Shown: positions 1 to 64,000, counted from the first letter of the stretch. The stretch is 64,000 nucleotides of DNA from Nageia nagi (GCA_050084985.1 JBITNC010000001.1:137268001-137332000), one strand, 5' to 3'. Numbers and translations: made by a program. Notes: a model not told the origin generated them from the letters alone.

Positions 1-266
1 ATAATCTATATGATTTTCAATTGATAGAATCTATCACATCCTCTTCTTCAGAGATGATCCCCCTTTTTTTTTGTTTTCTTGCTTGCCTTTGATGTCTTTA
101 TATAGCAACACTTCTATTATAAGATTTGACCCCTAGGTCATAATATAATGGACCATTACATGAATTACATAGCTTTGGGTATTTTTAACCCCTTTTTACA
201 CAATACATCATTGAGGCTCTAAAATGAATTATTTAATAAATAATAATTCATTTTTATGTGTCTACA
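1..266 (-). mobile_element. Start of an LTR (TGTAGA...) on the minus strand, abutting/interrupting the Gypsy pol; same family as the LTR at 3452
   Basis: Reverse complement reads TGTAGACACATAAAAATGAATTATTATTTATTAAATAATTCATTTTAGAGCCTCAA, nearly identical to 3452 onward (TGTAGATGCCTAAAAATGAATTATTATTTATTAAATAATTCATTTTAAAGCCTCAA). Confidence 0.75.
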
Positions 267-2476
267 ATACTACCTTTGCAAAACTCTTATTGATTATGAA
301 ACTAGATACACACCCATGGAAAAGCTTTGCTTGGGTATTGTTTTTGCTATAAAATAATTGAGGCATTATCTTTTATATTGCACTATATATTTTGTTAGCC
401 TAGTTAATCCATTGAAATATCTTCTATAAAAATATCATTTATTAGGAAGAGTAGCTAAGTGGTTGATAATATTGCAAGAATCTGATATTTATTTGGTAAA
501 GAAAAAATCAGTGAAAGGGTAGGCAATTGTAGACTTAATAGCAAACTTACCTCAGATTGATGTTACAATGGTACATTAAGAGTTTCCAAATCTAAGTATG
601 ATGAAGATTCACATAGCAGTGCAACACTGACAAAAGGCCACCAACAACATCATATTGAAGAAACAAAAATTCTATATGACTTCATGTGTACATGGAGGAT
701 GAACCTATAGCATGGACCCTATATTTTGATGGATCTAAGTGTTCTTAAAAAGTGAGGGAAGGTATTGTTTTAGTCTCACCTACCAAAGAGGTAATTCCTA
801 TGGCTTATAAACTTGTATTTGAGTTCACTAATAACATGGCAAAGTATGAAGCTCTAATTTTAGGATCAAAAGCAACTATAACCCTAAATATAAAAGATTT
901 GGAAATTTATGGTGACTCACAGATTATGGTAAATCAAGTTAATGATACATACAATACAAAAGATAAAAAGTTAAATCCATATAATATAGTAGTTGTTGAG
1001 TTTCTTGATGAATTTAATAGGTATAGTATTCAAAATATTATAAGGCCTAATAACAAGTATGCAAATGCAATGGCAAGTGCAACTTCATTGGAACCAATTG
1101 AGATACAAGATGAAGAAACCATTCTCAAGATTAGAAAACTTGGTACACATTCTTACCTTGATCACATAGAGCAAATCCATGAATTTCAACTTGATTTAGA
1201 AGATGATTTCGAAAAATGGTATATTGATATTTATAATTATTTAAAAGATCAAATAATTCCTTCAAACTATGATAGAAATGAAAGAGTTATATTAAATAAG
1301 ATAGCTATCAAATATGTGCTCATTGGTAAAGTATTATATAAATTTTCATTTTATGGTGCTCTTTTAAGATGTCTAACACAGCATGAAACATCAACAACAT
1401 TAGAACAAGCACATGATGGGTTGTGTGGAGGACATTTTCATGCAAAGCCATTATACACTAAGCTTTTATGAATTGGTTACTATTAGCCTACAATGGAAGA
1501 AGATTGCAAGAATCATGTTAAAACCTATTTACAATGTCAAAAGCATGCAAATTTGGAGAAATAACCAACTCAAGAATTGAATTCCATAGTTTCACCTTAG
1601 TCATTTGCAACATGGGCATAGATTTGATTGGGCTTATCAACCCACATTCAAGGGAAGGTCATAAATTCATTATCATAGCTATAGATTTTACCATGAAATA
1701 GGTTGAAGCCATTCCAATGAAATCAGTTACATATGATAATATCATTGCATTCTTGATACAGAATATCATAACCAGGTTTGAGGTGCCACAAAGGTTGATC
1801 ATAGATATTGGGCCAAATTTTAAAGGTAGATACATGAAATCCTTTTGTAAAAAAAATCACATTGCTCAAACATTTTCTTTGATTTATTAACCTCAAGGAA
1901 ATGGTTAAGAGAAAGCATCAAATAAAACCATAAAGAGCATTCTATCTAAAAAATTGGGATAGATATAAGGCAGATTAGCATGAATAGCTAATGTATGCAT
2001 TGTGGGCATATAGAACAAGTATTAGAATAGCCACTAGGGAAAAACCATTTTCATTAGTCTATGGAGATGAAGTTGTAATACCACTAGAATTAGAGTTTCC
2101 ATCCTTAAGAATTTCACTATAGGGAGAAATATCAAATGAAGAGGTAAGAAAAAGTAGATTGCACTAATTGGAATCACTTGATGAGAAGAGAATTAAGGCA
2201 ATTGAACATTAGAAAGCTTATTAATCAAAATTGAAAAGGGAATTTAGAAACAAGATCAAACCAAAGGAATTCAAGGTGGGAGACTTGGTATTGAAAGAAA
2301 ATATTAACAAGACAATTGTAAATGATGAAGTAAAAAAAGAAATTTGAACCAAATTGGTTAGGCCCATTTATTGTAGTTGAAGCAATAGGATTAGGAGCTT
2401 ACAATTTATAATCTATGGATGGAAAATAAGAACCAAAAATTTCAATGAAATGCACTTTAAATGCTTCTTTATGTGA
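267..2476 (+). pseudogene. Decayed Ty3/Gypsy (Tat-like) pol: RT-RNase H end, additional RNase H, integrase
   Basis: ETRYTPMEKLCLGIVFA..LRHYL (RT-RNase H); YFDGS..GIVLVSP..TNNMAKYEALILG..IYGDSQ (second RNase H); HDGLCGGH zinc finger; WGIDLIG-like core with frameshifts; FKVGDLVLK..PNWLGPF (GPY/F). Many stops and frameshifts. Confidence 0.9.
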
Positions 2477-2656
2477 TATAGCAACCCTGTACCTTGCAAA
2501 ATAATGAATATTTTGTGCAAGATACATGTATTTTATTTTTTACTTTTATTTTTGTAGTTTCTTTCATTGTTACCATGCAGCTAGTGATATGCATTACTAT
2601 CTATGCATTGCTAATTGCATATAAACAAAAAAAAATAGTATAATATCTCTAGAATA

Positions 2657-2975
2657 TAGACATATAAATGTTAGGTCATCGATGGCCATCGATACGACTA
2701 GTGAGAATTCACTCACTTAAAAGACAAATTGTAAGTAGGATGTGGATATTGATTCATCATTAATGGATGATACAACTTATTATGTATATAGATGATTTTT
2801 TGTTTGAACTGTACAAAGCATAATATCTCAAGGTTATAGACATAAAATGTATGATCATCAATAGCCATCAATACGACTAGTGAGAGTTCACCCACTTAAA
2901 AGATAAATCAATGATGTAGTTGTAAGTAGATTGTTGAAATTAACTCATCATTAATGGATGATGAAACTCACTATG
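2657..2975 (+). repeat. ~180-bp degenerate tandem duplication in the Gypsy 3' non-coding region
   Basis: TAGACAT..GCCATC(G/A)ATACGACTAGTGAGA..CACTTAAAAGA..TCATCATTAATGGATGAT occurs at ~2657 and ~2837. Confidence 0.7.
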
Positions 2976-3451
2976 CATCCAAAATATTTTCATACAAGAT
3001 ATCTCTAACACTCTTTGCAGGTATCTACACCAAAAGATGAACACAAAATAAAGCAAACTTCACACAGCCAATGATGTGATGCATTGTTAACACATAGTTA
3101 ACGGTGTGCAAAATAAATAACTAAGAGATGAAATCAAAGTACCACTTTTGTATCAAGGCATGGATGTAAGAGCATTAGATTCCTAAGTATCAAAAATGAT
3201 GAAACGACTAGATACATGGTTGAACAGTGCAAGGGGACAAATGGATATAGTTTTTTAGATTTTATCTTGGTTACACCACTCAAGGAGATTTCTTGGGGAA
3301 ACCAAACCAAAAGGGGGTAGTAAAGGATCTTTATTATCATCATCAAATGGAAATGATAAATGGAGATTTAAAAAAAAAAAAAAATCTTCTACACTTCTTC
3401 TTTGGATATGTAATCTCATTTCTTCAATCATACCTCCAAAGAGGGGTAAAA

Positions 3452-4010
3452 TGTAGATGCCTAAAAATGAATTATTATTTATTAAATAATTCATTTTAAA
3501 GCCTCAAAGAATATGTATTGTAAAGAGGGTTAAAATATACCTAAGAAAATGTAATAAACTATGGTACAATATAATAGGTGTCAACTATAAAAGGAGATAC
3601 CATAAACAATGTAAAAGGTAGTGATCCCAAGAATTAAAGAGGATCAAAATGTTGTTATAAAAGAATACCAAAGGCAACATAAATGACATTGGTATATATC
3701 AAGAAATAGAAACCAAAACATGCAATATCATTCTATCCGACCAACAATGATGTTTTGTAACACCACCTTTGCATAGATCTATTAAATCCTTCATATTGCT
3801 TTTGCATATCTTTCTTTCTGTTAGTAGATATAAGTATTTCACGCAACCTATAGTGTGCTCTTAGGTTGTTAGAGGAGTTGGTTTCTTATGGTATACTATG
3901 GTGATTGATTTATGATCGATATTATTTCATTTGGATATAATTTTGATGAAGGTACATTGCTTATCATATTCATTTGATACCATATTTTTGATATATGCTT
4001 CAATAATATA
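3452..4010 (+). mobile_element. Probable 3' LTR of the Gypsy element (right boundary uncertain)
   Basis: Purine tract AAAGAGGGGTAAAA directly precedes TGTAGA at 3452; homologous to the LTR at 1-266. Confidence 0.6.
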
Positions 4011-4980
4011 TAGTAGACAAATAGTACATTCATTTATTATTCATGCATTATTTTAAGTCTACACTAGCATCATGTGCAGTGCACATTAGTCACTAGGTGT
4101 AGTGTGCCTCCCTCCTTTGTACCAAGTGCACTATGCCTATAAACATAGTCTAATGGGCTATATTTAGCATGCATAGGATTGTGTTTTTTATCTTCTAATT
4201 TAGTCTAGATGATGTTATTTTAGGTGTGGATTTTGCCTAGTTTTCTTCAAGTATGAAAAGATAAATTTAAGATATAAATTTAAGATATTCTAGTTGGCTT
4301 TTAGATTGGATTGTAACAAGTTGTTATTATGCAATTTGAGTTTATTTTTAGCACAATCTATTTCTAGGTTTGTCCAAAACTTATATGCATGTAATGATTT
4401 TATTTTTAAATGCAATGAAAGTAGAATACTTTTCATTATGTTATCAGAGCTTTAGAGAGATCTATTAGGTTAGAGTTAGTGGGTTCAATTGCAAAAATTT
4501 ATTAAATTATTTCAACAAACTTTAGTCTTCTAATTTTTTGTTGTGTTGAGCAATATGGCTACAAAAAATAATACTCTACCCATTCAAGAGTTCCATGGAG
4601 AGGATTATGAGTATTGGTTTATTAAGATGAAGGCATTACTCATAGGAAAGGGGATTTGGGATATAGTTGATGAAAGATACAGTGATCTGGTAGATTGGAA
4701 TACTCTTTTGGATAATGATAAGAATGATAAGAAGGAGGCTCATAAGAATAACTCCTTTGCACTCTATCATCTACAAGCTACCTTGGATAAGAGCATATTC
4801 TCATGAATTACTTCATGCACTTTAGCCCAAGATGCATAGAAATAAATCAAGGATAGCTATCAAGGTAGCACCCAAGTGAAGCAAGTGAGTTTGTAAATCC
4901 TCAAGAGATATTTTGAGAATACTAATATGTAAACCAATGAGATGGTGGAAGATTATTGTGTGAGAGTCAAAGCATGTGTG
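4011..4980 (+). mobile_element. Truncated Ty1/Copia 5' part: LTR end, PBS and gag N-terminus
   Basis: ...TTTCA then TGTTATCAGAGC (tRNA-Met PBS variant) at ~4439-4450; ORF with FHGEDYEYWFIKMKALLIGKGIWDIV (Copia gag N-terminal motif), then stops. Left boundary approximate. Confidence 0.75.
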
Positions 4981-5269
4981 GAATGATGATTTATATTATC
5001 CCCTCTTTGCCTTTATTTTGAGATGGAATAGTTTTCATGAAGTAGAATCAACCAAGAGTAAAGAATAACCTGAAAGATAAGAGAGATAAAACTACAAACT
5101 CTAAGCTTATATGATGGTATACTCATAAAAAATATAGCAATGATAATAAGAGTAAATCATCATAACATTTCATCACAAATGAGAACACCAAATATTCTAT
5201 TCTTAGATATATATCATCATAAAAATACTCAATTTTTCATTCCTAGATGCATACATACAAGATTATAAC

Positions 5270-5650
5270 AAGTTGTGTCAACATTATCATGAGTTACATG
5301 CCCCATTCCTAGATGCAACATGGAAGGTCATAACAATATATGTTTACATCATCATGAGGTACATGTCCCATTCCTAGATGCAAATGTATTACTATAAAAT
5401 AAACTATGATGGTTAATAAAGGAGACCATAAAGAGTGTCACACACCATCATGGGGTGCAAATACCTCATTCATAGATTTAGACAAGATATACAAACATCA
5501 TCATGAGGTACATGCCCCATTCCTAGATGCAACATATGAACATAACAAGATATGCCTTATATCATCTGAAGTGCATGCCCTATTCCTAGATGCAAACAAG
5601 ATATACCAACATTGTCATGAGGTACATGCTCTAGTATTATATGTGATATA
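5270..5650. repeat. Degenerate ~55-60-bp tandem repeats (CATCATCATGAGGTACATGCCCCATTCCTAGATGCAA core)
   Basis: Core recurs at about 5285, 5347, 5497, 5560 and 5610. Confidence 0.7.
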
Positions 5651-5673
5651 AGATCATAAAGAGTAATTATAGT

Positions 5674-5945
5674 GATAGTTAATTTAAACCCAACCAACAA
5701 AGGTGATCATAACAATATTGGAGGTTAGTTTAGATCCAACCAATAAATGTGACTCAAAATAATAATGGAGGTTAGTTTAGATCTAACTAATAAAGGTGAA
5801 TCAAAGCAATAGTGGAGGTTAGTTTAGACCCAACTAACAAACATGAGTCAAATCACTAGTGACAGTTAGTTTAAACCCAACCAATAAAGGTGACTCAAAG
5901 AAATAATGAAGGTTAGTTTAGATCCAACCAGAAAAGGTGACTTAT
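5674..5945. repeat. 47-bp tandem array, ~6 copies
   Basis: Unit GGAGGTTAGTTTAGATCCAACCAATAAAGGTGACTCAAA.. starts at 5674, 5720, 5767, 5814, 5861 and 5908. Confidence 0.85.
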
Positions 5946-7381
5946 ATGGTAATTAGCATAATGATTAGTTTATTCCTAATCAAAAATGTTGATATGTATT
6001 TTGGTACACCTAGGTTTATCTCTAAATGACCTGAAAGCATGAATACATTTATTTGTATGATGAGCCTAAGCTAATTAACTCAAATAAATATACATGAATA
6101 AGGGAATTAATAGTGTAGTAATAGAAAAATGAAATTACAATGATGTCAAGATGTAAAACACAAATACATACATGAAAGAAAAATGAATCAAGTGAAAGAT
6201 AAATTATATGTATCAAGATTGAGAATATGATGGATGAACTTGTTGGATACTAGTGACCTTTCTACATGAACCCTAAGGATAAATGCATAAGAAATACCAA
6301 TATGGATGCTAGTCTCAAATAACTTAGTGTAGACACTAACGATCCTGAAGAATGAGGTTTTCCAGTAATGATCAATGAAAACAAAGATGATGATAATTGA
6401 GCCAAGCATATGATCATAGAAGTGGATGAAAGATATTTGCTCAAGTGACAACAAGATTCCAATCTCAATAGCTAATGTTTAAAAACATCCAAGTTTAGGG
6501 TACCAACTATCGAAATGTAATCTTGACATATTTTCCCTAGGTTAGAGATACTTACATTATATCAAGTGTAATTCACCATTTTAACCCCTTGTATGAAGGT
6601 AGTAGTCATCCCGATATACCTAACATAAAACATAAGAACACAACCTGAGAAGTAAGTGATAATAAGGTAAAATATGATTAAATATGATTCAAACATATAT
6701 GTAAGTTGCACCTACGTGGAACCATATAAAGGGAAACACTTTTAGGTATTAACAAATAAAGTAACCAAAATATATTATTATAGTACCAATGTTAATGTGG
6801 TCATTAGAATGATGATTGGTTTAGTCCCAATCAATAAACTAAACAAAAAGAAATGGTTGATGTGGTTCCAAACAAGTGATTATAAAATAGGGATGGTTAT
6901 TTAATGTCCACCCAACAAGGACATGATTAACAAAGCAATATAAGAGAAAATAGTTTGCATGTATTAGTTATACATGTGAAAACATAAAGTAGTAAAGCAA
7001 GATGCTAATGATAATGATATCATATTTCTTAAATGATTTTGATAAAGAAAGCATTTTACTAATGAATCATATATGCATTTAGCAAGAATATGATCATAAA
7101 GAAGTAATTTCATTTTGTTTTCCAACTAGAAATGATGTCATATGTCAAATATGTGCAAAGATATACACTTCACTAAAAAATAAATTGATTTTATTTTCCA
7201 TTTAAACAAGCATGTATATGACCATGATCATAGCAATGTGCACAAATTGAAAATAGAAATCATAAAAGAGAAAGAGATACAAAAAAAATTTGATAAATAC
7301 CTGAGTGCATGTCCCCAGGTCTTGTATTATGAATCAAAGATGTATACTACCCCAACGTGAACACTACTACTACCACCAATG

Positions 7382-7879
7382 TGTAGAAATGTATAATGCA
7401 TTATTGTAAAGGTTTGTATTAATAATCTTTATAAATTCACTAATACTTAAGGGTGTAATTAGATACCTTAAGTATTTAAGTGAATATGATAATGTAACTT
7501 GTCCTACACTCCATGTCATGAGCATGCCCCTTGGATAAAATAGAGTGCATGTCATGCCTTTGTACATTGGGTAAAAGGGTGATCCAAAGAGGGATTTTGG
7601 CCTATAAATAGAAGGCTCCTTCTTTGTTATCAAAAACCAATTTGTGGAGTAAATTTATGCTAGAGGATAGTGTTTAAGACTTGAGGTTAGAAAGATTGTA
7701 AGAGTTCATATTTGAGATTAAGAGAGATCTAGTTAGTGGATGTACTTCTAGTTGGAGGAACCACTTACATCTTATGTTATCTTTATGAGATTGCTTTGTG
7801 AGTTTGTTAGATTTGAATTGCTATATTTCATGTGATCTTAGAATTTTATAGTTTTTTAGTTTATAGTTCAACTCTTTCA
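7382..7879 (+). repeat. Copia 5' LTR
   Basis: TGTAGAAATGTATAATGC...TTCAACTCTTTCA, contains TATAAATA; about 90% identical to 23518-24015 by eye (~46 substitutions). Confidence 0.93.
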
Positions 7880-10811
7880 TTTGGTATCAAAGCCTATTTG
7901 AAGGTTCTTCATCATTTTGGAGCTCTTCTTCCTTCAACTTGAAGGTATTCTTCCTTAAATTTTGAAGTCTTGTTGAGGTAAACTCAAGAGAAGGTATAAA
8001 TTCCTTTTCCATTAGTTATTTATTTGGATTATTTCATTGTGATACTAACATAGTTTGTGAGATATGTTAGTACATTTTTATTATTAAAATGATGCAATTT
8101 GCATTTTTTTACTAACCCTTTTAGTAGAAATTTTTTATATATTTCTTAGGATATTGATAAAAAAAATTAATAAAAAAGAGGGGTTAGTATACAAAAATTG
8201 CATTTTTTTTGAAATAATACTCTCATCTCTTTGATAATTTTTTCTTACTAAGCTCAAAATATAAAAGGGGGAGAATATTGAAGTTTAAAATGTTATAGGG
8301 TATTTTTTATTTAATATAATATATTTCAAAATGTGTTATATTAATTATAAAAGAAGGAGGAAATTTTTTAACAAAAAGATATTTGTATTTAAAAATAGAA
8401 GAGGGAAGTATGTATAAAAATCTCATCTTTCATTTCTTGTACAAGTTATCCAAATCTTTTTTCTCAATAGATTTGTACATATTTTTGTGAAGTATTTTAA
8501 AAATGTGAAGTATTTGTACTAACTCTACAAATTCTTGTTGAGTTTTTAAAAAAACTTATGTTCTTTTGAAAAGATTGGAAGGGGGGTCTGCTACAAGCAT
8601 GAACCCTTTCAAATGCTGAATGTGGCCCCCTCATAGGTCTGCTCAATTCCTTATTTATGTAGGGTTTTAGGAAAGGAGAGTAGACCCCTTCTTCCTACAT
8701 AGCCCAAGCTTTATTTGTTTACTTGCCCCTTCACTCCTTGTGTCTTCCCAACTGCTCCTTGGGTGCCTCTCTTGGACACTTCCGTCCACCCTACGATCAG
8801 CTCCTACTACTCCTCCATCTACTAACATGCCTCTATTTCTATTCTCTACACAACCCTTCAACAATGATTCACCCTTTCATCTCCATCTCCTTTTTTAATG
8901 TTTCTCTTCTATGCATAGCCCTTCATTAGGCATTATTTAATATTTCTCCATTGCCCTCATGGGCTATTGCAAAAGCCCTTATAGCCTAGTAAAATTAAAA
9001 CAAAAATCTACTTCATCTCTTCATTTGCTCATCGCCTCCTCATCTCACATAGCCCTTTCATTTGGCCCTAAACATGAAACTCTCCTCCTCGCTTGAACCT
9101 CTCCTCCTCGTGTGAACCTCTCTTGATTTTTTCTATTAAGCCTTAGTCTGGTTTCATCTACTCACCTCCCCTTGGATCTTCTCCTTGAAAGCCATTCATA
9201 TTTGTTTTAAATATGCTTGCTCCCTCATCAGTTCTCCTTGTAAAATCTCATTAATTTGTTGGTAGATTACTTTCAATTCTTACAAGTTATAGTTATTTTT
9301 TTATAGAAACCCATACATTATGGTTTTTCCATTAATTGATGTCCTTCATATTTATTTCACTTTGACTTGGAGTAGGGTTAAAATCAGAATGAATGATGAC
9401 TTTTCAATCTTTATCTTGTTTAATTGGAAAACATCGTGATAAAAGTACTAAAGGAATTTTTTTTACTTCTTACAATTATGGTAAATGTTACTTGGGTAAA
9501 AGTAATAAATAAAAAAAAAATTCCTTAGTTAAATTTCCTAAGGTTAAAATTGCAAAGTCAATGATTATTGAAGGGCTCTTTTTGTCAAACAAATAATGGG
9601 GAATTTTTTTTATAATTGTTGGTTACTTAAAAAAAGAGAGATTAGAATACATACCTATTAAAAATTAAAAATTTTTGAATGCATGACTAGATTTTTTTTA
9701 TCTCTATAAAGCATTCATTTGTTTATAATTAAGTATTTATCTTTTTTTAAGATAAATTTATACAAATTAAAAGGAAATGATGCATGCTTATTAATGATGC
9801 ATACTTAATTTTTTAAGTTATGGGATTGATGCATGCTAAGTACTTTCTTATGCAAAGTTAATGGACTTGTGCAAATTATGGCATTTCTATCCTTATGCAA
9901 AGTTAACTTAATTGATGATGCATGCTTATTTCTTTTAATTATGCATGCTTATGCTTAAGTATTTATCATTTTTTCTTGCAAAATTAACTTATGCAAATTA
10001 TGGACCTATGTAAAAATGTCCTTTAGGGGTTAGTAAACAAAATCCATTGGACTCTTAAGGTTCCAAGTTATGAATGGATGATGTTTAATTTATGCTCTTT
10101 ACTTCATGTTTAGCACTTTTGCCTAATTTACTTATACAAAAATTGTAAACATTGAAATGATCATCTCTCTAAAATGAACACTTTCACACATACATTCTAC
10201 AACATGACTTGTTTGGGAAGCCATGAGGTGAGGATAGGCGGATTGGAGCCTTTAATTTTGATGATCCAAATGGTGAAAAGTTTGTACTTCTCAATTACCC
10301 TTAAGTCCTCTGATGGTCTGGATATAACTCCAATAGGTGGACAAGCATGTGTGTAGTGATACCACATGTTTGCATGTTCATTCAAGAATTATCCTAATAA
10401 CTTAGAAGAAAAACTTGAAACCTAATCAAGATTAATAATTTGGTCGATCCAATAAATGTCATAACCTTAGAAAATAGTAGGTACTTCTCCTTGTGAAAAA
10501 GTATAATACTAACCAAGGTGAACTAGTTGAGGATTGGTAGTACTTGGGTTCCTCTTGTGTGGGCATCCAAGTGAAGGCCTAATTTTAGATAAAAAAAAAT
10601 AAGCCTCAATAATGTCACTCTAGATCTATAGTTCTTGAGATGAGAAATGTATTTGGGAACATGGGTTATTATTTGAGTTGTAAAACATTTGCATTTGTGA
10701 ATCAAATCAAGCATATCTCTAGTGTTAAATTTAGCATGTATTATTTACTTGGTTAAAACATAACATATAATATTATTTATTGAACCACATGCTTATTATT
10801 TTTTCATATCC

Positions 10812-13800
10812 TTGTGTAGCAAATGGGAGACTCCTTTTTACCCAAACACATTCTTGATGGTTCCAACTTTAAGGAAGCTTTGGAAAATAATTAATGAGAA
10901 CCTTGTACCTTCTATAAAAGAGAAGGCACTAGAAGCTTACTACACAAAGAATGAGTTGGCAACTTCCATGATCTTTCATGCAATTTCAAATGATGTGCTC
11001 TTGATGATTTTCTTTTCAACCTCAACAAAGGAAGCTTAGGATAAGCTTAAACAAATCTACCTTGGTTTAAAATTTTCAAGAAGGTTTACCATTCTCTAAA
11101 ATTTATTTCAATCTCATCAAAGGGAAGATGAAATGTGGCTATATAGTTGAATAAAATCATTGATCTAAGGACTTAACTTATTGCTTGTGAGTGCAATTGG
11201 ATCAATGATGAGTTCATGATCTTCATCATTCTTTAAAGACTTTTTTTAAAGTTTGGTAACTTTGTGATGGTTATGGAAACAAGGCTTGATGATAAAGAAG
11301 AAATCTTATCCCTTGAAAACCTTTTTAGACTCCTTTTAAAGAATGAAAAAACCTTTAACAAAAAGATGCTGATTTCTTCTCCTAAAGATAATCACGTTGC
11401 TATTGGAGCAACCAAAACTTCTTTCAATAATAATTTCAACCATCAAAAAAATTTTATCCTTCTTCCTCCAAAAGGTTTGAGATAAGAGGCAATGGTAACA
11501 ATGGTAGCAGGAATAATGGCAACAATGGCAACAACAAAAATAACAACAACAGCAATAGAAATAATGGCAACAACAACCACTTCAAGCAAAAATATGGAAA
11601 AGGTAAAGCAAATAATTCATATCCTAAGAAAAAAATTTGATGGTAATTGTAACTATTATGGCATCCAAGGTCACAAAGAAGTTGATTGCTAAAAAAAAAA
11701 AAAGAGAGAAAAAGAACAAAAGTAATGAAAATGTAAAGAATTTGAAAGGAAAGAAGAATATTAAAGCTATTTTTGCTATGATGCTTTACTCCATATCTCA
11801 CATATTTTTTTCTAATTGTATTATTGCTTCTAGTTGCACTAATCACCTATGCTTTGAAAAAGATAAGTTTGAGAACTCTCATAAGTATAGAAAAGATATG
11901 GTTACGATAGGTGATAACTCTACCCTTGAAATCCAAAGAATTCAGATTGTGTTGATTCATGAGAAGCTTATTAAAAATATGCTCTATGTTCCTAAGCCTA
12001 GGATGAACCTTCTTTCCATGATCCAAGTTGCTAGAAACGAATACTTTTTTGAGTTTGACTCTCAATCTTGGTGCATAAAGAAAGGAATTGCCATGTTGGC
12101 TAAAGGATTAGTGAAACATGATCTCTACATTATGAATCAAATTTTATCAAATATGTTTTTTGCTACAAGTGTGTGTTCTAGAGGCAATCTTTGGCACCAA
12201 TGTTTAAGGTACCTTAACCATAAGAGTATTCAATTCATGAAAGACCAAGAGCTTATGGAAGGTTTGCCTTCAATTTCTCCTTTGATTGGTCTATGTGAGA
12301 AATGCATCTCAATAATTGCATAAGCAAAAATTTGAAAAAGATAAGGCAACAAGAGCATCTCAACCTCTTCAATTTATGCATTTAGATTTGATGGATCCAT
12401 TTTAGATTAAGTCATTTGGAGGAGCATCTTATGTCTTGATCTTTATTGATGACTTTAGTAGAATGACCTTTGGGTATCTACTTGAGCACAAGGATCAAAC
12501 CTTTGAGAGTTTTAAATTTTTAAGGCCTTTGTTGAGAATCATACTAAATTTAAAATTATAATGTTGAGATCAAATAATGGGGGAGAATATAATAGCAATG
12601 AGTTTAATGACTATTATTCTAAGTATGGAATCAAAAGGTAGTTTATGATTCCTTACACTTTTCAGTAGAATGGTGTTATCAAAAGGAAAAATAGAATAAT
12701 TATGAAAATGGCTAGATGCATGTTGGGTAATCTTCTTAGTTTCTTATGAGGTGAAACTATGAGCATTTCTATTTACACTTTAAATAGATGTCTCATAAAA
12801 GCTATTCAGGGTAAAACTCCTTTTGAGACATGGTTAAAAAGAAAACCTAACATTTCTCATCTTAAGGTGTTTGGTTGTGAAGCATTCTCCTACATTATTT
12901 CTAAAAAAAGGAAAAAATTGGACAAAAATGTTGAAAAATGCATCTTTGTGGGTTATGATAGTTAGCATAGAGATTACAAGATTTACTCTCCTTCCTACAA
13001 AGCTGTGTTTGTTTCAAGGGATGTAAAGCTCAATGAAATTCTTGATGAATCTACTTCTAATGAAGATGTTGATAATCTAGAGTAATCTTTAGTTGCACCT
13101 TGCTGGTTCAATATTGATATAGATAAGTCACCTCAAGAATAAAATTCTCTAACATAAAGAGTAACAAGGAGCATGAACTTGAATAAATCTTTATTTACCA
13201 AGATTGACAACAAGCATGAGCCCTCAACCTTCAAATAAGCTTCTAAGCATGAGTGTTGGATGGAAGCCATGAAAGTGGAGTATGAGGTGCTTATGAAAAA
13301 TGAAACTTGAGATTTAATTCCTTATCCTAATAAAAAAAATATGATTAGTAATAAGTGAATCTACAAGATCAAGTTCAATTCAGTTGGAGATATTGAGAAA
13401 TACAAGGCAAAGTTAGTAGCCAAAGGTTTTGCTCAGAAATACAATCTAGATTATGAGAAAACCTTTGCTCCTATGGTAAATATGCCTACTGTAAGGATTA
13501 TCCTTGCTCTTTCTATAGCTCAAGGATGGAAAGTTTTTCAACTTGACATCAAGAGTGCATTTCTCAATGGTGACTTAGATGAGAAAATCTTCATGAATCA
13601 TCTAGAAGCATTTATTATGGAAGGTAAAGAGTCCTTTGTGTGCAAGCTAAATAAGTCATTGTATGGACTTAAGTAAGCACCTTGAGCCAAGTATAAAAAT
13701 ATTTCAAGGTACTTAGGAGACATTGGATTCTCTAAGTGTTTTTTAACTCTGATCAATATGTGCTCAATCAAGGAAAAGACATGGTCTTGATTCTCCTTTA

Positions 13801-14756
13801 TGTGGATGATCTTTTGATTATTTAAAATAATGATGAAATAATTTAAGAGTACATATCCAAATTTAAGGCAATGTTTGAAATGATTGATCTTGATCTCTTA
13901 CACTCCTACCTTGAAATACAAGTATACCAATATAAGGATTGTACTTATTTTAGTCAATCTAAATATACATCTTACAAAAGTTTGGAATGGAGGAGTTAGA
14001 TATGCTACGATCCATGTCTCTCTTGGAATCTCTATTTCTTTGAGCTCCAACTCTCAGTTGGTTGATGCTATAGCTTATAAGCAATTAATTAGTAGTCTTT
14101 TGTATTTAACTATTTTTAGGCCAAATATTATCTTTGCAATGAATCTGATGGCATGATTCATATAGAAACCACATGTTGAACATCTCAATGTTGTAAAGTA
14201 AATCTTGAGGTATGTTGTAAGAACTAAGAATCTTGCTTTCAAGTATTCTAAGTTACCCTCATTTATTCTCTTTGAATTCTTAGATTCTGACTATGGAGGA
14301 GATAGAGATGATAGGAAATCAACCTCTATGTATATTTTTAGCATTGGTTCAGGTGCTATCTCTTAGGCTTCCAAGAAGTAACCTACTATTTCTCTTTCCA
14401 CCATAGAAGTCAGATACCATGCCATGTTTGTTGTATCCCAAGAATTTATTTGGCTAAGGCATATTCTAAAAGAAATTGGGTATGAGCAAGTTAGCTCATC
14501 TTTGATTTCTTCGAACAATCACTTAGCTATTTCTTTAGCTAAAAATCTTGTGCTCCATCAAAGAATAAAACATGTGAAAATCCAAATCCATTTTATCAAG
14601 GAGAAGGTTCTTGATGGCATCATACACCTAGAGTATTATCCATCCACCTTGAACTCCACTAATTTATTCATCAAGCCCCTCCCAGAAGCTCATTTTTGTA
14701 AGCTTAGGGATGCTATCGAGTTGGTGAAGTTTCCCTCAATGGGAGGTGAAGTTTGA
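10812..14756 (+). pseudogene. Copia gag-pol (disrupted)
   Basis: Zinc knuckle GNCNYYGIQGHKEVDC; protease region (ASSCTNHLC..VPKPRMNLLS); GAG-pre-integrase LWHQCLRYLN; integrase KGKTPFE-like/LKVFGC..KCIFVGY; RT QLDIKSAFLNGDL..LNKSLYGLK, LLYVDDLL; RNase H AISLAKNLVLHQRIKHV. Many stops. Confidence 0.92.
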
Positions 14757-15251
14757 ATTCTTATGTTGAATTCATGTTTATGATGACAACTTCACCCTTA
14801 GGTGGATTTTGTGCTATATAGTGTTGATTTTGTTATACACCTTCGTGGTAAGTTTGCTCTATGTGAGGAACTTATTGTATAAATTTTTAAGGCATAAATA
14901 TTGGCTAATATAGCACTGTTCAATTATCCATGTATGAAGAACTCTTATGTGTCTTTTGGCACTATTCAGTTATCTATATATGAGAAAATCGTATGTTCAT
15001 GCTCTATTTTGTAATGATAATCAACACATGTTTTATATACAATAGGTGATTATGAATTTTGGCTTGACATCTTCATGATGATTTATAGTGCACCATTGAT
15101 CAATTCCTGATGGAATTTGTATGATTCATCTATCCTTGTTGATATGAATATGTTGCATCTAACTAATTACACCGAGAGGCGTTTCTACAGCTGCAGCATG
15201 GGGGTGGAGTGGGGGAGAAAAATGTCGCATGTGAGTCCGTCCGTTAAACAA

Positions 15252-15263
15252 TTGGCGGGAAAA
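15252..15263 (+). promoter_or_regulatory. E2F-type site (TTGGCGGGAAAA = TTTTCCCGCCAA) in the CpG-rich 5' end of the Helitron, TATA-like TTATATAG ~20 bp downstream
   Basis: Exact match to the plant E2F consensus TTTSSCGS; function not shown. Confidence 0.45.
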
Positions 15264-15568
15264 TAATTTTTTTAAAATTAAAATTATATAGCCGACTGAA
15301 ATATTAAAAGACACATCTTTTCAAAAATTAATATATAAATGGAACGAAGAATATCAAACATCATAAAAAATCATTCCCAAATCAATCGAGAGATGTAGTG
15401 AATTCGAACAAGCAAAGTTAGAACAAAAGATTGTAAAAACAGAAGAGAACTTTAATTTTATTGTAAGTTAATTCTCTACTATTGTAAATATATTTTTACT
15501 GTAATATTTCTTATTTCTTATTTTACATACAATTTATACTCTGAATTCTTTTGCACTTCTGTTTGTAT

Positions 15569-17051
15569 AAAACTTTATCAAAAAATATCTCTAATGGATA
15601 TTGTCAAAATGCCTCTCATGGATATTGTCAAAATCGCAGTCTTTTCTCCAGTAAAAGTTAGGGTGTCGTTTAGAAGTACAAATCCATCGCATCCCTGCAA
15701 GAGAAACTTACAGAGATCACGATTATCCAACATATAAAAATAAAATTCATAAAGATATCTCCACATTCAGACATATTTTTTTGTGATAATCTTTATTGAC
15801 ATTGTCATACATTAACAAAACAGTCATGAAAATGAAGGCGAAGACTATGGATAACGCATGTGGACATGTTTTTTCATAAAAAGATGCGCTAAGTTGCGCA
15901 TGAGAGGTAATATAGCCATAGCATACAATCAATACCAGTCTGCATATCAACTCAATATTTTTTATCTTCGCCATCCTTCAAGACTGTGGGGACCTGAGAT
16001 GCACAGGGGAGTGCTTTAATAAGGATGGCATTCGATGGAGAAAGAATTTACATTTCTCCAAACTACAGAAAAGGGAGAAAACTTTATCAAAAAATATCTC
16101 TCATGGATATTATCAAAATCGTATTCTTTTCTCCAGTAAAAGTTAGGGTGTCGTTTAGAAGTACAAATCCATCGCATCCCTGCAAGAGAAACTTACAGAG
16201 ATCACGATTATCCAACATATAAAAATAAAATTCATAAAGATATCTCCACATTCAGACATATTTTTCTGTGATAATCTTTATTGACATTCTCATACGTTAA
16301 AAAAATAGTCATGAAAATGAAGGCGAAGACTATGGATAACGCATGTGGACATGTTTTTTCATAAAAAGATGTGCTAAGTTGTGCATGAGAGGTAATATAG
16401 CCACAGCATACAATCAATACCAGTCTGCATATCAACTCAATATTTTTTATCTTCGCCATCCTTCAAGACTGTGGGGACCTGAGATGCACAGGGGAGTGCT
16501 TTAATAAGGATGGCATTCGATGGAGAAAGAATTTACGTTTCTCCAAACTACAGAAAAGGGAGAAAACTTTATCAAAAAATATCTCTCATGGATATTGTCA
16601 AAATCGCAGTCTTTTCTCCAGTAAAAGTTAGGGTGTTGTTTAGAAGTACAAATCCATCGCCTCCCTGCAAGAGAAACTTACAGAGATCACGATTATCCAA
16701 CATATAAAAATAAAATTCATAAAGATATCTCCACATTCAGACATATTTTTCTGTGATAATCTTTATTGACATTGTCATACATTAACAAAACAGTCATGAA
16801 AATGAAGGCGAAGACTATGGATAACGCATGTGGACATGTTTTTTCATAAAAAGATGCACTAAGTTGCGCATGAGAGGTAATATAGCCACAGCATATAATC
16901 AATACCAGTCTGCATATCAACTCAATATTTTTTATCTTCGCCATCCTTCAAGACTGTGGGGACCTGAGATGCACAGGGGAGTGCTTTAATAAGGATGGCA
17001 TTCGATGGAGAAAGAAGTTACGTTTCTCCAAACTACAGAAAAGGGAGAAAA
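15569..17051 (-). repeat. Three tandem 485-bp units of a captured class III peroxidase gene fragment (TATA-like box, 5' UTR, exon 1, intron 1, start of exon 2)
   Basis: Units start at 15569, 16078 and 16563 (the first has an extra ~24-bp duplication). Each encodes a signal peptide + HAQLS(A/T)SFYEKTCPHALSIV, then out of frame LRLHFHDCFVN (copy 2 diverged), a GT..CAG intron, then GCDGFVLLNDTLTFTGEKTA. Confidence 0.93.
15635..15974 (-). pseudogene. Class III peroxidase fragment, copy 1 (exon 1 15974-15811 with frameshifting deletion, intron 15810-15695, exon 2 from 15694)
   Basis: Distal-His motif RLHFHDCFV and GCDG motif flank a 116-bp GT-AG intron at the conserved first-intron position; the gene is truncated after GEKTA. 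Copies 2 and 3 start at 16459 and 16944. Confidence 0.9.
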
Positions 17052-17789
17052 GCCAATGCATTCAATGCTTTACAAACCAAAACACGCAAATATGTGGCAA
17101 ATTGAAGCTTTAAGTTGGCTCAATGGAAAAGTAAAAAATTATCATACAGTTGCTTCTATTTTAGATGTTGTTTTCATTACGAATTTGTTTGATCAATAAC
17201 TTGGGAATTCATTCTATATTATATAAAGTCCAATAATCTGACAGGCTTTTTTTGAACAATAACTCAAGAATTCATTCTATATTAGATAAAGTTCAATAAC
17301 CTTAATAGATTTTCAAGACAAACTTTTTAATAGTTGAAAAATCATTATCATCCATATTGCTTTTGTGTAAATGCACTCCTGGGTCCCAACAGTTTCAGAT
17401 ACCATTCCCACAAGGAAGTCGCGTATAGATATGAAGTGGCATTTAGGAATAAGATATGTAGATTTTGTGTTCTATTGGAGATACATTATGCACCTATTTG
17501 AAGACATTAACTTCAATTAGTAACCTTAGATTCTCTTTTGAGTGTAAGAATTTAAAACTCTTTTTCTTATTTATTTATAACATATCATTAATATATGAGG
17601 GGATAGTTTGGAATCTGGGCTTTTTTTTTAAACACTTCTATGTTTACTTTCTTGTTAACTTTCTTAACATGAGTTAATTATTTAAGTATATTAATGCTTG
17701 AAAATTATGTAAATATCTTTAAGTTGTTATTTAAATAAATATAATGATGTATTCTCTTATGTTATTATAACAGACGACGATGTGAAAGA

Positions 17790-20700
17790 ATGACTGAAAG
17801 TGACAAAGAGAGAGAAAGACAAAGACAAAGAGAAAATCGAGCAAAACGTAGGGCAGAAATGACAAATGAACAAAAACAACGACAAAGAGCAATCGATTCT
17901 GAATGAAAGAGACAAACTCATGCTAATATGTCCAATGAAGAAAATGAAGAACAAAGAGCAATACACACTCAACAAATGAGAGAAACACGTGCAAAAATAT
18001 CAGAAGATCAAAGAGAAGAAGCATGCCAAAGATATATGAAACAACAAACAACAAACCAAGAAAATCAAACACAATTTCAACTTGAGGAGATTAGGAGAAA
18101 ACATGCGAATGACCGCCAACTTCAGCGTGCTAGACGAGCTGAGGAAGATAGTCAAAGAGAGGAAAGAATAAATCGTAATAATGTTCATGATAATGTAAGT
18201 GTTTCCGATGCATCCTCTTTTTTGAAAGAAATGCTAAAAATATAATTGTGGTGAGACAAACACAATATGAAGCAACTGAAATGGGAGAGACACCTCCAAC
18301 ACATCGTTTAAGAGAAGGAAATGTAGAAGGTTTACAAATGAATGCAAATCAAACAAATCATAATAGAACATATGGACATACTAATACAAATATTCAAATA
18401 GATTTCAAAGAAATACAAACCTTATTTCGAAGTCAACTACAAAAACTTGCATCACCATCGATGTGTTACATTTGCCAAGAATCTTATCCTGGAATGAAGG
18501 TGTTATCTACTACTGAAGGTCCGGCATGTAATAGATGTAGACAAGAGAAAATTCTTCCTCATCGATTTTCTTCCTCAAATCACATGGATCCTGGATCACA
18601 ACCATCAGAATTATCAAACTTAACACAAATTGAAGAAATGTTGATAGCACGTGTCAATCCAATATTACAAGTAACACATGCTACTGGAGGCCAATATAAG
18701 TACAAAGGGCATACAATTAGCTTTCCACAAGAAGTGAAACAAATTGCAAAGGTACTACCTCATCCTATAAATGAATTACCAGTCATTATTGTTCGAAGAA
18801 GAGATCAACGTGGTACAAATTATAATTTCACAGTAAATAAAGAGAGGGTCTTTAAAGCTTTGAAGTATAAGATAGAAAATGATAAGTTTTATAAGGATGT
18901 GCAAATTAATGAAGATGTTCTAAGAGATCTCCCAGCTAATACAGATACAAACATATTTAACATTCTAAACTCTGTTCATATGGAGTTTAATTCTGATATG
19001 AATGAATATGTAGTAATGGGTCCAACAATTGAGATGGATGAAGGAAATGTCATTAATCACACAACATCTATGGCCTATAAACCACCCAATGCACCAAGGG
19101 AGATGGAATTAATTCGTGCATGGGTCAACAACCCTAATGTAGAACCAATAACACTCATTGATTGGCCTGGAATTGGAGCATCTCCTATAAATGAGTATAT
19201 TACAGAAGGGTTGCTTGATATGGCATTTCCAACATTATTCCCAAATGGAAACTGTGATTGGATAGAACCAAGAAATAGAAAAGTTTATCTTCATGAATTT
19301 GCAAAACATTTATTACGATATAGAGATCATCATTTTGGAAAGCATCCAAGATTTAGGTATTTCATAATGAACATGATAATGAGACACCGTGCTCAGAATT
19401 CTTCAGCAGTGTTTGTGAAGAAGAGTCTTCAAGATTTGCCAACTACAATCCATGAATTGCGAGAACACATGGATAATATTCCCCAATCAAATTTAGCAGA
19501 TTGTTTAATGCATTTTGGCTCTACATTAAGAGGCACAAGATCTTATTGGACGAAGAGTCGTGCTAAATTAAGTGATTTATTACATCAAATTGGATCTCCA
19601 ACCATTTTTTTCACTTTAAGTGCAGCTGATATGTATTGGCCTGACCTTCATGCGTTAATGCCAGGAACATCCCCATCTGATTCAAGAGAAGCACAAAAAT
19701 GGCGAAGACAAAATATTATTGATTACCCACATATTGTAGCTCATTACATGCATCTATGAAATACAATTTTTCATAAAGAGGTATTGCAAAAACGAATGAA
19801 AGTCAAAGAATATTGGTGTAGATATGAATGGCAACATAGGGGATCTCCACATGTGCATGGTTTTCTATGGATAGAGGGAGCTCCAAACATGGATAATTTA
19901 GATTGGACAAGTGAAGAACAAGTGAAAAAAGCACAAACATATTTTGATAATATTGTGCATGCATGGAATCCTCGAGGAGACCCACATCAACGAAATATAC
20001 AGGTATGCATAAAGTATCTATTTTTTTAATTTTATGTTTTAAATACATATATATAATTAATAACCATTGTATATATTTCATAGCTTCTTCAAAATATTAA
20101 TCAACACCCATGTTTGAGGAATACACGTCAACTTGATCAAGTAGACTTAGATCTTGATTATGAAGAGATTCTCAATTGTGTTGAGCGTCACACTGTATGT
20201 AGAGAAGGTGCATGCTTACGCAAGAAAAGAGGAAAGATGGTTTGTAGGTAAATACTTATGACTACTTATATATATTTATAATTTTAAATTCATCATCCTT
20301 TATGTTAAACTAATTTTTCTTTTTATAGGTATAATGCACCATGGCCTTTATCTTTAGATGGATCCAAATTATATGAAGATCTAGAAACCAAAGATAAAAA
20401 GTATGAACCAATAAGAAATGATGATCGAGTCAATACACATAATCGACATATATTACAATTATGGAGAGCAAATGTAGATTGGCAACCTGTTCTATCAAAG
20501 CATGCTGTTATCAATTATATTGCTAAATATGCTGCTAAGGCTGAGAAAAGTTCAGAAACCTATCAAGAAATGTTGATGCGAATTACAAATTTAGAAAATG
20601 ATGATGATTTAGCAACAAGAGCATATAGGCGTCTTCTAACGGAAACAATTATTGAGAGAGATATAGGAGCACAAGAAACATGTCATATGTTATTAGAGCT

Positions 20701-22881
20701 TCCATTGGTTGAATGTAGTAGAGTTTTTATTTCTCTAAATGTTGGACGAAAAGTTTTCAAGGAGGTGGAAAATATTGATGAAGAAGAAACAGAAAGAAAT
20801 GGTAAATATTTAATTGATGGATATATTCAACGACCATGTATGATGGAAACTATCTCACTTATTGATGTAGCTAGATCATGGACATATAATCCAAGACGAA
20901 GAAGTGAGTTGAAATGGAGCACTAGAAAAAATGCAGCTATTGTGAGGGCATGGCCACGTTTTACGACCATTCCTGAAAAAGAATCAGAAAAATTTATTGA
21001 ATTTTGTTGGTCAGAGTTGTTACTTTACAAGCCATTTAGAAGTATAGAAAGAGATATCGGGGTTGATGATAGCACAATCATAACAAATTGGGAGGCATTC
21101 AACTATAGGCCTTGGCATATTGAGAGAATGAATAATATCCAAAATACAGAACAAGAATATCACAATGATTCAGAAGATGATGATGAACGAACAGTTCATC
21201 AGAACACTATAGAGAATGAATGGGAAATTATAGCCCAATTACATCGTGGAAATCACTTTACAAGGACAGAAATAGATATGCTTGGTAGAAGGGATGTTGA
21301 TAGACAAGCACAATGGGATAATGAATATATATTAGAAGAATACACAAAAAAAGCAATAAATTGGATAACCAGAATGAAACAAAATGGTGCATTTATTGAT
21401 GATGATGCCCCTTTAAATTACCTATATGAGAGCCTTAGCATAAAACAAAAACAAGCATATGATATAATAATGACACATTATAATCAGGAACAACATATAG
21501 ACCCTTTATATATGATAATTCAAGGAACAGCAGGAACAGGAAAATCGTATCTAATTGGAGCACTTCGTCAAGCATTTCAAGACTTACCATCTATAAAACA
21601 TTCTCCCCTTCTTTTACTTGCACCTACTGGAGTTGTTGCATTCAACATTGGTGCCACTACAATCCATGGAGCACTTCGAATTCCTATCACAGACTTTGAT
21701 AAATTAGAGGGATCAAGATTAAATACTTTTCAAGAAGATATGAAACATGTAAAATATATATTGATTGATGAAATGAGCTTCATAGGGTAGAAAATGTTGG
21801 AACACATAGATTCTCGCCTTCGAGAAGGTTTTCCAGAAAAATCAAATATATGTTTTGGAGGTAGGTCAATGATTTTAGTAGGTGATTTAGGACAGTTACC
21901 ACCTGTTATGGATAGACCACCATATGCCACTAATAGACATGCAAGATTATTATGGCAAAAGTTCACAACTGTTATAACATTAGATAGAGTATTTCGACAA
22001 GAAGGAGAGAGTGAAGATCAAAAAAGGTTTCGTCAACTTTTAATTAATTTAAGAGATGCAAATCCAACTGAAGATGATTGGAAATTATTGATGACAAGAA
22101 CAAATTCAAATCTAGATTCGGCTATAAGGGATGATTTTGATCAGAATATTCATCTATTTGCAACTAATGAAAATGTGCATAATCATAACAGGTATGAATT
22201 TATTTTAAATAAATCCATTTTTTAGAATTTTGAATTACTTGCTAATTTTTGATATAATATTAATATATTGCTAACTAATGAAATATTTTTTATCATAATA
22301 GGTTACAACTACTCAAGTTAAATTTTCCAGTAGCACGTAGTATTGCAACAAAATTAGGGAGCACAAAACAAGGAGGGGGTGATAGTGAAGAGCTTGAAAT
22401 TGAGTTATTAATTGCAAATAATGCAAGAGTTATGCTAACATCTAACTTATGGATAGAAGCTGGACTTGTTAATGGTGCTTTGGGATATGTTAGAAAAATT
22501 GTATACAAACCAGGGAATTCTCCACCTGATCTACCAACATATGTTATGGTAGAATTTGATCATTTTACAGGATGTTCACTTGAAGGTAAAGCTGTTCCAA
22601 TTATACCTATAGAAAGAGGTCGAACACATCAACTTCCATTACGATTGGCTTGGGGCTTAACAATACATAAATCACAAGGTTTGACACTTAATAAAGCAAC
22701 AATAGATATTGGAGAAAGGGAAAGGCAAGGTTTAACATTTGTTGCTATATCTCGCATCAAAGCATTGGATGGACTTAGAATTTTAGCACCGTTTCCATAT
22801 GATCGTTATGCAAAATTGAAATCAGGAAAAGGAGTTGTGCAAAGGAAAGCTGAAGAAGAAAGACTCAAATCTTTGGAGTAA
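17790..22881 (+). pseudogene. Rep/Helicase (RepHel) transposase, ~1600 aa, intron-containing, few inactivating lesions
   Basis: 23-aa N-terminal repeats; CYIC..CNRC; LTQIEEMLIAR..YKGHTISFPQ (DUF6570-like); GSPTIFFTLSAAD; HUH motif RYEWQHRGSPHVHGFLW; Y2 motif YIAKYAAK; PIF1 motifs GTAGTGKS, LLAPTG, DEMS, GDLGQLPPV, TIHKSQG, VAISR. GT-AG introns 20003-20083, 20248-20328 and 22192-22301 splice in frame. Stops at 17904, 19757 and 21788; frame break near 18195-18250. Confidence 0.92.
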
Positions 22882-23062
22882 ACAAAAATCAATATTACTA
22901 TGATTAATTTTGATTTTTTTTAAATCTTACTCAATATTATTTGTCAATGACTCCTTATGTATGAGTCATATTCATTTGTTAAACATTATTTTTAAAATAA
23001 TATTTGCATTTGTATTGTATCTCTTAATATTATAATTCAATAATCACGTGATGATGGATGCC

Positions 23063-23220
23063 ACTAGCTTTGATATAACCCCTTATATATCAAAAAATGT
23101 CGAGAGATATCATTTCGAGGTGCCTATCTCATTTCTTGGTATTGCTATATCCAAGATAGGCACCTCTAAATGATATCTCTCGGCATTTTTTGATATATAA
23201 GGGGTTATATCAAAGCTAGT
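23063..23220. repeat. 158-bp fold-back (67-bp arms, 2 mismatches) forming the Helitron 3' end
   Basis: ACTAGCTTTGATATAACCCCTTATATATCAAAAAATG(T/C)CGAGAGATATCATTT(C/A)GAGGTGCCTATCT at 23063-23129 is the reverse complement of 23154-23220. Confidence 0.95.
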
Positions 23221-23517
23221 CTTATTATTTGAGCTACTTATGAATTACAAGTTCCTTTGAGATTGCAAGTTATTTACTTTGAGTATACAGGCTCTTTGAA
23301 ACTCTTCATGACTTCCAATTGGATAACTACTTCATGTACATTGAAATCGATTGTGGTTAATGATTGTATTTGGCAAAGTAGTGAGTCTCAAACTAGATCT
23401 TGCTTAATTCACAAAGATGTAAAAATTTCTCATCTTCATTTGTATCTATTTGGAGGAGAACTCTCTTTCTCTTCTTCTCTCTTATTCACTATATCCCAAT
23501 ATTGCATTAAGAAGGAG

Positions 23518-24015
23518 TGTTGAAATGTATAATGCTTTATTGTAAAGGTTTATATTAGTCCTCTTTGTAAATTCACTAATACTTAAAGGTATCACTATAT
23601 ACCTTAAGTATTTAAGTGAATATGATAATGTAACTTGTCTTACACTCTATGTCATGAGCATACCCCTTGGGTAAAAGGGAGTGCATGTCATGCCTTTGTA
23701 CATTGGGTAAAAAGGTGATGCAAAGAGGGATTTTGGCCTATAAATAGAAAGCTCCCTCTTTGTTATCACACACCAATTTGTGGAGTAAAGTTATGCTAGA
23801 ATATAGTGTTTAGGATTTTAGGTTAGAAAGATTGTAATAGTTCATATTTAAGATTAAGAGAGATCTAGTTAGTGGACGTACTCCTAGTTGGAGGAACCAC
23901 TTACATCTTGTGTTATGTTTGTTAGATTGCTTTGTGAGTTTGTTAGATGTGAATTGTGATCTTTCATGTGATCTTGGAAGTTTAGAGTTGTTTAGTTTAT
24001 AGTTCAACTCTTTCA
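23518..24015 (+). repeat. Copia 3' LTR
   Basis: TGTTGAAATGTATAATGC...TTCAACTCTTTCA, preceded by a purine tract. Confidence 0.93.
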
Positions 24016-27000
24016 AAATGGTAATCATTCAATTGATCTATTGCTATAATGATATGATATTGTGCTTCTGATTGAAATCTAATTGAAATCGATCTCAACT
24101 AATTCTGAATCCAATCACTAAATTGAACTAATCTGAGTTAAAAATGTTAGCACCAACACTGAGTTACTAATATGCGCCAACACAAACATTGGGATACTTT
24201 CATATTATGACATGGCAATTTTTTTCAATTGATAATCTAATTCATATTGAAATTTTGAACCCAATTTTTGATAGCTAAGACCAAACCTGAAATAAAAATG
24301 CTGAACACAAAATTATTTCATACATGATTAAATTTTGAATTAATGCTCATATTGAACCCAAATACTGAACTAATAACAGATATAGTAACTAGAAATAGAT
24401 ACATTTGTGTAGCATGGAAAATTTAAGAATTTTGATGAGAGATAAAAGACAAGAAAAACTTGATGAAAGGAGAAGAATTGATGAAATGATGAGGATAAAA
24501 AGATGTCAAAAAATAAATGAGCAATAGAAAGTGATTGAAAATATGAAGATGCAAAGATTACAAGATTGAAAAATTTGATGAGATTTGCCATGGTAACAAA
24601 ATTCATACATGGAACTGACTTAAACGACATGCTATCTATAAGTGCATTTCAATATTTTTGGTCAAGATAAATTTGGCACTATTAGCATGCATAGCAACTT
24701 GCAATCTATTGCAAAGCCATAATATCAAGAAGGAAACCATAAAATCATGTGCACTATCTCAAAAATGTAAATGTGTACCTGATTTATGCTAATTTTGAAT
24801 TCTCAAAACAAAAACTTGCATGCTTGATATTGTAGTTTGTGGACAACTTTTTGCTATGATTTGTCGATAATTTTGCATATATCTTTGAAATAACTCCAAA
24901 TTGCATGTCACCATGATAAATAATGATCAAATAATATTCAAAAACCTAATAACATGATTACCTTCATATCTAAGATGCTAATTTTTTCCTTTCATGATTT
25001 TGACCTTCTTAGTTCATGACTAGTTCATTCTTGCAAAACTTGTAATTGTCACAAAACTGCCAACTTGCAAGAAGCATAACTTTTGCTAAAAATATCAAAA
25101 TGACCTGATTCATTTTGCATAAAAAAGAAAAAATAACACACTTTTCATAAAAAATCATACCTAATAACACTATGAGTAAAAATGAATAATTTAGGGGTAA
25201 TAACATACCTATTTCACACTTTTTAGACCTAAAAAACTTCAAATGACCATAAGTTTTGATCCATAAAGAATTTTGGTATGATTATTTTTTTTGAATTTGT
25301 GTAATTTTTTGAGCTCTATCCAAATATTAAATATTTTCTATCCTAATAAATTACACCAGCATCCAAGTTGGGCTTCCTTAAGAAAATCATGCCAAAATTT
25401 GTCCCACAAACTTGCCATTCCAATTTGATTCTAACATGTCTCTTCCCAAATTTTCTAGTCTGAAATTTTTTATTTTTATGACTAATTTCTCCTTAAATTC
25501 TTTTGACAATTTTGAAAAGTTGGACAAACATGAATGACTTGAACAAACTTAGATAATGTGATAAACAATGCATGTGAACATGAAGACTCAACAAAATGAT
25601 GGTTAATTTTTCCTTCAAACAACAAAGGGGAAAAGAACACAAATGAAGGTTAATTATGCCCCCAACCTACAAAGGGGAAAAGAACACAAATGAAGGTTAA
25701 TTATGCCCCAACCTTCAAAGGGGAAAAAACATACAAGATGCAACATGTAATGCAATATTAAAATGCATGCCTATCCTATATAATAATGCATTCCTAATCT
25801 ATATGTCATAAAATAATCTCATATGACATTAAAAAACTTACTATTCATTTATTGAGGTATTGCCTTACCAATCGTAATTGCCATTTTTCCTCCAAATATT
25901 TCATGTATCTTATCAATGATGGATGATAACGTTGGCTTGATTCACATTACCAAATGAAGCAATTCTTGTTTATTTTCAATCAGGTATGTTTGTACTAGCA
26001 ACTCTGTTAATGCATCATCATATTCAACAAACTCCTTAGAAGCATTAATATCAACAAAAATATCATCACTAGTATTTTCAATTTTCTCACTATCTATATC
26101 ATTGGTATCATCAGATTCATTTATAACAAAAAATTTATTATTGCAACAAGTAATTTTTCAATTTTCTAAGAGTTTATATAATTTTCTCTTCATGCTAATA
26201 CATCCATCAATTGAATGACCATTGACTTTATGATATAAGCAAAAATTATCCTCTTTATACCGACTAGGTTTCATTTTAGTTTCATCATATGCTTTTCCCT
26301 TTGAAATTTATCAAACCTTCTTCTAAGCAAGCTTTAAATATTTTTGTAGGATCCATTGGCAAAATTATAAAAAGATTCATGTTTTATATTTTCCTTACAT
26401 AAACATTAATGTAAGAATAAGAAGTGAAATATTATTCAGAATGTGAGAGCGAATGTTGAAATGTGTGTGAATGCTCAAGATGGCATGAATATTGGTATTT
26501 ATAATGCATAACAGTCATCTAAATCATCTTTAGTTGCAAAAATAATATCATTAGCGAAAAACATCACATCATCATGACTAATATCATTCAATGTTTTATC
26601 ATCAATCATAGAATCTTAACTATCATCATCGTTAGTTTGAGTATCAACATCACCAATGGAATCATTAGCAATAGTCATGATCATCAATTTCAAAAGTAAT
26701 AGCATTTTGTTTTAAACAAATAACATGATCATTATCCAAAGAAATATTTTCTTCAACAACATCATGAGCAATATGTTCTTTAATAATATCATCATTCTCA
26801 ATTTTTGTAGGTATGTTACTTACCTCATGAAGCTCCTCATCTTTGACATGTGTAGTAGGTGTATGATTATGATCAAAGATAGCATATAATATGGTACATA
26901 AGATAATACATAAATTTCATTCTTGCCACACACATTAGTATGATAGCACATAGAGCAAAAAATGATATGATAAGGCATGACATACATGTGGGATATATTA

Positions 27001-30000
27001 TGCAAGATAATATGATTAATGTAACAAATAAAATTTTACATAATTCATCAAAGGAGCATTGGTAGGCCATTGTGTGCTAGATATGACTTTCAAAAATCAC
27101 CAATATGTCCTAATAATAATTGTGTATGGATGGGATAAAATGTTTCAATACAAAAACTCACCAAATTGACCAAAATAACCTTCAAAATCAAGGGTTTTGT
27201 GCAAAAACAAAATTCCACAAAAATTTATTCAACTCAAAATTTGATTAAAATAGAGGCAAATAAATCCAATTTTACCTTCTAAAAGTTGCCTACCATGAAG
27301 GGTTTAGGCAAAATTCTAGGGCACAAAGAGCCACCAATTTTTCAAAAATTAGGCTCAAAATCTAGGATTTTGAATAAAAATAAAATTCTACAAAATAAAA
27401 ATACCCTCAAATGTTTAATAATTTAAAAGCAATAGGGCTTTCTAATTTTGCAAAAAATTAAGATAAATAAAGAGCCAACAAAACCTAGGGCTTCCTATAA
27501 AAAATTCCACAAAAAAAATGATGCCCTAAAATTAAAAATTTGAAGTAGGTTCTATTGATCAGTATAATGTAACCTCAAGGTTTGGTTTGGTGTAGTTCTC
27601 CATTGCCTGTAATAGTAGGGTTCTTGAAAGAGAAGAAAGTGGTGGGACAGTGCACTCATGGGGGTTTTCTACTAAATCTTTGGGTTATAGGTCGGTTCCT
27701 TTCTATGAAGAAGGTCAAAAGTAACTAAAAAGAGATAAAAAGAGGTAAAAAGTAACAGAAAATGAATAAAAATATAAACTACATAAAGCAAACAAAAACC
27801 AATCAACCTGGGCATCACTGCACAGGCAGTAATCCATTACCAAGACTAAGAATACAAAAACTAACTTACTCTTAGGGTCTCGCAATTGCAATACACAACC
27901 ACAATTTAGAACAATGCTTCATACATAACGATTACAAAACAAGATAATAACCACAAATTGTAAAGGGAAAAATACCATCATATTACATTATCATATATGA
28001 AAAACACTTCTCACATTGGGAAACTTTGCTAAAATGTTTGACCTTTTACACCTCTAATAGTCTACTATTTATAGTGTTCTATTTACAAAATGGGTGGTTG
28101 TCCACCATTAATGACTACAACTACTTATTTCACTAAGAATTAAATGAAACTAAATATTTACAATATGTACAGACAAATCTATAATTATGACTAATTATGG
28201 ATTATAGTCCCAATGTAACACCAATTCTGAAGATTCACAAATCTTCAATCATATACTACTTCAGTTGTAATCAATCAATTGTTGCTATAATTATGAGGAA
28301 TGGTTTGCCACTATCTCCATAGTCAACGGCCACCTAACTCTTTGTAACCATTGATTTCTCTATTCTAAAGCTTTGGGATGTGACCACTATAAGGTTGAAG
28401 GAAGATGTACCATTCAAACTTGAGAGAAAACTATTGCTACCATGTGGAGATGAGTTGTAGTTGACATGTTGGTAAAGCCTCGAGGGTGGTCATAAACTCT
28501 TGATTGAGTGGACCCAAGTGTTCCTCTCTTCTTACAATGCTCACTTTACCTTAGCAGGTCTTGTTCTACATCGACGGTTATTGTTGGATCCGGATATGTT
28601 TATTGCTTATTGATTTCTCCAAAAAGGTGTGACATCATTGCTCAAAATTAGTAGGGTTTGTTGAATATGGAGTTGTGAATAACTTCCACCATGAAGAACT
28701 ATTGGGACCACCTACCGAGTAAGTTATCTGGAGCCTACTAATTTCCATTAGAAAGTATGATGTCACCTTTAGATTTTCATGGGCCTTATTAAACTTGACT
28801 CTAACTATAATGCCTATTATATGACTTAACCAAAAACTAATGACTATATACAACAAGGCTCGAAAAAGACTTAGCCAATGTTATAAGATTGATACTCTTC
28901 AACTTATGGCTTATATACAGATCTCGGACATGACTCATCAAACTATGTACAAACAACACCCGTATTATAACAAAATGGCGATTTTGACTAACTTTATTTG
29001 ACTAAGATTTGGTAACTTAAATACAACCTAGAAACACCTTACACAAGACTAAGTATAGGAATTTTAAGAAAAAGACTAAGTATATATATAATTTTGGCCT
29101 AAAACCAAACTTTGTACAATATTTACACTTGAGAGGGAAAAGGGAATAAGAAGCGGAAATTATAGAAGGGTATTTTATTGAGAATAGGGAAAAGATGAAT
29201 AATGGAATGAAAGAATAATGAATTGAAAGAATGTTACCCCTTTAGAGTGTGATTCTGCAAGAATAACAAGTTCATGCAACACTTTCAACCCTAATTAGAA
29301 TATAGATATGCTATAAAAGGTGCGCACCAATATGTTGAATATTTTTAGTGACTCCTAGGATAACCTAAGTAGAAACTATGCTAAACATTCACATATGATG
29401 ATATGCAATGATATGCAAAATAACTTAATAACAAGAAATACAATAATTTGAAATACTTGAATAATGAGATAGTGTATAAATGAAGTATTCAAATTATTAG
29501 ATCAAACCTAATGCTAAATAAACCTAAGGGAATAAGATATTTGAGAATGATAAATACCTTTCACCTTACCTAAATGTTGAAGAGATATGTAGACATGAAC
29601 TTATTGTAGATATATGGTCTTGATATGCAAACTCCACACTAACAGTAGATCGAAACACTAGAACGGGTGTGCACGGGAGCATAGACACTGAGCTTAAAAA
29701 TGGTAGCATGTATGCCAAAGGGAGCGTGATCACTAAGATTTCAATCAACAGGGTCTGCAATAGAGACCTAAATAATAGTATGATAATGACAAGCCTAATC
29801 AAACATATAATAGCGAAATGAAAGAATGGTAATTCTCATGTGATAATCAAATCTCTATCCCAATAGGCAGTATTAAGAAACTCCTTAGAAGGAAATAATC
29901 ATGGGCATATCAGGAAGAGATCTGATGATGAACCCATGTGAGGTATTCCCCTCTCATAGGTAAGTGTACTCCTCCATAGAACATATTAAGGCTAGGGTCA

Positions 30001-30165
30001 ATGTTGGGGTACCTATAAGAATAGAAAGACACCACATGAGTAATGTTCCATAATGGGCCAATATAACATATAATCATATGAATGACTTAATAACATGATA
30101 TAATGTGATTATAATATAACACTTAAGCGGGGCCACCTTAAGGTGACCAAATTTAGGTGTTAACA
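24016..30165 (-). mobile_element. Nested degenerate LTR-retrotransposon sequence (Gypsy gag remnant and LTR pieces); internal boundaries uncertain
   Basis: Minus strand 26273-26188 encodes KPSRYKEDNFCLYHKVNGHSIDGC (C-x2-H-x4-H-x4-C gag motif); LTR-like terminus TGTTAACACCTAAATT at 30165 (minus), also seen at 49605 (plus); ~48-bp short repeats at 25600-25730. Confidence 0.55.
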
Positions 30166-31085
30166 ATTCCAAGAATTATTTGACAAGATGCATGATGCAA
30201 ACACAATTTCATGGTTTGCAATGATTGTATGATACACAAAATGGATTTTTTGAAAAAGACCCTAAGACATGTATACAAAATGTGGAAGAATAGATGATGC
30301 TTGGGAATTGTTTTACAAGATGCATGATACAAACATAGTTTCATGGTCTATGATTATAGGATACACACAAAATGGGTTTTCTAAAAAATGCCCTAATACA
30401 TGTATGCAAAATGATAAAGAATACACAAGGCTCAAAAATTATTTGACAAGATGCATGACATAAACACTGCAATGATTGCAAGTTACACATAAAATGGGTT
30501 TTTTAAAATAGGCCCTAAGAAATGTATGCAAAAAGGGGAAGAAAACATAAGCTCAGAAATTGTTTGACAAGATGCATGATGCAAACATAGTTTCATGGTT
30601 TGCAATAACTATAGGATACACACAAATTGGGCTTTTTGAAAAATACCCTAAGACATGTATGCAAAATGTGGAAGAATACACAAGGCCCGAGAATTATTTA
30701 ACAATATGCATGATGCAAACATAGTTTTATGGTCTGTAATGATTGTAGGATACACATAAAATGGATTTTCTAAAAAGTGCCCTGAGAGATGTATGCAAAA
30801 TGTGGAAGAATACACACTGCCTAAGAATTGTTTGACAAGATGCATGATGTAAACACAATTTCATGGTCTACAATGGTTGCAAGATACACATAAAATGGGT
30901 TTTCTAAAAAATTTCCTAAGAGATGTATGCAAAATGTGGAAGAATACGCAAGCAATGAAATTATTTAACAAGATCCATGATGTAAACATAGTAATATGGT
31001 TTGCAATCACTACAAGTTATGCACAAAATGGGTTTTCTGAAAAATACCCTAAAACATGTATGCAAAAGGTGGAAGAATACAAGAC
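30166..31085 (+). repeat. ~133-bp tandem array (~7 copies) derived from a PLS-class PPR coding fragment
   Basis: CCTAAGACATGTATGCAAAATGTGG-like starts at 30261, 30392, 30514, 30647, 30781, 30915 and 31048; consensus translation ~DMYAKCGRIHKARELFDKMHDANIVSWSAMI.GYTQNGF.EK.L, with frameshifts and stops. Confidence 0.88.
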
Positions 31086-31642
31086 ATCAACATGTGATGA
31101 AAAATGCAAAGGAATACCTACATGCACCAACACCTTTGCTCACGTCACCTCTCCTCTCCTCTTCTCTACATCTCGCTCGAAATTGTAAATGAAATACCTC
31201 ACCTCTACTTTCCTCTCCTCCTCTATCCCTCACCACACCAAACTCGAAAAAAGTTGAAATACTCGAATTTTCAAGTGCTCACCTTTACTCATGTGTGAAC
31301 TTTTTGTAATTTTATTGGTTGAGATGGAAGTGCGATTTAAAACTACCTCCTAATGTTTTGTGGGCGGGTTAAAATTGCCTCCTAATGTTTTATGGGCAGG
31401 TTAAAACTACCCCCTAAAAATCATCTACATAATCCATTTATTTCTTTCCATCCACACCTTTCCATTTATTTTTTATCTTTTTTGAGGGGCAATTTTAAAC
31501 CGTATATTATAGATTTTATGAGGACGGTTTAAAACCAACCCATAAAAAGTGCCACTAAACGTCATAAATGTAGGTGGTTTAAAATTGTCACTTCATAACC
31601 ACCTCAAATTGCTTGCCTCTAAAGCCTATTTTTGGTCTAGTG
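30166..31642. mobile_element. CACTA (En/Spm) element right arm, apparently carrying the PPR array; left end cut by an LTR
   Basis: Ends ...AAAGCCTATTTTTGGTCTAGTG (reverse complement CACTAGACCAAAAATAGGCTTT); subterminal repeats such as TTAAAACTACCTCCTAA and GGCGGGTTAAAATTGCCTCCTAA at 31335-31610. Confidence 0.65.
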
Positions 31643-32179
31643 TTTGAAGGAGACTAGAGATTGTAGGTAGTCCTTGACAAGGTAATTGAATCTACCTCAA
31701 ATCTCATAATATATGAGATATTGAAATATAAAGTGGTGGAGGGATTCCACTTCCCCTAAGGGATAGAATAGGAGTATCCACTCTTCTCATGGTAACTAAT
31801 GATCAAATTCGACCTAAAGTTGGTTGGAACATACCATGATATGTCCAATCAAAATCTATATGTCATACATCATAATGCTTAAAGGTAGTGCAAGTGGACT
31901 ACGTAACCCTCTTGAATCTCCAAAAAGTGATCATTGTAGAAAGAGAGCTTAGGACAGAGAGGGATGGTAGGAGAGATCCATGTGCAACTATTGTATTGAA
32001 GATTAATGTCCTTTTAGATTTCATTAAATATCTCCTTCTTCTTAAACCAAAGCGAGGGGTAGGAAAGGGTTCACATAGAGAAAGAAGGGATTCTATCAAG
32101 TCGAATTTGAATGTTAGTCAATAATGTTGATACCTATAAATACCAACTTCTTTAACCATAGAGAGTATAGCTTGATAAC

Positions 32180-32350
32180 CAAAGTACCATTGCAAGACCA
32201 GGCAATCTAAATACATTGATATGAACATGTGTTGGATATGGAAGGAATTGCAAAAATGATGAGATTGATGTGTAGTATATTCCTATGAAAGGTCAATTGA
32301 TGAGCATTTTCAACAAACCATTGTTGGAGGATACTTGCATTTGCTTAAAT
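32180..32350 (+). pseudogene. Copia RNase H remnant
   Basis: SKYIDM..EIDV*YIPMKGQLMSIF/TKPL resembles KHID...YCPT..QLADIFTKPL. Confidence 0.55.
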
Positions 32351-35247
32351 GATTTAAGCCTGTTGACACTTATTTTGGATTTTATTTTATGAAATGTACC
32401 TCACAAAAGAATGGTCAAAAGTCTTATGTATAGGTTGAAATTCCTTGAGTAATAACACTTGATATGCAATGCACCTAATCTAACTATTTTCTTGTTAATT
32501 AAATCACTCCACTATTTTGGAATATCTGATTTAATGATTATCCAGACCACTTGGTAAAATTTAATTGCAAAATTAGCCAAAGGCTTTATATCTCAAGATT
32601 GAAAACCTTTTGTAATTCTTTTTTTGTGACACTTTTATTTAACAGGTCATAATCTTCTATTGTCGTATCAACTGATGCATTTTTGAAGATTTCATAATGT
32701 CATCTATCTTTAGCAAGATTTAGAAATAACTTTAGGAAATGAAGGGAAACTACCTTAATTAGAGACCCTATGTGATTTTGTGATAAGACACCATTCAAAC
32801 TTCTCTTTTACCATTGATGTAGAAAATAACTTAGCATCCTTTGTAACCACCCTCTTAACCCAAATTGCTATTCGTTTTTTGTCTCCAAAAGAGTTCTTCC
32901 ATAGCATGGATATAGTCTAAGTTAGGAATTATACTTTGGTCTTAAAACCTCTACCTTGCTCAAAACCTCTTCTCTGTATGTTGAACTAAACATAAATCGT
33001 TTAAATATTATTTAAATGTTGACTTAGAAAAATAAAGTCAACATTCAACAATCTTTAACCCTATTGAATTTTAAGACCTTTTAAGAATTTTTTAAATATC
33101 ACTAATATTGAAGGTGGGAATGAAATATTGGACCTTCCACATGGATATCTTCACATCTCACTATACATAACATACCCTTAAATCTATATCCCTTCTTGAG
33201 CATATTTTAATGTGTGGAACCGACCTTTTTAACTGCAGTCATATGTATATCTGCAATTGATGCTTTGAGTTCGTGACTATTTTGGATCATTACGGTGTAA
33301 TGAAAAGTAATTAGTCTTATATTTCTGCAATATGATGGTTGAACATGTAGATCTGCCATTTGAGATTGAAGTTTAAAGACTTGACCTCCCTTCCTTCTTA
33401 TTTGAACCAGATCATGATGAAGTCTTCTAGAACTACTCATTATTGTTATCGCTGGGGGATCCAATTTATCAAGACTCTGCACTTCGGCCGTTTTCGTCTT
33501 CTGTTGAGGAGGAATTTACAATTATGATATCCTTACCCAGTTGATGAAGCAAAAACTCATCAACAGTGCCCCATTTCTGCTGGGAAAAGTTTGCATGCTA
33601 CACTATTTCTCATACTTTAGCATAACCTGTAGCCTCGTTTATACCTATTGGACTTCAATGAAGTTGACCTAATGCAAGATTTGTCCAATGTATCCATCTA
33701 CTTCTTCAGAATACATCTTTCTAAGCCAAATACTGGAATGTAAAAGGAATCAAATTGCACCCAATACTGTAATATTTCATGGCAGAGTTCTTACAATGGC
33801 TGGCCTTGGTTCATCTTGGCAACAAATATCCATCCACATCTTGAATTGTTTCTTTTAGAATAGATCCAATCATGTTCACTATAGGCTGCAAAAGTAGTTG
33901 TCTCCTATTTGTTTGTTGATTATTCCACTTATCTGGTTTGTTTTGATTTGCTTAATTTTCATTGACTAACATTTTCCTTCATCTTATTCTGACTCTTCTT
34001 CTGCTGCTTCTTCTGTATCATCTATTTCTATCAGGTTGGTCTCGTACATCTGAGCAACAGTATGATGTTTCTTGATTTCTTTGGATGACTATTAACTGGG
34101 CCATAAACATTCGCAGCTTCTTTTTTCTTTTGAATGCTTTCATGGACATCTGAACGTCACATTTCTTTTCTTTTCTTGTAGCTAATTAAGGAGTCTGGGT
34201 GGTATGCCATCCTTCTTGTCACTTGATATACTCTTTTTAAATATTTTGTAACAGGTTTTCTCTGGCTTGTAATAACTCTGTTGTTTACATGTGAATATTA
34301 CAGTAAAGATGATAGGCTTGTATCAGGAACTGAGTCTATTGAGTAGATTGTTCAAGTAAAAGGATGGTTGAATTTAGGCCAAGCAAGAAGACTTTGAGAA
34401 AGGATGCTCCAGTGGATGAAGGAAATTGAGAAGAAAACTTCAGCCAAGAAAAGCCTGAAGACACAGAAGTAAACGTAAAGATATAGCTTGTAATCAACCT
34501 GCATCTCAAATAATAATGATGTATTGTATCTGGTTTAGTATGCCATATGAGTAACATTTACGAACACTGTTTTAATGGAATAATTTAGAAAACCAACTTT
34601 CCAACAAGTTCATCATTTCTGTTGTTTAAGAAGTTCATCATAAGAATGAATCCTTGATAAAAAGTGTCGAAAAGAACAATTACATGCAAGAATTGAACAT
34701 AGACAAATCTTTTCTATAAATTTGTCATTTGAAGAAATTTTATTTGTATTAAACGCCTGACGTATAGATAGAACATTTTCTATAAGATTTCAACTAAACA
34801 GTCACTCTGCATTTTCATAAAGCTGTCACTTTTGGAAATCTTTATCCATCTGTAAGGTGGGACCGGGTAGATAGATGAATAGTTCTGAAATTGATCAAGC
34901 AGTAACGAAGCACATTCCAATCGACAACAGCACTGAATTTATAACTATACTTGTAAGGAATACATTTAGATATAATTATTATATCAGAGGATTTCCTCCA
35001 AAAATGAATAATAAGTCTGTCCTCATTTTGGCTTATCCTGTTTCAAGAATCAAGACTATTTACATCAAAAGCATGAAGGTGAAAACAGCCATGACCCAAA
35101 AGTTGCAGGGCAACCTCGAGGATTGTTTACTAACTCTATTTTCATAAGTTTTGTGACGTGTTAAATTTTGAGTGCTTTAATATGTTTTATGAGGTAAAGT
35201 TGATGGATTATGTACTGCTAGATCAGCTATAACATTTCAGAAATTGT

Positions 35248-38200
35248 CTACTGCTGTAACCTAACTAACTGAGCATATTCACTATCAGGTTTATTTATGA
35301 GCTGTTCATGAGTACCCTGCTCCTTTACCTTCCCACCCTGGAGCACTGCAATCATGTCAGCATTTTGAACTGTTGAAAGCCTATGTGCTACTACAATAGT
35401 AGTACGACCCTGCATTAGTTGATCCAAAGCAGATTGGACTACCTTCTCTGAGGCTGCATCCAGTGCACTGGTTGCCTCATCTAATAGAAGAATGGCTGGA
35501 TTCTTTAGAATTGCCCTTGCAATGGCCACCCTTTGCTTCTGCCCTCCAGAGAGCTGCAGTCCTCTCTCACCAACATTGGTCTGATAACCTTCAGGTAGGC
35601 CACTAATGAAGCTGTGTGCATTTGCTCCTTTTGCAGCTTCTACTATTTCAGCTTCAGAAGCCCCTTCTTTCCCATACTGAATATTCTCGTAGATGGTTGT
35701 TGCAAAAAGAGCAGGTTCCTGTTGCACTAGAGCAATATGCTGTCTCAAAGACCTGAGCTGCAATTTCTTGATATCTTTCCCATCTATGAAAACTGTCCCT
35801 GATATTGGATCATAAAACCTCATTACAAGAGATATCACTGAACTCTTACCTGAACCACTAGGACCCACTACAGCAAGACTTGTTCCTGCTTGAATTTGCA
35901 ACCTCAAGTCTTCAAACAAAACGATATCTGATCGAGAGGGATAGCTAAACTTCACATGCTTCATTTCTATGTCTCCCTTGACTTCTTTGACCTCTTCTGC
36001 TGTGCAATCTTCTGGTTCTATCGCTGTTCTACGGTCAAGGATCTTGAAAATAGGTTGCAAGACTTGAGATCCCTTGACAATATCAGGAGCAAGAGCAAGT
36101 GTCTCAGCCACTCCAAATGCTGTAATGATTAAGATCATGAATGCTTTCATCACATGTTCAAAATCAGATTTGCCTTTCTTAACTAGAAAGGATGCATACC
36201 AAAATGCAAGGCCATAAGATCCAAACATGCAAAGCTGGGAGGTGCCATAACCTATGCCAGATATTTGGCCTCGCAAAAAGCTTTTTTGCTTTGGTTCAAC
36301 CAGTTCTTGAGCAAAGAGATTAATAACTCTCTCATGAGCAGAAAAAGCCACAACAGTTCGTATATTACTCACTGCTTCACCAGCTATCATGCTTGCTTTA
36401 GCATATGCACTGTTGACGTCTCCACCAAAGCCCTTCAAAAAAAGTTGCTGCAAATTAAAACATGAGAGATGATTAAACTCATGTAGTTCAATTAACCCAT
36501 CCACTCTATCCTTGGAGATGTCCAAATTATAAAAGTAGATTACCTCGCATACTGAAGCACTAATAAGAAGTGGAAACATTGCAAGAATAACTAATGTTAT
36601 TCTCCAATCTAGCATGAATGCAATGATAAATGCAGTCACTGTAAGTGCTATGTTCTGCACAACTGTTGACATGCGATCTGCAATAGCACCCCTAACTAAT
36701 GTTGCATCCGATGCCAAACGAGAAGCCAAAAGTGCACTGTTGTTTTCCGTAGAATCAAACCAGCCTATCTCATTTCTTAAAATCGCTGCAACTCAGGCAA
36801 GTTACAACATAATCAAATCAACCTATAAAAGTGTTGTCTCTATCTTCACGAATTCTAACATATCTTTGCTCTACTCAATCTACAAAATAGTACAGTAAGA
36901 TGGCAAAAACACGTAATATTTTCATACCTGAGAACATCATTTCTCGGATGCGTGTAGTGAGTTTTTCCCCCATCAAGGTGTAGAAATAGTGCTGCAATAA
37001 ATATATAAGCACTGTAGCAACTGCTGCTCCACTGAATATTATAGAAATTTTCCTAACTTCATGCTTGATATGCAGCTTGTCAGGAGAGTAGAAGGTTATC
37101 AATACTTGAGAAATGGCAAGAGAAAAAAGTGGAGTCTCAACACCTGCCATTATTGCACCAAAAGTCCCAAGAACGGCAAATGGCCACTCGGGCATATTGA
37201 GTTTAAGCAATCGCCATATTGGAGTCCTCACAGATGATGGTGGTTCTGTACCTTTTGAGCCTTTAGTATCCAAATCTTCTTGTCCAATAGATTCAGATCT
37301 TATGCTATCCACAACAAAGCTGGCAGTTTCTGAGGAAAATAAGGATTCAAGCGATTGCCTAAAAAACCCAGTAGAAAAGGTTTTCTTTAAGAAGATGTTT
37401 ATCGAAAACAAAGATAACTAAGAAATTATGGAAGGCAAAACAACACAGATTTCCCTACCTTGACTGCCTGCCACTCACAAATCTTTCATTTGTGGGTTGC
37501 CTTGCTGCAGCCTCTTGAAGCCGCACAAGAGCTACATACACCCCATCTTCCCCCTTTGAAATCAGTTCCTCATGTGAACCGCTTTCTACAACTTTGCCAT
37601 TATACAGCACTGCAATGATGTCAGCATTTCGAATTGTTGATAGTCTATGAGCCACCACCACTGTGGTTCGGCCTATCATAACGTTGTCAAGAGCTAACTG
37701 AACAATCCGCTCTGATTCTGCATCCAATGCACTGGTTGCTTCATCCAAGAGTAAAATCTTTGGACTCTTCAGAATTGCTCTTGCAAGAGCTACTCGTTGC
37801 TTCTGCCCACCAGAAAGTTGTGCTCCTCTCTCACCTACCTGCTTGGAAGTGCAAATGATTCACTTTAAATAAAATCTTGACTTATCTGAAGCAATAGCTG
37901 ATATTTGTAAAAACAAACATTATGTCTTGATTGAAATTGAACCTGGGTGTTGTACCCATTGGGTAGGTTTTCAATAAATGAATGAGCATGAGCAGCCTTT
38001 GCAGCTTCTTTAATCTCCTCCATGCTTGCATTTTCCTTACCATACAAGATATTCTCAACTATACTAGTTGCGAATAATGCAGGTTCTTGACTGACCAATC
38101 CCATCTGATCCCTTAGCCATTTCAGTTGCAAGCTCCTCAAATCGTGCCCATCCAATAGAACTTCTCCTACATTGATAAAATATATAAATGAATTTGAGAA

Positions 38201-41200
38201 TCTACTGAATATCGTGTGTATTCTTGAGATACTCACCCCATCAGAATATGCTTTTAAGATGATCATAACTATGTTACACATAAGTGCATTTTATGCTCAA
38301 GTCCTTATTTGTAACTTTATCCTCTCAATTCTAAGATAGTAACCAAGAAAGGAATGTACAGATGTAAAAAATATTTGCAAGATATTTTTGTAAGTTACCT
38401 GCATTAGGATCATAGAAGCGCTCAATTAAGGAAATAATTGTGCTTTTCCCAGAACCACTTTGACCAACAATTGCTACTGTTTTGCCAGCAGGAATAGAAA
38501 GGCAAAAATCTTGGAAGATAATATCAGGTCGAGATGGATAACTGAAGCAGACCTTGTGTAATTCAATGTGCCCCTCGATTTGTGGTAGACTTTTGCCTTG
38601 CAGGAGTTTGGAATCTATTGCTGCCTTTTGGTTGATCAGTTTCAGAATGTTGTATGCAGCTGCTTTTCCCTTGCTTAACGCACTCAAATTTGGAGCTGCT
38701 TGACCAAGAGAACTGGGCATTCATAAAAAAAAAAAAAACTCAGAGGACAAAAGCAAACAAAATACTACAGATTTAGGAGTCAACAAAATTAAGAACTTCA
38801 TTCTAAGTTTTGAAAGTATTACATGCCGCTGATAATGACATTGAGAATGGTTGTGAATGCTTCACCACCACTGGTTTCCCCATGTCTTACAAGAATACCT
38901 GCATACCAAAGAAGCAATGCCCATGCACCAAATATTAATCCATACGTAAAGCCCACACCTAATCCTTTTGCAAGGCCTCCTTTCTTCCCCAAATTCAGGG
39001 TAGTTCCAAGAGCCCTTGAGTAAGCTTGTATAGCCTTGGTCTCCCCCACAAATGAATACACAGTACGCACTTGAGAAATTGCCTGTTTTCAAAAGCATAA
39101 AGTAATAGGCCATGTCAAAGGTGTTTAAAATCCCAGAAATATGTTTGCTAAAAGGCTTTTGAACATACAGTCAACAAAAAACTTGGGTAGCGAAAATGAT
39201 GACATATGAATAGACAAAAAAAAGTTATGTACCAATTAATTTTCATAGATTCTGCTGTTGAGGCCACAGGAGATCCATATGATAAAACCAAAGGGACTTC
39301 TTGAACAAGGACATAATATAAAATGATATTTTAGATGACGATCTACCTAGACGCATTGACACATCACAAAGAAAGAAATAGAAAACAAAATTATATGAAT
39401 GTCCATAAATGACCAAAGTAAGTCAATGGGCTGTAAATTGCATAACTATTGCAATGACATAATGGGATGCTAATACCGAATAAAATAAATCTGAACTAAT
39501 AAAGATAGAACCAAATGAAGCTGTGAAAGCATGACGAGTATGTGAGGTTCGCAATGAATGCAAAAACAATACAGCCAGCAAACCATTATAAGTTTATCAA
39601 TGCTTGTCAGTAAAATAAATTGTTAAGATATGAAAGAGAACTAATCCCTGATACACCTTGGGCTTGAACCATTTAAAGCTTGTAAATTTCCAGAAGTCAA
39701 TCTACTGATCCATATATTACATACGGCTAGATCACCTGAACTGTAGGAAACACATCCAAGATGTGGGATTCTTGCCTCCCTCTGCTGAAAGAATGAGAGG
39801 TTGTAAGAATTTCAGTCACCTCTCAGGAAGGAGGACAAAGTCACACTGATCTTCTAGCGATCATGAGTAGCAATAGAATCAAGAGGACAGTTGAAAACCC
39901 CAACAACAAAAACAGAAGGAAAAGACAGGTGGTCAACTCAGTAGTAGTTGAACCTTTGTGCAAAATTTGATGCTTATAAGATGTGCTCCCCAATAAATCA
40001 AAGCCAAACACGATAGCAAAAACAGGTGGTGAGAGGTAGTTCTAAGTCTCTATTTGAGATGTTGCTCTAAGTCTCTATACATTTAATAAAATCCACAGGT
40101 CTCATAATACATGGGACACGTGAAGATGAAATGCTATTCAGTCTACCTCCTGAAGTGAGCCGAGGCGACAAATCCTCCCATTCCTGGGAAGATGACACTC
40201 TATTTCCACTTGTAACTGGTGTGAGAAAACATAAAGTTGGCCAAGGGAGATTATGAAACCATGGGACAAATGATGTTAAGTACAGTCTGGTTGAGTTATG
40301 ATGCCCATCTACAACATGCAAGAAATATTGAGCGGAAAAAGCCAATTTGGAACTGAGAGGCTGCAACAGTGAGATCCAAGAGATTTGGATGGACTGTTAG
40401 TAGATATCTTTGTGGACCATTTTATTAATAAGATAAGGAGTCGCTTTGAGGGAGTAACTAAAAAGAGGGAACTGATTCACAGCAATCCCAGTGGGTTGAA
40501 CAAGAAATCAACCAAACACAACAAAAGGAATATGCATATGCACCGATATTGCTAGCTTAATAAGACAGCCAACTCAGAAGGGTAGAGTAGCATGAGGATC
40601 AAATTATGGCCAACAGATAACCTATCATATCTGTATGATGTGACATTCATTGCCGTGCCATCTTCTTGGAATTAGGGCTTACTAATTTAGGGCTTCACCT
40701 AGATTTTCATTACTGTCATCCTCATTATTTAATCAAATCAAGATAACAATAACCAATGATCTCTTTGGCATATAAGGATCACGAAGACGGTGAAAAGACC
40801 ATTCCATAATATACCTAAGCAGCACAGTTTCCACAATGGTCATGGTTTTTTTTTTTATTGTAAAGCCACTATTCTCCTTTTCAAATATATAATGTAAGAG
40901 AAAATTGCATGGATAATATGTTTTTACCTCCCATATTATCCCTGATACATGTGAAAATAAACAATAAAGTGATATCACTATTGTTTTCCGTTCATGTCAA
41001 GTTGCTCACAAAGATCTTACCCATGCCTGATTGAATTTGTTACTTAATTCAGCATTGTTTTCCGCTTTCTCCATAAGACTATGGTACGAGGCATATCCAC
41101 ATAAAAACACATCAAACAATGTGCAAAACATGTGCGACTAGATGGAAAAATTTCAGAGAATGGCCTTATGAAAAGAAATTAAGACAAAACAAATAAGATG

Positions 41201-44200
41201 TTCACCTCTTCTGCCACTTTGCCAGCCTCAGCATATGCAACTTGGCTTTTTTTGGACAAACTAGTCATTGTTGCAGCATATGCACCTCCAGCAATAACCA
41301 TCAACGGAAGAACTGCAATAGTAAGCAGTGTCAGCTGCCACACCGAGGAGAAGCCCACTGCAAATCCTGCTATGAATCGAGCCATAAAATGCAAATAATG
41401 GCCCACCTGCATCCTCACAAGAATTGGAAAGTCAAACCTTTTGAAATCATGCTTAACAGACATGTTATCAGGGTTTACAATTACTCCATGGGAAGAACAG
41501 AATGGTAAAATCAACGTTTCAGTAATATTATGCACCTTTGAAGTTCTTGTATTACAAAAGAAATTTATAACCGTCTTTTAACTTGCCCTCGTTTCGAAGA
41601 AGAATTTCATATAAATTAATTGTATCCAACAGAAGATAAAAGCATCGACATTACAACAAAAGTACCAGCACAATCATATGATAACATTATTCTAATCTTA
41701 TATACACCATAGATGACAAGGAAAATGATGATAGAAGGAAAAACAACGAAAAAAAAAATTAAGCTCTGAAATGATTGTGTCACTGGCACCCCAAAAAGCC
41801 ATCCACCTATCTAAAAAGAAAATGCTACTAGGAACCAAGCATGGGTTGCACACACTGCAAACTCACTCGTACAAGGACTTCATACCAGTCAAATTCATAA
41901 GTAGACCAAGCTTGATGGACATAAGGACAGCTCACCACGTTATTCTATTAGTATTCTGTTTCTCTTTATTTTTATAAACTTAAAAACTATGAATGTCAAT
42001 TATGTCTTGTCTTTATAATTCTTCAAGGTTAAAATATCTTCAGACACCTTCATATTGTCTCATAAGGAAGGTGTCCAAAAAGCATTAAGTTTATCATGAA
42101 GGAATTCCTATATGACAGAAGGCAGCTCGCTTTCCCTAGAAGATGTAAGTTGCCTAAATGCATCAATACCAGTCATCCCTTAGATTGTATAGAAAACTAA
42201 AAAAATTCTGAATATGATGGAGCTTGTTGGAGTCCCAAATTATTTAGCCTGAATTATCACAGCAGGAGGTAGGCAACTACCATGGGATGCCTCACTGTGA
42301 GAAAGTCATCTTTCACACCATTACTTTCAGGTATGGTGGAAATTTCCTATGCATCCAACTCATGGTGAGCTAGTGAGTACAGTTGTTTCTGTTGTTGAAC
42401 TAGAATTCTCTATGCACGTGTATTTCAATGTTGACTAAAGTTGAATAATGCAAAAGTTAAAACATAAACCCTACAAGTCGTAACAAAATATATTAACTCA
42501 TTAAGACTATGATGTGAATTTTGATTTGTGAAAATGTAGCCTAGTTAACCTACCGAGTTATAAGACAAATTGTTAGTAAAAATGAAAGTGACGGACAACA
42601 AAACAAGAGAACAGTCCTTAATTTTTAACCTGTTAGGATAAATTACAGAAGGGGGAACCATAAGGGGTCAAATCCCTTTAAAAAGGGAAGCTATATGTAT
42701 TTAGCCACAATCAATTCAGTTGAATTCAGTGCCATGTTGACAGGTGTTAGCCAATGGAAATTTGAAGTTAATCATTGTGTAAAAGAAGAAAGGTACTTCA
42801 GGCCATGAAAGCAAGCGATGAGTTAGCATATAATTTATATTGAGTTTAATCATAGTACGAGGCTTCCCGAGGTAAGTTCAATCTATGGAATTATCTAATC
42901 ATATAGTCAAACATGCACACATCTTGAAGACTGTTTCCCCTTAATAAAGACTGAACATTTCTTAGTTTTTAATTGTCTCGTACATTGTTAAAATGCTGAG
43001 GGAAATAAAGCTGAATTTCATAAACATATGAAAAGAAACCAAACAAATTAAAATGCAAAATTTAGATATATACCTTATCGCTAATTGCATCTTGTACAAC
43101 CAGTATATCACTAGAAATACAACTGATAATTTCTCCAGTGCTGCTATTTGTATCAAAAAAGCTAACATCTTGGCTCAATACAGATTTCAAATATTGCATT
43201 CTCATGCGAGCAGACTGTCGTTCCCCTGTTTGCATCCAACATGAAACCTCTGGAGAAAATCATAAAATCAATCAAACGTTTTACTTAGTGGTAATCCATG
43301 GTACTTGAAAGTAAAACTATCCAAGAGAATAACTAAACTTTAAATGATACAGGAATGAAATCTGTCAAGCATGCACACAGAAAAATATATGGAGACCTAG
43401 TGTAATGATTGATGATTAGGCTGTCCAAGACGCCAGTATGGTATTTTTTATTTACTTAGAATAAAATCCAGATTAGCAACTTTGTGTCCAAATAACGTTG
43501 CAAGTAAAAATGTTGTATTAAAAATGGAAAATACCAAGCCATCCAGATGCCATAACGACAAGTCCCAAGTACAAGAAGTGAAGAGCGTGCTGAAAAAGAT
43601 GGCAGAAAAATAAGAATTAATGCTTAATACATGGTTAACAAAAAAGAAAATTACAAGCCTTTTTCCCCTAACCTCATTGAGAAAGAACGTAATTGGCCTA
43701 CAATGTTAAAGCTCAAGAATTTAACATAGTTTGATACTCGAACACAAAGACTAGCTGCAAAGATTTTATGCAAGAATTTTAATAGTTTTGTACAGTAGAA
43801 ATGAACAACTGAAGTTTGCACAATCTCAGTTTGCCATTACACAAAATATATTTGTTTCATTTATTATTTGTAAAGAAATATTATGGCATGCACAAACTAG
43901 TTAAGGCAGCTTATAACTTTGTGAGAATTTTGCCTCGTGTCTCCAAGATCTAAAGGAAATGCTCATAGATATTATGCCTTAAAGTACATTCAGGTTTTAA
44001 TACAAATCAGTCATTGGTAATTACTAATTTCATATTTCACGGCTCAAGGCAAGGACATTCTCAACTATTGATTAGACACTGCAGATGTAGTGGGAACTAT
44101 GTGTAATTATGGATTATATTTCCTCTCAATAAGTACATAGCTTTATTTAACCGAAGTGACAATGAAGTATATGAATTATCTATTGATTGGTACATGAATA

Positions 44201-45694
44201 ATTTCTCAGTTCTTACTAGCAAATGAAACCCAAACAATAAATCATTTGGTACAAAACTTTAATGCCAAGAAGTGTAAAAGCTCCTGAGTTACGATCAGTA
44301 CAAACTTTGTGAAATTTATAACGATTAAGTTACAACTTCTCAAGCCTCATAATTAACCATAACATGGTGGTCATTGATACTCATACAACAATATGAAAGA
44401 CCCAATATAAAAGCATCACACCAACATTTTGATGGTTGTTACATTCTATTTTTTTGTGTTGAATAGAATAAGCTTTTTGAGAGTTATGTTTCTTATATGT
44501 TGTTTTACCCATTTTCAAGATAAATAAATTGCAATTCGTACTATGTGTTTATATATTTCTTATCCCATTTTCAGAACACAAACATGAAACTTCGATGATA
44601 TGAAACAGCTGAAACATAATATCAACATCATCAATAAGACCTGATACAAAATCACCATAATGGCAAATACATGGTACTTGTGCTTTTAGCCTGCAGTTTC
44701 ACAGATTCCCAGTATCAGTGTATTGAGAACGCAGCATGAAATCAGTTCTAATCTATGTGTTGTACCTAATTTAATTTGCCAATCAAGTGATGCTTCGACC
44801 TCATTGTCCTGGCTAAATCCTCTCAGTTGATATAATTATCTCTAAACATCAATTGATTAAAATCGTTAAGTTATTCCTAAATTAATGGGTACCAAGTATG
44901 ATACTTGAGTAAAATTATACACTACATGATGCAGAGCAACTTGTGTACATTCAGCCACTCCGGAATTCGTAATCAAATGGAGGACACTCTGTTTGCACAA
45001 TTTCTAAGACGCTTTTGCACCCACATAACTATAACTATCTATTTATCGAAGATTCCAGCCCAAATGTCGAACCAAGTTGGGATGGATACCCACAACGACT
45101 ATTAATACACACAAGACTCCATTAGGTAGACTTAGACCCTTTCTCACATATTAGGAAGTGTCAAAACACACAAAACAAAAACAGGCCCTTGACTACAATC
45201 CCCATCAACAAAATCAACACATCACTCCATCAACTCCTCTGCTTAGCTCTACAATGTAAACAGATGTCCAATCTAGTAAACCAATATAACATTTTTTTTT
45301 CCATGAAAGTTCGGTATAGAGATAGCTTATCTACCTTTGCAACCTCAGATGCCATTGTGGAGGGATCATTGGGATGTGAGCCAAATGCATCAATGAGCTT
45401 GGCAAAGAAGATAAAGAACACCGGAATGGCTGCCCCCTGCACACATGCCCCCACTGTTCCCAACCCCATCAATGCATAGTCCACTCCATCAGCATAAGTG
45501 AAGAGCTTGTAGAATGCCACACTGCCTCCCTTATCACTTGAACCATTCTTAATTTCCTCCTTCTCCTCCTCTTCCTCCTTATCTTTGTCCTGTTTCTGTT
45601 CCTTAGCATTGGCTTTGCTGGGCATATCCACTTCCACTGTAGTTACAGTGATATCAGCCATTGTTGTTGTGTTTGCAGTGGCAGCAGCTTCCAT
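35248..45694 (-). CDS. ABCB13: Full-size ABC transporter subfamily B (MDR/P-glycoprotein), ABCB13/14-like, ~1280 aa, 11 exons
   Basis: Exons (minus): 45694-45335, 43589-43535, 43249-43074, 41406-41206, 39082-38823, 38712-38399, 38166-37943, 37838-37459, 37358-36928, 36785-36544, 36447-35248. All introns GT-AG, total 3843 nt in frame. Two NBDs ([37 protein letters not shown]). SLGQAAPNL and [14 protein letters not shown] suggest the ABCB13/14 clade; the orthology call is tentative. Confidence 0.95.
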
Positions 45695-46140
45695 GGCTGC
45701 TGTTACTTTGACAGTATCTGACGGTGTAGGGTAGTGGGTTTAGCTACATGTTATAGTGGGCATGTTGAACGTGTGTTGTGTTGCATGTGAGTGTACATTA
45801 TTCCCTTATTTTACTGCTATGGGTACTTGGAAATCATGTGTCCAGCCAGGATGATGATGCTGATTCTTCTTTCCTGTTCGGCTTTTGTTTTGCCTGGTTG
45901 TGCTGTTAAGCTATACTCGGTGTGAAAGGAGAGGAGACCCACCTGCACTTCAACGGCCAAAACAAAAAAGGAAAGAAAGAGATTCGTTTGTTTGCCAACC
46001 CCAACGTTTCCCAAACTGACATAACGATGGGAAAGGTTGATTTCCTGGCCCGCACATATACGCTCCTACGTGAACGCACACACGTATGCCCGTATAATAA
46101 CTTGCATTCTAGGTATAGGTAGGACTTAGGAGTAACGGAC

Positions 46141-46149
46141 CTTTTATAG
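46141..46149 (-). promoter_or_regulatory. Candidate TATA box (CTATAAAAG) for the ABCB gene
   Basis: TATAAAAG on the gene strand ~450 bp upstream of the ATG, at the GC-rich to AT-rich boundary; no TSS data. Confidence 0.35.
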
Positions 46150-47059
46150 TGAAGGTGAATGAATATGGTAATTCAAAAGTTTCAAGCTTAAATTTTTTTA
46201 TTTATTTTTATAATGTGAGATTAAGATAAAAAATTTATGTACCTATGTAATTTTTTTGAAGGATGATTTGATGGAAGGATAATATTTTTCTATCTATAAC
46301 TTTTGAAAGCATCTTTTCTGAAACGATGGTTTCCAATAAAACCAAAAAACATATTAAATTACTCTGAGGATTATATTTTAATTTTTTTTGAATGAAAAAG
46401 ATTTTTTTATTACTATAAAATCTATTTCATATAAAAAAAAGGTAGGTGGAATTAAGCATATTTAGTGAGCAAGTACCATAGATAAATAAAAAAGAAACTT
46501 CTTCAACTTAATTTCAAAAGGGTGGCAAACAACAACATAAAAATATCGTTGATAAATCAACCTCGAAAAATTATTCAAATAAAACAAGTAATAGTAGCTG
46601 AAAAAAACACAACTCATAATTTAAATGTTACACCTAAATATTTTTTTAGAAAACCATCTAAAACTTATATCTTATTATCATTAAGTATGATTTTTTATCA
46701 TATTTTTTTACATTAAATTGAAAATTTTAAATTTAGATTTCAATACTCATTAACTTCCTAATTCTTCAAATAGAACTAATTAAATAATAAAATTTATCAT
46801 CACAATCTATAAATAAAAATTAAATTAAATTAAAAATATATTAATTATTTAATTTTATCAAAACATAGATTTTTTAAATGTAAAATTATTTTTTCTTTTA
46901 AATTTGTAGAGTTAATGAAAAGCTAAACATTATTAATTTTCAACTTTTGTTCTCTATTCATGTTATCAAAATGTAATTTAATTTGTTTTTTTTTATTCTT
47001 TATTTTTTAAAGTTACTATTTATATTGAAATTAACTTTATTAGAGTATAAAAAGATATA

Positions 47060-47475
47060 CTAGCTTTGATATACCTTTTTATGTATAAAAGGTAAAGGTA
47101 AATTATATTAATGTCCATAGGAGATCAATTGATCTATGGGACGAATAGCTTGTAGATCTAGAGGATCAACAACTTGTAGTAGGTTATTATATAGCATAGG
47201 TCAACGCATGACCAACTCAACCAACAATGGAGACATTGATTATTTTTTAAATTATGTTTAAAAAAATGCAAGAGAATTTCGATTATTCTTTTTAAATTAT
47301 ATTTATATAATTTTTAAATTATATTTTTGAAATTGATTTTTTTTAAATAATAAAGTCGATTCATTTTTTTAAATATTGAATTCGATGTTTTATAGACACA
47401 CTCGCATGGGATATTTTGGCTCTCCACTCTACCCTGACTGAAGCTATAGAAACACCTCTTGATGTTAATAATCTT
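47060..47475 (-). mobile_element. Non-autonomous ~415-bp member of the same Helitron-like family
   Basis: Minus strand 47472-47385 (ACATCAAGAGGTGTTTCTATAGCTTCAG..GAGTGG..AAAATATCCCATGCGAGTGTGTCTATAAAACA) aligns with 15166-15250; minus strand ends hairpin-TATATCAAAGCTAG|T like 23219. The terminal TC is not clearly retained. Confidence 0.8.
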
Positions 47476-50400
47476 TCATAAAAATAAAACAAAATACTAA
47501 ATTTGTATATTAGTTTCCATGGTAAATATATAAGATATATAGAAGTAAAAATAATAAAATACAAAATCAAATAGATTAAAACAAGCTAAAAAAAAATCTT
47601 AATTTTTTTAAGATTTTTCTTAATTTATATACAATTTTTTCTTTAGAAACCACCCATTCTAGAAAGTTGCCTTTAATAGTGAAGTTATAAGAAGAGGATA
47701 TCTCTTCTATCAAAATCATAAAGGACTTTTGACACCTAATTTAAATACCTTATATATTAAATTAGTTATCTTATTATTTAATTGATAATATATTCTATTT
47801 TAATATTATATCTTATATTATTATCATATCAGCATGTATTAGTTATTGTCATTTATTATTGTTATCTTTGTTATGATTTATTATATTGATGTTATTTATA
47901 TTATTGCTTGTGATACTTATTCAATATAAAATTATTCAATTATTGGATTTATTTCAAGTATCCATATAATTATTGAACCTTGCTCTTTGCATTTTCTATA
48001 CCCTAGTTGGGATTGGTAAACTTGCATTTCAAACTTGTATTTTTCTAGATCATAAATTAATGGTTATTAATGCCAATTCAATTTAGATTTCACCAAGTAT
48101 CAATTACCTACTTGACTTATCCCTCCTATGCAATCTACTTGTTTAGGTAAGACAACAAGTATTGTATTGATCTCTCATCTCAATAGGTTTAAGATCTAAT
48201 TCAATAATTAAGATTAGAATTGACATTTAGTATATCTTCTTCAATATTGGTTCTTATCATTTATTACTATTATCTACATGTTATGATTTGTACTATACCA
48301 TTATTATTTATATTATTCATGCGATATTTAAATTATTTAACTATTAGATTTATTTTAAGTATCTACAGTTTTACCTGAACAACTATAATAACTCAATAGA
48401 ATTTTTTAATGTGATCTTTTGACTTTAGCAGTAATGAGATTTGAACTTAGATCTCCCACATCCAAGAGATTCCAATGCCCACTCTCATCAACTACCCTAG
48501 TGAAAATCCATGAATTTGGTTTTCCCTTTCATTTTACTTATTTAGTATATCATATACATAGAATTTTACGTTATCATGTGTTATATCATGAAATATGATA
48601 GACATGGATCTTTGATATAGTACAATATTAATGTTAAAAAAGTGAAAATAATCTTCAACATATTTTTTTAATATCATCAAAATATCCAAACTCTCGTCCC
48701 ACCATTGCACTTAACTATTTGAATAATGTTAAAAGCAAAGGGATAGTAGTTTATAGACCTAATGAAATTAATATTATGTAGATTTCAATATTTTTTTTAT
48801 AACCATGAAAGTTATGTTAGAATGTATTTTTTTTAATTTAATAATTTTAACAATAAGTTTAGTTTTGGTATCCTTTTGTAGAAATTGGATAAATCTTACC
48901 AATTGAGTTGAATATCCAAATAGAAAATAGTCAAAGTGTCATGATAGGTTATCACTTCTATGATGGAGAATGTTTAAATTTTCCAAAAAAAAAATTAATA
49001 ATTTTAAATATATTCATAATTATATTAATCCAAATTAGGTCAATAATATCTCATTTAAAATAACTTACTAATAACTACTATTACATTGGAATATCCATCA
49101 TAAATTTCACCATGAACTTGTTTTAATGCTAATTTAGTTTATATGAAATTTAAACATATAAACAATGTCTTATCAAAATATTTTTGATAAAGTACACAGT
49201 AATGAGAGTATATGTTGAACTTAATATATAAGATCTATTTATATAATTCATATGCTAATTATTTGGTGAAATATCATTTATTAAGTATGTATAAATATAT
49301 GGAATGCTTCATAGGTCCTAGATGTGATGTTGAGAGCAGGAGTGGTTATAGAAGAAGATAAAGGATGAAGTGATAACGATGATGAGTATGGTGCAAATGA
49401 TGAGGATCCATGATCCATTATATAGGAGATTATGACACTAGACTTGATCATGAAAGGACATTGGTGCATTTTTGGAGGAAAGCAAGAGGGTTTTCTTATG
49501 TGTGTGGTTGTGAGGCTAAACCTGACCACTATAGATGATTGGTGTATTGTAGGAGAAGAGCCAAAGGATTCTTCCATGTTTATGGTTGTGAGGCTTATCT
49601 TGGGTGTTAACACCTAAATTTAAATTTTATTTAATTAAAAATAATATTTCAGGTATCTAAGTATTTAAGTGATTTAATTTTTTATTTTGTTATATTTATA
49701 AAATAAAGTACAATTTCCCTCCTTTTGATTTCCTTTTGATGAAAAGTATAAGGAGTGCTTAGACAAGTGGACGTCTTGGCCCACATTCAAACCTCTCATC
49801 TATTTAAAGAGAAGAAGGATGTCACATTGATCATATTTAGACCTTTATAGATACATTGATACACTTCTAAGAGCTATGTTGGTTGGTGTCTTTTCATGTC
49901 ACATATTAAGTCTAGATTTATGCCATATTGAGATTATTGCATTCCTAATTATTCACTACTTAGTAGGTAGGTATGATAACCTTGGTAGGAAACCTTAACG
50001 ATGCACACAAATCTAAAGGATCCGAGGAAGGAGAGTTATACGTTGATGTAGCCTCATATATCGATGCATTACAATACATGAGTGTCATGTGCCTAGTAAG
50101 GATGTAGGTTCAAATTTTAGGAGTGAGCTATCTAGATCATATGGAGGCTAGATCTGGGCTATGATATATACAAAATCAGTAAATGATAGGCTTGTATTCA
50201 TTTAAATCTAAATTTAATAGGTGAAGAGCATAAAAGGACTTATATCTTATTTATATTAATTTTGTTATTTATTTATTTTCGTATTGAATTATAATTGATA
50301 TTAAATTAATTTTTACTAATTAGCATTGGGCATGGAGGATGGTTGGAGGGTTTTAGGGGAGAATTTAGAGTATTATCTTATTTTAGTGGTTGTGAGGCTA

Positions 50401-52146
50401 GACTTGACTACTAATGGAGGATGTTTGGACTTTACAATTATTGAAGTTCTAATCTTGAGGGTTTAGTTTTTAGCTAGAATGATGAATAAACTCAAAAGAG
50501 ACTTGGATATATTGTTATAGGCAATTTATCTTAGGCTAAGAATCAATTAAGGATGGGTTTACTATGATTAGCCTAAAGTATTATCTATCCTTATGTGAAT
50601 GGGGGTTTAGTGCTATCTTATAGGATCAGATAGTAACATGTTAGTGGAAAATTTTATTGGAAACAAATGAAGTGATCCAAGACCTAAATGGATATGGACC
50701 TATGGCTATGGTTGGTGTTTGTAGGAGAAGCTCTAGATTTATGCTAGCTTCTACTCAAGCTTTGATGGCTTATGGGGAGATTAGAACTACATGGAGTCAA
50801 CTCTACTTTGGGTTGGTAGATGTCATTTTGAATTTGTATTCCCTATATCAATAATAAAAGCATTCAGTGGATCTATACAAAAAACTCAATAATAGAACCC
50901 TATTTCTTCTTGATGGTCAAAAGTATTTTCTTGTTATTAATATTCATAGGAGCTAGAGAAGGAACATTATCCATATCATCAATATAGCTCTTGTTTTTCT
51001 AAGATTATTACTAATCTTAACTTGATCAAAATGGAAAAGTAAAATGATCTATAATGTCTTGAATGTATATCTATTTCTTCTTTAATTTTATAGGTATCTT
51101 AAATTAAGACTCATTAGATTCTCAATATCTAGAGAATATTGACTTGTAATAGTTTAGATATATTTAGTCTCAAAATGAAAGCTTGATATTATTTTCTTAA
51201 TATTCTTTAGTTGATCCATAATATCATATATTTTGAAACTATGATAAGAGCATTAAAAAGACTTTATGTATTCAATTGAATCCTTATTATTATGGGTTAA
51301 TTTATCCTTTTATATTATTTCATCAATGAAACACATAATTATGAATCACTTATTTTATACCATAAAATCTTTTAAAAAGGGAATAATCCAACAATCCACA
51401 TCCATATTGTCCACCCATGTAATTAGGGGAGCTAGGGAAGTAATGGAAATATTCCATGGGAGGCCTAGGTTCATATCTCTTCACTCTTACATGGTAAAAC
51501 ATGTAAGAGGAGTTTAAGTACCTTTCTTTGAATTTTATAAAGGGGTTTTCCAATATTAAAATAAAAAATCCATATCCTTATTATTTAGATATTTAATTTT
51601 TTTTTAAGTTGAGTTTATCCTATTACATGAATTTCTTTATTACCTCCCTAAGTTCTATAAATTTGTTAATATCATGACTCTTCATCTTATGGTACTAAAA
51701 AATTAAGTTTTTCTATAGTAAGAATGTAGCCTATCATTGAATTATCATCCTTGAGTTATTGATATTTTGATTATAGAATTCTTTAGAAGTAATACTAAGA
51801 TATTTTGAAATGGTTATAAGAATACACTAACTCTTATTTCTATATTATTTAATCAAATGATGATATTTTAAGGTTTAACACCAAAAAAAATCATTATTCT
51901 AAATATTAAATTTAACATTTATTTGTTGTAGCAAAAGAATATCTCAACTCCCTAGTTTCAAGTAAAATATTTTTGAGATTTATGATATTGTTACAATCAT
52001 TAACAAAGTTTTATCCATACATGGACCAATATGTTTATTAAATATATAGCAAAAAAATCTTAAATATCATATAATTTAGACAATTTCTTTAATTGTGAAA
52101 TTATTAGATATCCTATTGACTTAGGTGCGTTGATCGATATGAAGTC

Positions 52147-52598
52147 AAGTATGATTTGGTTAGAAGGGTGATGAAGGCCTCCCAATACCCATGGTACAAC
52201 AAGTAAAGATTCGAGGAACGTGTGAGATGGTCACTTTGGCCTCTATGCAAAAGGCGGTACCTACAACAATCCTAATTCAAAATGTAGACAACTTGTCTTA
52301 GATGGAAATTGAGTTATACTAGGAATGTTTCAATAAAAAAGATTCCAAATTCAAGTTAGACTAGAGCTGTGTGGTTCAGCCAGTGCAAGGATTATGTGAC
52401 CAATAAGAAGAAAGTAAGGATCGTTGCTCATAGTGTGTTTTGTAGTAACTACGGTGACTCTTTGAAGATAATTTTTGAAACATATGTAATTCTATTGAAT
52501 ATCTTTAAGCTTTTGTATATACAGGTTTTAGGGCCCTTTCTTTTTGAAAAATTGTTGTAAACTTTTTACCCTCATCGAAAAAAAGTAAGTATGATTTG
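52147..52598 (+). mobile_element. Short retroposed insertion (5'-truncated LINE 3' end) with A-tail and TSD
   Basis: AAGTATGATTTG at 52147-52158 and 52587-52598 flanks ~425 bp ending ...CCCTCATCGAAAAAAA. Confidence 0.65.
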
Positions 52599-55567
52599 TT
52601 ATGATAAATTTTGGTGTTTGGTAAATGAGATATGATTTTGAAACTATGGTTTGGAAGACTATAGATGATATTGTCCAATTATGTTATGATGGTGTAGTTA
52701 GGGTCATGAAGGTAGGAATGTATAAGAATAAATTTTGAGTTTTGAAATATTAATAGTAGTTATTTTAAGAGACATAAGTTTTTCCTCAAATTTTTTGCAA
52801 CTAGCACTACAAAGGAAGGCACAATGGATTACCAAGGTTCTTAAAGCTTAAATATGGTATCTTATTAGGTGTACCATTCCTTTCATTCCTCCCCTTAATA
52901 TAGGGACATTCACCAATTACAAAGCTCATAGGAACCCTTCATGAGGGATGTTGGGTACTTAGGGCATTAGCCCATATTCGAGGATCTCACCCAATGGAGA
53001 GCCTTTGGAAGCATGTCATAGTAGAGACACATATGTAAATGCTCCATACTACCTTATTAGGACCTTGTTGCATTGAAGAGACTATGGGAGCCTCTGCTCA
53101 ATGTCTATGTCATGTGCCATAGTGCCAGTATCATGCCTAGAATGATGTGCCATACCCATAAGAAGCATTGATAAATTAGGAATAGGAACTTGAGTTTGAT
53201 TTTTGGTCAATCTTAAGTTATCTTAATGTTATGTTAGAAATTAGGCAAAAAGAAAGGATTTTACATTAGAAACTTAGAAGCTCGATTTAATGTTCTATGT
53301 GGAATTACAAATATTATGGGGATTTCTTCATTAGTATGCCTATGACTTTTAGTGAAAACATATCAAATATAGGGCAAGAAAATTAAGATTTGCATTTATG
53401 TAAGAATGTAGGATTTACAAAAGAAATTAACCATGCTACATAAAGGAAGTTATTTTCTTAATATAATAATTTTCATATAAGTTATAATAAACATAACATT
53501 AACTAAAATAATAATGGATAGCTCATGAAAGTAAAAATATTAAATATGTAGCATAAAAGAGATAATGATAATGGTACTTAACTTTTAATGTCGTATTACT
53601 ATAGTGGGCCTAAAACCATTTTCATGATACATGTGGTTTAATACCCACTTAAAGACCTCAATTGCATTATCTCCATATAAGTGATAATCTAAAGTAATTG
53701 CTTCAAAAGGAACAACAATCAAGAAAAATAATTTTAAGAAGTTAATTTAATGAAATTTAGTAGTTTAGATCTTCGATAGTTGGTTTAACACCTATTTTAT
53801 AATAAATTTATGATTAAAAATGAAAAACAATAACCAAATCATTGACAAAAATAAATAATCACAAACATACAATAATATTAACAATAATCAAACAAACATT
53901 TATACTTAATGTCAAATTATAACTTAATTCTCTTTTCAAATTTTTTAAATTACTTATTTTGTAAATTCAAAACTTCTTGTCATCCCAAATCTTAAAGCTA
54001 GATCATATTCTTTTATTTTACGTTAAATTTGATTCAATGTAAATAATTATCCATACAAACAAATAAGTACAATAGAAACCATTTTATGAAAAATAAATTT
54101 AATAAAACGGATAATTTCTATTGTGAAAGCTGAAATTCAACTCTTAACGTTTTCCCCATGAAAGTTAAATATCATTCTTCCAAATTTTAATAAATATATA
54201 TTATAAGATAGTTCAATAATTTAGAAGCACGAACTTTTATACTATTATAAATTCATCAATTGAATGTTTGTTGCATGAAAGCATTGGCAATAATTGAAGC
54301 ATGGGAATTCAAAGTAACTGCCCACACTTTAGAACGTTAAATAACCATTATTATATTTTCACTTAAGAATCTTCCATCATTTTAATAATGACGTTGGTTC
54401 AAAGCCTTCCCATCCTTCCAATGATGGGGCACGCGCCTCAATGGGATCGAACTACGAGGCAACGGAACATATTAACTTAAATAGGTAAATACAACATAGT
54501 GAATAAATTTAAATAAAAAAAATTAATTATAAATATATATTTCAATTTGTTTATTTTATTATTTTTATATTTCTATATGAAAAGTATATACGTTATAGTA
54601 GAAACATAATAATTAGCGATGATGAATTTTTTTGAAATTTAAACGTTAAAATATTACTGCTTTACATATAATAAAAATATTATGAGTATCAAAGGTAAAG
54701 TTAGATTTGATTAAAATGTAATATTAAAGAAAAAGAGAAAAACATAAATAAAGTTGTATTATGCACAGAGTATAATTATTAATATAAGAATTTAAAGCAT
54801 AAATGAGATACAATTTATATAGAAGGATAATATGTATGTAATTATTTCGAAATTAAAGAAAAGAAGTATATTTATAAAGAAATTGTTGTATATAATTGTT
54901 GAGCAATAAAATGCTTCTGTTAATTAAAAGATTGAAAGTACATTGAAAACATCGTCCCAAGTCCTCATAGCTACCCCTTGAAAAATTAAGTCATTTCCAA
55001 TCATTTGTTACCATTTCTCTCTCTTATTTGCCTTATCACCTCTCTTTTTAAGCTACCAAGCAACTCGCCCATTGGTGTAACTCATTGCATTTGCTTTTCA
55101 ATTAAAGAACTATCAAAATACCTAATGGAGAAGAGAAGACAAGTTGATTTCATATGTGAGAATTATAGGTATTTTATTTTAAATGCTTTTGAATCTCATA
55201 AACTTTAAGGATATTTGTATATATGCTATCTTTTCTAAAGACAAGTTCAATTTTAACATCATCAAATCAACATAAATTATTCTACCAACTAATTATATAA
55301 TTTAAGCTTATTTTTATTATCTTGATATACCCATTTGGATTAGTTTATTGTCAACTATGAGTCCTCGTAGATCATGATGTTTTTTATTTGTAATATTTCT
55401 ATTACACTTAATCCAAACGTAAGTGTTTCATATTCTGTTAGGTTCATTATACATAGAAACTTTAGGAAACACGCCATAAGGATTGTGCTCGCTTAAGGGG
55501 CGATCAAAGCAATATTTCATCTTGTGTCTTATGTTATCTTAGAATCATAAAATATATCTTTATACTT

Positions 55568-58500
55568 ATTTTTTAGACAGGCAAAAAATGGGTTTTTTTA
55601 ACAAGGTCCCAAAACCTGTTAAAATTTTGTTTTTTTAATAGGATCCCAAAACTTGTTTACAAATGAAGTAATTATTCAAAAAGTTCTAATGGTATTTTCT
55701 ATGAAGAAGCTTGGTAGAGTTTGTGAAGTTCTTAATGTAACTTGATATCATAATACCATTGAACAATTTCTTATTTCGTATGCATATTTTCTTTACTCAT
55801 AATAAAGTAATGATTGAAGTCTTCCAAAATATAGCTTTTTAGACTAAATTGTAAAATAACGCATTATATTGACTTATCGCAAAAGATTATGTGATTGCAC
55901 TCCTTCCATACTAACCAACATAAGTGTGGCAAGATAAACTTCTAAAGTGAGTTGAGGATTTTATTTGAAAAATAAATCTCCTAGTGATGCATTAGTTCTT
56001 TCATCATTCATGGGAACACCCATGAATAACCAAATTAAAAAAGGATGCCTTCTCAAATAGCCATGGAGGAAGAGCAATGAATAAAGAGGTGGTCAAGTAA
56101 TTCATCTATACATTTGCAAAGTTCACACCTATTAAGGAGTTGAAATATGTGCTTTTTGAGATTAGCTATAGCCAAGATATTCTTATAACTAGTGGCCCAC
56201 ATGAATAATGCAATTTTTAGGAGAAAATCCTTTAACCAAATCTTATTCTAGAAAGTTATCTCTTTTATGAGGAAAGTCTTTTGCAATGCCATGTAGCCAG
56301 TTGGAACATTGTATCCTTATTTTGCATTGGGCTTCTAGATTAGCTTGTAAGTGAAGTCATTTGGTCCAATGGTTTTAGATTCCAACTCTTTTTTGATGAG
56401 TTTTAATAATTCCTAGACTATCTTTGGGGTAGGCCCCTATACTAAGTTCCAAGATTGATAGATTTAGTATTTAAGATCTAACTTTCAACATTTTCTTCTT
56501 GAAGTAAATTTTCCCCAATTTGCACACTCTTCTAGTTTCAAGTAATGCCTTAAAGGTTTATCTCTAAGCCTCAAATCATCTCAGGAAAAAAATGTCCTTT
56601 CTAAATAAGAGATCTTGTCTACAACAATCCATTATAGAATTAGAAACTATTGAGGGTGGGTTCTCAATTCTAATTAAGAAGGTTTTATTCAATTATTTGG
56701 ATTTGCAAATGTAAGTCCATTTATTTTCCTCTTTACAACATAATTTCCAACCAAGCTTAGTGATAAGGACTTTATTGAGGTGTTTCACCTTCCTAAGTCT
56801 AAGACTACCATCAAATTTTGGATTATAGACTCTATACCAAGGAATCAAGATATATCTTCTCCTAAATAAAGCAATCCCAAGGTGTACGAAGGAGAGTTCT
56901 TTTCTTTAACTATGAAAAATAGAAGTGATCTTGATTTATTTGTAAGGGAGTAAGAAGAAAGTAGATTGTTAACTTTGAGAAGTTCATCTTTTGTATAGTT
57001 TCTTTTTCATAAAGCTAAAGGACATAAAAGAGTATTTTTGCCTCCTTGGTTGAAAATTTTCTAAAAAGTATTATATTGTTAACAAATTGATGGTGGACAA
57101 TATTGTTGCAATTAGTTGTTAAATGAATACTAATAATGTGTTTGAGGGCCTTTTTGTTGAGAAGTGATCTTCCAAGTTTTTTAGCCATGAGAATGAATAG
57201 GTAAGGAGAGAGGATATCCTTATTTGATTCCTTTTTGAAAGGAGAATAATCTAACAACTTTTCCTTGATGAGGAAGGAGAATTTTAGCATGGAGATACAA
57301 ATTTGGATCCACTTCTACCATTAACAATTGAAACCAAATCTATCTAAGAGGCTATCAAGAAATACCAAATTGACCTTATCAAAGTTCTTTTAAATGTCAA
57401 GTTTTAAGAACATACAAATATCATTCTTTGTTTGAATGGTGTGGAGAACTTCGTGCATTATGATGATCCTATCAATAATTTACATATTTTGAATAAAGTC
57501 ATCTTATTCAATAAATATGAGGTTTGGGAGGAATATATTTAGTGTACTGGTAAGGAGTTTAGTGATGACATTATAGATAGTATTGCAAAGATGTATTAGA
57601 TGAAAGTATTTAAATTCCTTTGCATATTTGGTTTTAGGAATAAGTGCTAGGAATGTAGCATTCCAAGTCTTGAGAAGGGAATCAAATTTTTGAAACTCCT
57701 AAATGGCTTTGATAACATCTTCTTTAATAGTGTTATAGTTCAATTGAAAGAATCATGTAGGGAAGTCATCAAGGCCTGGAGCCTTTCATAGAAAATAAAC
57801 CACTTCCTATTTCATCCTTATAGAAGGGTTAAATCATAATTTTTTTCATTTTTTCATTTATTAGTCATGGGACTTTACTAAGAAACTTTCTAATAACATT
57901 AGGATTATATTCTTAATCAATGAAAAAATATTTTTTGAAGAATATTACTCCCTCTATTTTTGATTTCATGAGGTTCTCTTATTAAAGTGCCATCATATTT
58001 GATGATTTATGATATTTTACTATGAATTATTCTCCTCAAGGTTATAGTCTTAAAGGATTTTATAGAATTTTATAATTTTGTTGTGTTCCTTTAGCTAGAT
58101 GATTCTTGATATTTGCTTCTAATGGATTTCCCCTTAGTAGAGAATGGTATTTAGTGTTGCAGCTATTGATCTTTCCATTTTTTCTAGATCTCCATATCTA
58201 CTATTATTCTATATAATATTTTTAATTTCTTCTAACTATTTTTTTAGGGTGTATTTTTCGACATTAATGCATGGGAATACTTCCTTGTTCCATTGTCTGA
58301 TAAAATACAAAATTAAGATTTAGAAAAGAGAGAAGAATGATTATGCACCTTTTATCTTTTAAGGGGATAGTCCCTTGCATAATATTTGAGTTTTACATAA
58401 CCAAAAGTACTCAAGCTTTACCATCCTTTCCCATTAATGGGAAGAGTTCTAATACAATAGAATGACATATGCTTGCAAATAACCTTCTAACTTTGGTTTC

Positions 58501-60600
58501 ATTATTAAATTTTATTTCTTAGAGAAAAATAATTTTCAATCTATTTTCAAGATACAGATTCTTGTGGAACTTCCTACGTTTAACAGAGTTACACCCCCTG
58601 ATATTCTAGTTAAGGATATTCATTTTGAGGTCTTTGGGATGAATATCCCCCACTGCTCTATAGTTCGGTGGGAAGATTGGGTCATAGTTGTAACTTTAAA
58701 TGATCTTTCAAATGTAAATCTTGAAATTTTGGTTTACTTGATTGAATTTCTTGTAGAATGCATTGCACTTCAAGGGTTTAAGGGGATTTGTACTTTCAAA
58801 GGAGTGACATGTGAATCATGCAGGTCATTATGAGGCTCTTCTAATATTATACCATGCATGAGGGTGTTAGAGGAGAGTTATTCAAGGAGGGTGATTTTGT
58901 CTTCTTTCCTTATTTCACTTTCTTCTACTTTGTCTAGTTTTTCAAAGCATTGAAGGAATTATCAATAATGACGATTTATAAATTAGTTAGTGGGACAATA
59001 TGAGGGTGCCTTGGCTTACAAGTTTTGGAATGCAGAGGCTTGATGAATTGTTCATGATTCTTCTACATGGGTTTATTATTGATAGGTTATGGAGGGATTT
59101 TGGGTTAATCTGGGTAGTCTTGGGTGGTATGTCCGATAATTTTATAGATTACATAACATAGAATGAGATCTCATATTTGATATTCTCTTCCCAAATTTTA
59201 TTCAATGACTTGAGCTTCATTTTCTTTGGAATATTTTTATTAAAATCTATACACTACTAAATATACCTAGATTTGCACCTAAACATAGTGTATTTTTTTT
59301 AAACTTCAACACTAAAAAGCGACACAAATTTTGATGCAATCGACATAATAAATTTTGCATCCTTTTTTGCATCAGATTACCAATTGCTATGTTGATTTTT
59401 TGCATTGAAATTTTTTCAAAATTTACATCATTTTTTATATCAATTTTTTAGAATTTGCATCAATTTTTGTGTCAAATTTTTAGAATTTGCATTGGATTTT
59501 TAGAATTTGCATCGAATTTTGAAGCAATTTTTGCATTGATTTTTATAAGAAAATATTATAGAATTGTAGATCTTTTAATTCGATGTGATTTTTAAAAAAA
59601 TGAGCTCAAAACAATATCCAGATCAAAAGTAACAACCTCTATAAGGTACATCATTTTTATTAGGTCTTTGGGGTAATGACATTGGTCCATGTTAAACCAG
59701 TTCAAGAATGGGGTTAGTGTTTTAGGTTTTAAAAATTTGAATTTATTATATATATTTTTTCTAAACAATATTTTTCATTTCTTGTTGCTTGATTTTTTAT
59801 CAGCCTTTGAAGGGATTTTCTTTTATGCAATTGGAGATTATTCTTTATGGCTTCTTCTCTACCTTGGGTGCCATAGCTACAATCAAAACCTGAAATCTAA
59901 GGAAGAAAAAAATTAGCTAAAGTTTATGAAATGTGAGGATTATAGGAATGGTTTGTTGATATATATATATATAGGAGAGGGTATTTGGCTATTGGGTAAT
60001 CATTTTTGGTACAAATAAAGAATAAAATGAATGTGAGCCATCAATTGGTCGATTGATGAACATGTAAAATGTGTTTTAAGTTTTGTTAGTGAAGTGCGAT
60101 GTAAAATTTGCATCGATTTTTACATCAAAAAAGTGAAAAATGGAAAAAAATTAGAATGATGCAGGAGGATGCAAATTAACATCAATTTTCATTTTTCATA
60201 TTTGAAGACACATAATAGAATGCAAATCGATTTGTTGGTAATAGTGGTATTAACATAAAAATATATATAAATCCATCGAGTTCTATTTTCCACAGTTGAG
60301 TCTATGGGATAAGGTTTTCAGTTGATTTAATAATGCTTGCAATTATGTTGATATTCCATAATTCCTTAGGTGGCTTTGATAGTTGGACCCAAATTGGGGT
60401 GACAACTATATTTTCTTTTTTAGATCAAAAGTCATTATATCATTCCTAGAGATACAAGTCTTTCTTGTTGAAGAACCATGGGCCTCTTTGGAGAACTTCA
60501 ATCTTATCTGATTTGGACTAAAATTTGAACAAGAGGAAGTCATGTGAAAGGAGGGAGATAATTTATGGAATAGAAAAGAATTATACTCACATAGATTACA
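55568..60600 (-). mobile_element. Decayed L1-type LINE (ORF1 and ORF2 remnants)
   Basis: ORF1-like VLQRGPWFFNKKD..PIWVQL (60300-60560); RT KAPGLDDF, KLDI*KNFDKV, LSPYLFILMA, HHQFVNNIILF; T-rich 3' end near 55568. Confidence 0.85.
59252..60246. mobile_element. Non-autonomous CACTA element inserted in the LINE
   Basis: CACTAC..GATTTGCACCTA / TAGAATGCAAATC..ATAGTG imperfect TIRs; 3-bp TSD ATA/GTA; many TTGCATC(G/A)ATTTT subterminal repeats; no transposase. Confidence 0.75.
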
Positions 60601-61017
60601 TTTTTTAAAGAATAAAAATGTAATAGAAAAGATAAAAACTACTATAATGTATTGGTTTTAACCATGTGCCATTAGAATTGAAGGTTTATGATAGAAATTA
60701 TTTATTATTTATTCAAAGAAAATGGGTTCTATTTTTCTCAAGAGAATTGAAGTTCTTGCTGATATCATAGAATTGCCTATGACTTACAAAACTTGTATTC
60801 AACATTTGTACTCATGGGGTTGACATGGCTCTTACAAACTTTTTGAGTACAAAATATAACTATACAAATGAGATATAGACGATTAAGCTTTGTAAAAAGT
60901 TACTGTCTATACCTAATTTTCAATTATTTGTATATTTTGAATGATACGCATGCTATTATTACAATTCATGCATGGTGAAAATGCCCTTAATTTACTTAGA
61001 ATTTTGAGATATGGTGA

Positions 61018-64000
61018 AAATTACTTATTTTTTAAATTCAAAACTTCTTGTCATCCCAAATCTTAAAGCTAGATCATATTCTTTTATTTTACGTTAAATT
61101 TGATTCAATGTAAATAATTATACATACAAACAGATAAGTACAATAGAAACCATTTTATGAAAAATAAATTTAATAAAACGGATAATTTCTATTGTGAAAG
61201 CTGAAATTCAACTCTTAACATTTTCCCCATGAAAGTTAAATATCATTCTTCCAAATTTTAATAAATATATATTATAAGATAGTTCAATAATTTAGAAGCA
61301 CGAACTTTTATACTATTATAAATTCATCAATTGCATGTTTGTTGCATGAAAGTATTGGCAATAATTGAAGCATGGGAATTCAAAGTAACTGCCCACACTT
61401 TAGAACGTTAAATAACCATTATTATATTTTCACTTAAGAATCTTCCATCATTTTAATAATGACGTTGGTTCAAAGCCTTCCCATCCTTCCAATGATGGGG
61501 CACGCGCCTCAATGGGATCGAACTACGAGGCAACGGTAACATATTAACTTAAATAGGTAAATACAACATAGTGAATAAATTTAAATAAAAAAAATTAATT
61601 ATAAATATATATTTCAATTTGTTTATTTTATTATTTTTATATTTCTATATGAAAAGTATATACGTTATAGTAGAAACATAATAATTAGCGATGATGAATT
61701 TTTTTGAAATTTAGACGTTAAAATATTACTACTTTACATATAATAAAAATATTATGAGTATCAAAGGTAAAGTTAGATTTGATTAAAATGTAATATTAAA
61801 GAAAAAGATAAAAACATAAATAAAGTTGTATTAGGCATAGAGTATAATTATTAATATAAGAATTTAAAGCATAAATGAGATACAATTTATATAGAAGGAT
61901 AATATGTATGTAATTATTTCGAAATTAAAGAAAAGAAGTATATTTATAAAGAAATTGTATATAATTGTTGAGCAATAAAATGCTTCTGTTAATTAAAAGA
62001 TTGAAAGTACATTGAAAACATCATCCCAAGTCCTCATAGCTACCCCTTGAAAAATTAAGTCATTTCCAATCATTTGTTACCATTTTTCTCTCTTATTTGC
62101 CTTATCACCTCTCTTTTTAAGCTACCAAGCAACTCGCCCATTGGTGTAACTCATTGCATTTGCTTTTCAATTAAAGAACTATCAAAATACCTAATGGAGA
62201 AGAGAAGACAAGTTGATTTCATATGTGAGAATTATAGGTATTTTATTTTAAATGCTTTTGAATCTCATAAACTATAAGGATATTTGTATATATGCTATCT
62301 TTTCTAAAGACAAGTTCAATTTTAACATCATCAAATCAACATAAATTATTCTACCAACTAATTATATAATTTAAGCTTATTTTTATTATCTTGATATACC
62401 CATTTGGATTAGTTTATTGTCAACTATGAGTCCTCGTAGATCATGATGTTTTTTATTTGTAATCTTTCTATTACACTTAATTCGAACGTAAGTGTTTCAT
62501 ATTCTGTTAGGTTCATTATACATAGAAACTTTAGGAAACACGCCATAAGGATTGTGCTCGCTTAAGGGGTGATCAAAGCAATATTTCATCTTGTGTCTTA
62601 TGTTATCTTAGAATCATAAAATATATCTTTACACTTATTTTTAGACAGGCAAAAAATGGGTTTTTTTAACAAGGTCCCAAAACCTGTTAAAAGTCTATTT
62701 TTTTAATAGGATCCCAAAACTTGTTTACAAATGAAGTAATTATTCAAAGAGTTCTAATGGTATTTTCTATGAAGAAGCTTGGCAGAGTTTGTGAAGTTCT
62801 TAATGTAACTTGATATCATAATACCATTGAACAATTTCTTATTTCGTATGCATACTTTCTTTACTCATAATAAGGTAATGATTGAAGTCTTCCAAAATAT
62901 AGCTTTTTAGAATAACTTGTAAAATAACACATTATATTGACTTATTGCAAAAGATTATGTGATTGCATTCCTTCCATACCAACCAACATAAGTGTGGCAA
63001 GATAAACTTCTAAAGTGAGTTGAGGATTTTATTTGTAAAATAAATCTCCTAGTGATGCATTAGTTCTTTCATCATTCATGGGAACACCCATGAATAACCA
63101 AATTAAAAAAGGATGCCTTCTCAAATAGCCATGGAGGAAGAGCAATGAATAAAGAGGTGGTTAAGTAATTCATCTATACATTTGCAAAGTTCACACCTAT
63201 TAAGGAGTTGAAATATGCGCTTTTTGAGATTAGCTATAGCCAAGATATTCTTATAACTAGTGGCCCACATGAATAATGCAATTTTTAGGAGAAAATCCTT
63301 TAACCAAATCTTATTCTAGAAAGTTATCTCTTTTATGAGGAAAGTCTTTTGCAATGCCATGTAGCCAGTTGGAACATTGTATCCTTGTTTTGCATTGGGC
63401 TTCTAGATTAGCTTGTAAGTGAAGTCATTTGGTCCAATGGTTTTAGATTCCAACTCTTTTTTGATGAGTTTTAATAATTCCTAGACTATCTTTGGGGTAG
63501 GTCCCTATACTAAGTTCCAAGATCGATAGATTTAGTATTTAAGATCTAACTTTCAACATTTTCTTCTTGAAGAAAATTTTCCCCAATTTGCACACTCTTC
63601 TAGTTTCAAGTAATGCCTTAAAGGTTTATCTCTAAGCCTCAAATCATCTCAGGAAAAAAATGTCCTTTCTAAATAAGAGATCTTGTCTACAACAATCCAT
63701 TATAGAATTAGAAACTATTGAGGGTGGGTTCTCAATTCTAATTAAGAAGGTTTTATTCAATTATTTGGATTTGCAAATGTAAGTCCATTTATTTTCCTCT
63801 TTACAACATAATTTCCAACCAAGCTTAGTGATAAGGACTTTATTGAGGTGTTTCACCTTCCTAAGTCTAAGACTACCATCAAATTTTGGATTATAGACTC
63901 TATACCAAGGAATCAAGATATATCTTCTCCTAAATAAAGCAATCCTAAGGTGTACGGAGGAGAGTTCTTTTCTTTAACTGTGAAAAATAGAAGTGATCTT
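61018..64000 (+). repeat. Second (partial) unit of the tandem duplication, including the LINE 3' part
   Basis: Near-identical to 53947 onward; continues past the window end. Confidence 0.93.

What the first reader, a model, noticed from the sequence alone, without database searches (positions are those of the whole stretch)
15158..23219. Helentron/Helitron2-type RepHel with Helitron1-type ends in a land-plant genome: candidate undescribed rolling-circle family
Seen: Rep motif 2 is EWQHRGSPHVHG, with WRANVD..YIAKYAAK, a DUF6570-like region and a compact PIF1 helicase ending soon after motif VI. There is no endonuclease domain and no RPA gene. The ends are A|TC and CTAG|T. Established: canonical plant Helitrons have EFQKRGLPH; the RGS variant marks the Helentron/Helitron2 clade, mostly described in animals, fungi, algae and oomycetes with asymmetric subterminal IRs. 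A Helentron Rep with CTAG ends recalls oomycete proto-Helentrons. A possible decayed sub-TIR pair (ACCGAGAGGCGTT 15171-15183 vs 23172-23184, all mismatches transitions) hints at an intermediate architecture. Inference: a recently active intermediate lineage that captures host genes and mobilises short derivatives. I cannot confirm that it is undescribed.
Basis: partly seen in the sequence, partly recalled or inferred. Interest (0 to 1): 0.85.

Follow-up and report, generated by a model that had tools for sequence, protein, structure and literature searches.

The report
Helentron-type plant Helitron, corrected ends
This is a dead copy of a rolling-circle transposon whose enzyme belongs to the Helentron/Helitron2 branch, sitting inside a plant retrotransposon; its true ends (TT...CTAG, inserted between A and T) match the rare "proto-Helentron" layout known so far only from the oomycete Phytophthora.

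Summary
The protein observation holds. There is one RepHel gene (DUF6570 + Helitron_like_N + PIF1) with motif EWQHRGSPHVH and YIAKYAAK. It has no endonuclease and no RPA gene.

Contigs from other copies of the host copia retrotransposon bridge the empty site. TCTAACTAA is therefore copia flank. The insertion is 15167-23219 (8,053 bp): TT...CTAG, placed in A^T with no target duplication and a 1-nt ambiguity. The proposed sub-TIR is no better than chance.

The RepHel carries the two published HLE2 markers, DUF6570 and Ser in RG-S-PH. It falls in a well-supported Cryptomeria + Ginkgo clade, next to fungal Helitron2 (Fusarium). It has three GT..AG introns.

This copy has two in-frame stops. Intact 1,309-1,437 aa relatives are annotated in Cryptomeria japonica.

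HLE2 in land plants was published in 2024 (HELIANO), so "undescribed clade in plants" fails. TT...CTAG/A^T ends on an endonuclease-less HLE2 RepHel are the proto-Helentron layout, reported only in Phytophthora. I found no description of that layout in plants. The end definition rests on one empty site plus one short derivative in the window.

The parts
15167..23219 (+). Whole Helitron-like element, 8,053 bp. It reads 5'-TT...CTAG-3' and is inserted in A^T of a copia 3' untranslated region without target duplication. The alternative parse is 15168-23220, because of one ambiguous T.
   Evidence: Empty-site contigs (loose ends behind 15167 and 15162 equal the sequence at 23221 onwards). End sequences.
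15167..15260 (+). 5' terminal region (LTS). About 90 nt are homologous to the 5' end of the short derivative at 47375-47468 (minus strand). It has no hairpin.
   Evidence: Alignment. The fold has z-score 0.26.
15569..17051 (-). Three tandem 485-bp units (96-98% alike), each holding a class III peroxidase gene fragment on the minus strand. This is captured host sequence.
   Evidence: (families D1, D12), ORFs, and a match to peanut peroxidase residues 45-77 with E 3e-4.
18248..20002 (+). RepHel exon 1: DUF6570, the N-terminal Rep domain and the HUH motif EWQHRGSPHVH. There is an in-frame TGA at 19757-19759 where relatives have Arg.
20003..20083 (+). Intron 1, 81 nt, GT..AG.
20084..20247 (+). RepHel exon 2.
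20248..20328 (+). Intron 2, 81 nt, GT..AG.
20329..22191 (+). RepHel exon 3: the catalytic tyrosine motif YIAKYAAK, a linker, and PIF1 helicase motifs I-III. There is an in-frame TAG at 21788-21790, just after DEMSFIG.
22192..22301 (+). Intron 3, 110 nt, GT..AG, with a change of reading frame.
22302..22881 (+). RepHel exon 4: helicase motifs IV-VI and the stop codon. No further domain follows.
23063..23220 (.). Terminal fold-back with two 67-nt arms, 97% complementary, 24 nt apart. The right arm is the element's 3' end. The left arm is its inverted copy and begins with CTAG.
   Evidence: I1. DNA fold of -71 kcal/mol, z-score -20.
47060..47468 (-). Short non-autonomous relative, 409 bp. It reads A|TTAACATC...CAAAGCTAG|T and shares about 90 nt at the 5' end and about 35-60 nt at the 3' end with the large element.
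7381..24015 (+). Host copia LTR retrotransposon. The LTRs lie at 7381-7880 and 23517-24015 (about 90% alike). A tRNA-Met-type primer binding site follows the 5' LTR. The pol gene ends at 14756.
   Evidence: (D10).

Best explanation
The region 15167-23219 is a nonsense-mutated copy of an autonomous rolling-circle transposon of the HLE2 (Helentron/Helitron2) clade. It inserted into the 3' untranslated region of a copia LTR retrotransposon in a land-plant genome; its closest relatives are in gymnosperms.

It encodes one RepHel of about 1,450 aa across four exons: DUF6570, an HUH Rep domain with the two-tyrosine motif, and a PIF1-type helicase. There is no endonuclease, OTU or RPA.

Its ends are 5'-TT and CTAG-3', and it sits in an A^T site without target duplication. 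It has no significant terminal inverted repeats. Its 3' end lies in a hairpin, here enlarged to a fold-back with 67-nt arms. This is the proto-Helentron layout.

Inferred mechanism, from Helitron biochemistry rather than tested here: the Rep tyrosines nick the transposon strand at A|TT, and the helicase unwinds 5'->3'. The 3' hairpin plus CTAG marks where to stop, and the single-stranded circle is pasted into a new A^T site. Read-through or template switching explains the captured peroxidase fragment.

This copy can no longer make the enzyme. It could still be moved in trans, as could the 409-bp derivative.
For: Domains and motifs.

Boundaries:
- 59 empty-site contigs from two runs, in two sequence variants, join 15167 (or 15162) directly to 23221 onwards.
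- A contig of a third run (X6 record 30) matches the element only from 15166 inwards, and its other 86 nt are unlike the window (table 8).
- The 409-bp derivative has the same parse, A|TT...CTAG|T.

HLE2 membership:
- DUF6570 is reported as HLE2-specific.
- Ser in RG-S-PH is the Helentron-diagnostic residue. 115 of 122 motif matches among the 262 relatives collected by then carry it.
- In the tree the piece lies in a 19-row Cryptomeria + Ginkgo clade (SH-aLRT 99). That clade joins a 41-row group (SH-aLRT 97) containing Fusarium oxysporum, Mycena and Phenoliferia proteins.
- All 12 full-length relatives scanned have DUF6570 + Helitron_like_N + PIF1 and no endonuclease.

Gene structure: three GT..AG introns and two stop codons.

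Proto-Helentron definition (5' TT, 3' CTAG, A-T insertion, no TSD, Helentron-type RepHel without endonuclease).
Against: - Only one empty site and one degenerate derivative define the ends. The single ambiguous T also allows a T^C parse.
- No canonical HLE1 sequence could be placed in the tree, so HLE2 placement rests on published markers and on neighbours. The Fusarium neighbour's identity with a published FoHeli family is assumed from its species, not shown.
- HELIANO's authors re-examined proto-Helentron and found 12-nt TIRs in it, so 'no TIR' may not be a true class feature. A 7-nt inverted match lies exactly where a Helitron2 asymmetric TIR would sit: 5 nt from the 5' end, and 36 nt from the 3' end just ahead of a small hairpin.
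- The giant fold-back could be a secondary rearrangement.
- The mechanism is inferred; nothing here tests activity.
Confidence: 0.75

Rival explanations
1. It is an ordinary Helitron2-type element whose asymmetric terminal inverted repeats have decayed in this copy. On this reading the CTAG end and the A^T site are incidental, not a family rule.
For: - A 9-bp hairpin follows it. This is the Helitron2/FoHeli layout.
- All its mismatches are transitions.
- The nearest non-plant relatives by protein are fungal Helitron2-type.
- HELIANO found TIRs even in proto-Helentron.
Against: - The exact core is 7 nt, which 10-26% of shuffles reach.
- The 409-bp derivative has no matching pair.
- The empty site holds a single T, so insertion was not into TT.
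- Both elements end in CTAG followed by T and are preceded by A.
Confidence: 0.18
2. The region is a composite. The autonomous element ends before 23063, and the 158-bp fold-back is a separate small palindromic element, or a rearranged neighbour, lying next to it. On this reading CTAG is not the autonomous element's own end.
For: - The left arm begins with CTAG and is preceded by A, as a reversed 3' end in an A^T site would be.
- Helitrons often insert next to one another (discussion text).
Against: - The whole stretch 15167-23219 is missing as one block from other copia copies.
- The derivative at 47060-47468 pairs the same 5' region with the same CTAG 3' end in one short element.
- A first-stage note reports another RepHel copy in this genome with a long palindromic CTAG terminus (s1-844655, untested).
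Confidence: 0.05
3. It is a canonical plant Helitron1 with a divergent Rep motif.
For: It has a CTAG 3' end, a hairpin near that end, an A^T target and a plant host.
Against: - DUF6570 is present and the diagnostic residue is Ser, not Leu.
- The 5' end is TT, not TC.
- There is no RPA gene.
- None of the 122 Rep motif-2 matches among the 262 proteins collected from the two searches with this Rep piece (the 120 and 150 best listed hits) reads RG-L-PH. All named neighbours are gymnosperm, fungal or animal DUF6570 proteins.
Confidence: 0.02

Closest known systems
Proto-Helentron-Pi of Phytophthora infestans (Thomas et al. 2014, PMC4067079)
   Same: - 5' TT and 3' CTAG.
- Insertion between A and T without target duplication, confirmed by an empty site.
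- RepHel with the Helentron-type Rep signature and no C-terminal endonuclease.
- Carries a captured host gene fragment.
   Different: - The host is a land plant rather than an oomycete.
- It is about 8 kb rather than about 14 kb.
- It has no SET or other extra genes.
- The RepHel has three introns, whereas the Phytophthora one has none.
- The 3' end is a fold-back with 67-nt arms.
- Kinship of the two proteins was not tested, because no Phytophthora sequence was identified among the hits.
Helitron2 / FoHeli elements of Fusarium oxysporum (Chellapan et al. 2016, PMC5148889; Bao and Jurka 2013)
   Same: - The RepHel is DUF6570 + Rep + PIF1, with no endonuclease and no RPA.
- A Fusarium oxysporum protein is the second-best representative hit (E 8e-92). 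It falls in the group that joins the gymnosperm clade with SH-aLRT 97.
   Different: - FoHeli have 12-16 bp asymmetric terminal inverted repeats, other terminal sequences (TCAG...ATTTT or TGCCT...CTCCTGT) and other target sites.
- Here no significant TIR is seen, the ends are TT...CTAG and the target is A^T.
HLE2 of land plants found by HELIANO, for example HelenSM92 of Sphagnum magellanicum (Li et al. 2024, PMC11417382)
   Same: It is an HLE2-clade RepHel with DUF6570 in a land-plant genome.
   Different: - HelenSM92 has short TIRs, TT insertion sites and a GIY-YIG domain. This element has none of these.
- The species list of that survey was not readable here, so I cannot say whether gymnosperm copies of this family were already counted.
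Canonical plant Helitron1 (HLE1)
   Same: CTRR-type 3' end (CTAG), a hairpin near the 3' end, an A^T target, gene-fragment capture and short non-autonomous derivatives.
   Different: The 5' end is TT rather than TC. The Rep has Ser rather than Leu at the diagnostic site. DUF6570 is present and there is no RPA gene.

Membership tests
HLE2 (Helentron/Helitron2 clade) | DUF6570 domain upstream of Rep, reported as HLE2-specific by HELIANO. | tested here: met
   PF20209 matches with E 2e-28 and 99.8 bits against a cut-off of 24.3. The marker status comes from the paper.
HLE2 (Helentron/Helitron2 clade) | Ser between G and P in Rep motif 2, ExQxRG(S)PHxH (Thomas et al. 2014). | tested here: met
   The motif reads EWQHRGSPHVH. 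The rule is quoted. 115 of 122 motif matches among relatives have Ser.
HLE2 (Helentron/Helitron2 clade) | Rep groups phylogenetically with HLE2 references and apart from HLE1. | tested here: inconclusive
   It groups with Fusarium, Mycena and Phenoliferia DUF6570 proteins (SH-aLRT 97). No HLE1 or Repbase reference sequences were available, so the contrast was not made.
HLE2 (Helentron/Helitron2 clade) | Short terminal inverted repeats of 12-16 nt, with the right one ahead of a 3' stem-loop. | tested here: not met
   The best inverted match is 7 nt, reached by 208 of 2000 shuffles. There is none in the 409-bp derivative. The test used two copies only.
HLE2 (Helentron/Helitron2 clade) | Insertion between T and T. 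| tested here: not met
   The empty site reads ...CTAAT|CTTATT, with a single T. The possible parses are A^T or T^C.
Helentron proper | [quoted passage not shown] | tested here: not met
   The protein ends about 45 aa after helicase motif VI. No Exo_endo_phos hit was found.
Proto-Helentron | 5' TT and 3' CTAG termini. | tested here: met
   Under the A^T parse the element is 15167-23219, TT...CTAG. The derivative has the same termini.
Proto-Helentron | Insertion between A and T without target site duplication, shown by an empty site. | tested here: met
   Shown by the empty-site contigs. A 1-nt ambiguity remains. The A^T parse is the only one common to both elements in the window.
Proto-Helentron | Helentron-type RepHel that lacks the endonuclease. 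| tested here: met
Proto-Helentron | Common descent with the Phytophthora element. | not tested
   No Phytophthora protein was identified among the hits I could name.
Canonical Helitron1 (HLE1) | 5' TC terminus. | tested here: not met
   The TC at 15158-15159 is copia flank. The element starts with TT (or TA).
Canonical Helitron1 (HLE1) | 3' CTRR preceded by a hairpin, and an A^T target. | tested here: met
   The 3' end is CTAG. A 9-bp hairpin ends 5 nt from the end in the large element, and an 8-bp hairpin ends 12 nt from the end in the derivative.
Canonical Helitron1 (HLE1) | Leu in RG(L)PH and, in plants, an RPA-like gene. | tested here: not met
   The residue is Ser. No RPA domain was found in any ORF.

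The most novel reading that the evidence does not exclude
A lineage of HLE2 transposons shared by conifers and Ginkgo, with plant-type introns and therefore long resident in seed plants, uses Helitron1-like termini as its family rule: TT...CTAG, an A^T target, a 3' hairpin and no TIRs. The proto-Helentron layout would then not be an oomycete oddity. It would be an old and widespread state within HLE2. That bears on which end structure is ancestral for all Helitron-like elements. It would also mean that TIR-based HLE2 finders miss or mis-bound a whole plant family.
Probability: 0.4. Interest if true: 0.65.

Novelty: new member of a known kind. Interest (0 to 1): 0.5.

Why it matters
Helitron-like elements are split into HLE1 (TC...CTRR ends, A^T target) and HLE2 (TIRs, T^T target). 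The single reported bridge between them, proto-Helentron, was known only from Phytophthora and was not found in a 404-genome survey.

A seed-plant family that pairs an HLE2 enzyme with TT...CTAG/A^T ends would give a second, independent case. That would make two questions testable: which RepHel features read which DNA ends, and which end type is older.

There is also a practical point. Annotation tools look for TIRs in HLE2 and for TC in HLE1, so they would set wrong boundaries for such elements in the giant gymnosperm genomes.

Tried and rejected
Other genomic copies could therefore not be aligned.
- The single metagenome scan, with relative P0010, returned only two short loci of 2.7 and 1.7 kb. 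Neither holds element ends.
- PDB sequence searches with the Rep piece and with the Tyr-motif/helicase piece found no Helitron transposase, only bacterial and yeast Pif1-type helicases. No HLE1 reference was gained that way.
- Naming the host from an ABCB exon failed. The best hit was 70% identical, to an unnamed transcriptome protein. Run organisms are coded. The host is therefore called a land plant whose element has its closest relatives in Cryptomeria japonica (up to 80% aa identity).
- Pfam found nothing in the short ORFs of the tandem repeat. One of the two gave a peroxidase match against the PDB.
- No 5' hairpin was found.
- I considered and rejected a TIR in the derivative that I had first seen by eye. 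It included flank bases once the 5' end was corrected.
- The four exons were analysed piece by piece, by reference.
- The search with Ginkgo protein P0121 scored only the 8000 candidates that shared most words.
Full report
**What is there**

On the + strand between about 18.2 and 22.9 kb lies a single RepHel gene broken into ORF pieces. Pfam gives three domains:
- DUF6570, E 2e-28.
- Helitron_like_N, E 7e-21, continued in the next piece.
- PIF1, E 1e-10 and 4e-10.

- EWQHRGSPHVHG.
- WRANVDWQ...INYIAKYAAK.
- Helicase motifs through to ...TFVAISRIKAL, with the protein ending about 45 residues later.

Mapping of Cryptomeria and Ginkgo proteins onto the DNA, together with the splice signals, shows four exons. 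They are separated by three GT..AG introns of 81, 81 and 110 nt, at 20003-20083, 20248-20328 and 22192-22301. The exons sum to 4,362 nt from 18248, about 1,450 codons.

Two in-frame stops interrupt conserved sequence:
- TGA at 19757-19759, where relatives have Arg.
- TAG at 21788-21790, just after DEMSFIG.

There are no frameshifts. This copy is therefore a pseudogene, but a lightly damaged one. I analysed the exons one by one, by reference.

No endonuclease, OTU or RPA domain is present. Full-length relatives end where this protein ends.

**Surroundings**

The element is nested in a copia LTR retrotransposon:
- LTRs of about 500 bp lie at 7381-7880 and 23517-24015, about 90% alike.
- The 5' LTR is followed by TGGTATCAAAGC, which I recognise as a tRNA-Met-type primer binding site (my own knowledge).
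- The pol gene ends at 14756.

**The ends**

I laid Logan contigs of four public runs on 14300-15560. Then they leave it:
- Behind 15167 they continue CTTATTATTTGAGCT... (17 contigs in X1, 14 in X4).
- In a sequence variant, behind 15162 they continue TTGATCTTGTTATTTAAGCT... (16 and 12 contigs).

That continuation is the window sequence from 23221 onwards. The empty site is therefore ...GCATCTAACTAAT|CTTATTATTTGAGC....

The inserted block is 8,053 bp. One T is ambiguous, so the block is either of two parses:
- 15167-23219: TT...CTAG, in A^T.
- 15168-23220: TA...TAGT, in T^C.

There is no target duplication.

Two further observations favour the A^T parse:
- The 409-bp relative at 47060-47468 (minus strand) reads A|TTAACATCAAGAGG...CAAAGCTAG|T. 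It is homologous to the large element over about 90 nt at the 5' end and about 35-60 nt at the 3' end. A^T is the only parse that gives the same target for both elements.
- A contig of run X6 matches the element from 15166 inwards, and its other 86 nt are unlike the window (table 8).

**The sub-TIR**

That is equalled in 10% of shuffles against the last 100 nt, and in 26% against the last 300 nt. The derivative has no counterpart. I do not count it as a feature. I note, however, that after the 5' correction it sits where a Helitron2 asymmetric TIR would sit.

**The 3' end**

The 3' end is a fold-back with 67-nt arms, 97% complementary, folding at -71 kcal/mol with z-score -20. Its right arm is the true terminus.

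Taken alone, the last 60 nt form a 9-bp hairpin ending 5 nt from the end. The derivative has an 8-bp hairpin ending 12 nt from its end. There is no 5' hairpin.

**Which clade**

Two published markers place the RepHel in HLE2:
- DUF6570 was found specifically in the HLE2 clade and proposed as its marker.
- Ser between G and P in motif 2 distinguishes Helentron-type from Helitron-type Rep.

Among the 262 relatives collected by then, 115 of 122 motif matches have Ser.

The best named relatives of the first Rep piece are, in order:
- Cryptomeria japonica proteins, up to 80% identity.
- Ginkgo biloba.
- Animal and fungal DUF6570 proteins at 33-38%.

No angiosperm protein is among the 120 best.

An exhaustive HMMER search found 5,466 relatives. 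A maximum-likelihood tree of 90 of them, with the same topology in a 187-row FastTree run, shows:
- The window's piece lies with two Cryptomeria proteins (SH-aLRT 96).
- These lie inside a 19-row clade of Cryptomeria, Ginkgo and unnamed environmental sequences (SH-aLRT 99).
- That clade joins a 41-row group (SH-aLRT 97) holding proteins of Fusarium oxysporum, Mycena and Phenoliferia.
- The other side of the tree holds the named animal sequences and many unnamed ones.

The protein atlas also returns basidiomycete DUF6570 clusters first. Twelve full-length relatives all have DUF6570 + Helitron_like_N + PIF1 and no endonuclease.

One limit remains. I had no HLE1 reference sequence, so the tree cannot by itself show exclusion from HLE1.

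**Age and activity**

Three observations argue for long residence in seed plants rather than a recent transfer:
- The clade contains both conifer and Ginkgo sequences.
- It has several sub-lineages within Cryptomeria.
- It carries spliceosomal introns.

Intact RepHel proteins of 1,309, 1,356 and 1,437 aa with the same architecture are annotated in Cryptomeria japonica. One stands for 27 member sequences. The 1,309-aa protein aligns to the window's exons at 64-73% identity.

Contigs 97-99% identical to the element's 5' region occur in two runs with different organism labels, and contigs about 90% identical in two more. Air metagenomes also hold the locus. The family is thus repeated and fairly young, even though this copy is dead.

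**Cargo**

The region 15569-17051 holds three 485-bp tandem units. Their minus strand encodes peroxidase-like pieces. One piece matches peanut peroxidase residues 45-77 with E 3e-4.

**Comparison with what is known**

HLE2 in land plants is published. HELIANO reported HLE2 in 13 species of 6 land-plant classes, with a Sphagnum example that has TIRs and TT sites. The clade-level claim is therefore not new.

The layout found here combines four features:
- 5' TT and 3' CTAG.
- An A-T target.
- No target duplication.
- A Helentron-type RepHel without endonuclease.

This is the definition of proto-Helentron-Pi of Phytophthora infestans. HELIANO's authors did not find that layout in 404 other genomes, and they re-read it as having 12-nt TIRs and a 5' stem-loop.

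Only three papers in the library mention proto-Helentron, and none reports it in a plant. No paper pairs HLE2 with gymnosperms. A recent Platycladus genome paper uses HELIANO without describing such elements.

I therefore file this as a new member of a known kind, a proto-Helentron-like HLE2 in a seed plant. Its kinship to the oomycete element is untested.

**Mechanism (inferred)**

By analogy with studied Helitron transposases:
- The HUH/Tyr-Tyr Rep domain nicks at A|TT.
- The PIF1-type helicase peels off the strand 5'->3'.
- The 3' hairpin with CTAG ends the transfer.
- The single-stranded circle integrates at A^T.

None of this was tested here.

**Limits**

The family-level end rule therefore rests on one empty site and one derivative.
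- First-stage notes report two more DUF6570 RepHel copies with CTAG ends elsewhere in this genome, one of them with a long palindromic terminus. I could not read those stretches.

Noticed in passing
window 15569-17051 (minus strand): Three 485-bp tandem units (96-98% alike) lie inside the element. Each encodes a signal-peptide/QLS..FYEKTCP piece and a QGCDGFVLLNDTLTFTGEK piece of a class III peroxidase. The second piece matches peanut peroxidase with E 3e-4.
   Followed up: partly
window 7381-24015: The host copia LTR retrotransposon has LTRs about 90% alike and a tRNA-Met-type primer binding site. Its family is extremely abundant in all four runs laid, with tens of thousands of contigs.
   Followed up: partly
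window 23063-23220: The fold-back with 67-nt arms is an inverted duplication of the element's own last 67 nt. A first-stage note (s1-844655) reports a similarly long palindromic CTAG terminus on another copy, so this may be a family trait rather than an accident.
   Followed up: partly
window 35248-45694 (minus strand): An ABCB-type full ABC transporter gene lies here. The best named-length-limited protein hit to its last large exon is only 70% identical, so the host species is not represented by a close protein in the searched collection.
   Followed up: partly
window 53947-55869 and 61018-62937: A direct repeat of about 2 kb, 97-99% identical, recurs at a spacing of about 7,070 bp. It could be the LTR pair of a young retrotransposon or a segmental duplication.
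   Followed up: no
window 30166-31100 and 5660-5940: Two satellite-like tandem arrays, with periods of about 133 bp and 47 bp.
   Followed up: no
window 17928-18245: A 105-aa ORF rich in charged residues (E, R, Q) lies just upstream of RepHel exon 1, in another frame. It has no Pfam hit and might be an upstream exon of the transposase.
   Followed up: no
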